NCBI RefSeq assembly: GCF_964199755.1 | Contig: NC_133912.1 | Coordinates: 190,570-254,569 of the forward strand | Origin: Larus michahellis | Taxonomy: Eukaryota | Length of the DNA: 64,000 bases | Direction: 5' to 3' | In this document: positions 1 through 64,000 of the stretch, one piece after another | Layout of the letters: each line of letters begins with the position of its first letter | Numbering within the stretch: position 1 is the first letter of the stretch | Program-made: the position numbers and the translations under genes | Notes under the pieces: generated by a model | The model's input: the letters and a program-made list of their open reading frames with translations, nothing else | Database searches by the model: none | Told to the model about the DNA's origin: nothing

Positions 1-557
1 GAAGTGATCGTCCCCCTGTACTCGGCACTGGTGAGGCCCCACCTCGAGTACTGCGTCCTGTTTTGGGCCCCTCACCACAAAAAAGGTATTAAGGCACTGG
101 AGCGGGTCCAGGGAAGGGCAACGGAGCTGGTGAGGGATCTGGAGAATAAACTTTATGTGGAGTGGCTGAGAGAGTTGGGATTGTTAAGCCTGGAGAAAAG
201 TAGGCTGAGGGGAGACCTTCTCACCCTCTAAAACTCCCGGAAAGGAGGTTGTAAGGATGTGGGGTCGGTCTCTTCTCCCAAGTAAGAGGCAATAGGACAA
301 AAGGAAATGGCCTCAAGTTGTGCCGGGGAGGTTTAGGCAGGATATTAGGAAAAATTTTTACACTGAAGGGGTTACCTAGCATTGGAACAGACTGCCCAGG
401 AAGTGGTTGAGGCACCATCCATGGAGGTATTTAAAAGATGGGAAGATACAGTGCTTCGAGCTATGGTTTAGTGATGGTTTTTCTCAGAGGTAGGTTGATG
501 GTTGGACTAGGTGATCTGAAAGGTCCCTTCCAACCAAGACAATTCTATGATTCTATA
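1..557 (+). mobile_element. CR1 LINE 3' fragment (RT C-terminal region plus 3' UTR)
   Basis: ORF 4..231 reads [17 protein letters not shown]...[11 protein letters not shown]...[18 protein letters not shown], the conserved CR1 ORF2 tail. The terminus at 521-557 is ...ggtcccttccaaccaagacaattctatgattctata, the CR1 3' end repeat. Confidence 0.85.
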
Positions 558-839
558 CAACTTTCATTCCCTTTTCCAGTCTTTTTCCACTCTCAAGTTC
601 TTCTCTTGGATCACCCTCATCTCCTCCCATACAAACAGCCAACTCTTTTTCACCGTTTCCTTGTTGGCCCTTCCCTTGGTGTTTCTGAGATGGTTACAGT
701 GGCACTTTCCGCCTTCCTCATGACGTCCATTACGCTAGTAACCCCTTTTTCTTACCTCTGCTGTCCTACAGCTACACAAGTTGTCTTGCTAGAGGAACCA
801 CGACTCAGCATGAGCCATCTGCACATGCAATTTAAATGC

Positions 840-1090
840 TGGCATGCTGGAGCTTCAGTGCACAGGCACCTTGAGACACCTGGGCATGTGGCCAACAGAA
901 ACCTCCTCAAGTTTTTCAAGGAGAAGAGGCAAAGTGGGAGAGGACCAGGTGAGGAGTGAGTCTGAGGAGAGGGGCCTGGGCATTTTGAGGGATGCCATAT
1001 GAGCCTCTGGTAAAGGCTCAGCACCATTAAGGCCAGCTGCATATGAGGTGGTGTTAGAAGGACCGCGGCCACCCAGACATGGGGATTTAT
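840..1090 (+). mobile_element. Old diverged CR1 fragment
   Basis: ggccaacagaaacctcctcaagtttttcaaggag...gaggagaggggcctgggcattttgagggatgc translates like the CR1 ANLMKFNKAKCKVL...[10 protein letters not shown] segment. It lies inside the segmental duplicate 558-1190. Confidence 0.45.
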
Positions 1091-1094
1091 CGTC

Positions 1095-1570
1095 CCCCTC
1101 GACTCGGCACTGGTGTGGCCACATCTGCTCTCCTAGTATCCCAGAATGGTTTGGGTTTGAAGGGACTTTTAAAGGTCATCTAGTCCTATGCCTTTTTTTT
1201 AGGGACATCTGTGACTTGATCAGGATGCTCAAAGCCCCGCCCTACCTGACCCTGAACACCGACAAGGATGGGGAATCCACAACTTCTCTGGGCAACCTTT
1301 TCCAGTGTCTCACACCTCTCTCAGTGAAAAATTTCTTCCCTATGTCCAATCTAAATCTACCCTCTTTCAGTGTAAAGCCATTGCCCCTTGTCCTGTCATT
1401 ACTGGCCCTGGAAAAACCTCTCTCTCTCTCTCTTATAAACCTCCCTCATAGATTAAGAGGCCACAAGAAGGTCTCCTTGCAGCTTTTTTGTTTCCAGGCT
1501 CAACAACGTCAACTCTCTCAGCTGTTCTTCCTAGGAGAGGTCTTCCAGCCCTCCAATGCTTTTTGGTGAT
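1095..1570 (-). mobile_element. CR1 3' fragment (minus)
   Basis: 1100-1180 is the reverse complement of the CR1 terminus (...gactagatgacctttaaaagtcccttcaaacccaaaccattctgggatactagg). The plus-frame ORF 1048..1569 is the typical antisense-CR1 reading [20 protein letters not shown]. Confidence 0.7.
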
Positions 1571-1584
1571 CCATGTCTTGACCC

Positions 1585-1850
1585 GCTCTAACAGCTTTAG
1601 GCGTGAGGCATGTGGTGAGGGTTTCAGCTTTGGTGTTCGTGTTCGTGGAAGGGCTACAGATGAGAGCTGCAGGTGAGGGATTAGGGTTAGGGTCCAGGCA
1701 AAGGCTTAGTGGGAGCTGCGTCCTGCCGAGTCTGAGGGGCAAGAGTGTGGAAGGCACTCAGCGTGTCTGGGCCTTTGCGGTGAGCAGAGGGAAAGCTCAT
1801 GTGGTGATGACCAAAAGCATCCCCATTTCAATGAGCTGGGGGTTAGCACT
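1585..1850 (-). repeat. Arm 1 of an inverted repeat carrying a telomere-like (TTAGGG)2-3 core
   Basis: 1640-1720 (gagggattagggttagggtcc...) is the reverse complement of 4630-4740 (gaccctaaccctaatccctcacctgcagctctcatctgtagccc...). The paired ORFs LDPNPNPSPAALICSPS sit on opposite strands. Homology continues at 1790-1830 versus 4505-4560. Confidence 0.55.
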
Positions 1851-3899
1851 GCGCCCCTTGTCTTGACCGGGCACATCCAGGGGGCTACAGCACACAGGAT
1901 GTCTCTGCCTCCTTTCTTTGTCACCCTGCAATCACTGCCTCTGGCTTTCGGCTCTAATCAGCCCCCAGGCAGGCATGCTTCCATTGCCTGAAGCAGCTTC
2001 ATCACCCACAGCCCTCAGCAGACCCTGCTGAACCTCCAAGGCTCTTTATTCCTGCCAGGGCCCTCCACACTCCGTGATGTTCCCTTAGGAGCTTGTTAAC
2101 GTGAAGGAACTGTAATGAGTTTATTCTTGCATCTCAATTGGCCATAGGGTTGCAAGGGGACTTTGAGGGGAGACTGTCTCCAAGGAGGAGTTTTGCTAGA
2201 GTTTGCTGGAGAAGAAAAGTTTTGTTTAACAAGCACATAATGTAATATGGGCAGGGACATCGCTAGAGACATGAGTTGGTGATAAGGCTCTGGGATGGAA
2301 TTTTGGCCAAGAATAAGGCAAAGTTTACTTAATCTGCCACACTGTCTCTTTAGCCAACTCACTAATTGTACGTATATTTATAATTTCCTATCAGTCTCTC
2401 CAACATATATCTTTTATGGTGGTCGTTTGAGGAAGGTGGACCTTATTGGAGGCTTGGACTTGGCATAAAGTGGAGGAATGCATTGGGTTTCTTTAATTAA
2501 TTGGTATCATTTTTTTCCTTCTGGTTGCTCAAATTTAATAAGAATCCCTTGTCTATTTACAGCCAAGTCTGCGGGGGAATCAGGCAGGAATTGGTGCAAA
2601 GGAGCTGTTAACATTCAGCTGCAGACTCAGCGCACAAGTCTGATGTAGGAAAAGAATGCAAGTCCCAGGCAGCCCCAAGAGAAACGGCGGGGAGGAGGAG
2701 GTGGGGGGGCAAGTTGTCCGTATAGTGGGGGACCTCGAGGAGCTGGCAGTTGCTACCTCTCCGGTCCTCCTTAGGAGACCCTCTGGTTCAGTATCAGTTG
2801 GAGAAAGCTGCAAGCATTTCCTCTGGAAGAATAAAAAGACTAATAAAAAGCCCTTTCAAAATGAAAAATTTCCTTTTTATTAAGTTCTTCTTGAAACCTT
2901 CCACTTTAAGTAGACTCCTGAGACCTCTCCAATGAACTGTAGCAGGCTAGAAGCCCTGAAGAAAATCATGGAAGAGCTGTGGCTCATTAGGGCTTTCTGC
3001 ACTTTAACGAGCCCCAGGGGGCATTTGCTGCTGAGCCCAGGAATGCCAGATACTGAGAGGAGCTGGAACAACCTGTGCAGGAATTCAAGTCAGAAGCAAA
3101 CGCCAAAGTGTCTTGGAGCATTAATTGTCCCCACTGAGGGCCATTACAGACCAAGCCTCCCCATGGATTTGTTGGAGCAGGCAAGTGGAGGCTGTGATTA
3201 CAGGGAGGCAAAGGCACTGTGCAGGTGGAGCTGGTGCTGAGTAAAGCCTTGATGTATTTTATCCCGCCAAGCGGCCAGCCCTGGGAAGGGGGATCCTGTC
3301 CCTCACACTGGCTCAGGGCTCCTCCTGGGGCAGTGAGGTGTGGGGTGTGCAATGCCGAGTGAAGGACAACGGCACCACACCTCCCGGCCTCCCTGGCAGG
3401 TGCGAGGAAGCAGTGAGGCCCCGCTTCCATGAGATTAAGGTGTCTCCTTTCAGGCCTTGGTAGCAAAGACAACAGCCACAGCCAAGGGGACAAAGACCTG
3501 CAGGCTGTGGACACCCAACCTGTTTCCTCCCCTTGCGCCCACTGGGGCATCTCCTCGCCTTTACTCACAGCTCTTCTTCCTCCCTGCCTGTTCCTTGGAA
3601 CACCCAGCGTTGCGCTGATCCAGGCTCCCTCTGGGTGACCTCAGCACTCACAGCACTGTCCTTCATGGGACATTTCTTTCTCCTCATGTCCAGTCTTCTT
3701 GGGAATGTTGATTTGGGATCCTGCCCAACTTTGATGTGGCAGCAATTTAAGAATTATTATCACAGGGTTTACTTGTATGATGTTAACAATATTAATCACC
3801 TGGCAATTATCAAAATGATTTAACAAAATTTGCTGTAATCAACACAGCGTCTTATTGACAGATTCAAACATGGCAAGGTTCGCCTGAGACATACGAGAG

Positions 3900-4140
3900 T
3901 TTATATAGTTTAAAGGGGAGTTATGCGTAAGAAAGGGACTCTTGACCAAGGCCTGTAGTGACAGGACAAGAGACAACAGTTCTAAACTGGAAAAGAGTAG
4001 ATTTAGCATAGGCCTGAGGAAGAATTTTTTTATGAAAAGGGTTGTGAGACGATGGAACAGGTTTTCCAGAGATGTTGTGGGTGCCCCAGGACATCGAGGA
4101 TATCAGGCTATCAAAGCGTGCAGGAGGATATGAGGATATG
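3900..4140 (+). mobile_element. CR1 3' coding fragment
   Basis: ORF 3942..4133 reads ...RFSIGLRKNFFMKRVVRRWNRFSRDVVGAP, matching the CR1 [25 protein letters not shown] tail. Confidence 0.6.
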
Positions 4141-4479
4141 AAGACATCAAAGTGTAGATTTTCCAAGGATATCAAAGTATAGGTTTTGAGAGGATTTCAA
4201 AAGTAGATTTCATGAGGCTTTTGAAGGTTGGATTTCAGAGTAGATTTCGCAAGGATTTCAGAGCTCATCTGCTGACAAATGCAGACGAAGGAAAAGAGTG
4301 AGTCATTCACTACTATTGGATTTCTCGAGGTGACCAAGATCGTTTGGCACCAGGAATTTACTACTTTTTGCAAAAAGAGAAACATCTTAATTCTATAGGT
4401 TAACCTCTGTATCTGTTTGTGTGTGCGCGATTCGATTTAAAAAGCTCTCTTGTAAGCCTTGTGTTTGTGTGTGTCTGTG

Positions 4480-4790
4480 TGTGTGATTTGATTCTGGAAG
4501 CTCATTAGAATGATGATGCTTTTGGTCATCAGCAGCTGAGTTTTCCCCTGGTCATCACGAGGGCAGAAACACGCGAAGTGGCTATGCACCCTTCCCCTCT
4601 GACCCAGCACTGCCCAACTCACACTGAGACTTTGCTGGACCCTAACCCTAATCCCTCACCTGCAGCTCTCATCTGTAGCCCTTCCCCGAAAACCAATGCC
4701 AAAGCTGAAACCCTCACCACATGCCTCACGCCTAAACCCAAAGCCAACTCCCTAATCCTGTCCCTCAACCTCCTTTCGTCTTCAACCCCT
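4480..4790 (+). repeat. Arm 2 of the inverted repeat (partner of 1585-1850)
   Basis: See arm 1. It contains ccctaaccctaatccc. Confidence 0.55.
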
Positions 4791-5099
4791 CCCCTAAGTC
4801 TTACTCATGTTTCCCAGGATGTAGGAGGAGGGCAGGGATTGTGAAGTTCTGGAGGGAAAGGCCAGGGAGATGATGAGATGTTAGGGGCAGGCAAGAGGAG
4901 GATGAAGGCAAAGGTGCCCTTGCTGGCGAGTAGATTGTGGTGTCATTAATGCTGGAGGAAGCTGCGTGTGAGGAGCAGCGTGATGAAGTGCTCGAGACGC
5001 CTGAGAGTTTCATCAAAGAGAGAAGGGAGCATGGGATAGGTGAAGGGAGAAGCGTGTGGGAGGGACAGCACTTGGCGAGGTTCCTGCTCTTGAAATGCC

Positions 5100-5400
5100 T
5101 TAACTCTGGCCTAACCCTAAGCCTCTAGCCCTAACCCAACCCCCTAACCCACAAAGCTGAGCAGGACTCAGATCAATTACAAGAAGCCCTAAGAAGAATC
5201 ATCCTGAGCCTCACCATGACCCCTAGCCCTAAAAGGGGAGCTCTTACCCCCAGCCCTACCCCGATCATGAAGCAGAAACTCTGACCAGAGTTTTTGGTTC
5301 GCATGGAAGAGAACTGGTAACAGAAACCCCTAACCCAAAAGCCCTAGCGGCCTCCCTCGGAAACCCTAACCTTCCCTTGTCCTCCAAACCTCACTCTAAG
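5100..5400. repeat. Degenerate interstitial telomere-like (CCCTAA)n-derived tract
   Basis: Repeated ctaaccctaagcc / ccctaacccaaccccctaaccc / aaccctaacc motifs are interspersed across about 300 bp. Confidence 0.45.
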
Positions 5401-6119
5401 CTGTTTTTCCCCCAGAGGCAGAGTGAATGCACAGGTTGTGAGGTCCTGGAACGGTCGCCTGACTTTGGAAGATGAAATGTGAGATGACGTGTATCAGATC
5501 AGCTTGTGGGTGACAAGGTGGGTGATGGTGGGGAAGCTACTCTTATGTCAGCTGTGCCTCGGAACCTCACAGGTGAGTAAGAGGCAGGTGTCTGTGAAGG
5601 TGCCTGAAGTCAATTCTGTCTGAGAACCTCACAGGCCAGAAATAGGAAAATGGCTTGGCTGCTGATCGTGAAGTCACAACCTGTCTCTGCCAGTGAAAGG
5701 GAAGAAAGGTCCCATGGCTGGGTCAAGCACTGGGATAAGCCTGGTCTCAGGCACGGTCACCAGGCAGGCCAGCCAGGACAGCAGGGCATGGACACAAAAG
5801 GACTTTCTTTGGGTATTTTGGCACTCTAACAATGCTGGAAATGTTCATGGAGACCCCTCCAGTGGTAGTGGTGGGAAGGGATTCCCCTGTCATGGGGAAT
5901 CTTTGGCCAGATTATCTCCAGCACCTCCAGTTTCTCTTCATGGAGTCAGAGCTTGGGCTTTCTCCTCCTCTTGTTCTCTTGGACTTTGCTGGGAAACCCT
6001 CTCAGTATTGCTGCAGTCTCCACAGAGTGCCCTTCTTGGAGAGTGAACAGCCAAGCCTGAACTGGGGGCCATCTAGAGCCCTAATGCCCACCTGGGAGAA
6101 GGAGTTAACATTAAGGGGG

Positions 6120-6300
6120 ACAAATGATTCACCATGAACCACAATAAGGTCACCTGCCTAGTGGATGAAGGGAAGGTGGTGGATGTAGTGTTGCTGGATT
6201 TGAGTAAAGCTTTTGATAGTGTCCCTCAAAGTCTCCTTCTGGACAAGTTGCCCAACTTGGAGATGAGCAGGTAGAGGGTGCGGTGAGTGTAGAACTGCCT
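6120..6300 (+). mobile_element. CR1 RT fragment
   Basis: The plus frame reads VTCLVDEGKVVDVVLLDLSKAFDSVPQSLLLDKLPNLEMS, matching the CR1 RT motif (CLMDEGKAVDVVYLDFSKAFDTV...). Compare the CR1 start [23 protein letters not shown] at 54776. Confidence 0.55.
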
Positions 6301-8580
6301 GAACGGTAGGGCTCGACCCATGCGTAGAGTTGCAGAGTAAGAAATGAAGGGCTGCGTGAGCCTCACAGGAGGGCAGGAGATGGTCTCTTCTGGAAGGACC
6401 ATTTGTGCTGTTGGTGATAGAGCCACGCAAGGCTGCCTTGGTCAGACACACTCATCCATTGTTCGTGTCACGTTAAACTGTGCAAACGTAGACATCTGCA
6501 GTGCAGTGACAGGACACAGGCCTTCTAACCTTCCCATGAACCTCCAGCCTGAGCTTTCTCCCTGCACCCCCTTTGGAGGTGAACCTGAGCACAGAGCATG
6601 AGCCATTGGAGTTTGACCACTCAAGACCATCTCCACCTTGGAGCTAATACGGGGCACAGCCAAGGTGGAGGCCCAGGGAGGAGGTGTTGCGGAGCAGCCT
6701 TTTCTGTTGCTGCAAACTAAAGCTAATCACAGACTGAATTTACTTATTTCCTGCTCCCTCCTTGATCTTTTTCTTTTTTTTCTTTTGCCTCTCACAAGCT
6801 TAGCAGTTTTCTTTTGAGCTGCCCAGTCTCATTTCTCAATTTCTCTATTTTTGAAAGTCATGTTCTGTAAGTTGCTCAGAGCCTGCTGATGACGCAAATG
6901 TCCGTTATTCTGATAGTCTTTCTAAAGTTGTTAATGATGCGATGGGTGTCTGGGGAGGAGCACAGGTAGCACTAGCATTGCTGTCATCTTTCCTGGGGTT
7001 GTTCACTAACTGACTTATACCCAGGTAGGAATATGAGTCGCCAGAGAACCCCACGCAGGTGGTTTCCAGGGAAATGACAGAGAGGAAAAGAGGTCACCGC
7101 CGTCTCCTGCGGCACCGTGGAGTGAGCAGTGTGTTCCTGCATTGTGGCTTCTGCCAATGGTAAATCCCTTTCGGCATGCTCTGAAGTGCTGAGGCACTGT
7201 GGCGGCACAGCCACTGCCAAAAGCGGCTGCAGGCATGGGGGTGGCTTGGCTGGGCTCAGAGGAGCAGGTTTTGTTCGGCTTGGAGAAATGCTGCTGGTGA
7301 GACAGTCACTGTGCGAAGAGTCCTCCAGCAGTTTCCCACGCCCAAAGTCAGTCCAGCCCATGCACTAGGTGTGATCTCATGAAGCACCGAGTTATCTGGG
7401 CGTTAGAAAGAATATGCTGTAGGTTTGGGGCCGGGGGGTGGCGGAATGTGTTTATACAAGCAGAAAATGCTGCTTATGGGCAACCTGCCTATAAATGGTT
7501 TCTTTCACTTAAAAATTTGTGTATGATAAATGCAAGTATCTGACGGTATTTCAGGAAATAAAAATATTTCATTTTTCTACATGTTTGCATGCAGAAATGG
7601 GGAGATTAGGAAAGAAATCATGGTCACTTTTCCCTCACATAAACCCTGATTTTATCTTGGAGATTTTGAATGGCAGCTCTAGGAGAACTCACTAGGCAGG
7701 AGCAGTAAGAAAAAAAGAAAAAGTAATAGTGATCACGCTCTTAAGACTGCATGTCTCTGGGAATTCAAGCGTCCTCTTGAACAAGACATTTGTGTTGGTT
7801 TTTTTTCACTTGGCTAATGTGAATGCTTTTATGATATGTGTTCTAAACCGCTATTCTCGTTATTCATATGTCAGAGTTTAAGATGACAAACAGAGCTGCT
7901 TGTTAATGGCTCACGTTCTTCACGTGTGAGCCGTGAGAAGTCCGTGTGCTCTGGGAAATGCAAAAGGGAAGGCTCAGTCTCTCAGCCGACGCGAGCATCG
8001 CTCTGCTCTGCAAGGGCTTACAGGGACTGGGGAACGTTTCTGCGCTGGGAACGGAGCCATGGAGCCCTCAGTAAGCTGCCATGAATCCATGCGACAGAGC
8101 AGCAGGGTCAGGAACAGGAACCGGAACCAGGCAGAGCTTGTCCAGAAGTTATAAAAGCCCGACCTTTTCAGGAAAACTAGATATCTCGGGAGATCACCCA
8201 CTGGTCTCCATTCCTCTATCTTTCATCACCTTCATTTTTTGAATGCTTTGAAAGCACTTTGAGGTAGTGTTGTGATTGCTTGCATAACGCCTCCTTTTAG
8301 CACCCTGAAAGCTCGTGATATATGCACAAATAGCACCTTTTCTGCCTTGTTGAAATGCCCCATGGGTGCATCAATGTACCTGATTCATTGACAGGTAGCA
8401 GTTTGTTTTCTTTCTTATAGACTTCACCTGTCAGCCATGTAAAAATGAATAATTTGGATCTAAGGCATGTCCCCCTGGTCTCTGTGTGTGTCGACAGAGC
8501 TTTGGGAGGTGAGATCTTATCTCTGAGAAGAGCTGAGGGAACCATCTCTCACTAAAATCTAAGAGTGAAAGCTGGTGTTG

Positions 8581-8650
8581 CCCTTCCCTTCCCTTCCCTT
8601 CCCTTCCCTTCCCTTCCCTTCCCTTCCCTTCCCTTCCCTTCCCTTCCCTT
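8581..8650. repeat. (CCCTT)14 microsatellite
   Basis: A perfect pentamer array is seen in the sequence. Confidence 0.95.
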
Positions 8651-8927
8651 CCATCATCCTAGCAGAAAAAATATTTTTTTCTGGTCCATACATCATTTGG
8701 ACTGAAGAGATCTGTTCTGTTTTCTCCTGAGAAGCCTTTGCTCAATGAGCAACTGGTGTTCCGCTCCCATACAGCCATGCAGATCTCGTTTGGGCTTTCC
8801 TAATTACTGCAGTCACACCTGTGCTGGTCTCTGTAGTCTTTCACTGTGCTTGAGGGGTGCGTGATGGTGCGTGGGCCACTGCCGTTGTCCAGTGAGCGTG
8901 TTGTTTGGGTTGCTCTGTGGACAGAAA

Positions 8928-9731
8928 ATGTCCCAAAGAAAAGGCTTGGAGAACCACACAGCAGGACCTGGCTTTCTTCTTCTGGGATTCTCTGACCACG
9001 CCAACCTGCAAGGCCTGCACTTCACAGTCTTCCTGGTCATCTACCTCATGGTCCTCACAGGGAATGGCCTCATGCCAAAAATGCTGCGGGCTTTCCTGAC
9101 GGGAGACGGCAGCATTTCCTTCCTTGGCTGTGCTGCCCAGCTGTATTTCCTGGTTTTGCTGGGCAGCACCGAAAGCCTTCTCCTGGTTGCCGTGTCCTAC
9201 GACTGGTATGTAGCTACCTGTGACCCCCTGCACTATGGCCTCATCCTGAATGGGAGGCTCTGTGTCAGACTGGTGGTGGGCTCATGGGTGGCTGTCATCC
9301 CAGTACAAGTAGGGCAGACTTACCAGCTGTTCACTTTGCCTGGCTGTGCATCCCATAGCCTTCATCACTTCTTCTGTGATGTCCCCTCTCTGTTGGAACT
9401 GGCCTGTGCAGACACTTTCTGGAACCAAGTGATGCTGCACACCATCATCCTGCTCTTTGCAGTCCTTGCCTTTTCCTTGATGGTCGTTTCTTACACTCAA
9501 ATTGTCAGGGCAATGCTGAAAATGCCTTCAGTTCTGGGCAGACGCAAAGCCTTTTCCACCTGCTCCTCACACCTGGGGGTGGTGACTCTCTTCTATGGCT
9601 CCCTCATGGTTGTCTACTTTAAACGACGGTCAAGAGACTCTGCAGACACTGACAAATACCTTGCCCTGTTTTACACGATTGTGACCCCCATGCGCAACCC
9701 CGTCATCTATAGCCTGAGAATAAGGAAGTGA
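8928..9731 (+). pseudogene. Olfactory-receptor-like ORF lacking the ICL1-TM2 segment (probably non-functional)
   Basis: It has OR hallmarks: FLLLGFSD, the PMLNP-type motif ...TPMRNPVIYSLR, KAFSTC, and a splice acceptor ctctgtggacag 3 bp before the ATG. Relative to OR 14379-15341, the about 33 aa block IITAVACDHRLHTPMYFFLLNLALLDLGCISTT is missing (LTGNGL then directly MPKMLRAFL). MAYDRY is mutated to VSYDWY. The product is 267 aa versus about 305-320 for the intact copies. Confidence 0.55.
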
Positions 9732-10539
9732 GAATTGCCCTGAAGAGGCTCCTATGGAGAAAGTGATAGAGCAGAGTATGTGAAAGGAGCCCAAATAGTA
9801 CCAAAAGTCCCAACAAGGTATTTGGTTGTGTGAACACAGGTGTCCCATAGTAGCTTAGACAAAACCCGTCTCCTGCCTGGCTATAATCCTCCTCAGGAGG
9901 GGGACAGCTCTCCTGGGGCATTCCTGTTATCTCTGATAACTCCACCTAGGTATCTTCATACTCCAGAGCAGCTTCAGCTCCCCTGGAGAGATGACTGCAA
10001 ACAGCTTGTTCACACTGTGTCTGCCCAAGCTGCCAGTACCTTTAAAGGAAAACAGTCGAATCAGTCAAGAGGGATTAGAGGGTGACTCATCCAGTGAGAA
10101 GACGACTAACCTCAGGCTGGGAAATCATTTGCTGGACCCCATTGACTATCCAGAGTGTCCATGGATGGCATCAGCTTAGGAGAATTGAAGGACCTGAAAG
10201 TCATCTTCCCATCCTATCATATTTTGCATTGAGCTGTACAATGCTTGACAAACTCAACATGAATAGACCAAAAGCAAAACCAAACCCGAAATCACTAGGA
10301 GATTTTCATGACACAAATAGGCAAAGCTGTGAGTAACAGAGCCTGAAATCGACGTGCAGCCTGCTTTGAGCAAGAGGTTATGCTGGAGACTTCCCATGAT
10401 CCGTTGCCATCTGAATGGTTTTATGAGTCTACACAGCATTTCTTCGAAACTGACTTTGCTGATAAGATGGAGAAACAAGACTGAGACTGATTGACTGAGC
10501 TTTTGCAATGTCTGCCTTAGAATGAGATGGGTTCTCCCT

Positions 10540-11590
10540 GTGTCTCTCCAGTGGTGGCAAAGTGGGCTGAGATCATCACGTGCACATGGAAACCAGTGAC
10601 GAGTGGCGTTCCTCAGGGGTCAGTACTGGGACCAGTGCTGTTTAACATCTTTGTTGGTGACATGGACAATGGGATTGAGTGCACCCTCAGCAAGTTTGCC
10701 GACGACGCCAAGCTGTGTGGCACAGTCAACACGCTGGAGGGAAGGGATGCCATCCAGAGGGACATGGACAGGCTTGAGAGGTGGGCCTGTGTGAACCTCA
10801 TAAAGTTCAGCCAGGCCACGCGCAATGTCCTGCACCTGGGTCATGGCAATCCCAGGCACAAATCCAGGTTGAGCGGAGAATTGCTTGAGAGCTGCCCTGA
10901 GGAGAAGGTGGTGCTGGTGGGCGAGAAGCTCAACATGAGCAGGCAAAGTGCACTTGCAGCCCAGAAAGCCAACCGCATCCTCGGCTGCATCAAAAGATGC
11001 ATGGCCAGCAGTGCGAGACAGGGGATTCTGCCCCTCTGCTCCGCTCTGGTGAGACCCCACCTGCAGTACTGTGTCGAGCTCTGGAGTCCTCAGCACAAGA
11101 AGGACATGGACCTGTTGGAAGGGGTCCAGCGGAGGGCCACAAAGATGATCAGAGAGCTGGAGCCCCTCTGCTCTGAGGACAGGCTGAGAGAGTTGGGGTT
11201 GTTCAGCCTGGAGAAGGGAAGGCTCCGCGGAGACCTTACAGCGGCCTTCCAGTCCCTAAAGGGTGCCTACCGGAAGGATGGGGAGGGACTCTTTATCAGG
11301 GAGTGTGATGATAGGGCATGGGGTAATGGCCTCAAATTGAAAGAGGGTAGATTTAGAATGGATATCAGGAAAAAATTCTTTACTGTGAGGGTGGTGAGGC
11401 ACTGGAACAGGTTGCCCAGAGAAATTGACAATGCCCCATCCCTGGAGGTGTTCAAGGCCAGGCTGGGTGAGGCTTTGAGCAACGTGGTCTAGTGCGAGGT
11501 GTCCCTGCCCAGGGCAGGGGGGTTGGAACTGGGTGATCTTTAAGGTCTCTTCCAACTCAAACCATCCTGTGATTCTGTGTGATTCTGTAA
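10540..11590 (+). mobile_element. CR1 LINE (RT palm to 3' end)
   Basis: ORF 10527..11492 covers [22 protein letters not shown]...FADDAKL...[45 protein letters not shown]...[24 protein letters not shown]...[16 protein letters not shown]. The 3' end at 11560-11590 is ccatcctgtgattctgtgtgattctgt. Confidence 0.85.
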
Positions 11591-11689
11591 AGATATTAAA
11601 GTGATCTGTCCCCAAATATCAAGCACTGAGGAACAAGCATCAGGGTGACCATCTGCACACAAACATTAACAGCTGACCAAATGGAGCTT

Positions 11690-12600
11690 GAGGCCAGGGG
11701 CAGCTGGAGAAATGCTGGGATTTGGCCAACAGAAATGTCTTGAAGTTTTCCAAGGAGAAGTGTCCAGTCCTGCATCCCAGCGAAGAATAACCCCAATGCA
11801 GCAGGACAGGCTGGGACCTGATGTGCTGAGCAGGGACCCTGCGGAGAAGGGGCTGGGCAGCCTGAGGGACGCCTCATGAGCCAGTGGTGCACGCTCACTG
11901 TGGACAAGGCCGGCTGTCTATGGGGCTGCAGGAGGAGGAGCGTGTGCCCCCCAGGCAACTTGAGTCACCTTCCCCTTTGACTCAGCACTGCTGTGGCCCA
12001 ACGCACACAGCTGTGTCCCAGTGTGCGGCTCCCCATTTTGGAGAAGTGGAGAGGACCAGGAGAGTGTCCAGAGGAGGTCTGCCACGATGGGCTTGAGGGC
12101 CCAGTGCACGTGTGCTTTGTGGAGAGGCTGAGGGACCTGGGCTTCTCTGGCCCAGTGGCAGGGAGGCTCTGGGCAGTATTGGAATAGCCTGAAGCTGGTT
12201 GCAGGGTTATTTCAGAGACGATGGAGCTTTTCTTTGGTAGGAAACAGCAGGAGAAAGAAATAATGCAACAGAGGTCAGCTTGGGAGGTTGAGACTGGACA
12301 CCAGGAGAAAGAAATGCCACTGCAAGGGCAGTGCTGTGCTGCAACAGATCACCCAGAGGGAGTCGGGATCAGCCCAAGGTGTTGTGTTTCAAGAAGAGCC
12401 AAGGACGATGGAGAGAGGTCAGTAAAAGCAGTGAGATGCCGAGAGGAGAGCAAGACGAGCAAGACGGGGAAGCAGGGGGGATGTCTGCAGCCTGCAGGGG
12501 AAGAGGAGCAGATGTGGGACACCATAGCACAGCCTGTGGTGGAGACGATCAAGGGAGCTTGGCAAGGCTGAAAGCCCCCAACAGTGCTTATGTCTTTCTC
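11690..12600 (+). mobile_element. Old diverged CR1 copy
   Basis: ttggccaacagaaatgtcttgaagttttccaaggagaag... corresponds to ANLMKFNKAKC. 12040-12130 atggagagtgtccagaggaggtctgccacgatgggcttgag...gagaggctgagggacctgggc corresponds to [22 protein letters not shown]. 12200-12560 continues with CR1 tail homology. Confidence 0.45.
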
Positions 12601-14378
12601 CTCTTGGCTGTGGCTGTTGTCTGTGCCACCAAGGCTACCAGAAGACACCTTATCCTTACAGCACTAGGGCCTTAGCGCCTCCTCTTCCCCACCCGAGAGC
12701 CGTCATTCTGTGTTTCTGCCCTTGGCGTTGCACGTCTTCCCATCACAATGCCCCAGGAAGCGCCCTGAGCTGTGGTTGTGGGGCAGGATCTCCCTTCCCA
12801 GGGGCTGGAGGCCAGGGCTTGGCCCTTTGCCTTCCTCTCACACATTCAGGATTAGCCAGCATCAGACACCTTTCCATTGCCTTTGCCTACCTGCCCTCAC
12901 TGCCTCCAGTTTTCCCTCAAATGAGCCCCCAGGAGCCTTTGGCAGTAATGGCCCTCAGTGGGACCCATTAACACTCCAGGAAACTTTCAAAATTACATCT
13001 GACATTGACTTCTGGAGAGGTTTCATCAGCTTCCCCTGTGTCTGAGCTTCATGGGCTCTGCACCAAAACCACCAGAGAGGTCAATAAAATGCCTTGAGCT
13101 GGTCCTCTGCCACTAAACTGGTCCAGGCTTCCGGGATGGAGGAAAGTCATGGCAAGGAGCTCCTCTGCCAAGCGTGAGAGGAGACGAGCAGGCAGAGAGA
13201 GGTTAAAGGCAGCTGGGAGTGGGAGGACACTGAGAGCTCACAGAGAGAGAAATCTTCACAGCCCTTGACACGGTAAGTCTCTGGGTGCAGGGCAATGCCG
13301 CTGCAGTTCCTGCAGGGATCTCCTAAAGCTCTCATAGCCCAAAACCTATGGGATCTCTCTCCTGTGTAGAGCAGGAGGACATGCTCAAGATCAGAGATTC
13401 TCTGCTGCACCATCAGAGGCAGTGGACATTTCACAGGGACTTTGCCAGAAGCACCTCAAGACAGGCGCTACCTGGGAGTTGTCCTGGTTTCAGCTGGGAG
13501 AGAGTTCATTTTCTTCCTAGAAGCTGCTGTGGTTTGGATTTAGACTAATGATGATGAGACATTTTGGTTGAGTTGTTGCTAAGTAGTGTGTATGTTAAGT
13601 CAAGGACTTGTTCAGTTTCTCGTAGAAAGTGAGAGGGAGCACAGGCAGGACAAGCTGGGCCTAGGAATATTCCATACCACAGACGTCATGCTCAGTATAG
13701 AAATGGGGATTGGCCGGGCGGCAGGAATCCGTGTTCGCTGCTCGGGATGGGCATCGGGTGGTAAGCAATTGTACTGCATCACTCCTGGTTTCCTATATTC
13801 TTTTACAATGATTGTCATTTTCTTTCCCGTTACTGGTCTATCAAACTGTCTGTATCTCAACCCATGAGATTTTTACTCTTTTTTCTCCCTCTTCTCCCTA
13901 TCCCACTGCAGGCGTTTCAGGAAGATCGAGTGTGTGGTCATTCCCCACCGACAAGGCTGAGGAGTGAGCTGGCTCTGCTCATGTCACTGCGGCTTTAGGA
14001 CAACCAGGAGCTTCCTTGAGGTTTTCCTGCAGGAATATGCTGAGCAGCTCCTCTGCGTTACAAGTGGATTACAGATGAGGTAACTAGTGAATGTCAGACG
14101 CTGTAACCCCTTTCCCAAATCCCCGCTGCTGTGGAGCAGGGATGACTCCTTGGGAGCCCACAAGCAGAGCTCTGCTCCTCACGGCACACTTGGCCAGCAA
14201 CAATGAGAGCTCCAACAAGGGCAATGCAGAAAGCTCCTGGAAGGAAGGACACAGGCAAAGAGTGTTTTCGGGGCTTGGGTTTGGAAGGGCAGGCAATGGG
14301 AAGAGATTTGCTCAGAGCTGTCCTGACTTGTGAGTGTGCTTTCCTCCTTTGGCAGTACCTCAGGAATAAAGGGATCGG

Positions 14379-15341
14379 ATGTCCAACGGCAGCTCCATCA
14401 CCCACTTCCTCCTGCTGGCATTCGCAGACACGCGGGAGCTGCAGCTCTTGCACTTCTGGCTCTTCCTGGCCATCTACCTGGCTGCCCTCCTGGGCAATGG
14501 CCTCATCATCACTGCCGTAGCCTGTGACCACCGCCTCCACACCCCCATGTACTTCTTCCTCCTCAACCTCGCCCTCCTCGACCTGGGCTGCATCTCCACC
14601 ACTCTCCCCAAAGCCATGGCCAGTTCCCTCTGGGACACCAGGGCCATCTCCTTCTCAGGATGTACTGCCCAGGTCTTTCTCTTTCTGTTTTTGATATCAT
14701 CAGTGTTTTATCTTCTGACAGTCATGGCCTACGACCACTACGTTGCCATCTGCAAACCCCTGCACTATGGGTCCCTCCTGGGCAGCAGAGCTTGTTTCAA
14801 AATGGCAGCAGCTGCCTGGGGCAGTGGCTTTCTCCATGCTCTACTGCACACTGCCAATACTTTTTCAATACCTCTCTGCCACGGCAATTCTGTGGACCAG
14901 TTCTTCTGTGAAATCCCCCAGATCCTCAAGCTCTCCTGCTCAGACACAGACTACCTCAGGGAAGCTGGGCTTATTGTATTTGCTGTCTTTTTTTCTTTTG
15001 CCTGTTTTGTTTTCATTGTGATGTCCTATATGCAGATCTTCAGGGCTGTGCTGAGGATCCCCTCAGAGCAGGGACGGCACAAAGCCTTTTCCACGTGCCT
15101 CCCTCACCTGGCCGTGGTCTCTCTGTTTCTCAGCACTGCCACATTTGCCTACCTGAAGCCCTCCTCCATCTCCTCCCCAGATCTAGACCTAGCGATGTCC
15201 GTTCTGTACTCAGTGGTGCCTCCGGCAGTGAACCCCCTCATCTACAGCATGAGGAACCAGGAGCTCAGGGATGCCCTGAGAAAACTATTGCAATATACTG
15301 CAATATTCACAGAAAACAGCAGGACAACCTTCTGTTCATAA
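14379..15341 (+). CDS. Intact olfactory receptor (single coding exon, 320 aa, gamma-c/OR14-like class)
   Basis: It has a full 7TM OR architecture: N-glyc NGSS, LHTPMYFFLLNLALLDLGC, MAYDHY (a DRY variant), KAFSTC, and PPAVNPLIYSMRN. The acceptor tcctcctttggcag lies 25 bp upstream of the ATG, the usual vertebrate OR layout. There are no internal stops. Confidence 0.85.
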   Translation: MSNGSSITHFLLLAFADTRELQLLHFWLFLAIYLAALLGNGLIITAVACDHRLHTPMYFFLLNLALLDLGCISTTLPKAMASSLWDTRAISFSGCTAQVFLFLFLISSVFYLLTVMAYDHYVAICKPLHYGSLLGSRACFKMAAAAWGSGFLHALLHTANTFSIPLCHGNSVDQFFCEIPQILKLSCSDTDYLREAGLIVFAVFFSFACFVFIVMSYMQIFRAVLRIPSEQGRHKAFSTCLPHLAVVSLFLSTATFAYLKPSSISSPDLDLAMSVLYSVVPPAVNPLIYSMRNQELRDALRKLLQYTAIFTENSRTTFCS

Positions 15342-15352
15342 CCTTTTTACAG

Positions 15353-15366
15353 TCCTTCTTTCTTTT

Positions 15367-15442
<76 letters not shown>

Positions 15443-15460
15443 TTCTTTCTTTTTGTTCCT
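15353..15460. repeat. (CTTT)n microsatellite immediately 3' of the OR stop
   Basis: About 27 tandem ctttc/tttc units are seen in the sequence. Confidence 0.9.
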
Positions 15461-16239
15461 TTTTTTCCTTCCTATATTCCTTGCTTTCTTTATCTCTTCC
15501 TCTCTTTCTCTCTTTCACTGTTTCTCTTTTTTCTCTCTTCCTCTTATTTTAGCCTTGTTATAATATTATTCCTAATCTCGCTTTTTGAGCATTTCAGTGT
15601 TCTTTCTTCCCAATGACCTGATGTACATCAGAAGCCAGACTCCCTCTATACTTGAAACAAAATAAAGGCAGCAGCAGAAAATCAAGCAGCGAATGAATGC
15701 TTTATTTTGCTTTGCTTACACACGCAGCTTTTGCTTTACCTGGGCTGAGCTGGGAAGCGCTCGGGAGAGGAAAACACCAGTGCAGAGCTCAGCTGTGTGA
15801 GTGTGAAGGCTGGGTGCACACAGCAGTGTTCTCACACAGCCAGGCCTTCTGGAGAGACAGGAAGGACCAGCAGAGCAGGACCTGCTCTGTGCCACGGTCC
15901 ACGGACACCCCGGGGAACCTGCCCCAGGGTAATCGTCACCAACCAGCCCCTCACAGCTGCAGCAACAGCCACTCACCTTCGCTCAGAGAGCTGCTCTGTC
16001 CCTCCATGGAGGGACACAAAATGACTGCATCAGAAGTTTGTTCTTGCTTTACAGACTCTTGAATGCACATGTCATGTGGGTGATGAGATGAATTTGAGGG
16101 AGCACAAGTGCCAGCAGCTACTGCTAGGAGTGTCCTGTTGTGGGAAACTCAGTCTCTTGAGATCACTTCAGGTTTTGAGTAACACCCCCTGGGTAACCAC
16201 CACTGCCATGTGCTTCCTTGTATGTGGGTCATAGAGACA

Positions 16240-16640
16240 TCGAATCACAGAATCACAGCATGGTTCGGGTTGCAAAGAACCTTTAAAGGTCATCTAGTCC
16301 AATCCCCTCTCCACACACAGGGACATCTTTCACTACATCAGGTTTCTCAAAGCATTGTCCAACCCGACTTTAAACACTTCCAATGATGGGCCATCGTCAG
16401 CTTTTCTGGGCAACCTGTTCCCTTCTCTCACCACCATTATCGCAATATATTTCTCCCTTATCTCCAATCTAAACCTGCCCTCTCTCCCTTTAAAACCCTT
16501 GGCCCTCGTCCTGTCACTGCAGGCCTTGGTACAAAGTCTCTCCTCCACTGTCCTACAAGCCTCCATTTATATTGGATTCCTGCAATAAGGTCTCCCTGGA
16601 GCCTTCTCTTCTCTGACTAAACAACCCCAACTCTCTCAGC
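16240..16640 (-). mobile_element. CR1 3' fragment (minus)
   Basis: ORF 16333..16566 (-) reads ...GFKGREGRFRLEIREKYIAIMVVREGNRLPRKADDGPSLEVFKVGLDNALRNLM. 16240-16300 is the reverse-complemented CR1 terminus (...cacagaatcacagcatggttcgggttgcaaagaacctttaaaggtcatctagtcc). Confidence 0.75.
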
Positions 16641-16699
16641 TTTTCTCCATGAGAGGTGTTCCAGCTTTCAGAGCATTTTTGTGGCCCTACTCTACACGC

Positions 16700-17620
16700 A
16701 CGCTCACAGGTCTATATTGGTCTTGTGCTTGGCACCCCTGAGCTGGACACTGTTCTCCAGCTGGGGTCTCACCACAGCAGCGTAGAGGAGGACAATCCCC
16801 TACCTACACCTGTTGGCCACGCTTCTTTTCATGCAGCCCAGGATGTGCTTGGCTTTCTGGTCCTGCACTTGGACCACAATAACCCCATGCATCGCTACAG
16901 CCTTGGGGCAGTGTGGCTGGAGAGCTGCCTGGCAGAAAAGGACCTGGGGGTTCTAATTGACAAGCAGCTGAAAGTGAGCCAGCAGTGTGCCCAGGTGGCC
17001 AAGAGGGCCAATGCCATCCTGGCTTGTATTAGAAATAGTGTGACCAGCAGAAGGAGGGAGGTGATTGTCCCCCTGTACTCAGCACTGGGGAGGCCACCCC
17101 TTGAGTATTGTGTCCAGTTCTGGGCACTTCAATATGAGAGAGATCTCGAGGTGCTGGAGCGAGTGCAGAGGAGGGCAACGAAGCTGGTGAAGGGCCTGGA
17201 GAATAAATCTGATGAGGAGCGATTGAAGGAGCTGGGACTGTTTAGTTTGAGGAAGAGGAGGCTGAAGGGAGACCTCATCACTCTCTACAACTACTTGAAA
17301 GGCCATTGTAGAGAGGTTGGTGCTGGTCTCTTCTCACAGGTCATTAGTGATAGAACAAGAGGGAATGGGTTCAAGCTGCAGCAGGGGAGGGTTAGGCTGG
17401 ACATTAGGAAAAAATTCTTCCCAGAAAGAGTGGTCAGACACTGGAATGGCCTGCCCAGGGAGGTGGTGGAGTCACCATCCCTGAATGTGTTTAAGACTCG
17501 TTTAGATGTGGTGTTAAGGGATATGGTGTAAGGGAGAACTTCGTAGAGTGGAGTTGATGCTCGGACTCGATCATCCCAAGGGTCTTTTCCAACCTAAATG
17601 ATTCTATGATTCTATGATTG
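16700..17620 (+). mobile_element. CR1 LINE 3' half
   Basis: ORF 16656..17531 reads ...[54 protein letters not shown]...[21 protein letters not shown]...[45 protein letters not shown]. The terminus at 17575-17620 is ggtcttttccaacctaaatgattctatgattctatgattg. Confidence 0.85.
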
Positions 17621-17639
17621 CCAGCTCATGTTCAGTTAC

Positions 17640-18130
17640 TCAAACCCCAGTATCCTCAAGCCCTTCTCTGCAGGGCTGCTCTCAGTCCCTTCGTCAACAC
17701 ACTCCATGAGTCTCCCGCACTGCTTACAGCTTGCTGGGATGCTCTTCCAGCAGCTGTCAGGGTGACTGGAATTCCCCAGGAGGATCGGAGTGTCTGTGGT
17801 GCTTCCTGTAGGAGAAGTAAGAACGCTTCGTCAAAAGGCTCCTCTTGGTTGGGTGGCCTGGAGCAAAGCCCAGCCATGAGGATTCCAGCTGCACAAGGGT
17901 GCTCAGCTCCTCCTCTTTGTTCCCCAGGCTGCGTGCATTGGTACAGAGGCACTTCAGCTGGGCCATTGACCAGGACAACTTCTTTAGAGGAACACACCCG
18001 AAATCACAGAATCATAGAATTGTTAGGGTTGGAAGGGACCTTAAAGATCATCTAGTTCCAACCCCCCTGCCATGGGCAGGGACATCTCCCACTAGATCAG
18101 GGTTGGTTCTGAATATACCAGCAGCCCCTG
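17640..18130 (-). mobile_element. Two juxtaposed CR1-derived pieces on the minus strand (an ORF2 N-terminal endonuclease start plus a separate 3' terminus)
   Basis: 17757..17978 (-) reads AQLKCLCTNARSLGNKEEELSTLVQLES, the LINE ORF2 N-terminus (LKCLYTNARSLGNKQEELE type). 18000-18110 is the reverse-complemented CR1 3' end (...ggttggaagggaccttaaagatcatctagttccaacccccctgccatgggcagggac). Confidence 0.5.
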
Positions 18131-18539
18131 GCCCTTCTCTCTTCCTAAAACTCCATCCCCTTCCCCCGGTCAATCCAGTCGGACATGCAACTGGCCTCTT
18201 TTATACCGTCTTCTGCCTCCTCCCTCTTGGTTCCTCCCTGCTCCCCCTTCCGCTGCATGTCCCTCAGGGCTTTGCACAGCTCTAGTCATTCCCGCATCCC
18301 TCCCAGACCAGGCTCCCTCTGAGTCACAACGTTCTCATTTCAAACGGCCACTTGATCTTCCTGGAGCTGCCACCTGGACTTTCTTGATGGCCCACCAATT
18401 CCTGGGACTGGCAAAAGTTCTTTCTTGTCATGGACTCCATGGTTCTTTGCTCAAGTTTGTGGCTCAGTGCATTCTGCTTCTGGTTTTTCTCCCTTTTTTC
18501 TCCCCGTTTCCCCATTAACAAGGTCCCCGCTCAGATGAC

Positions 18540-18990
18540 CTTGCTGGAATAAACACTCCACCTCTCACACGCCTCCATCCCTCAGCGTGACTGACCACCT
18601 TTGGCTCCCATCGCTGCCTCCCTGAGCCTTTGCCCTCAGGTTTGGGGCCCTGCACCTTCTTCTTTATGGCCACTCGGCCTGACAGCTGCCCCGCCCACCA
18701 GCTTCCGGCGGAAGTCCCGCCCCCTCTCCTCTACCGGGCCTCTGCTCTCTTCTGATTGGCTGCCAGCACCGGCCACCCTGCCTGGATAGACCCGGAGCTG
18801 CATGGGACCCGGAAGGCCCTTCCCCTCCATGCACGGGGGCGCCATTTTGGTTTGTCCACCATTTTCTGCCGAGATGCCGCCATTCCCTGGCAGGGAGCTG
18901 CCGTTTGGTTAAAGATCACACAGCTCCGTGATTGGCTAACGGCCAGTTCTTGACACCGTCACACCCGCGTGTTCTCAGGCAGCCTATGGG
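18540..18990. promoter_or_regulatory. Orphan CpG island with a dense promoter-type motif set
   Basis: It has a palindromic ETS pair cttccggcggaag, a GC box gccccgcccacc, two inverted CCAAT (Y-box) sites (ctgattggctgcc at about 18760 and gtgattggctaacgg at about 18930), and repeated GCCAT (YY1-like) cores (cgccattttggtttgtccaccattttctgccgagatgccgccattcc). CpG is not depleted here. No convincing ORF lies downstream, only AT-rich low-complexity sequence at 19000-19300. Confidence 0.4.
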
Positions 18991-19549
18991 ATGGGCTGCC
19001 TGCCTCGTTTGGATATAAAAATAGAATATTTCTAGACAATATATTCATATATTGTATATATCTATGAAAGGAAGTGTATCATTCTACTAATGAATTTATT
19101 TTTTTTAATACTACACACACTATTTTTATATATATACTTATGTGTATGTGTATAGATTTCTACAATGGTAAACATTAATAAACATATAGAAATTAAGTTA
19201 ATAATTTTTGTTTCCAAAGTTTAAATAACTATAAATTTGAATTGGAGCTATACTTTTGAATTGAGTAAATCCCCCTTCAATAAGATTTAGTGTAGTGAAG
19301 AATTACAGTTTAAATGTGAACGGAAGCAGAAAGAAAAGGCCGGGTGGGGGTCCCCCACTTTACCAGGCTGCAGAACAAGCCCTGACAGGGTGGGCTGGGG
19401 GGAATTCAAGAGGGCGGAGGGGTGCCCGAAAGGTGGTGGGGCACGGACACGCTGGAACGTGCCCAGGGACTACGGCCCCCTTCTAGGAGGGGTGAGCAAG
19501 TGACGGAGAGGGTGGTCAGTACTGGCTTGGGTCACCCCAAAAGACGAGC

Positions 19550-20085
19550 ACGCAGCAAATAGGTTGGTATGTGCTTGTGAGGAGCTGCTGCCTGAGTAGC
19601 CAACAGGCCAAGAGGAGGCTTCTGGTATGTGTAGGAGCTTGTGAGGAGTCATATCTCAGAGGTGAGCAGACAGCAAGCACGGGGAGACGGGGTGGTCAGG
19701 TCTCTGGTGCCTGAGTAGCGGATAGACCAGGAGCAAGGCCAGGGCTCCTGCAGGGGCTGGTGAGGTCACTGGTGCTGCTGTAGCTGATAGGAGACACGTG
19801 GCTCAGGTTTGTACTTGTGATGTCACTCTTGGCTGAGTAGCTGATAAGGCAGGACCAGGTGCACAGCTCATGTAGGTGTTTGTGAGGTCACTGGTCCCTG
19901 CACAGATGACAGGCCAGGAGCTGTCACCTGCCTTGTGGATGTCTTTGCGATGGCACTGGTGCCTGAGGAGCCCAGGAGAAACATGTCTTGTGTTGGGTAT
20001 TTTGAGGTCCCAGGTGCCTGAGAATCTGGTAGGCCAGGACTAGGCACCCATCTTGCGTAGGTGTTTGCAAGGTCACCTGTGACCA
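19550..20085. repeat. Tandem satellite, about 60-62 bp unit, about 9 copies
   Basis: The recurring unit is ggtgcctgagtagc.gata.gccaggagc...gtgtaggtgtttgtgaggtcact. A second block of the same family is at 20660-20830. Confidence 0.7.
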
Positions 20086-20329
20086 TTCAGCTTGTAATAA
20101 ATAGCCAGATCCCTTAAACAGAAATGGCACTTATTTTATTATAGGGACAGAGCCAATAAAGCAAAAGCACAGCGCTGGGTGCATGACTCAAGTCAGAGGC
20201 ACACCAGCTAACACTTCAACCATGTCTTATATACATTCAATATTGCATACGTATTCACTATTTTAGACAGAGTAATTGTTGATAAGGATTGATTATTATT
20301 AATCCTTTTTCTCTTCTATTTGTGTGTTT

Positions 20330-20470
20330 CCTTCTGAATTGTTTCTGAGGATCGATGATCTTCAGTTCCCTTTTCCCATGCATGTGTTTCCTTCTGGTAG
20401 GATCGATTATCATCAGCTCCCTTCTCCTATGCATCTGTTTCCTTCTGTTAATCACTTGTGGAGTCTTTTG
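20330..20470. repeat. About 45-bp tandem repeat x3 inside the AT-rich insertion that splits the satellite
   Basis: The unit gtgtttccttctg...atcgat.atc.tcagttccctt..cc.atgcat.t is repeated three times. Confidence 0.5.
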
Positions 20471-20659
20471 GAGAAGTTCTCTTTTGTTTCTCTCGGATGT
20501 TTTTCTTCATGATGTTTTTCTTCATAGTTGCTGTTAGTTCTTATCTTTGAGGTTTCTCATGTTTCCTAATTTACTAAAGGTTAGTTATCCTTATAAGTCA
20601 AAGATTTATAGCCTTGTTATTATGGCGAAAGCCAACAATACCTTCACTATTTTTTACAA

Positions 20660-20830
20660 GCTGATAGGCCAGGAAGAGGCCCATGGGTTGTGTAGGTGCT
20701 GGTGAAGTCACTGCTGCCCGCGTACCTGGTAGGGCAGGAGCAGGAACATGGCCTGTGATTTCCCCACTGCCTGTGTAACTTTTAGGCAAGGAGCCGGTGT
20801 ATGGTTTGTGTGAGTGCTTCTGATGTCATT
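20660..20830. repeat. Second block (about 3 units) of the 60-bp satellite
   Basis: gctgataggccaggaagaggcccatgggttgtgtaggtgctggtgaagtcact... has the same consensus as 19550-20085. Confidence 0.65.
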
Positions 20831-21799
20831 AAAATGGACCTCTCCTTGATAGAACACATCAGAGGTTGACTCAGCATCAGAGCCATCTGACTTGAACTTC
20901 TGACTTTAACTTCTCAAGTGGTTTGATCACTCTCCTCACGGTAACTGAGGTCCATGGGAGTCAGCACCAAATACATCACAGGGTCGTTAAAATGCAAAAA
21001 GCTCTGATGAGCCATGCCTTTCCCCATAAGATTCTTCAAGTCTTCAAGTCTTGTACAGCCGGTTGGAGAGGTTTCAGGACTTTAAAGAGGGAGATTTCAA
21101 TGAATATCAATAGGGAATGGACTTTTTGAGATTTTTGGTTTCGTCAGTTTTTTTTCCCAGCTGACAGAGTAAGTGTTGCCAATATTCTTCGGCTGATATT
21201 CATCCAGGGTGCCTCCTAAGGAGCTCTGGACATGTAGGAAAAGCAGTCTCCTCGATGGCAAACACCATATAGACAGTTCCTCCTCACCGCCCCAACCCCG
21301 CCATTTCTCTCCGTGGCCACCTGGCCATGATTTTAACATCTCAATGTTAAAATCTAACCTTTTCCCACTGAAGTCTGTAGTTGAACGTTACAGCTCCTGG
21401 GCATCTTCATTTTATGAAATGTATTCATTCATCTCTGCTGCTGAAAACGTGCTCGTATTTTTTTAAATGTGGAAAACAATTCCTCAGCTTCTCAGGTAGA
21501 CCTCAGTTGCTCGACACCCCAGTTACCTGATGCCTTTGCCTGGGACTGGCAGCCAGCACATGAGAGCTGAGGGACACCAGAGCCCCCAGCAGCTGCACAG
21601 GGAGGCTGGGCAGAGGGTCTCAGGGCATCTGCACTGACAAGAGGCACCTGGGTCCCTGCAGCTGAGGACGTTTGTGTCCTGTTAAATGCATCGCATCTGA
21701 AAATCTAAAAATCACTTTCCCTTCCAAATGGAGACAGCACACCAAATCGCCCCTCTAAGTCTGCAACATTAAAACACAACTAAACCAAACAAGGAGGAT

Positions 21800-21958
21800 G
21801 AGAACCGCATGAAGGGCTGAGTCACCATCCCTGAATGTGTTTAAGACTCGTTTAGATGTGGTGTTAAGGGAGTAAGGGAGAACTTCGTAGAGTGGAGTTG
21901 ATGCTCGGACTCAATGATCCCAAGGGTCTTTTCCAACCTAAATGACTCTATGATTCTA
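21800..21958 (+). mobile_element. CR1 3' terminus (near-identical to 17470-17620)
   Basis: gtcaccatccctgaatgtgtttaagactcgtttagatgtggtgttaaggg...ggtcttttccaacctaaatgactctatgattctatg. It abuts the ERV LTR exactly at its last base. Confidence 0.8.
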
Positions 21959-22079
21959 TGGCCCAGGTGCTGTGTAGCTAGGGATTGTTTACTTATCCCA
22001 CGCTTTGCCGCCAGGGAGAGCGATGAGAAGTCCAGGGCTCGTTCCAGGTGCTGTGTCCGCACGTCCTTCGGCATCCACA
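21959..22079 (-). repeat. ERV 3' LTR (short, about 120 bp)
   Basis: tggcccaggtgctgtgtagctaggg.ttgtttacttatccca...ggcatccaca matches 26948-27068 at about 90% identity. The flanks diverge. Confidence 0.6.
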
Positions 22080-22360
22080 ATTCCCCCTTCTTCATTTACT
22101 ACAAAAACAGTGGCTAAGGTTTTATCTGTAAGACGCTGCGCACGCCGTAGCACACAGGGAATACAAAGCATAATGCACAAGAATATGCTTATACAAAAAA
22201 GCAAGAATTTTAGAGCTGATTGCAACCATCCAGTTAAGCCCCAACTGTTAAAAAGGTTATCCAGCCATCCCCAACTTCCCCCCATTCGTAATTTCTGCAC
22301 GTTTTGCTCTAACTGTTGTATACTTTTATGGATTGATTCAGAGTGGTCTGATAAATTCAT
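21989..22360 (-). CDS. ERV env TM subunit C-terminal part (membrane-spanning segment plus tail, reading into the LTR)
   Basis: ...SIQQLEQNVQKLRMGGSWGWLDNLFNSWGLTGWLQSALKFLLFCISIFLCIMLCIPCV... carries the W-rich pre-TM then the hydrophobic anchor, typical of retroviral TM. Confidence 0.6.
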   Translation of the reverse strand: MNLSDHSESIHKSIQQLEQNVQKLRMGGSWGWLDNLFNSWGLTGWLQSALKFLLFCISIFLCIMLCIPCVLRRAQRLTDKTLATVFVVNEEGGIVDAEGRADTAPGTSPGLLIALPGGKAWDK

Positions 22361-24393
22361 ACAGCACGTGCCATCAAAATCTTCACATCCATGGCCATGA
22401 GCTAATAACAGAAAATTGACGGCTGCTCTATTTTACAGAGTTGCATGGCGTACTGAATCTACATCTAATAAAAGGCCAGGAGGAGCTACTGAAGTAGCCT
22501 TACTTTGTTCCACAAGCCAACAACCTAGCTTTTTTTAAGAGCGTTAGCGCTTTTGCAGAAGCCACACCGGGAGCAGAGAAAGAAGAAATGGCAACCACAG
22601 GTGGCTGCCAAAAGTGTACCTGGTAATCAAGAGGGGTGACCTTTTGGAGATATGTTGCGTTTCGAGAGCATTTGGCAAAGTTAAAACACTTACGAGCATC
22701 CATCTGAATTTAGCCTAGAATACCAACCTCCTGTGGCTCTAAAGGCAGGGGAGAGAATAATTTATTTGCCCAATATAATCTACTGGGGCAATCTGTAGGT
22801 TAAGACTTTGTGATAACCAAGGGTCAAGGTCGTCCTTTTTGACAGGGACATGTATGTGGCTTGGATCCATTCCAGAAAGCTGCTGACAGCACAAACGACC
22901 CTGGGAAAACAATCGTGGTAACATTTCAGTCATCATAGTTACTGTTTTGGAAAAGGTACGTGGCAAAACTACCCACTCTAATGCAGTCGGGCTCTTTGCG
23001 AGTGCATCATCCCACTGTCCTATCAGGGCGTAAGGTTGAAATTCTTGTAGGAAGGTGTTCAACATGTCTTGCAGCAGTAGTAGACTGTATCTTACCTGCA
23101 ACGTGCTGTAATGCCTTCTGAGCTGTTGGGGTTAATGAACATAGAACTTATGGGAGGGGGGGCGGGGACAGAGACAGCGCTCCAGGGCGTCCCCTGTATC
23201 TTCAAAGTGCGCTCATTTCTCTCTCCCTCTCTCCGGCCCGAGACAGACCCCTTATATCCTGCACCGGATTGAGTGGAGAAGTACAGGCTAGAGTCGCTGC
23301 ACGTGTGGCCAGCGCATGCAGCGAGTCCCACCAGACTCGTGATCCGGCTTTGCTAACGGCGGCTGTCTGATACGTGACCACATTGTTGTAATCCCTTCTT
23401 GTTATCTTCTTCTGTGAAGGTCAGGTTCTCATGGATACACACGCAGTTTTTACAGCAACATATTCTACAACTCGTACCAGGGTACGATGCAAAGCGGCAT
23501 CTACAACTGATCGTATAATGCTTATTAAACACAGCAAACAGCGTACTAAACATAACAGACAAATTCCTTCCACACAGGCAAACGAGTACAATTTGCTTCA
23601 ACCAACCCCACCCCCAAGTCCATCCAAAAAAGATTGCACCCAGTGGTCTCCACAAGTTGCTGGTTGGGTCAGTGCCGTTCTTGCAACTGGGCATGGATGG
23701 ATTTGGAGTGGTCACTTAGATTCATACAACACAGTCCTTTAAAATCTTGACAACCATGTCTGTGAGCTGAAAGCAAAAAGTCAATAGCAGCTCTGTTTTG
23801 CAGCGTCGCATGTCGACTACTATCTACATCAGCAATAACTCAGAAATAGCTGTACCAGTAGCATTGCTAAACTTATCCTTGGCAGCAAGAGAGTCCTTGT
23901 TCTCAAGAGCACATGCGGACTCCCTGTTCTTCCTGGTACAGTTTTCTCACTGTGCTTTGATCTTCCACAACTGCGTCCATGCCTGCTCGTTGGGACTCCG
24001 TAGACCGAACCAGGATAGCAGACTCATTCAATCCTTTTGGCTTTGCTGTTGCCTGTAAGGGCGCACATACCGGGCTGGAACCCACCGAGGTCCCGTTCCT
24101 GTGGAGACACAAGCATAGCCTCTCCCCCACGTTATCAACTGCTATGGACCCTCCATAATTCCTCATTCTAAATTATGTACTAGCACTTGAGCTTTACCCT
24201 TGATATTGTGTTTGTCCACTCGCAAAGAAGAATAATGTCGGCTAATGGTTGACTCGGCACTGTCAGATAAATTCAAAAAATTGAGTACATACAATGCCTT
24301 AGCCAAGCCTTCCTGTGGTGAGAGAGACTCAACTTCCCCTTTTTGGCGCAACAACATGCCTTTTAATGAACTATGCGATCGTTCTACAATGCC

Positions 24394-25308
24394 TCAGCCG
24401 GTAGGGGAGTGCGGAATGCCTGTAAGGTGCTTGACCCCCCAATCTTGAAAGAATTTTTGAAGGCGGAGGGAGATGTAAGCTGGGCCATTAGCCGTCTTAA
24501 CCATATGGGTGACACCTAGAGCAAAAGCTAGAGTAAAACGTTTGATAACAACATGAGCTTTTTCACCAGTAGGACAAGTGGCATGTATGGCTCCGGAGAA
24601 GGTATCTATAGAAACATGGATGTATTTAAGGCGTCCAAATTCGGAAAAGTGAGTTACATCAGTTTGCCACAGCTCAAGAGCAGTAAGGCCTCGCGGGTTA
24701 ATGCCAAAGGGTGATGAACTTGTGTATAACCGCTGGCAATCTGGACAGGCAGCAATGACATTTCTTGCCTGCCAGGGCATCAAGGAAAAGGTTTTTTGCA
24801 ATGCTTTTGCATTCTGATGGAAAAATGCATGACAGATTCGGGCTTGCTCTATTACCTGGGGCACTACTTGAGCTGTGAGAGTTAATGCATCAGCTCGTCC
24901 ATTGCCTTCCACTAGGGGCCCTGGAAGGGCGGTGTGAGCTCTGATGTGCATGATCAAATAAGGATGCTGTCTATTGTTCAGCAAATGCAAAAGCGTTGAC
25001 AGTAGAGTAAAAAGTAAGGGGTTGGAGACTTCCCTTAAACAAGCATTTTCTATGCGGGGTACAAGTCCCGCAACAGAGGCAGAATCAGTTATTATAGTGA
25101 CAGGAGCGTCCCATTTCTGGAACACTCGTACAGCAGCGGCGAGCTCTACGATTTGTGGGGACCCACTAGTTCGGCGTACATCAGAATCCCACAATTTACT
25201 CTGCGGGTCTTGCCTTCCTACGACTGAGCGGCTGGTTCGTCCAGAACCATCAGTAAAGACAGTCAAAGCTTGTAAAGGTACATGACTCACTTTCGGGGCT
25301 ACATACAA
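24394..25308 (-). CDS. ERV pol: RNase H plus integrase (zinc-finger and catalytic core)
   Basis: The RNase H reads FTDGSGRTS...IMHIRAHTALPGPLVEGNGRADALT. The IN HHCC finger is HAFFHQNAKAL...AACPDCQ. The IN core has D residues at WQTDVTHF and HVSIDTFSG. Confidence 0.8.
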   Translation of the reverse strand: MYVAPKVSHVPLQALTVFTDGSGRTSRSVVGRQDPQSKLWDSDVRRTSGSPQIVELAAAVRVFQKWDAPVTIITDSASVAGLVPRIENACLREVSNPLLFTLLSTLLHLLNNRQHPYLIMHIRAHTALPGPLVEGNGRADALTLTAQVVPQVIEQARICHAFFHQNAKALQKTFSLMPWQARNVIAACPDCQRLYTSSSPFGINPRGLTALELWQTDVTHFSEFGRLKYIHVSIDTFSGAIHATCPTGEKAHVVIKRFTLAFALGVTHMVKTANGPAYISLRLQKFFQDWGVKHLTGIPHSPTG

Positions 25309-25784
25309 AATAAAATCTTTTCATAAGAGTCTATGGCTAGGGCTATGAATATCTGTTTGTCCCGGCTGGTCAATAGTCGCTGTTTGAAACATCACTGAGG
25401 TTTGTAGAAGCCATTGCAGCACTTGCGTGGCTATTGGTAAGATAATACGGGAAAAGTCCTGCCCAGCTAATAGCATAAGCCGTTGTCTTCCTTTTGTGAT
25501 CAACATAGCAAAGCATTCTGGGCGAGTTACCACTGTCTTATACAGCTGGTGAGAAAGGAAGACCCATTCAATAACATTGTGTATATACAAACTTCTTCAC
25601 TTGACGGAGTGTCAGCCCCAGTCGTGTACGAGAACAGGACCACACCGGGCAGAACACCTGCTCCAGGGGAGTCACCTAACGACACTGCACACAACAAAAA
25701 CCAAACAGTAGCACAGATGATGATCAGCAGGTAGAAGCTGGCGCCCATGCACACTCACACAGCAGACATACAAAAACAACACTT

Positions 25785-26571
25785 CTATCTCAGGGAGATG
25801 ACTGGGGAGGGGAGGGGGCCAGGCGGGTGGTGGCAGGAGCGAAACGGCTCCGGCTCCGTCCTTCTCTGCTGACATTCTGACAATACACCGCAATACCCCG
25901 ATTCCGGCTGCGCACGTATAAGCGGTTGATAAGGGGGAACAGATGCGGTACCTGGCGCAAATGGAGAAGGGCTAAGAACGGAGGAGCGCGATAACAACTT
26001 TCGTCGCTGTTGCTGTAAAATGTCCTCCGCAATAGGAGCAGATGCAGGAATAGCTTTAATTGGGGTTAAAGGTGGATAGAAATCAGGTTCAGTCTCTGGA
26101 TTTATTGGACCAGGATCAAAGGGGTCCCCAGGATCATCCTCAGGGCTATTACAGAATAGGGTAGAGTGAACTTGAGTGCCTCCTTTCCCTTCGCCTTGTT
26201 CTGATCTCGGCAAGACTGGGCGACAATTGTCCGCTTGAAAATTAGGAGTTGCGGCGGTTGCCCGAAACGGAGCTTGCAGCTTATCTGATATCCTCCCGTT
26301 TCCGTAACATCTCTAGAATTTGCCGCCAAGGGGTTAATAATTCAGCAGCAACCTTGTCCGCCTTAGTGGCTCTGGCCCAAAGTTTAACCCCTCCGGCGTC
26401 CCACGTTTTTATACTAAAAATAGTGATTGCATCGACACCATCGCAATTAACGGACACCCATTTCAGTATCTTTTTTAAGGTCTGGAGGCTCGTATATACA
26501 TGATGTTTCCGCAAGAGTCCCTCCATTAGTCCTAGTACTGACTTTTCTTCCCAAGATATGTTACTCCCCAT
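25785..26571 (-). CDS. ERV gag remnants (MA N-terminus MGSNISWEEK... and a Pro-rich p10/late-domain-like fragment)
   Basis: 26281..26571 (-) starts MGSNIS (an ATG confirmed in the sequence; Gly2 suits myristoylation). 25785..26213 (-) is proline-rich with ...PPYQPL... The frames are broken, so it is non-functional. Confidence 0.45.
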
Positions 26572-26947
26572 AGCTCCCCACAGCTCACCTCTCTTGAAGA
26601 GATGCCTGAAGCCGGCTCCTGCTTCCTTTCAGCAGCACTTAAGTTCTGTGGGGCTTGACACCCGTCAAACCTCGTTAATCGCTCCGTCTCACACGGGGCA
26701 CCATTGGTGGCAATTAGGCACGGACTCCATTTGGTGCACAAACGAAAACGCTTTATTTTAGGCAGCAGCCTCTTTAAATACCCTCTGCTACAGAGCTAGC
26801 AATTTCCCACTGCTACCTCCTTATCATGAGATTACACAGCACATACCACACATATCACAGCCCATACATGCTGTAAACCAAGACAAGCTATTCATCTTTA
26901 GCAACCCGGCCGGCCTTCAGCGCTCTCTCCTTTTCTCCTTCGTCTCG

Positions 26948-27068
26948 TGGCCCAGGTGCTGTGTAGCTAGGGCTTGTTTACTTATCCCAGGGTTTGCCGC
27001 CAGGGAGAGCGAGGAGAACTCCAGGGCTCCTTCCGGGTGCTGTGTCCGCAGCTCCTTCGGCATCCACA
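26948..27068 (-). repeat. ERV 5' LTR (short)
   Basis: Direct repeat of 21959-22079. Confidence 0.6.
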
Positions 27069-27399
27069 GAACGGGGCTGGCTGCAGTGCTGCGCCTGCAA
27101 GTGAGCGCCTCCCACCCACAGGAACACCAGGAGCGACACAACACACTCCCTTTTACGTGGCACGGTGATTTATGATCAAAGCGCAACAAATTGCTGCTCC
27201 TGAGCACTGCAGCACAGTTTGCACGTGCAAACCTAGAGGTGCCCAGGCAGTTCATCGTGCTGGCCCCGTTCTTCTTCCAGATGCACCAGGAAGGGACGCC
27301 TCAGCCCTAACAAGAGGCAGCAGCCACCAGCTGTGCATTAACTGTGGGCAACATTCAGAGAGCCACCCCCACTCTTGTAGAAGCCGACACACGCACCGC

Positions 27400-28200
27400 G
27401 GGCATCTTACGGACGCGCATTTAGCCCAGAGTGCTTCCAGGGTGTTCGGGGACAGCAGTTCAGTGTTCAGCTACAGCAGAGCAGAGCGGGAAGAAAAGCA
27501 GAGCCAAGTACCAGCTGCTCATTCCCACGAAGGCCCCCGCCGCTCTCAGCGCGCACGGAGCGGCCACGGAGCACCCGGCCCCGACCGCCGCCAGCCACGC
27601 AGGGACGGAGCTCCGCTCCTCGCCCGCCCGCTCTGCGCCGGCCTCCCCGCCCCGAGGCGAAGGAGCCCGGGCAGGCAGGAGGGCGACGCGACAGCCGGTG
27701 GCACGGCGGCAGCGGCTCTCCCGCACCCCAGGGCGCCCCGCCCCGCCCCGCAGCCGGCCCGGCCCCTCCGGCACTCACCTTCTCCCACCAGCCACGGCCT
27801 ACGGGCCCCTCACACCGCGGCCCCTCCGCGCGCTCGGCTTCCTCCTACGGCGGCGCGCGAGGGACAAGCGCGGGAGCGGCGGCGGCGCGCGCCTGCGCGG
27901 GAGGGTGCGGGCCGCGCGCCGCCCTGAGGCGAGTCCTGCCGCCGGGGCGCGGAGGGAGAGAGCGGGGTGAGGGGCGGCCCTGGCGGGCTGTGCGGGAAGA
28001 AACCCAGAGCCAGGGGGCTCCGCAGCGGCTCCGTGCCCCCGCGGCCCCGATCCGGGGTGCCCGCAGCCGCCGCCATCCGTTTGTTTGTCGATATTTCTCC
28101 CGCCGGTCCCTCCCCTGCCCGGCTGCAGGGATGCTGGTGGGGGCCCCGTCGCCCGGCAGTGCCTCCGTGCTGCTCCTTCCTTCTCTGCGCGTTTATGTAC
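27400..28200. promoter_or_regulatory. Very GC-rich CpG island (many Sp1-type ccccgcccc boxes) with no assignable transcript
   Basis: Runs such as ccccgccccgccccgcagccggcccggcccc show dense CpG. It lies just beyond the polyA signal of the minus-strand coiled-coil gene and next to the ERV LTR. Its long ORFs are composition artefacts. Confidence 0.55.
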
Positions 28201-28589
28201 GTTAGATGCATTTATATATGATAGCTACATATTAAAAAAAAATAAAAATGGGGAGAAAAGGCTGGCTAGAAGCTCTCGTGGGCTGATGCCCCCCCCATCA
28301 GCGTGTGTGTCCCCCCATAAAAATAGGAATAAAACGTAGAAAATGGCTGCAGTGCGTTTCTAGGGGAGTCCCCACTCCCAAGGCCCTGGCCCAGAGCCCC
28401 CCAATTCCTCCCCGCCCCCCTCCCCGTGTCTATTACAAAAGTGGAAAGGTGAATACCAGAGATTTTGCAATAAGCGAGGTGCTAGATGTTAGATCTACAT
28501 TTTGGAACAGATACCCTGTTTCTGCAGGATCTGGTGTTAGGACTGGCAGAATATAGAAAAAACCCAACAAAAAATAGGGTCAAAGGCTT

Positions 28590-28595
28590 TTTATT
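28590..28595 (-). terminator. Polyadenylation signal AATAAA (minus strand) about 15 nt after the stop codon of the coiled-coil gene
   Basis: Plus-strand ctttttattag carries the tttatt at 28590-28595, which is AATAAA on the minus strand. The stop codon of the terminal exon is at 28610-28612. Confidence 0.5.
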
Positions 28596-28609
28596 AGTCA
28601 AATAAGAAA

Positions 28610-28758
28610 TCACTTTCTGGAGAGCAGCTGTCCCTGCCCAGCTGCCCGGCTCCTGGGTCTGTCCCGCGGGGGCCTTGGTGCGTGAGGGAGGTGGCAGTCG
28701 GACGAGTCGCTCTTGCTCTCCGCTGCCTTGTGCAGCCCGGGCTGGTGCTGTGCTGGCC
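28610..28758 (-). CDS. Coiled-coil gene: proposed terminal coding exon (...PAQHQPGLHKAAESKSDSSDCHLPHAPRPPRDRPRSRAAGQGQLLSRK stop)
   Basis: A strong acceptor ctctctcctgccacccctgctgcctgacag precedes GGCCAGCAC. It starts in phase 1, compatible with the 1-nt overhang of exon 28901-28982. An in-frame stop is followed by AATAAA. Confidence 0.45.
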
Positions 28759-28900
28759 CTGTCAGGCAGCAGGGGTGGCAGGAGAGAGCAGCGTGAGCTG
28801 GGGTGGGGGCAGTGGGGGGGACACGGGTGGGGAAAACCCAGCACCTCGTGGGTGCCCTGCCCTCCCCGCTGTCCCCTTCACACCCATGGGATCCTCTCCC

Positions 28901-28982
28901 CAAGCCAGCCCCGGCCGTACCCTCTTTGTCTGTGAGCACGGGACTGTCCAGCTGCTCCCTGGACATGCAGCCGTCCTTTGCC
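28901..28982 (-). CDS. Coiled-coil gene: penultimate exon candidate (CNVGDLLAKDGCMSREQLDSPVLTDKE)
   Basis: The acceptor is gcccgctctctcattcccag|TGCAAC and the donor is AAAGAGG|GTACGG. The join to the upstream exons (between 29779 and 28982) is not resolved. Confidence 0.4.
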
Positions 28983-29778
28983 AACAGGTCCCCCACGTTG
29001 CACTGGGAATGAGAGAGCGGGCTGGCTGAGCCACGGGGCCGAACTCGGCATCCCTTGGCAAGCCTCCCACGGCCAGCTCTCCCTGGGGAAAGTGAGGCAC
29101 AGATGCCCCCCCCGCCCCCGCAGAGGCTCAGCCTCAGTCGCCCCCGCCATATCCCTACCTTTGTCATCCCTACCTTGTTGGGGAGCAGGAGCGGCCGGAG
29201 GCGCCGGGGGAGCTGGAGGTCCTGGCGATGCTGCAGCGGGGTGGTGAGAGTGTGCCGGCCCCCGCAGCTCCGCGGCACGGTGGGGTACTTGACCTCGGGG
29301 GGCGGCTGCCTGTGGGACGGGGTACGCGGATGCTCAGTGCCCGGCACCGTGGCAGCCCGTGCTTCAGCCTGCTATACCAGGGAGGGGGCAGTGGCAGGTC
29401 CCTGCACCCCACGCCGAGGACAGCAGGAGGCAGGAGCTGGGCTGTCCCAGCTGCAGCACTTGATTTCAGCAACTTGTTTCAGAGAAGGAACCTGACCTCC
29501 CTAAGCCCGAGGTCAGGCTGAGACCAGACACAGCTCATCCCATGTGGCTTCAGCGCCCTTGAGACAGAGGCTTGGGCCAGATGGGCAGCGAGGGGGGGCT
29601 GTAAAGCCCCACAGAGGTGGGGTAAGCACAGCTGACCCTCTGCAGCACAGCTCTGCTCCCCTGCCCTGCCCAGGTCCGCCCGGACCCCTGTGCCCCCACC
29701 TGGGGAAGAGCTCTCCCTCGCCGGGGCCAGGCCACCCTGCACCCCAGTGGGACAGGGATGGGTCCCCGTGTCCCCTAC

Positions 29779-29880
29779 CTGTGGTTGTGCTGCTGTTCCT
29801 GCTCTGGCTTGAGAATGGGACGGGGGTGCTCGGCGAGGCGGGGGGACAGCAGCGGCAGGGATGGGATGGTCACGATGTGC
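29779..29880 (-). CDS. Coiled-coil gene exon (K)HIVTIPSLPLLSPRLAEHPRPILKPEQEQQHNH
   Basis: The acceptor is ctcctgccctccccag|GCACATCGTG and the donor is CCACAG|GTAGGG. Its entry phase matches the AA overhang of the preceding exon (AAG=K). Confidence 0.5.
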
Positions 29881-30302
29881 CTGGGGAGGGCAGGAGCCGT
29901 AGATGGGTGACGGGGCAGTGCCCTGAAACCCATGGGCTTGTAGCCCACGGCAACCCCTGCTCCCTGGGGAGGGCTCTGTGTCCCCCTGCTCCCAGGCAGT
30001 GCCGCGAGGGGGCTGGGCAGGGTCAGACCCCCCAGGCAGAGCCCCGAACCCCTGTGCCTGGCACGGCGGGGCACTGCCAGCACCCATCGCCCCCCCGTCC
30101 CGCCCACAGTGCCAGGTGCTACTCACGGGCCAGGCACCGACATGTCGAGGGGCCGGTCGCAGGAGAGGCAGTGGAAATGGGTCAGCAGCAGGCTGGAGTG
30201 GGGAGAAAAGGGCTGGGTGAGCTCCTGGGGGGGACACAGGCAGGCAGCTCGCAGGCAGCAGCGAGGTGTCCCTGAAGGCGCCGCTCTCCCCGTTGCACTC
30301 AC

Positions 30303-30421
30303 TTCTTAATGCCAGCTGCATCATCAGCCCCTGCCTGTGAGCCCTTCTGGAGCTGCTTCAGGTTGCTCTCCCAGTGCCCCTCCAGCTGCTTCTGCAGAGC
30401 CCCCAGCTCCTGGCGGTCCAG
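30303..30421 (-). CDS. Coiled-coil gene exon LDRQELGALQKQLEGHWESNLKQLQKGSQAGADDAAGIK(K)
   Basis: The acceptor is cacctgtccacag|CTGGAC and the donor is ATTAAGAA|GTGAGT. It has heptad-type spacing of L/Q/K. Confidence 0.7.
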
Positions 30422-30566
30422 CTGTGGACAGGTGCCCCCCCTCAGCCAGCTGCCCCAGGATGGGACATGGTGGTCCCCGGCTGGGACAGCTGGCAGAGGG
30501 ATCCTCGGCGGGATGCCAAGCCCTGAAGAAGCAAGTTTTGCGTGGCAGAGACGAGACACCCCTCAC

Positions 30567-30719
30567 CTTGGAGGCCACCTCTTCACGAAGCTGTTGCTGG
30601 ACCTTCTCCTGGCCCGTCTGCCGGCTCAGCATCTCCTCGAGCATCTCAGTCAGCCGCTCCATCCTTGTGTCGAACTCGCTGCGGTTGACTTTGCCAGCCA
30701 GGCTGGTTTTGTCTGCTTT
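30567..30719 (-). CDS. Coiled-coil gene exon KADKTSLAGKVNRSEFDTRMERLTEMLEEMLSRQTGQEKVQQQLREEVASK
   Basis: The acceptor is cctcttgctag|AAAGCAGAC and the donor is TCCAAG|GTGAGG. It runs phase 0 to 0. Confidence 0.75.
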
Positions 30720-31028
30720 CTAGCAAGAGGGAAGGGCAGGAGAGCGGTGGGGAAAGGACGAAGGTAGCCTAGGCAGGGCCAGCTCGTGCTGGGAGGAGAG
30801 GGAGAAGTGGCTACGTGGCCCTGCTTGCCCCATCACCCCCATGGGGCTGGTGCCAGCAGCCAAAGGGTCCCGTGGGGAGACAGAAGGACCTGGCGAGGGA
30901 GCCGCAGCCAGTCTGGAAATCTTCCCTCCCCCCGGCAGGTTCTGCCACCAAGCAGCCAAGGGACAAGGGGTGATTGTCACCCTGCCTGGGACCCCCTTGG
31001 CTGGTGCTGGGGACCCTCGAGGCCATAC

Positions 31029-31103
31029 CACATCGAGTGCCAGCATCAGGTCATTCTTGTCCGCTTTGCCCTTCACCAGCTTCTCCAGGGACTGGAACAG
31101 AGC
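31029..31103 (-). CDS. Coiled-coil gene exon ALFQSLEKLVKGKADKNDLMLALDV
   Basis: The acceptor is tttctgtgttggaag|GCTCTG and the donor is GATGTG|GTATGG. An inverted degenerate copy of this exon lies at 37235-37300. Confidence 0.7.
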
Positions 31104-31281
31104 CTTCCAACACAGAAAGCACCCCATGATGCCACGGCAGCGTCGGAGCTGCCTCCCGGCCAGCTCAGCACCCCCCATCTCCCACCCCCCTTAAAAACCT
31201 GCGGGAAAGGGACAAATCCCTGGTGGTGCCCAGGCTCTGCCTGGAGGATGCTCTGACCCCGTGGGGCTTTCAGCCACCCAC

Positions 31282-31407
31282 CTTGGTATCTTGCTGCTGC
31301 CGCTGACTGTCACGCAGGAGGTTCCCCACGACGGAGCTGAGCTTTTCATAGCTCCCTTGCACCTGCACAAGGGTGGCCTGGACGCGCTTCGGCACCTCCT
31401 CATCCTG
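31282..31407 (-). CDS. Coiled-coil gene exon QDEEVPKRVQATLVQVQGSYEKLSSVVGNLLRDSQRQQQDTK
   Basis: The acceptor is cttgtcatcttcctccctgcag|CAGGATGAG and the donor is ACCAAG|GTGGGT. Confidence 0.75.
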
Positions 31408-31674
31408 CTGCAGGGAGGAAGATGACAAGGCGGTGCTGTGCAAGGGGGGACTGGCTGCCCCGTGGGGACAGAGCCAGGTTACTTGGCCGCTGGCCAAAGG
31501 CTCTCAGTGCCAGCAGGACATTTGCACCAAGGCTTTCATTTCCTTCCGTGTTGCTGACGTGTACAAGCCAATGTGGGGAGCAGCGAGGGGCTCCCCCATG
31601 TTACAGCAAAGCACGACCAGCCAGGGGAGTCCCGGCAGCCCCCTCCCAAGCCCCCCATGCCAGCACCTCCCTAC

Positions 31675-31875
31675 CTGGCTCTGCCTCGGCAGCTGCCTCA
31701 GCACCTCGCCCACCGCCCGCCGGGACATTAGGGAGTCCACCACCTCCTGGAGCTTCTCGTAGCGCTGCAGGAGCTGCCCCACCTGCGCTCCGGTGTCCCC
31801 ACAGCAGGCAGGGCATGCTGCCTGCGCCTCTGCCTGCTCCTGCCCTGCACTCTCCGTCGCCTTCAGCTTGTCCTG
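31675..31875 (-). CDS. Coiled-coil gene exon QDKLKATESAGQEQAEAQAACPACCGDTGAQVGQLLQRYEKLQEVVDSLMSRRAVGEVLRQLPRQSQ
   Basis: The acceptor is ttccttctccccttcctgcag|CAGGACAAG and the donor is AGCCAG|GTAGGG. Confidence 0.75.
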
Positions 31876-32045
31876 CTGCAGGAAGGGGAGAAGGAATGGG
31901 CTCTCAGATGGAACGGATGCAGCCAACAAGCCAAGGTGCTGTGGAGGCTTGATGGCTGCAGCCGGCCAGGGGCCGTGGCCGGGAACCCTGCCAGGACCCC
32001 CCCACCCAGCCGACGGGCAGTGGGAGCACTCCCCCTAGACCTCAC

Positions 32046-32192
32046 CTGAGCCTGCATCTGCTTGGCCACCTGTGTCACCAGCTGCTTCAGCGTGGCCTCG
32101 GTCATGTCCTGCTGCTCTCCCAGCTCCTTCAGCTCACGCTTTATCTTCTCTAATTCCAGCTCCTTCAGCCCCAACACCTCTCGCTTTAACTC
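32046..32192 (-). CDS. Coiled-coil gene exon ELKREVLGLKELELEKIKRELKELGEQQDMTEATLKQLVTQVAKQMQAQ
   Basis: The acceptor is gtccatgctgcag|GAGTTAAAG and the donor is GCTCAG|GTGAGG. It is a textbook heptad coiled coil. Confidence 0.75.
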
Positions 32193-32581
32193 CTGCAGCA
32201 TGGACCTGGCCAGCAAGATGGGTGCACCGGCAGGCTTAGCCGCATCAGGGCCACTCAGGGGGCTGTCCCTCGCCCCCCAAACTGGGCTGGTCCCAGCCAC
32301 TGGGCTCCCTTGCAGCCCCATGGGGTAGCAAACCCTCTCCCGTCCTTTTACCCCAGTTGCAGGGCGATCTGGTCGCTGCCATCTGCTCTCCAGTCCGCTC
32401 CGGCCACCCACAACTTTGCAAGGGCATCCTCCAGCTGCCTGATCTGGGAACGGCGGTGGTGGCAGAGTCAGGGCATGGCACCCCGTGCTGTCCCTTTGTG
32501 GGGGGGCCCTTTGGCTGCCCCTCCCTCTCCCAATCCCCCCTGGCATCCCTGCAGCCCCCTCGGGGACTGCCACCGGCTCAC

Positions 32582-32661
32582 CTTCTCCTTCACTTCCTGC
32601 AGCTCGCTGGCGAGGCTCTGCAGGGAGGACACCTGACCCCGGAGGGCGATGCTGTTGTCAT
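32582..32661 (-). CDS. Coiled-coil gene exon (x)DNSIALRGQVSSLQSLASELQEVKEK
   Basis: The acceptor is catgtccctctag|ATGACAAC and the donor is GAGAAG|GTGAGC. Confidence 0.7.
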
Positions 32662-32879
32662 CTAGAGGGACATGGTCCAAGGAGACATGCTGTCAGTGAG
32701 GGGGTCTCGCCCTTGGGGCCAGCCTCTGAGCACGATGAGCCCCCAGCCCAGGGTGTTCCCACGCCAAACACCCCCCCACCAGCCCCCTCAGGGTTCCTAC
32801 CTCCCTCCGGGGAGAGCAGGTGCGTCTGCTCACGCACGGCGTGGTCTGACTTGGTGGCTTCCAGGTGGGTGTGGAATAA

Positions 32880-33900
32880 TTACTAAATTGGCCAAGAATA
32901 CAAAAATACAGCATTGTTCACACATTAAGGAAAGTCATAAAATCAAGAGGCTTCTGAGGTAGAATACAGCCGCAGCTAGCACACGAAGAATGCAACATCT
33001 GTGATTCCCTGTACAAGGTTGTTTGCGAAACTACATGAGGGATGGAACGGAACACGCTTGTTCCGTGGCCTTCCCTTGTGACGAATAGCAGATATGGGGA
33101 CGAGATGGTACTACGGAACTGATAAGCGGCCTACACGCTACCCGAGCCAACATTTCGTCAAATGTTGATGAAATGCTGTCCTTTTGTGCGAACTTTGCTC
33201 ACCACAATGTACCAAAACACACCTCCATCCCGGAGGCTATCCGCCCCCGAGGTGTGAACACTCCTCCTTGAATACATTAATCATAATAAAAGTACGTATG
33301 ACTAAAGTCACTCAAACTCCACTTTGAAGATAAAAAAATAATATAAAAATAGCCCAAGAGAGAGGGGATGTCAGGGAAGACACCATCGCAAAGAATTCCA
33401 CCGCCGATTTCCGGGATCAGTCGACGGGCTGAGCCTCTCTTCCCCCCCATAGGGACGCCTTTGGGTAAGACTTCGATTACACCGAGCGCTTTCTCGGGGA
33501 CTTAGAAATTTCTCTAGAGAATCTCTACCCTACATTTATAGCCAGGCTGTATCGTTTATAATTTTGTCGTGCGTTTGTATACTTAGCAATATCTTTATTT
33601 GCACGTGCTTTGCAGACAGTGTATTTATCACCGGCAATCCTAAAGAACCTGTATATCTGTTGTTTAAATAAACTGCACTGTTTAAGTAGCTAGCCGTTTC
33701 GCTTTCTCACTGAACGCGACCAAAACTTGAGAGAGGCCGTGCTAGTTCAGGAGCACGACTAGACTGAAGGTGCAGTCCACTATTAGTGTATCCAAATCGT
33801 AATAGTTTAATACATATTAAACGCGATTGGACTGATAGTGCTGAATTGGGCATCACTCAGAATTTAAACTTAGCCGCACCTAGCCTCCCACCTCGGTGAG
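32880..33900. other. About 1 kb compositional outlier inside an intron: CpG observed/expected about 1, GC about 45%, no ORF of at least 60 aa in any frame, and no repeat or TE signature
   Basis: I counted 16 CpG in 33001-33300 against about 15 expected. AT-neutral CR1 or intergenic stretches elsewhere in the window give about 2 per 300 bp. The segment is rich in cg-containing words (acgcgattgg, cagtcgacgggc, gcgaccaaaac, ccgccgatttccggg). Confidence 0.5.
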
Positions 33901-34905
33901 GAGTGTTAGAACGCAAGGGGGTTTATCTTCTGCCAAAACCACTTGGCCCCGTTTCACGCAACAGTGGGCCACCTGCTTCTTCGGGTGGCCAAGCTGCCCA
34001 GACTGGCCGAGAGCCTCCACCATCTCCATGCCATGGCCAGAGGCACTGCTGAAGGCTGAGGACCCCCAGGGCATTGCTGGCTCTTGCAAATGGGACATGC
34101 CGGGAGATCCTGGCTGCACCCCTGGGGTGGCTGTCCCGGTGCCAGGGGACTCTGGCTTCTCTCCTGGGCTGGTGGTCTTGATGCCTGGGAATGCTGGCTG
34201 CATGCCCGGAGTGGTGATTTGGGTGCTGGAGGGTTCTGCCTGCATCACTGGGGTAGTGCTCTGACCAACAGGGGACCCTGGCTGCTTTCCTGGGCTGGTG
34301 GTCTTGATGCGAGGGAATGCTGGCTGCGTGCCCGGGGTGGTGATTTGGGTGCTGGAGGGTCCTGGCTGCATCCCTGGGGTGGTGCTCGGAGTGCCAGGGG
34401 ACCCTGGCTGCTTTCCTGGGCTGGTGGTCTTGATGCCAGGGAATGCTGGCTGCATGCCCGGGGTGGTGATTTGGGTGCCGGGGTATCCTGGCTCCATCCC
34501 CTGTGTGGTGCTCTGAGCGCCAGGGGACCCTGGCTGCATGCTGGGGGTTGTGGCGCTGGCATCAGAAATGCTCTTCCCATCTGAAGGAGCGCCTGCCGCC
34601 TTCTCAGGGCTCACTGGTGCTCTGTGTGTCCCTGCTTGCGTCTCCTCGGAGCCAGGCTGTGTCCCTGGAGCCCCCTTGCTTGTGCTGGGCTCAGGTTGTG
34701 CCCCTGGTTCCTCCGTCCCCGGCACGGAGCTTGCCCCGTGCTGGGTGTCCACGGCCGCCTGGGGGGACTCTGTGGGGGAAGAAAGGCTCCCACTGCCCTC
34801 CTGGGAAGAGGAGGCCAAGGGGAGCAGGGTTACAGGCAGCCATGCAGCGGCAAGGACAGAGCCCAGGCCCCCCCGCCATGTCCCCACTGCCTGTCTCCAA
34901 GGCAC
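33900..34905 (-). CDS. Coiled-coil gene: giant Pro/Thr/Gln/Gly-rich exon built from about 3.3 tandem 126-bp (42 aa) coding repeats (TTPGMQPAFPGIKTTSPGKQPGSPGTPSTTPGMQPGPSSTQI)
   Basis: A 341-aa stop-free minus frame covers 33880-34905. The nucleotide repeat at 34075-34530 has period 126 and stays in frame. The exact splice boundaries are not determined. Confidence 0.45.
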
Positions 34906-36167
34906 CGCCTCACGGGGCCAAACTCAAGGACACCACGAGAGCCCCAAGGCAAAGGCTGCCCCCCCTGCACAGAGCCCCGCGTCCCACGGCTACAGCCTCC
35001 TGCAACCTCCCCAGCCCCCTTAGTGCTTTGCTGGCCTCTGGGCCGGCAGCGTCTGAGCAGTCGAGCCTGGGGAGCGGCAAACCCTCCCTGACTCCCCGGG
35101 CCACGGCAGCGAGGCCTTTTGCTCTCCAGCAGGGGGATTCAGTGCTCCAGGCCTGCTGCCCAGACCCGCTTCCCAGCCCAAGGGGCTGCGCTGGTGTTTC
35201 AGGAGCAGCAGCCCCCGGCGGGATTTGGAAACCATCTCACAGTGCCAAATGCTGGGATCTGCCCCCTCCTCCTCCCGCTTCTGCTTCGCTGCCCGCCAGG
35301 CGAGCCACCCCCCAGCACCTCCCAGCCCACCATGCTGCGCACCTCCTCCGGGACTGGGCTGAGTCTCCGCATTTCCTTCAGGCTTTTCTGGGGAAGGAAG
35401 GGATCAAGGGCTCAGCCCGGCCACGTAGCTGGCAGGGACGGCACCCTCGGGGACAGGGCCCCCCAGCATCACTGCCCAGCACCCACCACCCATGGACCAT
35501 GCCCCAGCACAGGAGGGACGGTCCCCCCAGGGGAGCTGGGGACACAGCTACCTCCTGTCTCAGTGCAGGATCCAGGACCCCCCGCGGCCATACTTCACCA
35601 CGACACTTCTTGTGAGGGGGGCCTGGCAGCTGGCTGGCGGTGTCCTGGAGTTTCCCCTGGAGCAGGGAGAGGACAGGGACACCAGTCTGGCTGTGGGAGC
35701 GGATGTCAAAGGAGCATCCACACCTTGCCTTGGGCACAAGGGAGAGGGGCGCTGGGAAGGGCTGTGCCCGGGGGGTGTGGCTGTGTTGTCCGGGGCAGAG
35801 CTTTATCTCCCTCCTTCCCAGCTCCCACGTGTCGTGCCTTTTTTGATGGCTCTTTGGTTGCAAAGTGCCTGAGCATCCCTTTGGGTGATGCCCACAGTTC
35901 CTTCTAGCCCCAGCCTGAGCTGCAGGCAGCGGTGCCCGTTTCTGCCCTCCCTGGGGCTGTGCTGGCGGGCAGAGGGTGGGGAGCTCTGGGTGGGGGTGGC
36001 TGAGCTGCCCTGCTGCCCTCCTTGGGACATCCTTCCCACTCTGCCCTCCTGGTGCCCTTCCTGCTGGGGGACAGGGAGGGCTGATGGCCGCGGGGCAGGG
36101 GCTGGGGTGGTGATGGGGAGAGGGGCAGGGAGGGGGCGAGGGCCCAGCTCCCTCTCGGGGCACTGGC

Positions 36168-36272
36168 GGCAGCTCACCAAGCCGAGTGCCTCCTGCATCG
36201 CCCACAGCTCCTCTTCCAGGTGGGACTGCGCCTCCTTCATCGCGCCCATCTCCTGGAGGAACTCCTCGGAGA
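36168..36272 (-). CDS. Coiled-coil gene exon ATALSEEFLQEMGAMKEAQSHLEEELWAMQEALGL
   Basis: The acceptor is cccctttctgccag|GCCACAGCT and the donor is GGCTTG|GTGAGC. It runs phase 0 to 0 and follows exon 36564-37118 in frame. Confidence 0.65.
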
Positions 36273-36563
36273 GAGCTGTGGCCTGGCAGAAAGGGGTGGT
36301 GGGGGTGAGCCCCAGAAGAGGGTCCCTGGGGACCAGGACCATTGCCGCCGCTGTGGCCTGCCCAGAGCCGGGGGGCAGTGCCAGGCTGGCAGGGCAGCGC
36401 GGGCAGCACATCCCATCCATCACATCTTCAAGAGCTGAGATGGGGCAGCAGCTCCCCAGAGACCCCCACCCCAGCCCCGGGGGGGCAGCACAACGGCGGC
36501 GTGGACCCCGGAGGACGGGGTGTTGTGCAGGGGAGCACCCAGGGGATGGGCAAGAGCCTCTAC

Positions 36564-37118
36564 CTTGGAGATGCCGCTCTCGTTGGCTTTGATCTTGTCC
36601 TTCATCCACCCCACGTCGGTGGCCACGGAGGCCAGCTGGGGGCTGCTCGTGCTCTCCTGGAGCAAGTCCTTCCCAGGCAGCCGCTCCCCCGGTTCCTGGG
36701 GCTGCTGCCCCCTGTCCTGGGCCCTGTCCCCCTCCTTCTCCAGCACAGGGGGTGCCTCTGCAGGCTGGTCCCCCTCCCAGAGCAGGGTCAGGCTGTCCCC
36801 CTGCTTCTGGGCGGGCAGGTCCCGCAGGCCCAGGTGCCCGAGCATGGCGAGCAGCAGGCTGCGCAACGCCACGAAGTTGACTGCCCCGAGCTCGGGCGTC
36901 CCGATGGCCTCGTCCAGCAGCTGGTACAGGCTGAGCTGGGCCATGGCTGCTGCCCTGCCCAAAGCCATGGAGGCACCTGAGGGGGATGGGAACCTTTCTG
37001 CCTGAGGGGGGCCCGGGATGACTGGAAGGGATGGGCAGTTGAGGCTTTCCTCTTCCTCTTCCTCCTCTTCTTCCTCCTCCTCCTCTGCTGGCTCCTCGCA
37101 GCAGAGTGATCGCACCAG
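36564..37118 (-). CDS. Coiled-coil gene 5'-proximal coding exon: acidic E14 run plus a conserved-looking globular segment (GTPELGAVNFVALRSLLLAMLGHLGLRDLP) plus a Q/E-rich linker
   Basis: The acceptor is tgtcccttgtcacccgtccag|CTGGTG and the donor is TCCAAG|GTAGAG. There is a 185-codon open frame. The true initiator and any further upstream exons are not identified. Confidence 0.6.
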
Positions 37119-37169
37119 CTGGACGGGTGACAAGGGACAATGCAGTGTCCCCTGTTGCTAGGCGATGCC

Positions 37170-37385
37170 ACACCCCCCGCAGCCACCTACCAAGGGGGAC
37201 GCTGCATTGTCCATTGTCACCCGTCCACCGCGGAGTGGACGCCCTAATGGCGAAGGTGGAAGCAGACAAGAACAACCTGATGCTGGGACTCGATGTGGTG
37301 GGACCAGCCCCATAGGGGCGATGGGGCGAGCAGGGCCACGTAGCCACTTCTCCCTCTCCTCCCAACACAAGAATGTTTCTTCATC
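37170..37385 (+). repeat. Inverted partial duplicate of the exon-31029-31103 region (exon plus distal intron, with an internal deletion of about 185 bp), abutting a short palindrome at the exon-A acceptor
   Basis: 37241-37300 is ggcgaaggtggaagcagacaagaacaacctgatgctgggactcgatgtggt. The reverse complement of 31029-31085 is gtgaagggcaaagcggacaagaatgacctgatgctggcactcgatgtggt. 37300-37385 matches the reverse complement of 30781-30860. 37201-37228 (ctgcattgtccattgtcacccgtcca) mirrors the minus strand at 37150-37120. Confidence 0.6.
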
Positions 37386-37730
37386 TCTGTGCCACGCTGA
37401 CAGCTGCTCTTTGGGACCTAGCCATTCTGCACACCAGGAATGCTCCCTTCTTCCTAATTTGTCCCTTTTTCCAGTAAGTTCATGAGGAAATAATTTCATG
37501 TGTCCTGGGGAGAATTAACCCTGTCCCCGCCAGAACCAGGACATTATCCACGCCTTGTTCCGTACCATCTATGCCATGCCCAGATCTTACAGATTCCAAT
37601 GAATTGCCACCACTTTCCCCTGTCATGTATATATCTACATATATATTCATGCAGATATAATGCCCTTAGTTTATGGGCCATCCCTCCAAAGTGTTCGTTG
37701 AGTTCATTTCATCCATGGCTCTGGGCTCCA

Positions 37731-38159
37731 TTAGAACAGTCTCTTGGGCTGTTTGATTGCAGCGCATGTCTCACATTCATGGATGACCTGTGCAATAGTG
37801 TCCATGGTCAAGGCCACCCCTCGGTCACGAGCCCATCTATATGTCGCATCTCTTCCTTCATGGCCTGAGGTGTCATGGGCCCACCGAGCTATGAAGAGTT
37901 CACCCCTATGTTGCCAGTCCAGATCCAGCTGAGCCACTTCAATCCTAGCAGCCCGATCCACCTGCTGCTTGTTCTGATGTTCCTCCGTGGCCCGATTGTT
38001 TGGTACATGGGCATCTACGTGGCGTACTTTCACAACCAGATTCTCTATCCAGGCGGCAATATCTTGCCATAGGTCAGCAGCCCAGATGGGTTTGCCTCTG
38101 TGCTGCCAGTTGCCCTGCTTCTGCTGCTGTAGCCACCCCCACAGAGCATTTGCCACCAT
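37731..38159 (-). mobile_element. Solitary ERV pol fragment (RNase H C-terminus into the integrase HHCC finger), a different family from the 21959-27068 provirus
   Basis: ...RATEEHQNKQQVDRAARI...WAHDTSGHEGRDATYRWARDRG...IAQVIHECETCAAIKQP. It is truncated by the CR1 insertion at 38175. Confidence 0.6.
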
Positions 38160-38174
38160 CCATGAGTCAGCCTG

Positions 38175-39089
38175 GTGGCAGAGCTGCGAGAGGAAGTCGA
38201 CAGGTTAAGGAGCATTAGGGAGGCTGAAGAAGACACAGACTGGTGGAGCCAGGCTCTGCCCTCCTTGAAACAGGAGCAGGAGCACCTATCAGATAGTAAC
38301 CGGGATCCAGGGGCCCCTGTATCCTGCCCCTGCCAGGCAGAAGGTAGAAGCCTAAATGCAAAGAGTGAATGGAGACAAATTCATGGTCGGGGCAGCAGGC
38401 GAACTCCCTCCTTGCCCACCTTGTCCCCCACCCCGGTACCTCTGAACAACAGATATGAGGTTCTGGTTGAGGAAGGCCAGTCAAATGAGGATGTGGATGA
38501 TGGGCAAACCACACCAGAGATGTCTCCACAGTCAGAATGGTGTACCGCCCTTATCTCAACCACAACCACAAGGAAGAAAAGAAGGGTTATAGTCGTTGGT
38601 GACTCCTTCCTGAGGAGAACAGAGGGTCCAATATGCCGGGTAGACCCTCCTCATAGAGAAGTCTGCTGTCTTCCTGGAGCCCGGGTGAAGGACATCACCA
38701 GGAAACTTCCTCGCTTGATACAGTCCTCAGGCTATTCCCCATTACTGATCTTCCTTGTAGGTGGAGAGGAAGCTGCAACTCATAGACCAAGAGCAATCAA
38801 AGGGGACTTCAGGGCCTTGGGAAGGTTGGTGAGGGAATCTGGGACACCGGTTATTTTTTCCTCACTCCTTCCAGTTGCAGGCAGTGACATTGGAAGAAAC
38901 AGACGGATCCAGTCTATTAATACATGGCTCTGTGGCTGGTGTCACCGCCACAATTTCTTTTTTGTTGACAATGGGATGGCCTACACGGCACTGGGCTTTC
39001 TGGCATCACCTGGGAGACACCTTTCTCAAAGGGGGAAGAGGGTCTTTGCTCAAGAGATTGTCGGTCTGATCAACAGGGCTTTAAACTAG
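38175..39089 (+). CDS. CR1 ORF1 (coiled-coil plus GDSL/SGNH esterase-like domain)
   Basis: It is a 304-aa intact frame. VIVVGDSFLRR and the downstream GGEE/DNG blocks are characteristic of CR1-clade ORF1 esterase. Confidence 0.7.
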   Translation: MAELREEVDRLRSIREAEEDTDWWSQALPSLKQEQEHLSDSNRDPGAPVSCPCQAEGRSLNAKSEWRQIHGRGSRRTPSLPTLSPTPVPLNNRYEVLVEEGQSNEDVDDGQTTPEMSPQSEWCTALISTTTTRKKRRVIVVGDSFLRRTEGPICRVDPPHREVCCLPGARVKDITRKLPRLIQSSGYSPLLIFLVGGEEAATHRPRAIKGDFRALGRLVRESGTPVIFSSLLPVAGSDIGRNRRIQSINTWLCGWCHRHNFFFVDNGMAYTALGFLASPGRHLSQRGKRVFAQEIVGLINRALN

Positions 39090-39486
39090 ATGTGAAGGGG
39101 GAGGGGGATGGTAATATCAGGCTTGTCTGTGACAAGCTGTGGGATAACACGTCAGGGTTAGAGGGACAGGGCGGTAGGAAGGGCCTTTGACCTGTTGCCC
39201 GGAGGCATGCTGGGGACACTGCATCATAGTCAAAGTCTTACAGAGACGAGCCAGGGGCTTCTGAGTTTGTTGGAGTCAACAGGGAAACAGCCGTGAAACA
39301 GCTCAAGGTGATCTCCTCTAAGAAGGTAACACAGGCAACAGCCCAGCTGAAGTGCCTCTTCACAAACGCACACAACATGGGTAACAAACAGGAGGAGCTG
39401 GAAACTACCATGCCGCTGGAAAGCTATGACCATTAGGTCATTAGGCCGTTATTGAAACCTAGTGGGACAAATCCTATGACTGGAGT

Positions 39487-42117
39487 GTGGCTATCAATGG
39501 CTACAAGCTGTTTGGAAGGGACAGGGGAGGAAGGAGGGGCAGAGGTGTTGCCCTCTCTCTTACAGAATGGATAGAGTGTGAAGAGATGTCCCTAAAGAAC
39601 AGCCAAGAGGAAGTCAAAAGCTTATGGGTAGGAATTAGAGACCGAGGCAACAAGGGGAACCTGGTGGTTGGTGTCTACTACAGGCTGCCTGATCAAGGGG
39701 AACTTGCTGATGAAGCCTTCTTCCTCCAGCTACAGGAGGCATTGCGCTCGAAGGCTCTCGTCCTACTGGGGGATTTCAGCCACCCCGGCATCTGCTGGAA
39801 AAGGAACATGGTGAGCTGTAGACAATCCAGGAGGTTCCTGGAGTGCCTCGACGATAACTTCCTAAGACAGGCAATAGACAGCTCTGCCCGAGGGGATGCC
39901 ATACCGGACCTGACAGTCACCAATGCGAGTGAGCTCATTGGGGATGTCAAGATTGGAGGCAGGCTGGTGAGCAGTGACCACGCACTGGTGGAGTTCACAG
40001 TCCTAAGGGATACGTGTCAGACAAGGAGCGTAGTCAGGACCTTGAATTTTAGGAAAGCAAACCTCCGGATCGTCATGGAGTTAGTCAATAGGACCCCCTG
40101 GGAAACGGTTCTCACGGACAAGGGGGCAGAAGAGAGCTGGCAGATCTTCAAGGACACTTTCCATAGAGCACAAGGGCTCTCGATGCCCAGGTGTAAGAAA
40201 TCAAGCAAGAAAGGGAAGAGACCAGCATGGCTGAGTTGGGACCTGCTGGTCAAATTAAAAGGCAAGAAGGAAGTGCAGATGCAGTTCAAGCAGGATCAGG
40301 TGTCCTGGGAAGAGTATAGGGATGCTGCCCGGTTACATAGGGTTGAGGTCAGGAAGGCCAAGGCGTGGCCGGAGCTGAACTTGGCAAGGGATGCTAAGAA
40401 TAACAAGAAGGGCTTCTACAGGTCAGTCAACCAGAAAAGGAAGGTTAAAGAAAGCGTGCCCTCCCTGATGACTGAGAATGGCAAACTGGTAACAAGAGAT
40501 GAGGAGAAGGCTGAGGTTCTGAACAATTTTTTTGCCTCAGTCTTCACTGCCAGCCTCTCTCCTCACACCTCCCAAGTGAAAGGACTTCAAGATGGGGAGT
40601 TGGGGTCAAAGTCCCTCCCACTGTAAGTGAAGACAAAGTTTGTGATCACCTGAGGAACGTGAACGTACACAAGTCCATGGGGCCTGATGCACCCCAGAGT
40701 CCTGAGGGAATTGGCTGATGAAGTTGCCGAGACACTGTCCATGATATTGGAAAAGTCATGGCAGTCAGGTGAAGTCCCTGGTGACTGGCAGAAGGGAAAC
40801 ATTACACCCATTTTTAAAAAGGGTAGAAAGGAGGACCCCGGAACTACCGCCCTGTCATCCTCACCTCTGTGCCTGGGCACATCACAGCACAGACACTCCT
40901 AGAATCTATGCTAAGGCACATGGAGGACAGGGAGGTGATTCGAGACAGCCAGCATGGCTTCACCAGGGGCAAGTCCTGCCTGACCAACCTGGTGGCTTTC
41001 TCCAATGGAGTGACTGCATCAGTGGACAAGGGAAGAGCAACGGATATCCTTTGTCTGGACTTCTGCAAGGCCTTTGACACTGTCCTGCATGACATCCTGG
41101 TCTCCAAGCTGATAAAACATGGGTTTGATGGACTGACAATTCAGTGGATGAAGAACTGGCTTCACGGCCGCACCCAAGGAGTGGCTGTCAATGGGTCCAT
41201 GTCCAAGTGGAGGCCAGTGACAAGTGGAGTCCCCCAAGGATCAGTACTGGGTCCGGTATTCTTTAACATCTTCGTCAGCAACATGGACAGTGGCGTAGAG
41301 TGCACCCTCAGCAAGTTTGCCAACGACACCAAGCTGTGTGGGGCGGCTGACAGGCTGGAGGGAAGGGATGCCATCCAGAGGGACCTTGACAGGCTGGAGA
41401 GGTGGCCAATACCAACCTCATGAAGTTCAACAAGACCAAGTGCAAGGTCCTCCATCTGGGTCGGGGCAATCCCAAGCACCGATAAAGGCTGGGCAGTGAC
41501 TGGCTTGAGAGCAGCCCTGAAGAAAAGGACTTGGGGGTGCTGGTAGATGAGAGGCTCAACATGAGCCGTCAGTGTGCACTAACAGCCCAGAAAGCCAATC
41601 ATCTCCTGGGCTGCATCAGGAGAAGCCTGGCCAGCAGGTCGAGGCAGGTGATTCTCCCCCTCTACTCCACTCTCGTGAGACCCCACCTGGAGCACTGCGT
41701 CCAGTTCTGGAGCCCCTACTACAAGAAAGATACGGACGTGCTGGAACGCGTCCAGCGAAGGGCCACGAGGATGATCAGAGGGCTGGAGCACCTCTCCTAT
41801 GAGGACAGAGTGAGTGAGTTGGGGTTGTTCAGTCTGGAGAAAAGAAGGCTCCGAGGAGACCTTCTAGTGGCCTACCGGTGTCTTAAGGGGGCCTACAAGA
41901 ATGCTGGTGAGGGACTTTTTAGGATGTCGGGTAACAGTAGGACTAGAGGGAATGGATGAAAGCTAGAGATGGGACTATTCAGACTGGACGTTAGGAAGTT
42001 CTTCACCCTGAGGGTGGTGAGACACTGGAACAGGTTACCCAGAGGGGTGGTGAAAGCCCCATCCCTGGAAGTTTTTAAGGCCAGGCTGGATGGGGCTCTG
42101 AGCAACCTAATCTAGTG
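39487..42117 (+). pseudogene. CR1 ORF2 (endonuclease plus reverse transcriptase), disrupted
   Basis: The reading frame changes at about 40626, 40880, 41423 and 41470 (a stop tga after ...LERWPIPTS, then taa at about 41472). Otherwise it has high similarity to the other CR1 RT copies in the window. Confidence 0.75.
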
Positions 42118-42204
42118 GGAGGTGTCCCTGCCCATGGCAGGGGGGTTGCAACTAGATGATCTTTAAGGTCCCTTCCAACCCTAGCAATTCTATCATTCTA
42201 TGAT

Positions 42205-42587
42205 TCAGCCTGGAGAAGAGAAGGCTCCAGGGAGACCTGATAGCAGCCTTCCAGTACCTGAAGGGGGCCTACAAGAAAGCAGGGGAGGGGCTGTTTGCAA
42301 GGGCGTGTAGCCATAGGATGAGGGGCAATGGTTTTAAACTAGAGCAGGGTGGGTTTAGATTAGACATGGGGAAGAAGTTCTTTTCCATGAGGGTGATGAG
42401 ACACTGGCCCAGGTTTCCCAGAGAGGGGGTGGAGGCCCCATCCCCAGAGACATTCAAGGCCAGGCTTGATGAGGCTCTGAGCAACCTGATCTAGTTGAAG
42501 ATGTCCCTGCTTGCTGCAGGGGGGTGGGACTAGATGGCCTTTAGAGGTCCCTTCCAACCCAACACATTCTATGATTCTATGATTCTA
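42205..42587 (+). mobile_element. Second, 5'-truncated CR1 copy inserted head-to-tail after the first
   Basis: [67 protein letters not shown]...FKARLDEALSNLI. The terminus is ...ggtcccttccaacccaacacattctatgattctatgattctaaac. Confidence 0.75.
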
Positions 42588-43379
42588 AACAGACATAAAA
42601 GTGAACCGATATAGCTAAGATGTATCTCTTTTTGCAAAAAGTAGTGAATTATTGGTACCAAATGATCTTTGAAACCTCAAAAGCAGGTGTTTCTATACAT
42701 TTCCACAACTCTCTAGAAAAACTTCTTTAGCTGCCATTGCAGACTTGTAAAGTTAGAAGTGAATCTCACCCTGGGAGTCTAGAGTAAAACTGAAGGTCAG
42801 TTGAAAATATTGTATTAAACCAAAGTCGGCGGCACTCAATACAGCAAGGGAAAATGTAACGACCTCAGATTCAAATTCACAGTCTCTATGAGAGCTAACA
42901 CCACGTGAAGATTTAGTCTTACAGATATCTGGAAAAATACACAAAAATAAAAGAGCCTTAAAAAAGCAACAGGAAAGACCTGATGAGAATTAGCAGAGAC
43001 GCACATTAGTAGTCTCTACGGTTTAGCTAACCAGCGGGGAAATCAGAGGAAATGGGAGCAGAGAAAAAAATTCAAGCTAAGCCAACTAGAAGGTTTTTAG
43101 GAATTCTTAAGACATTGAGAAGCCTAAACAAAAGTGCCGCATTCAGTTGGAGAAATTGACAGGAAGGGAAGTAAGAGAAAAGCAGAGGTTTCCGTAGCCC
43201 CAGACAGAATTGCCACATCCCACAGAAGGGTCTGCGTGACTGTAAAAGTAAGGCTGCTGGAAGAGGGGGTTCATATTGCAGGGAGGACGCTGCATTAGGA
43301 GGAGCGTGGGTCACCCACACCAGGGGAGCTGTCATCTCACTCTGCTTAAACCTGGAGTGGCTGCCTCGGGACTCGTGTG

Positions 43380-43900
43380 CCCCTCACTGGGGCTTCCTGT
43401 TGTAGACAAGGGGAGAGGAATGGAGAGTGCCCAGAGAAGCTCTGCCAATATGGGATTCATGGCCTCAAGCACACGCCCCGTGAGGGGAGGCTGAGGGTCC
43501 TGGTCTCCTACAGCCTGGTGAAGTGGGGGCTCAGAGCGTCACAGTCATGACCTGTAGCTGCTTGAAGGGTGGTTTCAGAGATGGTGGAGCTTTTCTTCAT
43601 GGTGGAAAAAAAGCAGGAGAAAGGAAGAATGCCCCAAAGTGTGGCTTGGGATGTTGGGACCAGAAATGGAGAGAGGGAAATGTCACCCTGAGGGCAGTGC
43701 TTGGGTACAAGAGGACACCCAGGGGGAGGCTGGACCAGCCCATGGCTTTGTCTTTCCCAGAACAGCCAGGGAGGATGGAGAGATATCAGTAAGGGTAGTG
43801 AGCTATTGGGGGGAAAATTAAAAGACAATTGGGTGCCTTCAAAGAAAGAGGTGCAGGTATGGGACACTGAAGGATTAACACCTTCAGGTTTGCTCAGCAT
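43380..43900 (+). mobile_element. Old diverged CR1 (paralogous to 12040-12600, part of the duplicated OR-flank unit)
   Basis: ggagaggaatggagagtgcccagagaagc...gaggggaggctgagggtcctgg... ; gtggtttcagagatggtggagcttttcttcatgg parallels 12195-12240. Confidence 0.35.
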
Positions 43901-45654
43901 CAGAGCCACCTTTAATTTCCCTTTCCCTACCTGTCATTATTGCCTCCAGTTTTCTGCTCTAATGAGCCCCTAGGGAGGCTTTGTTGGTAATGGTCCTCAG
44001 TGGGACCCATTAACACTCCAAGAAACTTTGGAGTTTACATCTGAGTTTGTCATCTTGAGAGGTTTCTTCAGCTTCCTCTCAGTGTCTGAGGTTCATGGAC
44101 TCCACCTCAGACCCACCCGAGGGGTCATTAAAAGTCCTTGGGCTGCTCCTCTGCTGCTGAGCTGGGCCAGGCTCTTGGGACAAAGGTGGGTGATGTGAAG
44201 CGGGCAGCAGGGCTGGGGGCACTGCCTGCAGGCACCGAGGATGAGACCATCAATGCAGAGGGAGCGTGAAGGCAGTTGTGACTGGGAGGAGAGCTGAGAG
44301 CTCACTGTGGGAGAAGGATTCCCAGCCCTCTGCACGGTAAGTGTCATGCTGCAGGGCAATGCCAGTGCCGATCCTGAAGGGTTCTCATAAAGCTGTCGTA
44401 GCCCACAGCCTGTGGGATCTTTCTCTGGTGTAGAGGAGGAGAAGGGTGTGCTGCAGAGCAGGGCTTCCCTGCAGCACCGTCAGAGGGACAGGACACGATG
44501 GCTGCCTTCTCCTGGGGATGGTTGCAGGGGCATGAAGGCGGGTGTGCAGCCAGGGGTGCCCAGGGCTGTCCTTCAGAGCAGGGTCCCTGTGCTTCAGAGG
44601 AACTCTGCCTCCTGCCAGTGCCAACTCTAACCCTGCCCAGTGAGCTTCTGCCCTCAAGGACGTGGGATCCAGGGAAGCAGCTGCCTCATCCGTGGCCAGA
44701 GCTGCAGCAGAAGGGACTCTCCTGAGCACCCTCTGTCCCTCCCAGGCCTTGTCTCCCTTTGGCAGAAGCATCGGGGCATTTCTCCTTGCTTCTCCACCCA
44801 TCCCTGCTGCTGCTGTTGCTCTTGTTTTCAGTCTCTCTGGGGTGGGGGCTTCAGCAGCCGCTCAGCAACTGACTCTGCAGGTCCTGCCATGCAGATGTGT
44901 CCCTGGTGCCCAAGGCCTCTTCTAACCTCTGGGTCTCTAGGCAATGCAGTCCATGGGGTGGGGATAACGTTAACTCTCCACAAAGGGCACCCCATCTTCT
45001 GGGCATCCAAAAGCTGACAGCTCTTCCCTGGGGAGGGGAATTTGGAGATCTGCACTTTGGAACTGGACTCCTCTGCTCTCCATGGGATCATCCTCCAGAC
45101 AAAAGCGGTGCTGGCAAAAAGCAGCCGAGAGCAGGACGGATGGAGAGACCAGCTCTCCTCCTTCTGCACTAAGGGTCTGTCCTACTCCCTCCCAGGACTC
45201 TCACAATAGCACTCATAGGGTAGCAAAAATGCGGATTTCTACCTTCAAACATGACTCCTCAAGTGGGACAGGGGTAACAGGAGCAAAATAAACAAAACAA
45301 CCCCCCCCAGCTCTGTTCTGCAGCCAGGGGAACTGGGAGTGACGGTGGTCAAAAGCTCTTTTATATCAGGGATAGATTTAACCTGCGATCACTCCTGGCT
45401 CCTCTCTGCCTCTTGCTCCACAGCATGACTGAGTCCTCTGGAGCCCACAGCAGAGTCCCCTGCTCCCCATTGCACCCTCAGCCAGCACAAACCAAGCATC
45501 ACACCAGGATCTGCACAAACGCCTTCCTGGACGGACGGAGGTCATTTGGGGGGCCTTAATGTGACCAATGCAACAGGTTCTACTCGGACGCGTCTGTCCT
45601 AACTCTTCACTGTCTTTTCCTCCTTGGACAGGCCACCATGTGCAGAGGGAACAA

Positions 45655-46569
45655 ATGTCCAACGGCAGCTCCATCACCCACTTCCTCCTGCTGGCATTCG
45701 CAGACGCGCGGGAGCTGCAGCTCTTGCACTTCTGGCTCTTCCTGGCCATCTGCCTGGCTGCCCTCCTGGGCAATGGCCTCATCATCACTGCCGTAGCCTG
45801 TGACCACCGCCTCCACACCCCCATGTACTTCTTCCTCCTCAACCTCGCCCTCCTCGACCTGGGCTGCATCTCCACCACTGTTCCCAAAGCCATGGCCAAT
45901 TCCCTCTGGAACACAAGGGGCATCTCCTACTCAGGCTGTGCTGCCCAGCTCTTTCTCTTTCTCACCTTGTTGGCAGCAGAGTTTTATCTTCTGACAGTCA
46001 TGGCCTACGACCGCTACGTTGCCATCTGCAAACCCCTGCACTATGGGTCCCTCCTGGGCAGCAGAGCTTGTGTCCACATGGCAGCAGCTGCCTGGGGCAG
46101 TGGCTTTCTCCATGCTCTGCTGCACACGGCCAATACATTTTCAATACCGCTCTGCCAAGGCAATGCCCTAGACCAGTTCTTCTGTGAAATCCCCCAGATC
46201 CTCAAGCTCTCCTGCTCAGACTCAGACTATCTCAGGGAAGTTGGGCTTATTCTATTCAGTGCCTGTTTATTCTTTGCCTGTTTTGTTTTCATTGTGGTGT
46301 CCTATGTGCAGATCTTCAGGGCTGTGCTGAGGATCCCCTCGCAGCAAAGACGACACAAAGCCTTTTCCACGTGCCTCCCTCAGCTGGCCGTGGTCTCTCT
46401 GTTAATCAGCACTGCACTATTTGCCTATCTGAAGCCCTCCTCCATCTCGTCCCCATCCCTCGATCTGGTGATGGCTGTTGTGTACTCGGTGGTGCCTCCA
46501 GCAGTGAACTCCCTCATCTACAGCATGAGGAACCGGGAGCTCAAGGATGCCCTGAGGAAACTCATCTGA
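45655..46569 (+). CDS. Intact olfactory receptor (single coding exon, 304 aa), a tandem paralogue of 14379-15341
   Basis: The first 75 residues (MSNGSSITHFLLLAFADARELQLLHFWLFLAI...LHTPMYFFLLNLALLDLGCISTT) are near-identical to OR 14379. It has MAYDRY, KAFSTC and PPAVNSLIYSMRN. The acceptor ctgtcttttcctccttggacag lies 24 bp before the ATG. The ORF-track start at 45568 is an upstream in-frame extension. Confidence 0.85.
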   Translation: MSNGSSITHFLLLAFADARELQLLHFWLFLAICLAALLGNGLIITAVACDHRLHTPMYFFLLNLALLDLGCISTTVPKAMANSLWNTRGISYSGCAAQLFLFLTLLAAEFYLLTVMAYDRYVAICKPLHYGSLLGSRACVHMAAAAWGSGFLHALLHTANTFSIPLCQGNALDQFFCEIPQILKLSCSDSDYLREVGLILFSACLFFACFVFIVVSYVQIFRAVLRIPSQQRRHKAFSTCLPQLAVVSLLISTALFAYLKPSSISSPSLDLVMAVVYSVVPPAVNSLIYSMRNRELKDALRKLI

Positions 46570-48414
46570 TGGATCCTGAGGCAGTAACAATAATGGGCCT
46601 CCTGTTCTCTGTGTAGATCCAAAGGTTTATTCTAGGCCAGGTTTTTGCCTTTGTTTTTTCTCTGATAATCATCCTTTGAGGTAGTTCTTTGGGTTCACAG
46701 CACTTCTCTTGAGGATTTGTCCTGTTGTGTCTGATCCTTGAAGAACAATGTGTCACATGTTACCTCCCTAATAGCATATCTGCAATAAAAGGGGATCTCC
46801 TGAGGATGATGTCTGAAGACTGGGCTCTCCTTTAATAAAGTTGGGGCTAAGAACAAGCCCAAGGTATTGGACTTTCCAAGCATCTTTCCACCTTGTTTTC
46901 TCCTTGTCTTTGGGGGAATAATCTCGACGAATCACTGAGATTAGTGAGATACCAAGCACTTAGTTGAAGGCTCTCTTCGTGGTGTCCAAGATCAGTGGAA
47001 ATAGTACATGAGTGACCAGTCCCATTCCTCAGGCTGTCACAGGTATGATGGCAGATATCAGTCCATGTAGAAAAGACAGGACGCTGGAGTGGTCAGGAAA
47101 AGAGGGGAACACCCCTTGTACGCTGGGGTGGGAAGTGAATGATTTCCAAGAGTTTAAGTCTCAGAGATTAGGTCCCTCCAGAACAAATAACTACAGCCAG
47201 GTACCCACAAGCCAGGACTCTGCAGGGCCGTGGGAGGCAGTGAAGATGCAGCGGGCAGAGGGAAGGGAGACTGGAGAGATGCGGGAGCTGCCTGAGGAGC
47301 CCCAGGGCCAGGACTCTCCTGCTGTCCTGGGGAGCAGGGCAGGCGGGGAGGCAGAGGGGGGCAAAGGCAGTTTGGGCTGGGGATCAGCTGCAGCTGAAGG
47401 CAGGAGAGCCAGAGAGTGAGTGGCCTCTGCTGGCCCTTGGGGCCAGCTCCAGCCCTGGGGTGATGGGGAGGCTGAGAGCCCTCTCTGCCCCCAGCAGCTG
47501 CGGTGCCCGTCAGAGGGGCTGGGGCTGTGGGGGGAGTGCCCAGAGCTCTGCAGTACCCTGTGGGGAGCACTGCTGTGGGGCCAGCCCAGACCAGGGGGGC
47601 TCTTTTGGGCTGGGCTGGGGAGAGGGCAGGGTTGGTGGGAGAGAGCCAGAGAGGGTCTGCAGTGGTGTGGGAAGTGCCGAGGAGAGGAAAACCCCAATGT
47701 TAGTGGAGCTCTGCGACCATGCAGGGTGAAGACACTCTCTAGTGGGCATGTGGGGCAGAGCCAGGTCTCCTGGAGAAGGAAGCAAGTCATCAAAGGTGCA
47801 GGAGAGAGGAGCTGGTCGGTGCCATGTTCCCTGGCTACCCTGAAGACACTGCCCCTTGGCATGGGGAGGGGAGCTGACAAGTGGGTGTCTGCTGGGGGTG
47901 GTGGCTCGGAGGGCAGCCATGGGGACTGTGCGGGTGTGGACCTCTCTCCACCTCATGAACGCACCCTGCTCTAGGTAGTGCCTGCACTGCAGGGCTGTGG
48001 GGCCGTGTTGGGCAGTGGGGCTTGGCCAGTGCTGACTCCTGGTGATGATGTCCTCTGATCACCACATGCCTGTCTGCTGACAGCTGCATTATGAAGCCCT
48101 GATGAGGGACAGATCCGGCCTGCAGCTGGCAGCTGGGCCATGGATCAGTGGTTCTTGGCACACCTCCTTGCTCTCAGGCACAATCTTATGTGGCCACACT
48201 CCACCATTTTATTTGTGACTTTCGTCTTCTCCATCTGCTGTATTTACTTCATCTCCATTGATCGTAAAGTTGAACCCTACCCCAGGTCATTGACAAGTGG
48301 AGCAGCACAGGAGTCTTTTCTGCATCCTCTGCAATTTATATCGTTTGCTTTTAGAAGGTAACCTGGAGGAAGCAACCCTGCTCGGGTCTGTTGATGACAC
48401 GTAGTTGGGAGGAC

Positions 48415-49100
48415 CATTCATAGAATCACGAATCATAGAATCGTACAACGGTTTGGGTAGGAAGGGGTCTTAAAGATTATCTAGTTCCAAACCCCCTGCC
48501 CTGGGCAGGGACTCCTCCCACTAGACCAGGTGGCTCAAAGCCCCATCCAACCTGGCCTTGAACACTCCTAGCAACGGGGCATCCACAACTTCTCTGGGCA
48601 ACGTATTCCAGTGTCTCACCACCCTCACAGTAAAGAACTTCTTCCTAATATCCAACCTAAATATACCATCTTTCAGTATAAAACCCTTGCCCATTGTCCT
48701 ATCACTACACTCCCTGATAAAGAGTCCCTCCCCAGCTTTACTTTAGGTCCCATTTAGGTACTGGAAAGCCACTAGAAGGTCTCCCTGGAGCCTTCTCTTC
48801 TCCAGGCTGAAAAACCCCAACTCTCTCAGCCTGTCTTCATAGCAGAGGTGCTCCAGTGCTCTGACAATTTCTGTGTCCCTCCTCTGGACTCACTCCAACA
48901 GGTCCATGTCCTGCAGTTCCGGAGCCCCAAACATAAGAAGGACCTGGACCGGTTGCCTTCAGGCCTGTTCCTGTTCCTTCAGGATGCCCTTCAGAGAAAC
49001 CCTAGACGTCACAGGGACGCCTTGCCAGAAACCTCCTGAAATTCAACAAGAAGTAGTACTGGGTCCTGAACTGGGGATAGACCAGTCCCCTCCAGTGATA
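48415..49100 (-). mobile_element. CR1 3' portion (minus)
   Basis: 48420-48530 is the reverse-complemented terminus (catagaatcacgaatcatagaatcgtacaacggtttgggtaggaaggggtcttaaagattatctagttcc...). The antisense ORF 48558..48746 reads STTSLGNVFQCLTTLTVKNFFLISNLN. Confidence 0.7.
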
Positions 49101-49900
49101 CGGGCTGGGGATCATCAAGTGTCCAGGGCTGTATGAACAGGAGCCTCTCCGAAAGGAGGAGGGAAGTGTTTATCTCCCCCTCCTCATCACTCATTAGATC
49201 ACATGCACAACACAGGGTCAAGTTTTGGGCTCCCAGTATAAGATGTTAATAACTGGGAGCAAAATCAGTAGAGGGCCATGAAGATGCTCCAGGTCTGGAG
49301 CACTTCCCTGCAAGAAGAAGCTGCAGAACAGGGCATTTTCATACTCTAAGATGGTGGGGCCGTGGGACCCTTATAGCAGCCTGTCAGTCCCTACGGAGAG
49401 GTTTTCAGGAAAATGGATCCAACTTCATCATTGTGCTGCTTGGCAGAAGGAAAACAGACAAAATCTTGATGAAGTTAAAATAAGAAAGCTTCAGGCTGGA
49501 GATAAGGAAAACCTTTTTTCCCATCAGGGCAGACAAACATGGGAGCAGGTTGCCCAGAGGGGCTGCACTGTCTTCATCCTTTAGTATTTTTAATTCCTTA
49601 CTGGATAAATTCCTTAGCAACCTGGTCTGATCCCATAGCTCATCCTGTTGGGAGCACCAGCTACAAGCAGAGACCTCCTGAGGTGCCTAAATGCTGACTA
49701 ATGCGGATTTCTTCCCCTCTCTCTCTCCCCTTGATGATGGTGGGGGAAGCGCTTGGGTTCCCTATGACCATGGAAGTGAATGAGATGCCAGTACAGTCAG
49801 ATCAACAGCCGCTTCCTTCTCCTGCTGCAGGCAGCGTTGCTCACATGCAGGGCTGCCCCACAGGTACCCCCTAACAGCCCTCATCGAATCCATTGCTTCA

Positions 49901-50525
49901 CTTTTCATTCCCTTTTCCACTCTTTTCCCCCTCTCAAGTTCTTCTCTTGGACCATCCTCATCCCCTCCAATACAAACAGACAAGTCCTTTTCACTGCTTC
50001 CTTTCTTTGTTCTTCCCTTGGTGTTTCTGAGATGGTGACAGTGGCACTTTCCACCTTTGACATGACTTGATTACACTAGGAACCCCTTTCCTTACCTCTG
50101 CTGTCCTACAGCTACTCAAGTTGGGAGAGGAACCAGGACTCAGGATGAGCCATAAATAATGAACCTTAAATACTGACGTGCTAGAGCTTCAGTGCACAGG
50201 GACCTTGAGACACCTGGGGACATGGCCAACAGAAACCTCCTCAAGTTTTCCAAGGAGAAGGGGCAAAGTGGGAGAGTACCAGGTGAGGAGTGAGTCTGAG
50301 GAGAGGGGCCTGGGCATTTTGAGGGATGCCATATGAGGCTCTGGTAAAGGCTCAGCACCATTAAGGCCAGCTGCATATGGGGTGGTGTTAGAAGGACCGT
50401 GGACACCCAGACAAGGGTAGGTATTGTCCCCCTCGACTCGGCACTGGTGTGGCCACATCTGCTCTCCTAGTATCCCAGAATGGTTTGGGTTTGAAGGGAC
50501 CTTTAAAGATCATCTAGTTTATTCC
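49901..50525. repeat. Segmental duplicate of 558-1190 (about 93% identity)
   Basis: 49931 ctctcaagttcttctcttggaccatcctcatcccctcc... matches 583 tctcaagttcttctcttggatcaccctcatctcctcc... 50420-50500 is identical to 1090-1180. Both copies retain the paired minus-strand ORFs (MWPHQCRVEGD... and M..VLLTPPHMQLALMVLSLYQ). Confidence 0.7.
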
Positions 50526-50950
50526 CTTCTTTTCAGAGAAATCTTTCGTGAGATCAGGTTGCTCAAAGCTCCCTCCAACCTGTCCTTTGTCACTTCCAGT
50601 GATGGGTCACCCACAGCTTCATGCAGCAACCCTTTCCAGTGCCTCACCTCCCTCACTGTGAAACATTTGTTCCTTATATCCAATACAAATCTTCCCTCAT
50701 TCAGTTTAAAACCATTGTCCCTTGTCCTGGCATTACTGTCTCTGGTAAAATGTCTCTCTCTCTCTTCCTTTTAAGCCTTCTTTAGGTATTGAAAGGCCAC
50801 AGGAAGATTTCCTCTGAGCTTTTTGTTCTCCAGGGTGAATAAGCCAGCTGTCAGCCTTTCTTCATAGGAGAGTTATTCCAGCCCTCAAGTTGTTTGTGTG
50901 ATCCTTCTCTTGACCCTCTTTTACAGGTCCATGTCCTTTTTGTGTTACGG
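50440..50950 (-). mobile_element. CR1 3' fragment (minus), paralogous to 1095-1570
   Basis: The reverse-complemented CR1 end is at 50455-50520. The antisense ORF 50424..50774 reads ...SPTASCSNPFQCLTSLTVKHLFLISNTNLPSFSLKPL. Confidence 0.65.
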
Positions 50951-51018
50951 AAGAACTGGACGTCGTCTTCCAGGTGAACTAGCATGGGATCACTGTAGAG
51001 AGGGAGAATCCCCTTCCT

Positions 51019-52100
51019 CTACACTTCTATTGATGCAGCCCAGGGTGTGATTGGCTTTTCAAGCACACATTGCCAGCTCATGTCCATTTTCTCACCCACC
51101 AGTATCCCCAAGTCCTTCTTCACAGGGCTGCTCTCAATCCATTCATCCCCCAGTCTGTCTTGATACTGGGGATTGGCCTGAGCCAGCTGCAGATCTTTGC
51201 ACTTGGCCTTGATGAAATTCCAGAGGTTCACATGTGTCCCATTTACCAGTTACTAAAAACCCTGAAGGTTTCCTCCCCAAGGTTTAGATTCTTGACTCTA
51301 CTTTTCACCAGGCATATACCCTTTCAGGTCATGAATTCCACCAGGCCATGAAGACTGCAGCCCAGGCTGCCACCAGTTTTGGTCTCTTCAATACATTTCT
51401 CAGTTTTTGAGCAACAGGACTAGTAATGCTTCTCCTCTGGTATTTCTATCACCTGGATTAGGAAGATATCCTAATCCTGCTTGAAGGTTCCTGTGGGGCT
51501 TTTCCAGCAGATGGCAGGGGGATTGAAATCCCCCAGCCAGATCTGGGCCTGGGAGAGTGATGCTTCCTGCAGCTGAAGTTAAAACCCTTCATCAACAGGC
51601 TCCTCTTGACCAGGCAGCCTGTTGTAGACACCAGCCACGAGGATTCCTTTGTTGGCTTGGTCTCTGGTTTTCACTTGGGAACTCTTGATTTGTGCATTGC
51701 TGTCTTTCAGGGAGAGATCTGTGTGATTTATCCATTGCGTTTAGCTGGAGGGCAATCCCTCCCACATTTCTTTTCTTTTGGGTGCCTCCTGAACAGTTTA
51801 TAGCCATCAGTTGTAGTGCTCCAGTCATGTGATTCATCCCACCTTGTTTCAGTGTACAGTGATTAGCCAGGAGCTTTCCAGCTGCCCAGCAGCTTTCAGC
51901 TCCTCCTGTTTGTTCCCCGTGCTGTGTGCATTGGGACACAGACACTTCAGTTGAACCGTCGACTGTCTCACCATTTGGGCAGAATCTTTTTGAAGGGTTG
52001 GGGGGCATTCCTCACTCACGCGCTGGGTTTGCTCATCCACCCTGTTGCATTTCATGGCTTTGACCCTCCCCGCCAAGTTTGTATGGACCAAGCACGTTTC
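51019..52100 (-). mobile_element. CR1 5'-region fragment (ORF1 tail to ORF2 N-terminus) on the minus strand
   Basis: 51849..52091 (-) reads ...STVQLKCLCPNAHSTGNKQEELKAAGQLES, the LINE ORF2 endonuclease N-terminus. The plus-strand MPAHVHFLTHQYPQVLLHRAAL ORF is its antisense, as at 17618. Confidence 0.45.
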
Positions 52101-52199
52101 ACTAAGTCAGCCAATCTGCCAGCAAAGCTTCTCCTTCCTCTTCTAGATAGGTGTGTCCCATCTCTCCCCAATAATCTGTGTGCATCAAGAAGGACCAGT

Positions 52200-52560
52200 G
52201 ATCATAATGTGTTCCCATGTGGGGTTTCCTCTTCTGGAGGACTGGGGAGGAGATGGAGAGTGTCCAGAGGATGTCTGCAAAGCACGTGACCTGTGTGGAG
52301 AGGCCGAGGGACGTGGACCTCTCTAGTTCACGACAGTAAGAGAGTAGCCAGAAAGTAGCAGTTTCAGGTGGTTTCAAGGTGGTTTCAGAGATGACAGAGC
52401 TTTCCTTGGTATTGGGAAACCACCTGAGAAAGGAAAACCATCACAAAGTGCAGCTTGGAAAGTCGAGATTGACCATAAGGAGAAGGAAATATCCCTTGAA
52501 GGGCAGTGCTGTGGTAGAACAGGTCACCCTGAGGAGCCTGGATCAGCGCAATGCCGGGTG
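52200..52560 (+). mobile_element. Old diverged CR1 remnant
   Basis: ggagatggagagtgtccagaggatgtctgcaaagcacgtgacctgtgtggagaggccgagggacgtgg ... gtggtttcagagatgacagagctttccttggtattggg parallels the 12040-12260 CR1. Confidence 0.3.
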
Positions 52561-53639
52561 TTTCAAGGCAAGAGCAGGGAGGAAGAAGAGCTACCAGTAA
52601 AGGCAGAGAGATGTCACGGTGGGAGCAAGGTGGAGAAGTAGGTCGTGTGTCCCCAGCCTGCAGGGAAACAGTGGCAGGTGTAGGACAGCGTAGGGCAGCC
52701 TGCGATGGACACAGGCAAGGGCAGTGGCAGGGCAGGAAGGCCCCAGCAGAAGTGAGGTCTTTGTCCCCTTAGCCGTACCAGTTGTCACTGCCACCAAAGC
52801 CTGAAAGGAGACCCATTAATCTCATGGAACTGGGCCATTGGTGCTTCCTTGCACCCCCACAGGGCGGCTGGGAGGTGTGGTACTACACTCTGCATCGCAC
52901 ACCCCACGTGACACTGCCCCAGGAAGAGCCCCAGGTCATTTGCCTCTGAGAGAGAAGATCCTTGGGAAGGATTCAACTCTCCCAGCTCTACCGTTACTCA
53001 GTCTGCCCCACAGAAACCTCCCCATGGCAGGGCGCTGTGCACGTGCCTCTCCATGGTTTTGGTGCTGAACCCCAATGATCCGACAAAGGTGGCGTTGGTG
53101 CTGCTTGAAGACGGAGCGGTGGCTGAAGGGACTTTATGAGGTTCCTCACAGACCTACGGAATTCTTGATGTAACACTCTAGGGAAGTCAGGCTCCTGTCC
53201 AAGTGGGACATCTGCCTTAACATTTCTCTCCCTGCCAACAGCGGGAAACTGAAAACAAAAACTGAAGTAAGGTCTTTCTCTTTAAGGTAAATCCCTGCCT
53301 GTGTTTGCAGGGACTGTGAACACCAGGCTGCTGCTGTCTGTCTGTTGAGGGCGTGATCCACTTGGTCTTCCCAGTCTAAGAACACTACGAAGTTCTCCCT
53401 TACACCATACCCCTTAACACCACATCTAAACGACTCCTAAACACATTCAGGGATGGTGTTGTGGTTTAGCCTCAGATGGCAACAAAGAACCACGTGCCGC
53501 TCGCACGTGCCTTCCTAACACAGGAAGGATCGTAAGAAAAGGCAAGACTCTTGGGTTGGGACAAAAGCAGTTTAACAGAACAGCAAAGGGAACAGGCAAA
53601 CAACAACAACACGGACAGGGGAATATACAAACGCGATTA

Positions 53640-54850
53640 CGGGACCGCCGCTCCGCCGCTCCCCGCCGCTCGCCGACCGGCCGGACCCGGGACGCCCCAG
53701 CCCGCTTTTAAGCAGCAACTTCCTGCCCCCTCCCCCGGCAGCTCAGGGTGGGCGTGGCTCACATGGCATGGAATACCAGGAAAAGTTAACCCTATCCCCA
53801 CCGGAACCAGGACAGATGGTGACTCCAGCACCTCCCTGGGCAGCCTATTCCAGTGTCTGACCACTCTTTCTGGGAAGAATTTTTTCCTAATGTCCAGCCT
53901 AACCCTCCCCTGCTGCAGCTTGAACCCATTCCCTCTTGTTCTAATGACCTGTGAGAAAAGACCAGCACCAACCTCTCTACAATGGCCTTTCAAGTAGTTG
54001 TAGAGAGTGATGAGGTCTCCCCTCAGCCTCCTCTTCCTCAAACTAAACAGTCCCAGCTCCTTCACTCGCTCCTCATCAGATTTATTCTCCAGGCCCTTCA
54101 CCAGCTTCATTGCCCTCCTCTGCACTCGCTCCAGCACCTCGAGATCTCTCTCGTATTGAGGTGCCCAGAACTGGACACAATACTCAAGGGGTGGCCTCCC
54201 CAGTGCTGAGTACAGGGGGACAATCACCTCCCTCTTTCTGCTGGTCACACTATTTCTCATACAAGCCAGGATGCCGTTGGCTTTCTTGGCCACCTGGGCA
54301 CACTGCTGGCTCACTTTCAGCCGCTTGTCAATTAGAACCCCCAGGTCCTTTTCTGCCAGGCAGCTCTCCAGCCACACTTCCCCAGGCCTGTAGCGATGCA
54401 TGGGGTTGTTGTGGCCCAAGTGCAGGACCCGGCACTTGGCCTTGTTGAAGCTCATTCCATTAGCATTGGCCCATCGGTCCAATCTATCCAAGTCTCTCCG
54501 TAGAGCCTCCCTATCTTCATGCAGATCAACACTCCCACTTAGCTTCGTGTCATCTGCAAACTTGCCGATGATACACTCTATGTCCTTATCAAAGTTATCA
54601 ATAAAGATGTTAAACAGAAGTGGTCCCAACACTGGGCCCTGAGGGACACCACTTGTGACCACCCACCAGCTGGATTTAACTCCATTGACCACCACTCTTT
54701 GGGACCGCCCATCCAGCCAGTGCTTGATCCAGCAGATCGTATGCTCATCCAGGCCATGAGCCGCCAGTTTTTCCATGGAAGTTCTATGGGGGACAGTGTC
54801 AAATGATTTTCAACAGTCCAGGTAGACAATGTCCACAGCCTTTCCCTCAT
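53640..54850 (-). mobile_element. CR1 LINE (RT domain to near 3' end), minus strand, the same young subfamily as 16700-17620
   Basis: ORF 53637..54776 (-) reads [32 protein letters not shown]...[17 protein letters not shown]...FADDTKL...[32 protein letters not shown]...[29 protein letters not shown]. Its own 3' terminus is missing; it is replaced by the GC-rich 53640-53760. Confidence 0.85.
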
Positions 54851-55947
54851 CCAATAATTGGGTCATCTTGTCATAGAAGGAGGTCATGCACCAACTTCTG
54901 GGAAAATTGAGTGATACAATACACTGTTAAAAACTAGCCTGAAAGCAAAGAGTGGTGCAACCTTTAAAAATGGGGACAAGCATTTAGCACAAGCTACCTG
55001 GTTAGTTAACACCAGGGGATCCATCAATTGAGCTGGTCCTGCTCAGTCAGACCCTTTACATGCTATAGAAGGGGATAAAGTCCCTGTGGTGCATGAAAGG
55101 AATATGTCAGGGAAAACTGCATTTTTCCTGCTTCAGGCAAAGGCAAACCAATTCATGAGATTGTTTTTGCTGAAGGATCTTTACGTTCTTGGTGGATGAT
55201 GCTGAAGAATGGAAAATTTCAACGTGTGCCTCAAGGAAATTTAACCCTTGGTGAGAGTACTTAATCCTGACATGTAGGATGTTAATGGTTCTATAATACT
55301 AACAATGTACAATAAGTATTTTTCACAATAGCACAGCAGTGATGAAACCTGAGCTAACTTCATCAAGTGGTGTTGAGCAAAGTCTTTGAGATGGACATGC
55401 TACCCATGGGCATGAAATACAATGAATTTCACACCTTTTTCCCTACCCTGAGAATCTGCTATGATAGATGAAATCCTGTAGTTATGGACTAAATAGACTT
55501 AGCGAACTTTTGTATATAAAGATAAGTCATAAATGAGTGACCTGCATGTATCTATCTATATATATGTGTGTACAGATTTGATAGATAAAAGCAATAGTGA
55601 TCTGAGCAAGGCACAAATGGTATGGAATAAAGGTGGAATATCCTGGTTTAAGGTAAAACAGAACCAACTTTCTGTTCAGTAATTTTACTTTCATCTAAGC
55701 CTCTTCTAACTCACTCTGAAATTAACAGCATATTATGCAGAAACTGGTCCTTCCCGGAGTGATAAGACCTGTGTTTATAGTTTCTGCCAAGGAATGGTAC
55801 GCAGAGAGGCTCTTGCTTATACTTATTGCTATAACAACCAAGGCCAGTTCACTTTGTCATTTGCCCCGTTGGAGGGTTGGAAGCAGAAAAGCGTAGAGGG
55901 GTCACACTTGCAGGTAGGAGCAGACAGGACAGGTGACACAAAACTGA

Positions 55948-55992
55948 CCAATAGGGTATTCCATCCCATCTGCATCACGGTCAGTATAAAAG
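55948..55992 (+). promoter_or_regulatory. Isolated CCAAT box plus TATAAAAG pair at canonical spacing (candidate promoter or solo-LTR U3)
   Basis: gaccaatagg (55948-55952) is followed 37 bp downstream by tataaaag (55985-55992). Only a 14-codon ATG ORF follows. Confidence 0.3.
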
Positions 55993-57689
55993 CTGAGGGA
56001 TCAAAGGATCAGTCCTCGTTTTTCAATGGCCAAGGTCCAAGGAAGACTCCATCAGTTCGTCTGCTGTTGATCCCGAACCCAGCATTCCTGACTCCAGATC
56101 TGGAATCCAGCTCCTGCCCTTCACTGAGTCCAGCCTGGGACTTACCCTGTGCCTGCTGGTGACACAATAATTATCCTGGGAGCTTGATATGATTTTGTAT
56201 ATATTGCATCAATGTCATTATTTTCTTGTATTTATTATTTTATTATTTTATTAATATTTTCAATTAAGTAGCTTAGTTTTTTCTAAACTCATAAATGTCT
56301 TTATCTCTCTTCCTCCTCTCTTTGGAGAGAGAGGTGGAGGGGGAGCATCTGTCATTCTGAACAGCAAATCTGACGCAAACCACAACAAAACCCCACATCA
56401 TGATTGTGTGGTGAAAACCCATGACGCCAAAAACACTCAAACCTATTTAATATGTGTTTATATATTATATATATATATAATATTATATATTAATTAAGAC
56501 GTGACATTGTGAGATCCTAATCTTAAACTATGTGTAGGTAGGTCCTAATATTATTTGAATCGTAATAGGGTTACAGGTTATTCAGTATTTACTGAAAATA
56601 AAGTAGTGGAGGCTTTATAGCTGAGTCCAAAGCTGAGTGCGGAAGCAGCAGAAACGATTGTATTAACCAAGACTTTCTTATATCCCAGTAAATGACACCC
56701 GCTCCTCTCCCTTCGCCCACAGTTGTGGTCCTGTCAGCATAGGAAGCAATGAGGATGGTCAGGCATGACCAGCCCTGGGTTCCTTCAGTCCCCTTCTCTT
56801 TCAGACAGCCAGAAAGGCAATCCAAGGGGATTGCATTAACCAAGACTTTCCACCTGTCCAAAGAAAAGACTAACTATTTATACTGAGTCTCAGTATTCTT
56901 TTGGAGTATGCCATGTCCCTGGACAGTTATGGAAGCAGTGTAGGTTCATAACTTCTAGTGAGAGCAAGTACTGACCTGTAGAAAAATCTACAATTGCCAA
57001 AGAAATTAGCTATCATTCACCAGCATGGTCAGTTGACCTTGGGTGTCTGCCAATTGCCCACCAAGCTGCTCTACCATTCCCCCTCCTAAGCAGGATGGGG
57101 GAGAATTAAGATGGAGAACTTGTGGGTCAAGATAAAGGCAGTCTAATAAAGAAAAGCAAAGGCCACAAGTGGAAGCAAAGGAAACACAAAAATTATTCTC
57201 TACTTCCCAGCAGCAGGGGATGTCCAGCCACTTCCCGGGAAGAAAGGCCTCAGTAAACATAGTGGTTATTTCAGTAGACAAATGCCTAAATAATTAATGC
57301 CCCACCCTGTCCTTTCTCTTAGCTTTGAATGCTGACCATGACATCATATGGTATGGAATATCCCTTTGGTCAGTTTGGGTCAGCTGTCATGACTATGTCT
57401 CCTCCCAGCCTCTTGCCCACCTACAGCATACTGGTCTTTGAGTGGGGTGGTCAGAAAGAACCTCCAGTATGGCTGCTGTGCAAACACTGCTCAGCAGTAG
57501 CCAAAACATTGGTGTGTTATCAACACCGTTCTAAATACAAAAACAAAGCACAGCACCATGAGGGCCACGCTGTGGGGAGAGTTAATTCCATCCCAGCCAC
57601 ACCCTGTGTCTGTACATGGGCTTGCAATGGTTTCTGTATGCGTATGTTTATTTGGAATTTCTATGTGCAGAAGTAATTCTCTCGCTACC

Positions 57690-58190
57690 TGAAATAGTAT
57701 CAGCAACAGTATCTCTAATGGAATCTGTACCACTGATGGTTTCGGTATCGTGGTATGTGTAATGTTATGGACACCAGCAATGGGATCAGTATCGGCAATG
57801 GTGCATGCATCTGCAATGGCATTTGCAATAGTCCCTGCATCTTCAGTGATATCTGCAATGGCATCTGCTTCTCCTATTGTACCTGCATCTGACTTTGCAT
57901 CAGCAAGGCTATCTGCAGCGGTTGCTACAATGGTATCAGCATCTGAAATGGTATCTGTATCTGCAGTGGTATATGCTCTGGTATCTGCAACAGCAACATT
58001 ATGAGGAATGGCATGGGCATCTGAAAAGTTTTCTGCAGAGGTTTCTGCAATGGTATTTGAGTCTGCAATCCCCTTTGCAATGGTATCTGCATCTGAAATG
58101 GTACCGGCATCTGCAATGGTGCCAGCACCTGCTATGGCATCAGCAGCGCTAACTGCATTCTCAATAGCATCTGTAGAGAGCGTTCTAGTC
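57690..58190. repeat. Degenerate 18-bp minisatellite (about 27 units; ATCTGCAATGGTATCTGC-like), open in several frames
   Basis: ...gcatctgcaatggtatctgcatctgaaatggtaccggcatctgcaatggtgccagcacctgctatggcatcagcagcg... Both strands give long repeat ORFs (57491..58207 minus is 238 aa of (I/T)AD(A/T)G(T/A) hexads). Confidence 0.75.
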
Positions 58191-58790
58191 AAAGGCACAA
58201 TATCCAAGTGGAAACCAGTAAGGAATGGTGTCCATCAGGGGTCTGTGCTGGGACCAATACTATTTAATATCTTCTACAGGGACACAGACAGTGGGATTGA
58301 GTGCACCATCAGCAAGTTTGCAGATGACACCAAGCTGAGTAGTGCAGTTGATTTGCTGAAGGGAAGGGATGCCCTCGAGAGGGACCTTGGCAGCCTTGGG
58401 GAGGTGGCCCGTGCAAACCTCATGAAGTTCAACAAGGCCAAGTGCAATCCCCACTATCAGTACAGGCTGGGGAATGAAGGGAATAATGAGAACAGCCCTG
58501 CAGAGGACTTACAGATATCGATGGCTGATAAATTGGACACGAGTCAGCAATGTGCACTTGCAGCCCAGAAAGTCAATCATATCCTGGGCTGCATCAGAAG
58601 AAGCGTGGCCAGCAGGTTGAGGGAGGTGATTCTTCTCCTCTACTCAGTTCTTGTGAGACTCCGCTTGGAGCACTGCAGCCAACAACCGTCTGAATTTGAC
58701 CCTCATAATATCATAAGATCATTTAGTTTGAAAAAGACCCTTAAGGTCATCACAGGCAGCGGGGTGAGGGAAAAATTCCAAATGTAAAAG
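58190..58790 (+). mobile_element. CR1 RT fragment with an internally deleted tail, read in frame with the upstream minisatellite
   Basis: [37 protein letters not shown]...NLMKFNKAKC...DTSQQCALAAQKVNHILGCIRRSVASR. The degraded terminus at 58700-58760 is ...gatcatttagtttgaaaaagacccttaaggtcatcac. Confidence 0.75.
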
Positions 58791-61613
58791 TCAGTGGTAA
58801 TTCAGTGTGTGCCTGGAGAGACAAAACCAAAGCACGTGGCTCTGAAAGTCCCTGTGAATCCGGGAGGTCTGACTCCACAGGGCAGGGAACCACCACTCCT
58901 CCAAGAGCGAGGCAGAGGACCCAGGGCTCCAGGCTGCCTGTCCGTGCTCCTCTCCTGTCCCAACACCAAATGGTGCTGTTTGAGGATGGAGCTCACTAGA
59001 ACCCAAGTAAGAACCTGTTTCCTGCCATGCCTCCAAAGTACAGTCTAGCCCTTCGCATGTTGCAGCCTCATGGCGGGGACACTCCAGTTTGCCCTAATCT
59101 GCCCTTATCTGGGGGCACACGGTGGGTGGGAAGGGAATCTCCTTTACAGAGACACCCCAGGTGTCCAGGCTCCCTCAGTCACTCTGTTCGTTGCTGTGGT
59201 ACAGGCAGAGAGGACTCAGGTGCCTGGCCCTGGCAGATGACAGGGGACATGGACATGGAAACATAGACATGGAAACATGGACACACATGCAGAGCATAGC
59301 TTTGCTGATGGACTTTATTGGTCTTTAGAGGGAAATGGCCCAGCGTTCCCAGGGGGAAAAGTGGCATCATCCAGAGATGAACATTTCATGTGCTGGTGGG
59401 GAAAAGGACAAGGATGTCACCACCAGTTCCAGTCCTGAAAGACGGAGCTCAAAATAATAGCCCAGTGTAAGTGTGAAAAAGAGAGTGGCCTAAAACACCA
59501 TGTCCCTCTGCAGACACCTGGCGAGGGAGAAGGGAACTGGAGCACTCAATACACCTAGAAGAGGACTTGGCTCTCCTGAGATCCATATAACACCCAGAGG
59601 GCCTTGCCCAGTGTACCATATCCCCGAGAAGCCCCTAAATCTCCCAGATCCCTGCCCAGCCCTCAGTCTGGTCCTTGGGGTCTGTATGGCACCAGAGCCC
59701 CCTGCCTGGCCTGCATGGTGACCCTCAGGGTCCGTAGAGCCCCCCTGGGTGCAGGGAAAGGCACGGGGGGAGCTGTGTCCAGCTCCCCCTGGGCCATGGA
59801 TCGTGCACAATCCCCTCTCTTTCCCTCTCCCACACCCAAATTCTGGCCATCCCAGTGGGCTCAGGGATCCCCCAGGGCCCAGCATCCTTTGTGGGGCTGG
59901 AGACTCCCTGATGCCGCTCACCTAGGCATGAAGGGATGCGGCCACACGTCTCTGGCGCAAAAGGTCTGCATCCACGTCAGCCAGAGGGGGCTGGGGAGAA
60001 ATCAAGGGTTAGAGAAAGGTGTGGCTGCAGTGGGCTGTACTGGGAAGCAGTAGAGGGGAAAGCAAGGGGGTCCTTGGGGAAGGTGCCTGCGGGGAGAAAT
60101 GCGGTACATGAGCTTGTGTGGTGGTGCACAGGAAGCAGCGGGGGTCCTGGGGAAGGGGCCCAGCTGGGTGCATGGCTGTGTAGTGGGGCATCGTGGGGTG
60201 TACTGGGTTGTAATGGGCTGGATGGGAATGGCATGGGGGCCCCAGGGATGGGACCCTCCCTGGGAAAAGAGTGGGGTGCAGGGGTGTTTTCTGGGGCTGC
60301 AGTGGGGTGCATTGGGGTGTCCTGGGGCACTCTGGGATGCACTGGAGTGTGGCGGCCATGGAGAGGAGGGACTGGGGACAGCAGAACTCATGGTACCCAC
60401 CACAGCCCTCTTCAATAGCAGACGTCTGAGTAGTGCCATCTGTAAAGAGAACACGAGACCTCACTGATGGCTGGGGTGTCCCCGGTCCCAGCAAGGGATG
60501 GGATGACCAAAGTGCCCTCCTGTTCCCCAGTCTGGAGGCCCTCCAACTCCACCCAAGTACTTACATCCATGTCACTAAGTCCACTTCCTTCCAAGAATGC
60601 CTAGGAAAGGAGAGCAAAGGGGTGGTCTGGATTGAGCTTGTTGGGGCTGAGGGTGCGACACAGGTGTCCCCAGTCCCCCCAGGCCCGTGGCTTCCCCCTG
60701 GTGTGAGCGGGAAAATCCTTCCTGCTCCTCGCAGCTCCATGCCTCAGAGTTTCACCTGGGATACCTGTTCATGCAGGGAGGAGGGGTGGGGATGGAGACG
60801 AGGATAGCGTGGGGAATTCAGGGCCTCCAGAGAGGATGGGTGTGGGGAGAACCCAAAGACAGGGCACTGGGGTGAATGAGGGGACCCCAAGGGAGTGGGC
60901 AGGGGGTGTTGAATGGACAGCACTGTGCGGGATGCAAGTTAGGTGTAAAGGAATTCAAGTGGAGGGGATAGAGGGACTTCAAGCGAGGTGGTTGGTGGGG
61001 GCAGAAGAGGACTGCAGAGGACCAAACAAAGGGGATTGGGAGAGTGTTTGGGAGTGGGGGTTCAAGGAAGGTAATCGGGGGACAGTACCGCAGTGGAGAG
61101 GGTGAAAGGCAAAGGACTGAAGGGAAAGAGTGAAAGGCAGGTGTTGGGAACGATCAATGGAAGGTCATTTGGGGACACTAGAAAGGACACGGAGGAGATC
61201 CCGGGGAGGTGAAGCGTGAGGGGACCAAAAGGATGGGGTGGGGAGGCCAGAAAGGGAGAGCTGTGGGGGCACCAAGACAAGAAACGGGTGGGGGCCCTCA
61301 GAGGCGTTTGTGGTGGACCCTCCCAGGGAGGGGACAGGTCTGACCACTCACTGAGGAACTCGGGCTCTGGGCAGCAGAAGCTTAATGGTGGGGGAAGTGG
61401 ATGAAGAGACAGAGTTGTGGGAGGGAGAAAGCTGCATTGCCCAGGGCTGGCGGTGCCTGGGAGCCTGGAGGAGCTCCTTGCTTGGGAAAGGGAGAGGCCA
61501 ATTCACGGGGTTTTTTGCTCACCAGTACGATTTCAGTCTGCAGGAGAGCGGATGTCCTGTTGCTAAGCCCCATCCCCAGCCTTGAGGCCCTCCCCATGGT
61601 GCTGGGGACTCAC

Positions 61614-61682
61614 CTGAGCATCTACTGGGGTGCACAGCAGGATGGTGAAGAGCAGGGCCACGCTGAGGACTGCGACCTTCAT
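61614..61682 (-). CDS. Candidate first coding exon encoding a 23-aa secretory signal peptide MKVAVLSVALLFTILLCTPVDAQ
   Basis: The ATG sits in the minus-strand context gaggaagATGAAGG. It has the classic n-region (MK), an h-region of 14 hydrophobic residues, and a c-region of VDA-Q. A perfect donor CAG|GTGAGT follows immediately. An AATAAAT (TATA-like) element and an inverted CCAAT lie 55-60 bp upstream on the same strand (61731-61742). Confidence 0.3.
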
Positions 61683-63417
61683 CTTCCTCTGCGGTGTGGT
61701 AAGTGCTGGGTGAAGCGTGAGAAGGTGAGGCGCCAATTTATTCCTCCCAGGACTCCTCCTTGTCCCTCCCCACCCCGAGAGCCCCCAGGGCAAAGCCAGG
61801 TCTGGCAGAGACACCAGCCCTGGCAACAAGCCCAGCCCCAGCACAGAGTCACCCCCCACCTCCGGCACTGGCCCAGCCACCTTCCCTGGCATCAGTCCAG
61901 CTTCCTGCATGGGGCAGCTGCATGGCGAAGTGCCCAGGCATCTGCAGGTGGCGACGGGGCGGGCAGTGCACCCCTGACAGCTGGACACCCTGCGATGATG
62001 ACCCACTGCTCCAAGGAAAAGCCATCCTCCAACAGCCCCCTCAAAGCCACATCCCCCCATCTCCCAGTGCCCCTCACCTCCCAGCGCTGCCATCCCCCAG
62101 TGCCACTCAGCTCCCAGGCCCGTTTTTCCCCCCGGGACTCCCCCAGAGATGGCGCCAGCCCCAAGCTAGGGGTCTCTCCCCTTGAGTAAACAGGGGGCTG
62201 GGACTGACCCCTCTTCTTGGGACACCCTGGACTGCAGGATTGGGGAACACTGGGAGGTAGGAGGGAAACTCACGGCGTGGACAATGAGGACAGCCAGATG
62301 ACTGGGATCTTCAGTCACTGAAGGCAATGGGGAGCACTGCTGCATGTTGGGCACCGGGAGATGCGGGCTGGGCTTTGGGGAAGTGCTGCAGTTGTCGAAG
62401 TTCCCTGCTCCAGGCCACCCCATTTCCCTTGCACGGCGCATTATAATCTGGTCGAGTTCCCAGCCATGTCCTCCCCAGAGCAGAAAACAGAGGGGAATAT
62501 CCCTTGTCCTGGCCCTCACCATGCCCCTCTCTGGGTCCACCGTGCCCTCCAGAGAACAGGGGTCCTACTCTGCAGAGCTTCCCCTGGATGGTGGGTCCCA
62601 GTGACACCGTCCCCAAGAAGGCTCTGGCTCGTTCTGGGAGTTCCTGGCTACTTGGCCACTGGGAGCACTTGGCCACAACTCACCAAAGGCCCTTGTCCCC
62701 ACGGAGCGTCCCTCCAATGCCCTCATCCTTGGCCCAGGCCAGTGCTGTCCCTGAGCAGGATGTGGCCATTCAGAGGGACACAATGAAATGGTTGCTTGTC
62801 CGCAGGCAGCCACCCGGAGGTAACTGTGGGGAAAGAGCTCCGCTGGCAGGAGGAGGAATGTTTGTTCCCGCAGCATCTCTGATAAGCCCTGTTTGCCCAG
62901 GGCCCATGGCACAATGGGCCTGTTGAGTAAGACTGATGCTTCAGAAGAGTGCCCAAGTTGGGGGAGTCTGGTGCGGGTTCAAGCAGCCTTGATGGCTGGG
63001 CTCCCTCCAGCCCTGGCAGTGAGGAGATCCACAGAGGAGGGAGAGTAGGGAGGAGCAGTCCTGGGGTACCCTGCACGCCTGGGGTTCCCTGGCTCCCCTG
63101 GGGACAGGCTGAAGCCCGGAGGCAGGGGCAGTCCTGAGTGAGCAGCCTGGCACCTGGAGTGTCGCCGTCCTTCAGGAAAGCCTGGTGGCAGGGGAGTCCT
63201 GAAGGAGTGGGCCTTAGAGCAGCCGGGGTGATGGAGCTGTCTCCCCAGGGGCACTGCGTCCCTGTCCCTCCCTTCCCTTGCCTGCCCGGCAGCTTTGCCT
63301 AGGGCTTTCCAGGGTGTTTTCCTTCACAGCCCCCCCTGGCTCAGACATCACCACCCTGGGGGCCCTTGACAGCATCCTCTGACCAGAGAGGGGCAGGGGC
63401 AGTGTGGGACTCAGAGA

Positions 63418-64000
63418 ACCGTAGAATGGTCAGAGTTGTGAGGGACCTTAAAGATCATGTAGTTGCAACCCCCCTGCCATGGGCAGGGACACCTCCCACT
63501 AGACCAGGTTGATCAAAGCCCCATCCAAACTGCCCTTGAACACTTCCATGGAAGGGGCATCCTCTGCTTCTCTGGGCAACCTGTCCCAGTGTCTCGCCAC
63601 CCTCACAGGAAAGAATTTCTTCCTAATATCTAATCTATATCTCCCGTCTTTCAGTTTAAAACCATTACCCTTTGTCCTATCGCTACACTCCCAGGCAAAG
63701 GGTCCCTCCCCATCTTTCCCATAGTCCCCCTGTAAGTACTGGAAAGCTGCTATAAGGCCTCCCCGGAGCCTTCTCTTCTCCAGGCTCAACAGCCCCAACT
63801 CTCTCAGCCTGTCCTCACAGCAGAGGGTCTTCGATCCTCCGACCATCTTCCTGGCCCTCCTCTGGACTCATTCCAGGAGGTCCATGTCCCTCTTATGTAG
63901 GGTCTCTCCAGAGCAGATTAAAGGGGCAGAATCACCTCCCGCATCTTGCTGGCCACGCTTCTTTTGATGCAGCCAGGATGCGGTTGGCTGCCATTGGTGC
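63418..64000 (-). mobile_element. CR1 3' portion (minus), truncated by the window end
   Basis: ORF 63499..63846 (-) reads ...[105 protein letters not shown]. The reverse-complemented terminus is at 63420-63480. Confidence 0.8.

Follow-up and report, generated by a model that had tools for sequence, protein, structure and literature searches.

The window, by which we mean the whole 64-kb stretch of DNA that was analyzed, carries a minus-strand gene with many exons and an internal repeat region, and the question raised by this locus is to which family the gene belongs and whether it can still encode its protein. The gene was modeled as 18 GT-AG exons running from 36944 to 28610 (Table 1), which yield a single open frame of 1015 amino acids after in silico removal of a 1094-bp insertion. 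In this insertion-free model, the phase is continuous across the exons and the only stop codon is the terminal one. The tblastn matches of bird homologues stop at the same exon boundaries as the model, and with this agreement and a match to the DUF4795 domain at E=6.9e-57 the gene model is far above chance. In-frame alternative donors are present for exon 3 (after 35549, in agreement with the Larus model) and exon 4 (after 35343, the donor chosen in the gene models of Larus and Bubo).

The first-pass annotation of this DNA had listed ten exons between 32661 and 29779, and their AG acceptors, GT donors and phase continuity were all confirmed. While the coordinates stand, the coding capacity of these exons had to be corrected from approximately 370 amino acids to 1174 nt or about 391 amino acids; the peptides quoted at that time were found in the translation. 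The 3' junction that had been left open is now resolved (29779 to 29309-29174, then 29002-28921 and 28758-28610), and the stop codon is followed by the AATAAA signal as described, at a spacing of 14 instead of 15 nt. The C-terminus of the Pluvialis protein P0013 (...AQLLFRK) is of the same type as that of the window protein.

Table 1. Coordinates of the features of the window gene and its upstream flank (positions in the window).
Feature	Position	Strand	Basis or remark
33-nt inverted repeat	37120..37227		94% complementary, 42-nt spacer; just upstream of GA run
Inverted QRICH2-like fragment of another copy	37248..37371	+	exon-11-like plus adjoining intron; DNA match to Limosa
GAG/GAA purine run	37047..37097	-	13 consecutive E; upstream of start codon
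Exon 1, coding part	36564..36944	-	from conserved ATG, MAQLSLYQLLDEAIGTPELGAVNFVALRSLL...; gene model, tblastn, alignment
Exon 2 (ATALSEEFLQEMGAMKEAQSHLEEELWAMQEALGL)	36178..36282	-	gene model, tblastn
Exon 3 (GKLQDTASQLPGPPHKKCRGE)	35594..35656	-	gene model, tblastn
Exon 4 (KSLKEMRRLSPVPEEVRSM)	35331..35387	-	gene model, tblastn
Exon 5, 5' part	33964..34800	-	P/G/S/T/Q-rich repeat region; gene model, Tandem Repeats Finder
Tandem repeat array	34097..34537	-	42-bp units, 126-bp super-period; Tandem Repeats Finder
Target-site duplication CCCAC, first copy	33964..33968	-	5 bp, inside 5' part of exon 5
LTR-like insertion, 1094 bp	32870..33963	-	TG...CA ends, target-site duplication, empty sites in relatives
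Target-site duplication CCCAC, second copy	32865..32869	-	5 bp, perfect
Exon 5, 3' part (LEATKSDHAVREQTHLLSPEG)	32801..32864	-	gene model; Larus P0024 residues 265-290 align
Exons 6-15	29779..32661	-	coiled-coil helical region and DUF4795 core; motifs KADK...DVKADK, LDRxEL, DDAAGIK, CLSCDRP; gene model, Pfam, tblastn, alignment
Exons 6-10, singly	32661-32582, 32443-32352, 32205-32046, 31875-31675, 31407-31282	-
Exons 11-15, singly	31103-31029, 30719-30567, 30421-30303, 30192-30127, 29880-29779	-
Exon 16	29174..29309	-	conserved YPxVPRxCGGxHT motif (YPTVPRSCGGRHT); gene model, tblastn with P0001 and P0002, alignment
Exon 17 (CNVGDLLAKDGCMSREQLDSPVLTDKE)	28921..29002	-	degenerate LGxDGxIYKGR; gene model, alignment
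Exon 18, last coding	28610..28758	-	stop TGA 28612-28610; protein end ...GQLLSRK*
Poly(A) signal AATAAA	28590..28595	-	14 nt past stop codon; read from sequence

The translated protein matches the Pfam family PF16043 (DUF4795) with 192.6 bits against a cutoff of 34.8 over profile positions 2-203 of 208, while the same search, which had been proposed in the first pass, returned no match to SMC or any other Pfam family. Of the 93 database relatives, all but six have a DUF4795 domain, and the majority bear the name glutamine-rich protein 2 or glutamine-rich protein 2-like; no sequence near 100% identity to the window protein was present in the protein collection searched, which thus lacks the gene of the source species itself. 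The N-terminal motif LxxLLDxAIGTPxxGAVNFxxLxxLL, which was found in the alignment from rotifer to birds, reads MAQLSLYQLLDEAIGTPELGAVNFVALRSLLLAMLGHL in the window protein, and residues 1-128 of P0002 match the window at 58% identity in tblastn. The C-terminal motifs CxSCDRP and PRxCGGxHT are present as HFHCLSCDRPL and VPRSCGGRHT, with C, S, C and D invariant across the 15-sequence alignment, and the N- and C-terminal motifs are kept in birds, lizards, frog, fish, amphioxus and rotifer. The distal motif LGxDGxIYKGR is degenerate both in the window protein (LLAKDGCMSREQ) and in the Pluvialis copy. The predicted structure of the Pluvialis relative contains high-confidence helices of 77, 42 and 21 residues (pLDDT up to 98), and the intron-containing DNA aligns to the ibis QRICH2 gene at 77-79% over the whole gene.

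Human QRICH2 is 1663 amino acids long, and the window protein, with about 1015 amino acids, is shorter; its C-terminal tail is also short and its LGxDGxIYKGR motif degenerate in comparison. The human protein begins with a conserved motif at the N-terminus and continues with a repeat region encoded by one large exon, a long helical region and DUF4795 (PMC6347614). The window protein shares with QRICH2 the N-terminal motif, CxSCDRP and PRxCGGxHT, and in both proteins DUF4795 is located near the C-terminus after low-complexity repeats and a long helical, SMC_N-like region (PMC6347614), the repeats of the window gene also lying in one large exon upstream of the helical part. These repeats are 14-residue units of the TTPGMQPGSPGTQ type and differ from the glutenin-like Gln-rich repeats of QRICH2, which are reported to be mammal-specific (PMC11006759). 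The guess of a QRICH2/DUF4795-type protein made in the first-pass annotation is borne out by the Pfam score, the names of the relatives, the synteny of the ibis gene and the published human layout, and membership of the gene in this family is supported by the sequence comparisons. The ancestral gene would have had 18 coding exons for a protein of about 1015 amino acids, in which the N-terminal LxxLLDxAIGTPxxGAVNF motif would be followed by Pro/Gly/Ser/Thr/Gln-rich 14-residue repeats in one large exon and by approximately 400 residues of long alpha-helices running into the DUF4795 core, with the CxSCDRP and PRxCGGxHT motifs.

The shorebird models from Larus michahellis (LOC141751110, P0024), Pluvialis apricaria (P0013) and Limosa lapponica (P0028) show 75-78% protein identity to the window protein and the same exon structure. 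Derived features that they share with the window protein are a short TGQEKVQQQL where others have GQEQGWHQVQRQL, the motif K(S/N)xLLTHFHC and the C-terminal QLL(S/F)RK. None of the three models contains the insertion, and the Larus P0024 model is out of frame from exon 10 on.

Within exon 5, Tandem Repeats Finder reported a period of 126 bp (42 amino acids) in 3.4 copies at 86% match and a sub-period of 42 bp (14 amino acids) in 10.5 copies; when translated, the array yields eleven 14-residue units of the TTPGMQPGSPGTQx type. The period of 42 amino acids described earlier was recovered, but what had been taken for one clean 1-kb exon is an exon of about 0.9 kb (34800 to 32801 in its ancestral form, 900 coding nt) that is now split at 33963-32870. 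Similarly, the run of Glu codons that had been assigned to an N-terminal exon exists, with 13 instead of 14 residues, but upstream of the conserved start ATG at 36944, which is shared with four relatives. An ATG at 36968 occurs only in the window and is GTG in 4/4 relatives. Since the run lies upstream of the start, is separated from the conserved ATG by indels that are not multiples of 3 in the relatives, and has no in-frame ATG upstream of it, it is probably untranslated 5' UTR or promoter-proximal sequence. The inverted QRICH2-like fragment further upstream stands head-to-head with the promoter and matches positions 7320-7592 of the Limosa locus L001 in reverse orientation. The probable non-coding nature of the Glu run, the LTR-like insertion and the non-canonical position of this gene copy had all been missed in the first pass.

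The sequence that splits exon 5 reads TGTTGCG...TTCCACA at its ends in gene sense, and its GC content is 44.5% as compared to about 65% in the gene around it. Neither internal direct repeats nor a long ORF was found inside the insertion, and no second copy of it in the 64-kb window or the three other loci compared. It is absent from 5/5 comparison gene copies, namely those of godwit, plover (two copies), ibis and gull (the last at the protein level only). At the DNA level, empty sites are located at 4621-4625 of Limosa L001, at 8599/8603 and 20764/20768 of Pluvialis L003 and in ibis L002, and the Larus P0024 protein is continuous across the insertion site. With TG...CA termini, a perfect 5-bp duplication, an empty site in relatives, a host-foreign base composition and a single unit without internal repeats or ORFs, the insertion resembles known solo LTRs in coding exons; it is called LTR-like from its termini, duplication and empty sites and not from a named ERV family. 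It is probably a solo LTR of an endogenous retrovirus. On the window plus strand, the insertion contains TATA at position 473 and AATAAA at 798, and the order of these two elements, which are motif matches only, fits an LTR orientation antisense to the gene.

As the gene stands, no uninterrupted ORF leads through DUF4795: a stop at codon 509, 27 codons into the insertion, leaves a product of 508 amino acids that lacks the coiled coil and DUF4795. An LTR-like element would have entered the repeat exon, duplicating its 5-bp target, and read-through transcripts would terminate at that stop. Truncations of QRICH2 upstream of DUF4795 are null (PMC6347614), and the insertion probably inactivates this QRICH2 copy. 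Because the premature stop precedes both the coiled coil and DUF4795, the copy is most likely a duplicate that either was inactivated recently or is a polymorphic null. The 1015-codon frame is entirely intact but for the insertion, which suggests that it was under constraint until recently, so that the copy might still be used.

A gene that is still functional, in which the LTR-like element is spliced out like a newly acquired intron, or exon 5 matures in some other way, so that a nearly or fully full-length protein is made, nevertheless appears unlikely. It would be in line with the intact reading frame across the remainder of the 18 exons and with the presence of 28 in-frame, stop-free GT...AG pairs that span the element, one of which (donor AAGCAG/gtggcc at 33973, acceptor ...accaag/TCAGAC at 32849) would cost only 8 residues; skipping of exons 5 and 6 would also preserve the frame, because exon 4 ends and exon 7 begins in phase 0. 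However, none of the candidate donors has the +4A/+5G consensus, at the candidate acceptors the pyrimidine tracts reach only 47-65%, and the best-looking acceptor within the element (tttag/TAA) begins with an in-frame stop. Moreover, AATAAA signals in gene sense inside the element could cut transcripts short.

Among the full-length relatives the best is that of the ibis Theristicus, and its gene is located between PRPSAP1 and UBALD2, a neighborhood that we take to be that of the human QRICH2 locus. A check of synteny had been proposed in the first pass; the canonical arrangement was found for this relative but not for the window gene: coding sequence of PRPSAP1 or UBALD2 is absent from the whole 64-kb window (27 kb upstream, 28 kb downstream), and the neighbors are 7tm_4 olfactory receptors, CR1 LINEs and ERV pieces. 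Both this position outside the canonical synteny and the broken coding exon set the window gene apart from canonical QRICH2. A neighbor-joining tree places the window protein together with Limosa and Pluvialis, and the copies of owls and ducks likewise form lineage-specific clusters in it. Pluvialis has at least two tandem copies, omega ranges from 0.5 to 1.0 and exon identity is similar to intron identity. The missing synteny and the copy number in other species suggest that the window gene is a paralogue, with no canonical QRICH2 among the shorebird sequences recovered; the search for copies in the source genome covers the 64-kb window.

Could the window gene instead be the single canonical QRICH2 orthologue in a rearranged neighborhood, so that the insertion is a knockout or null allele of the only copy? 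We regard this as quite improbable, even though all shorebird sequences recovered (Larus, Limosa, Pluvialis) share a single clade with the window gene in the tree, the canonical genes of ibis and raptors are neighbors of none of them, and 425 bp downstream of the gene (27999-28423) match ibis sequence adjacent to the 3' end of UBALD2. This stretch runs in the opposite orientation to the gene, PRPSAP1 and UBALD2 exons are missing on both sides, and an exon-11-like piece of another copy, in inverted orientation, adjoins the promoter. In addition, the two or three tandem copies of Pluvialis lie 3.9 Mb from the position of the ibis gene, a distance for which homology of the chromosome-scale contigs is assumed from their near-equal size (14.85 vs 14.86 Mb). 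The synteny also bears on the family, as DUF4795 is common to QRICH2 and C16orf96 (PMC11006759). It is extremely improbable that the gene encodes a C16orf96-type DUF4795 protein or a generic SMC-like coiled-coil protein, since none of the relatives bears the name C16orf96, the closest relative with retained neighbors lies in the QRICH2 synteny block, ibis QRICH2 DNA aligns with its introns, and SMC or other Pfam families gave no match; names, synteny and whole-gene alignment, and not a direct sequence comparison, separate it from C16orf96.

The best reading is that the window gene is a QRICH2 co-orthologue disrupted in the recent past. It is likely one avian QRICH2 family copy off the canonical site, broken by an LTR-like element, and most likely a duplicate that has either been inactivated recently or is a polymorphic null. 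It lies in an olfactory-receptor- and transposon-rich region and belongs to a shorebird-type clade of a multi-copy, fast-evolving bird family. For annotation, the locus should be labeled QRICH2-like and probably a pseudogene or null allele, with exon 5 split by the LTR-like element and the Glu run probably non-coding.

Mammalian QRICH2 is a testis protein needed for sperm-flagellum assembly, which interacts with alpha-tubulin and protects flagellar proteins such as AKAP3 and TSSK4 from ubiquitin-dependent degradation. Its loss of function leads to malformed sperm flagella in man and mouse (PMC6347614), and its interaction with tubulin has been described (PMC11006759). By analogy with mammals, a comparable role in the sperm flagellum would be expected of an avian copy that is intact. 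The gene is of a known kind and the locus opens no new mechanism, but it offers a small, clean case of a retroelement that has struck a coding exon in one copy of a reproductive gene, and one more data point for QRICH2 being multi-copy and fast-evolving in birds. We tentatively consider that avian QRICH2 may be a birth-and-death family, with separate amplifications in shorebirds, owls, pigeons, cuckoos and passerines, near-neutral or positive selection, moves to olfactory-receptor- and transposon-rich regions and losses of the LTR type; no description of such an expansion was found in the literature searched. If true, this pattern would fit sperm competition, and avian QRICH2 would not be a single-copy housekeeping sperm gene.

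For the minus strand between 38000 and 28000, all frames were translated, and open segments with AG and GT at their borders were chained into a gene model, which has 17 introns, each of them GT-AG, and keeps phase throughout. The ten exons listed in the first-pass annotation (32661-32582 to 29880-29779) were reproduced exactly, although their size is 1174 nt, or about 391 aa, rather than the ∼370 aa estimated there. The 3' junction that had been left open is accounted for by three more exons, and an AATAAA was read 14 nt past the TGA. Exons 3 and 4 have alternative in-frame donors after 35549 and 35343, whose effect on protein length does not exceed 15 and 4 residues, respectively; they are the donors of the Larus and Bubo gene models. 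For exon 16, the acceptor ggcag/CCG was ruled out by phase, cacag/GCAG being the correct one. No Rfam match was found in the interval 27000-39000.

The spliced product matches DUF4795 as its sole Pfam family (PF16043, E=6.9e-57, 192.6 bits). With its C-terminal 513 aa as query, 93 relatives were found, nearly all of which carry PF16043 and most of which are annotated as glutamine-rich protein 2 or 2-like, so that the earlier guess of a QRICH2/DUF4795-type protein proved correct at the family level. The window protein is 61% identical to the relative from the ibis Theristicus and 75-76% identical, over partial overlaps, to those from Larus michahellis (LOC141751110) and Limosa lapponica. The Larus sequence is translated out of frame from exon 10 on, its tail matching frame 0 of the window at 31400-31278, and its locus may be frameshifted or mis-modelled. 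In an alignment extending from rotifer and amphioxus to birds, the window protein retains the N-terminal motif LSLYQLLDEAIGTPELGAVNFVALRSLL as well as KADK...DVKADK, LDRxEL, DDAAGIK, CLSCDRP, and PRSCGGRHT; its distal LGxDGxIYKGR motif is degenerate, and it has a short tail. Since tblastn matches of the relatives' proteins are confined to 28.6-37 kb, at the modelled exon boundaries, the window contains one gene copy. It is a real gene and a further member of the known QRICH2 family.

Human QRICH2 is composed of a repeat region, an SMC_N-like region and DUF4795 (PMC6347614), and the window protein has the identical order of regions. Mammalian QRICH2 contains glutenin-like repeats, reported to be mammal-specific (PMC11006759), whereas the repeat units of the window protein are 14-aa TTPGMQPGSPGTQx. 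A structure model was made on P0013 from Pluvialis, the closest admissible relative, with 75% identity over the 187-aa DUF4795 core. It predicts helices of 77, 42, and 21 residues (pLDDT up to 98), after which the CxSC motif forms a small hairpin and the tail is disordered; these long predicted helices lend support to the original description as a coiled coil. Neither a Foldseek search of this model against the PDB nor a phmmer search of the C-terminal 513 aa of the window protein against PDB sequences gave a match.

A GAG/GAA run at 37047-37097, which is in frame with exon 1 and could encode 13 consecutive Glu, had been read as a coding N-terminus. Translation of the exon 1 frame revealed no ATG upstream of the run. 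In the alignment with Limosa, two Pluvialis copies, and the ibis, the only conserved ATG is that at 36944, the ATG at 36968 being GTG in all four relatives. Because, in addition, relatives have indels of lengths not divisible by three in the interval that separates the purine run from this ATG, and every full-length homologue has MA(P/S/A)LSL at its N-terminus, the Glu run is most likely an untranslated leader, contrary to the coding interpretation.

The predicted repeat exon is present, but it is split by an insertion. The Larus protein runs unbroken across the site (...GQLGHPKEQVVHLEATKSDH...), a gull comparison at the protein level only, and the window codons for ...GHPKKQVAH and LEATKSDH... 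lie 1.1 kb apart. At the DNA level the site is empty, with a single CCCAC, at the Limosa (L001) and ibis (L002) loci and in both copies at the Pluvialis locus (L003). The insertion has a GC content of 44.5% as compared to ∼65% for the gene, contains no internal direct repeats and no ORF longer than 74 aa, and occurs once in the window and not at all at the three loci; the two ERV pol fragments in the window share no sequence with it. Given its TG...CA-type ends, the CCCAC duplication, the empty sites, the foreign GC content, and the lack of repeats or an ORF, it carries the hallmarks of a solo LTR, and we refer to it as LTR-like. The order of the TATA and AATAAA motif matches weakly suggests an antisense orientation relative to the gene. 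This insertion dividing the repeat exon is the only notable extra of the locus.

Features of the QRICH2-like locus and its surroundings (window coordinates)
Feature	Position	Strand	Remarks
Inverted exon-11-like fragment of another copy	37248-37371	plus	aligns in reverse to Limosa L001 7320-7592
33-nt inverted repeat	37120-37227		94% complementary, 42-nt spacer, directly upstream of GA run
Exon 1	ATG to 36564	minus	gene model
Exon 2	36282-36178	minus	gene model
Exon 3	35656-35594	minus	gene model
Exon 4	35387-35331	minus	gene model
Large repeat exon	start 34800	minus	gene model
Insertion, 1094 bp	33963-32870	minus	starts TGTTGCG, ends TTCCACA, perfect CCCAC direct repeat both sides
Exon with conserved YPTVPRSCGGRHT motif	29309-29174	minus	gene model
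Exon	29002-28921	minus	gene model
Last exon	28758-28610	minus	gene model, ends in TGA
Olfactory-receptor ORFs	8871-9731, 14379-15341, 45568-46569	plus	Pfam 7tm_4, E 1e-34 to 3e-50
CR1-type LINE pieces	38175-41423, 10527-11492, 16656-17531, 58008-58787	plus
CR1-type LINE piece	53637-54776	minus
ERV pol fragment	24394-25308	minus	RNase H, integrase zinc finger, integrase core
ERV pol fragment	37731-38000	minus	integrase H2C2 finger

With the element removed, the coding sequence from the conserved ATG comprises 3048 nt and has only the terminal stop (3072 nt from the ATG at 36968). With the element left in, a stop after 27 foreign codons (TAG, 33882-33880) results in a 508-aa product without helical region or DUF4795. 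In-frame cryptic splice pairs that could excise the element are present, all of them weak. The acceptor tttag/TAATTATTCC inside the element was ruled out by an in-frame TAA at its opening.

The ibis relative is flanked by a PRPSAP1-type gene and UBALD2, the canonical QRICH2 neighbourhood. Coding sequence of neither gene was found in the 64-kb window, the rest of which holds three olfactory-receptor ORFs, CR1 LINE ORFs, and ERV RNase H/integrase fragments; the window gene is located inside an olfactory-receptor cluster. The receptor ORF at 8871-9731 matches the 7tm_4 profile only from position 33, and its N-terminus looks damaged. The CR1 at 38175-41423 is near complete, with ORF1 (a weak esterase-like match), endonuclease, and reverse transcriptase. 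The GC-rich interval 26000-28000, with 59% GC and a 251-aa ORF (27172-27927, plus strand) lacking a Pfam match, may represent a CpG island or some gene's first exon.

Downstream of the gene, a stretch of 425 bp (27999-28423) shares 72.6% identity with ibis L002 18528-18977, which follows closely on the UBALD2 stop. As this match has the opposite orientation to the QRICH2-like gene, a simple segmental duplicate, placed tail-to-tail and including the UBALD2 3' end, was ruled out. At the other end, a fragment encoding ...KVEADKNNLMLGLD, whose Limosa counterpart consists of exon 11 and adjoining intron, is a stray inverted QRICH2-like piece head-to-head with the promoter of the window gene. The nearby inverted repeat, one arm of which is conserved in the Limosa and Pluvialis copies, may be the edge of a duplication/inversion unit or a hairpin-forming promoter element. 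The match, the fragment, and the repeat are signs of local rearrangement. In Pluvialis apricaria (CM030023.1, 5.22 Mb), at least two DUF4795 genes and a third 5' fragment occur within 23 kb, in tandem or inverted order and outside the canonical position; in one copy, exon 1 is 1 bp short by deletion when compared with the window, and the locus resembles a local cluster of QRICH2-like genes in which members are decaying. Several annotated copies are also found among the 93 relatives in owls, pigeons, cuckoos, and passerines. A neighbour-joining tree built on the DUF4795 core places the window protein with those of Limosa and Pluvialis, and in it the duplicates of other orders cluster by lineage. 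Based on the non-canonical neighbours, the signs of rearrangement, the Pluvialis copies, and the tree grouping, the window gene is probably one QRICH2 co-orthologue of a shorebird-like lineage rather than the positional orthologue.

Between the window and the three loci, exon identity (0.80-0.84) is nearly equal to intron identity (0.78-0.84), and pairwise omega values range from 0.5 to 1.0. Since most exon indels relative to these loci have lengths divisible by three and none of the copies compared has an in-frame stop in its exons, the QRICH2-like family is coding but weakly constrained. Weak constraint is common among sperm proteins and by itself gives no verdict on whether the window copy is dead; likewise, the pN/pS of 0.66 on the window branch does not discriminate between a pseudogene and a fast-evolving gene.

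An intact copy would, by analogy to findings in mammals (PMC6347614, PMC11006759), form a long helical scaffold in spermatids, protect the flagellar proteins AKAP3, TSSK4, and ROPN1 from ubiquitin-dependent degradation, and interact with tubulin. Human QRICH2 nonsense mutations upstream of the helical region and DUF4795 are null alleles (PMC6347614). The inserted copy would at best produce a truncated N-terminal protein, with its function lost, and this loss would be tolerable if other copies exist.

Follow-up and report, generated by a model that had tools for sequence, protein, structure and literature searches.

Passages of one study describe solo-LTR formation as unusually frequent in birds, and the solo LTR as their commonest retroviral remnant (PMC11009239). 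In the curation of bird repeats, solo LTRs are recognised by TG...CA ends together with a target-site duplication, and a duplication of 4, 6 or 5 bp places the element in ERV1, ERV2/K or ERV3/L, respectively (PMC6523648). Avian ERV3/ERV-L solo LTRs curated in songbirds combine TG...CA ends, a 5-bp duplication, the absence of an ORF and a length of ~1 kb (PMC6523648). They differ in presence and absence among related species, and automatic tools often class them as 'unknown repeat'. As for base composition, Rous sarcoma virus shows a natural enrichment in CpG along its length (PMC12582503).

We analysed a window of 64,000 nucleotides from Larus michahellis, by which we mean the whole stretch of DNA, and found in it a segment that shares each of these structural properties, including its presence here and absence from two other birds. 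Our preferred reading, held with moderate confidence at most, is that this segment is the solo LTR left by a bird retrovirus or endogenous retrovirus that integrated recently, lying in a coding exon of QRICH2. Its coding-exon site, the complete lack of CpG decay and the failure to find any relative set it apart from a typical avian ERV solo LTR.

The segment was first noted for its composition. A sequence-only reading had described positions 32880-33900 as a block of ~45% GC with ~16 CpG per 300 bp and an observed/expected ratio (O/E) near 1. By direct count, the block contains 45 CpG (13.2 per 300 bp) at a GC of 0.443 and a CpG O/E of 0.90, which upholds the GC content and the ratio but lowers the density. 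The recounted ratio is not below 0.5, and the anomaly stands. CpG O/E is 0.32 in the whole window, and DNA of <50% GC outside the block has a median of 0.27 with ~4.4 CpG per 300 bp; the depletion claimed for the rest of the window is therefore real, although milder than the ~2 per 300 bp first given. Among all 1021-bp windows of the stretch, only a CpG island (27351-28371) reaches a CpG O/E as high as that of the block, while an older ERV at 22-27 kb (0.55-0.75) is second to the island and the block. The segment that scores highest against a host Markov model, 32875-33916, is the insert itself. Over its full length (32870-33963), the insert has a GC of 0.445, 48 CpG, a CpG O/E of 0.89 and a TpA O/E of 0.94, with base fractions of A 0.30, C 0.23, G 0.21 and T 0.26. 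As had been stated, the block contains no start-to-stop ORF of at least 60 aa (the longest has 57 aa) and no microsatellite apart from one 22-nt A/T tract. The longest stop-free run in the insert, 74 codons, is of chance-level length. No long repeat was found within the insert, and no second copy of the block within the 64-kb window.

The boundaries of the insert were defined by alignment to the uninterrupted orthologous site in two other birds. This gave a length of 1094 bp, the limits proposed from composition having started 10 bp late and ended 63 bp early. A contig of a related bird (L001; ~94%, 92-96% identical to the window) aligns by blastn to window positions 34285-33964 and 32869-32121, and the two alignments overlap by 5 bp in L001, where the pentamer CCCAC occurs once. 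The insert is absent from L001 and from killdeer (L002), in which the exon translates without a break across the site. The junction features are as follows.

32865-32869, no strand assigned: left target-site duplication GTGGG (CCCAC on the gene strand), single copy in L001, where the flank alignments overlap
32870-32874, plus strand: 5' terminus TGTGG (TG end), read from the sequence
32870-33963, plus strand (orientation inferred): inserted segment, putative solo LTR, absent from the L001 and L002 site
33959-33963, plus strand: 3' terminus CAACA (CA end), read from the sequence
33964-33968, no strand assigned: right target-site duplication GTGGG, from the L001 comparison

Because mismatching bases adjoin the pentamer on both sides, the target-site duplication is exactly 5 bp; we estimate the chance of a 5-bp match at an arbitrary junction at ~0.2%. 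The insert ends in TGT...ACA and is inverted-complementary at four of its five terminal bases. The segment missing from the related bird and killdeer fits recent acquisition. Together with the 5-bp duplication and the TGT...ACA ends, this empty site agrees with the earlier suggestion of viral or very recently acquired DNA. Conversely, a simple chimera, as had been considered in the sequence-only reading, would not yield an exact duplication of a 5-bp host target.

The block had also been thought to be embedded in an intron. Instead, it breaks a coding exon of the sperm-tail gene QRICH2, which lies on the minus strand; the break falls between a His codon and a Leu codon. We checked the reading frame against a related-bird protein (P0001) and against P0002, which is glutamine-rich protein 2 by NCBI annotation.

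33964-34905, minus strand: upstream part of the split QRICH2 exon, with Pro/Gln-rich repeats, ending ...GQLGHPKKQVAH (tblastn with P0001, 92% identity)
33880-33882, minus strand: first in-frame stop (TAG) of the QRICH2 frame (...KKQVAH|CCVKRGQVVLAEDKPPCVLTLLTEVGG*), 27 codons into the insert; the ORF spans 33880-34905
32801-32869, minus strand: downstream part of the same exon, LEATKSDHAVREQTHLLSPEG, with the donor G|GTAGGA (tblastn with P0001, 96% identity)
32582-32661, minus strand: next QRICH2 exon

The splice phase can be followed in killdeer, where ...PEGDEESITIQGR corresponds to ...PEGDDNSIALRGQ in the window. According to tblastn with P0001, the remainder of QRICH2 is intact in the window, as expected for a recent insertion event. 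Intron gain was considered and rejected, as the ends on the gene strand are TGTTGC...CCACA and shifting the boundaries within the 5-bp ambiguity nowhere produces the GT-AG of a spliceosomal intron. An ORF left open by removing 32875-33914 is in the wrong frame; the true junction and frame follow from P0001. On this haplotype, QRICH2 would be truncated after the 27 codons encoded by the insert, with loss of all downstream coiled-coil exons. Given such a truncation, the insertion allele is probably of recent origin and still segregating, not fixed. In humans and mice, males that have lost QRICH2 function are infertile and have malformed sperm flagella (PMC6347614, PMC11006759). A literature search for a known LTR insertion in bird QRICH2 returned nothing specific.

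If the segment is a solo LTR, retroviral integrase would have linked a linear provirus, through its CA-3' ends, to the exon at a cut with a 5-bp stagger, and repair of the gaps would then have produced the second GTGGG. The internal gag-pol-env region, along with one LTR, would have been lost when the two LTRs recombined. The composition of ~45% GC, undepleted in CpG and TpA, would be that of avian retroviral DNA which has spent too little time in the methylated germline to lose its CpGs. The noncoding nature of the segment and its 1094 bp, within the length range of LTRs, are consistent with this origin, as is the relatively high CpG content of other retroviral DNA in the window, the older ERV at 22-27 kb. 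By the bird-repeat convention, the 5-bp duplication tentatively places the element in ERV3/ERV-L. Duplications of this length also arise with certain other retroviruses, so the rule is not exclusive. A solo LTR carries no pol, and the two pol fragments of the window (24394-25308 and 37731-38159) show no linkage to the insert. We also asked whether the insert might be an LTR belonging to the window's own ERV, but found no similarity between them.

Several observations argue against a solo LTR. The terminal inverted repeat measures just 3-5 nt, the k-mer statistics of the insert match those of independent bases, and an insertion with undecayed CpG in the coding exon of a fertility gene occupies a place where it is unlikely to be tolerated. 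No relative or second copy was found, which is weak evidence since the collections searched include no bird genome and no repeat library. In addition, TATA and AATAAA motifs occur at chance level, as seen among the internal features of the insert.

33047-33066, no strand assigned: perfect hairpin with an 8-bp stem and a 4-nt loop, ACGGAACA cgct TGTTCCGT
33148-33167, no strand assigned: perfect hairpin with an 8-bp stem and a 4-nt loop, CAACATTT cgtc AAATGTTG
33330-33368, plus strand: 22-nt A/T-only tract (2 x ATAAAAAAATA), 4 nt, then the purine run AAGAGAGAGGGGA (33356-33368)
33434-33448, plus strand: 15-nt C/T tract with a run of seven C
33555-33562, plus strand: TATA-like motif TTTATAAT, candidate end of U3 in plus orientation (motif scan; expected by chance)
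33667-33672, plus strand: AATAAA, with CA and a TGTTT stretch after it; candidate polyadenylation signal close to the boundary of R and U5 (motif scan)

The AATAAA hexamer at 33667, of which ~0.7 per strand are expected by chance, lies 112 nt 3' of the TATA-like motif. This order weakly favours the plus orientation, antisense to QRICH2. The minus strand likewise has a TATTTAA/AATAAA pair, and all these motifs are at chance frequency. The purine run and a TG at 33356-33370 raised the possibility of a miniature two-LTR element (TRIM) or truncated provirus, which was dismissed for lack of terminal direct repeats.

Among known LTRs, we compared the insert with those of the ALV/RSV type found in IMG/VR (L005-L007). 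Like the insert, they start with TGT and end with CA. They also have a TATA box followed by AATAAA, an order that the insert shows in motifs of chance frequency. One of these (L006, 332 nt) has a GC of 0.45, a CpG O/E of 0.85, a TpA O/E of 1.00 and a dinucleotide chi-square of 7.7. At 0.445, 0.89, 0.94 and 7.5, respectively, the insert is almost identical in composition. The two differ in length (332 vs 1094 nt), and nhmmer detected no similarity between the insert and this LTR type. Alpharetroviruses make 6-bp duplications, not 5-bp ones as at the insert. Proviruses of reticuloendotheliosis/spleen necrosis virus and of lentiviruses are flanked by a 5-bp host duplication and have LTRs of ~0.55-0.65 kb that end in TGT...ACA or TG...CA.

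The statistics of the insert bear on a different explanation, namely that it is not native or not biological: computer-generated, synthetic, or an artefact of editing or assembly processing, functionless and carrying a duplicated 5-bp target. Dinucleotide (p = 0.59) and trinucleotide (p = 0.30) counts fit independent bases, and palindromes, repeated k-mers and ORF lengths all fall in the mid-range of shuffle distributions. Natural controls of 1094 nt were rarely as random: none of 90 segments of E. coli, two of 90 from lactococcal phage, none from the bird host and none of 15 from avian retrovirus records, among which the lowest dinucleotide chi-square was 11.8, compared to 7.5 for the insert. 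An artificial origin would also be in line with the absence of a relative from every collection searched and with the disruption of an otherwise intact, conserved gene. However, the genuine ALV-type LTR described above has the same dinucleotide profile, and other properties of the insert depart from randomness. Its fold energy is 4 SD below that of dinucleotide shuffles (0/100), it contains two perfect 8-bp hairpins (P = 0.03), and its GC content is heterogeneous (p = 1.4e-4), most of the local heterogeneity being due to the 22-nt A/T-only tract and the C/T tract. These properties rule out plain random sequence. Moreover, we estimate that an arbitrary paste would acquire both a 5-bp duplication and TG...CA ends about once in 10^4-10^5, so the integration signature would need to have been simulated deliberately. 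Change-point analysis gave no round-number boundaries, which speaks against modular synthetic blocks, and restriction-site and palindromic sequences were not in excess, their counts being exactly as expected. Taken together, we regard a non-biological or non-native insert as unlikely, though it is the main reservation about our preferred reading.

The empty site and the exact 5-bp duplication would equally follow from another kind of target-duplicating insertion, such as a non-autonomous cut-and-paste DNA transposon or other DDE-mobilised element with a 5-bp duplication, or from filler or horizontally acquired DNA taken up during repair of a staggered break. The lack of an ORF and of detectable homology to an LTR family within the window is compatible with these origins, and Mu- and Tn7-type DDE elements, too, typically have TGT...ACA ends and 5-bp duplications. 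Still, the terminal inverted repeats of the insert do not exceed 3-5 nt, its two ends share no repeated transposase-binding motifs, and nothing similar was found in bacterial, viral or metagenomic collections. Tn7/Mu-type ends in particular were rejected, as there are no shared binding-site repeats and no relatives in GTDB genomes or plasmids. Capture during break repair usually leaves deletions or microhomology and not a clean duplication with TG...CA ends. We therefore consider such an insertion improbable, and less probable than an artificial one.

Searches for relatives of the insert were negative throughout. Blastn against 72,556 plasmids, 50,697 phage records and 5,426 E. coli genomes came back empty. 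None of 18 back-translated 8-aa patterns matched IMG/VR viral contigs, and six of these 18 had no match in GTDB (185,579 species genomes) or JGI metagenomes; exact 20-22-mers likewise had none in IMG/VR, GTDB genomes or JGI metagenomes. At the protein level, an 856-aa pseudo-protein made from the stop-free translations matched none of 5.8 billion proteins, and an exact look-up of ten ORFs, including junction-spanning ones, found nothing. Rfam 15 gave no match at E <= 1 over 3 kb of sequence and, for the insert alone at E <= 10, a single noise match to TUG1_3 (12.8 bits, E = 3.9). There are no tRNAs or rRNAs in the block.

These results leave little room for a bacterial, organellar, vector or phage contaminant joined by misassembly, although prokaryotic DNA, too, typically has a CpG O/E near 1 at such a GC content (44%). 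Neither blastn (plasmids, phages, E. coli) nor the pattern searches (GTDB, JGI metagenomes) found a match, and the segment has no gene-sized ORF, compared to ~90% coding sequence in prokaryotic DNA. It also lacks rRNA and tRNA, and its junctions, marked by a target duplication, are precise to the base on either side. A NUMT or other organellar DNA, for which a strong strand bias would be expected as well, was rejected on the absence of tRNAs, rRNA model matches and ORFs and on the base fractions given above. The bacterial or organellar origin proposed earlier thus finds no match in the phage, plasmid, E. coli, prokaryotic, metagenome and viral collections, and we consider contamination very unlikely.

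Lastly, the segment could be a resident functional element, either an unmethylated regulatory island or a structured ncRNA gene, kept rich in CpG by selection or by lack of methylation. Its CpG O/E near 0.9 resembles that of vertebrate CpG islands, including the one at 27.4-28.4 kb of the window. This true island has a GC of 0.69-0.80, whereas that of the insert, 0.445, lies under any CpG-island criterion (at least ~0.5-0.55, with O/E > 0.6). Folding the segment, as had been proposed, did reveal a signal: the plus strand folds 4 SD better than shuffles (z = -4.0), with local windows at z = -4.1, -3.5 and -3.4, the strongest of which (120 nt, 32990-33109, plus strand z = -4.1) contains the hairpin at 33047-33066. 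However, fold energies are alike on both strands (-318 and -319 kcal/mol), which indicates Watson-Crick hairpins instead of a strand-specific structure, and ordinary host control segments reach z = -3.6. With structure limited to three local hairpin regions and Rfam empty but for the noise match, we rejected a structured RNA. The segment is not conserved, since two other birds lack it at the orthologous site; it bears an insertion signature, and it destroys the reading frame of the coding exon in which it lies. The intronic regulatory element or ncRNA once suggested is hence contradicted by its exonic location, its absence from orthologues and the lack of an Rfam match, and a resident element is the least probable of the explanations considered here, with very little in its favour.

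Gene predictors would wrongly model the block as an intron; QRICH2 on this haplotype should be read as interrupted. The zygosity of the insertion and its frequency in the population deserve attention if it is real. As a kind of element, a solo LTR is ordinary, and this one stands out just for its landing site and apparent youth. An LTR without CpG decay suggests that retroviruses have recently been active in the lineage of this bird. A bolder version, which we think unlikely, is that the LTR belongs to a still or very recently active retrovirus lineage absent from current viral, metagenomic and protein collections, and that the insertion is a segregating loss-of-function allele of QRICH2 in the reference individual. 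If true, this would mean both an avian retrovirus missing from the catalogues and a natural knockout of a fertility gene.

Translation across the block and a protein database search identified the host gene, located on the minus strand, as QRICH2, encoding glutamine-rich protein 2: the match was killdeer QRICH2 (P0002, named by NCBI). The same search returned P0001, a 98%-identical ORF on a 2.3-kb bird contig (L001) from an ENA metagenome. P0001 is unbroken across the site (...GHPKKQVAH-LEATKSDHAVREQTHLL...), and killdeer DNA at the site is uninterrupted and translates straight through. L001 aligns at window positions 34285-33964 and 32869-32121, the two alignments overlapping by exactly 5 bases in L001. 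In the junction alignment, L001 reads ...GTGGCCCAC followed directly by CTGGAAGCC..., and the gene strand of the window reads ...GTGGCCCAC[TGTTGCG...TTCCACA]CCCAC CTGGAAGCC.... The empty site and the 5-base overlap therefore delimit the foreign segment as 32870-33963 (1094 bp). Since the bases immediately beyond the flanking pentamers differ, the target duplication is exactly 5 bp.

Features of the insert and its target site (window positions)
32865-32869 and 33964-33968: GTGGG target-site copies flanking the insert
32870-33963, + strand: insert, starting TGTGG and finishing CAACA (TGT...ACA)
33047-33066 and 33148-33167: perfect hairpins, 8-bp stem and 4-nt loop
33330-33351: A/T-only tract, 22 nt
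From 4 nt past the A/T tract: purine run AAGAGAGAGGGGA
33434-33448: C/T tract, 15 nt
33555, + strand: TATA-like TTTATAAT, 112 nt ahead of AATAAA
33667, + strand: AATAAA, then CA and TGTTT
33805-33822: hairpin, 7-bp stem

The sequence-only reading had placed the block in an intron. Instead, the insert splits a QRICH2 coding exon between His and Leu codons. The interrupted exon runs on to a donor (G|GTAGGA) at 32801/32800. Splicing to the following exon (32582-32661) keeps the phase and gives ...PEGDDNSIALRGQ..., matching killdeer ...PEGDEESITIQGR.... The contig L001, a metagenome scaffold (ENA sample ERZ28576277), is itself bird nuclear DNA from the QRICH2 locus and matches the window at 92-96% identity; it represents host carry-over within a public metagenome assembly and carries prokaryote-style gene calls.

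A recount over 32880-33900 gave 45 CpG (13.2 per 300 bp), a GC content of 0.443 and a CpG observed/expected ratio (O/E) of 0.90; the CpG anomaly first noted thus holds, at figures slightly below the original ones. CpG O/E is 0.32 over the entire window, 0.43 and 0.33 in the 5-kb flanks (GC 0.62-0.65), and at median 0.27 (about 4.4 CpG per 300 bp) in window DNA below 50% GC outside the block. Among all 1021-bp windows, the sole equal in CpG score was a true CpG island at 27351-28371 (GC 0.69, up to 0.80 at 27501-28000; O/E 0.92), which is probably a promoter. When the window was scored by likelihood against a host model of third order, 32875-33916 came out as its highest-ranking segment, and no block-like sequence was found elsewhere in the window. 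As previously described, the block contains no start-to-stop ORF of 60 aa or more and is essentially repeat-free, the 22-nt A/T tract being its only tandem repeat. Its longest stop-free run, 74 codons, equals the chance prediction.

The insert (A 0.30, C 0.23, G 0.21, T 0.26) was more random-like than every 1.1-kb natural segment sampled. All 16 dinucleotide O/E values lie within 0.88-1.12, with TpA at 0.94 versus 0.42-0.60 in the host, and the dinucleotides fit independence (chi-square 7.5, 9 df, p = 0.59). Host segments had a minimum chi-square of 25 and a median of 100, and values as low as the insert's occurred in 0/90 E. coli and 2/90 lactococcal phage segments. Trinucleotides fit a first-order model (chi-square 39.9, 36 df, p = 0.30), as closely as did 3% of E. 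coli and 14% of phage segments, while palindromes and repeated k-mers were at or slightly under shuffle expectation. For avian retroviruses, we took 1094-nt segments of IMG/VR records picked by an ALV-LTR 18-mer. These gave chi-square values of 11.8-19, and their CpG and TpA O/E rose to at most 0.93 and 1.0, respectively. A 332-nt ALV-type LTR came near the insert in both profile (GC 0.45, CpG O/E 0.85, TpA O/E 1.00) and chi-square (7.7, p = 0.57), and Rous sarcoma virus has been described as naturally CpG-enriched over its full length (PMC12582503). Considering these likenesses, the composition of the insert looks like that of avian retroviral LTR DNA.

The insert had no blastn match in phage, plasmid and E. 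coli collections, and its 20-22-mers were absent, as exact strings, from viral, metagenome and prokaryotic genome collections. None of 18 back-translated 8-residue patterns matched viral contigs, and the six of them that were run against genome and metagenome collections as well had no match there. An 856-aa pseudo-protein of its stop-free translations had no match among 5.8 billion proteins (E <= 10), exact look-up of ten ORFs, including junction-spanning ones, returned nothing, and nhmmer detected no similarity to any locus compared here, ALV-type LTRs included. As the collections hold no bulk bird genomes or repeat library, these results say little about an avian repeat family. With all collection searches negative, common contaminants were rejected as the source, and contamination is very improbable. 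The absence of any relative, like the random-like statistics, would fit a non-biological or simulated insertion, which we consider unlikely.

The + strand of the insert folded with z = -3.97 (0/100 shuffles as good) and the minus strand with z = -1.07. The fold energies are equal across strands (-318 and -319 kcal/mol), so it is the shuffle baseline, rather than any strand-specific pairing, that produces the asymmetry. Three regions carry the signal (32990-33109, 33150-33309 and 33790-33909), and host control segments ranged from +1.6 to -3.6. No Rfam families or tRNAs were found in the block. An RNA gene was rejected on the equal strand energies, host controls reaching -3.6, and the empty Rfam and tRNA searches; a resident regulatory element or ncRNA is scarcely credible. 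Plain random sequence was also rejected, on GC heterogeneity in 50-bp bins (p = 1.4e-4) and a + strand fold energy 4 SD under 100 dinucleotide shuffles.

We lean towards reading the insert as a solo LTR. It resembles the solo LTRs of bird curators' operational definition in its exact short target duplication, TG...CA ends, noncoding sequence, length near 1 kb and empty site in relatives; these curators assign 5-bp duplications to ERV3/ERV-L (PMC6523648). Conversion of proviruses to solo LTRs is unusually frequent in birds (PMC11009239). Integrase would have joined the CA-3' ends of the provirus to a staggered cut of 5 bp, repair would have duplicated GTGGG, and LTR-LTR recombination would then have deleted the viral interior. 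Neither terminal direct repeats nor long terminal inverted repeats were found within the insert. On the + strand, the TATA-like motif precedes AATAAA as expected for U3-R-U5, implying a U3 of ~0.7 kb, R of ~0.1 kb and U5 of ~0.27 kb from motifs at chance frequency. Because a TATTTAA/AATAAA pair, also at chance frequency, is present on the minus strand too, the + orientation is only weakly indicated. The full CpG complement means that the insert spent little time in the methylated germline. Another target-duplicating insertion, which would share the GTGGG copies, or captured DNA, is quite improbable.

Other retroelements lie in the window. An older minus-strand ERV (21959-27068), whose boundaries are direct repeats of 121 nt (21959-22079 and 26948-27068, 93% identical), contains a pol ORF (24394-25308; RNase H, integrase zinc-finger and integrase core domains) and an env-TM-like ORF (21989-22360). 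Its CpG O/E has decayed to 0.55-0.75, a level exceeded in the window by only the insert and the CpG island. Another retroviral pol fragment (37731-38159, minus strand; Integrase_H2C2 and RNase H), within 37731-40626, adjoins non-LTR retrotransposon ORFs at 38175-39089 (weak GDSL-esterase-like match) and 39487-40626 (endonuclease/RT-family match), taken to be CR1-type. Segments 17525-17616 and 21869-21960 are 96% alike, resemble CR1 3' ends and terminate in ATTCTATG repeats; the latter adjoins the ERV boundary repeat. Dispersed long repeats (families D4-D10, D14, D17, D19, D20) pair ~10.5-14.6 kb with ~41.2-45.9 kb and 562-1124 with 49903-50458. Lying ~31 and ~49 kb apart and 70-92% identical, they represent a segmental duplication or else copies of a single long interspersed element.

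In a minus-strand QRICH2 exon, 34097-34537 is a tandem array (42/126 nt) that encodes Pro/Gln-rich repeats of TTPGMQPAFPGIKTTSPGKQPGSPG type. L001 (P0001) has fewer of these units than the window, so the number of coding repeats differs between closely related species. Gene-strand read-through of the insert adds 27 codons before a TAG at 33880-33882, and those QRICH2 exons of the window that lie downstream are intact. The insertion thus truncates an otherwise intact QRICH2, which suggests a young, probably segregating allele. In humans and mice, loss of QRICH2 makes males infertile and the sperm flagellum defective (PMC6347614, PMC11006759). If real, the insert would be an addition to a very well-known class of element, and its interest would lie in its position in a QRICH2 coding exon and its apparent youth.
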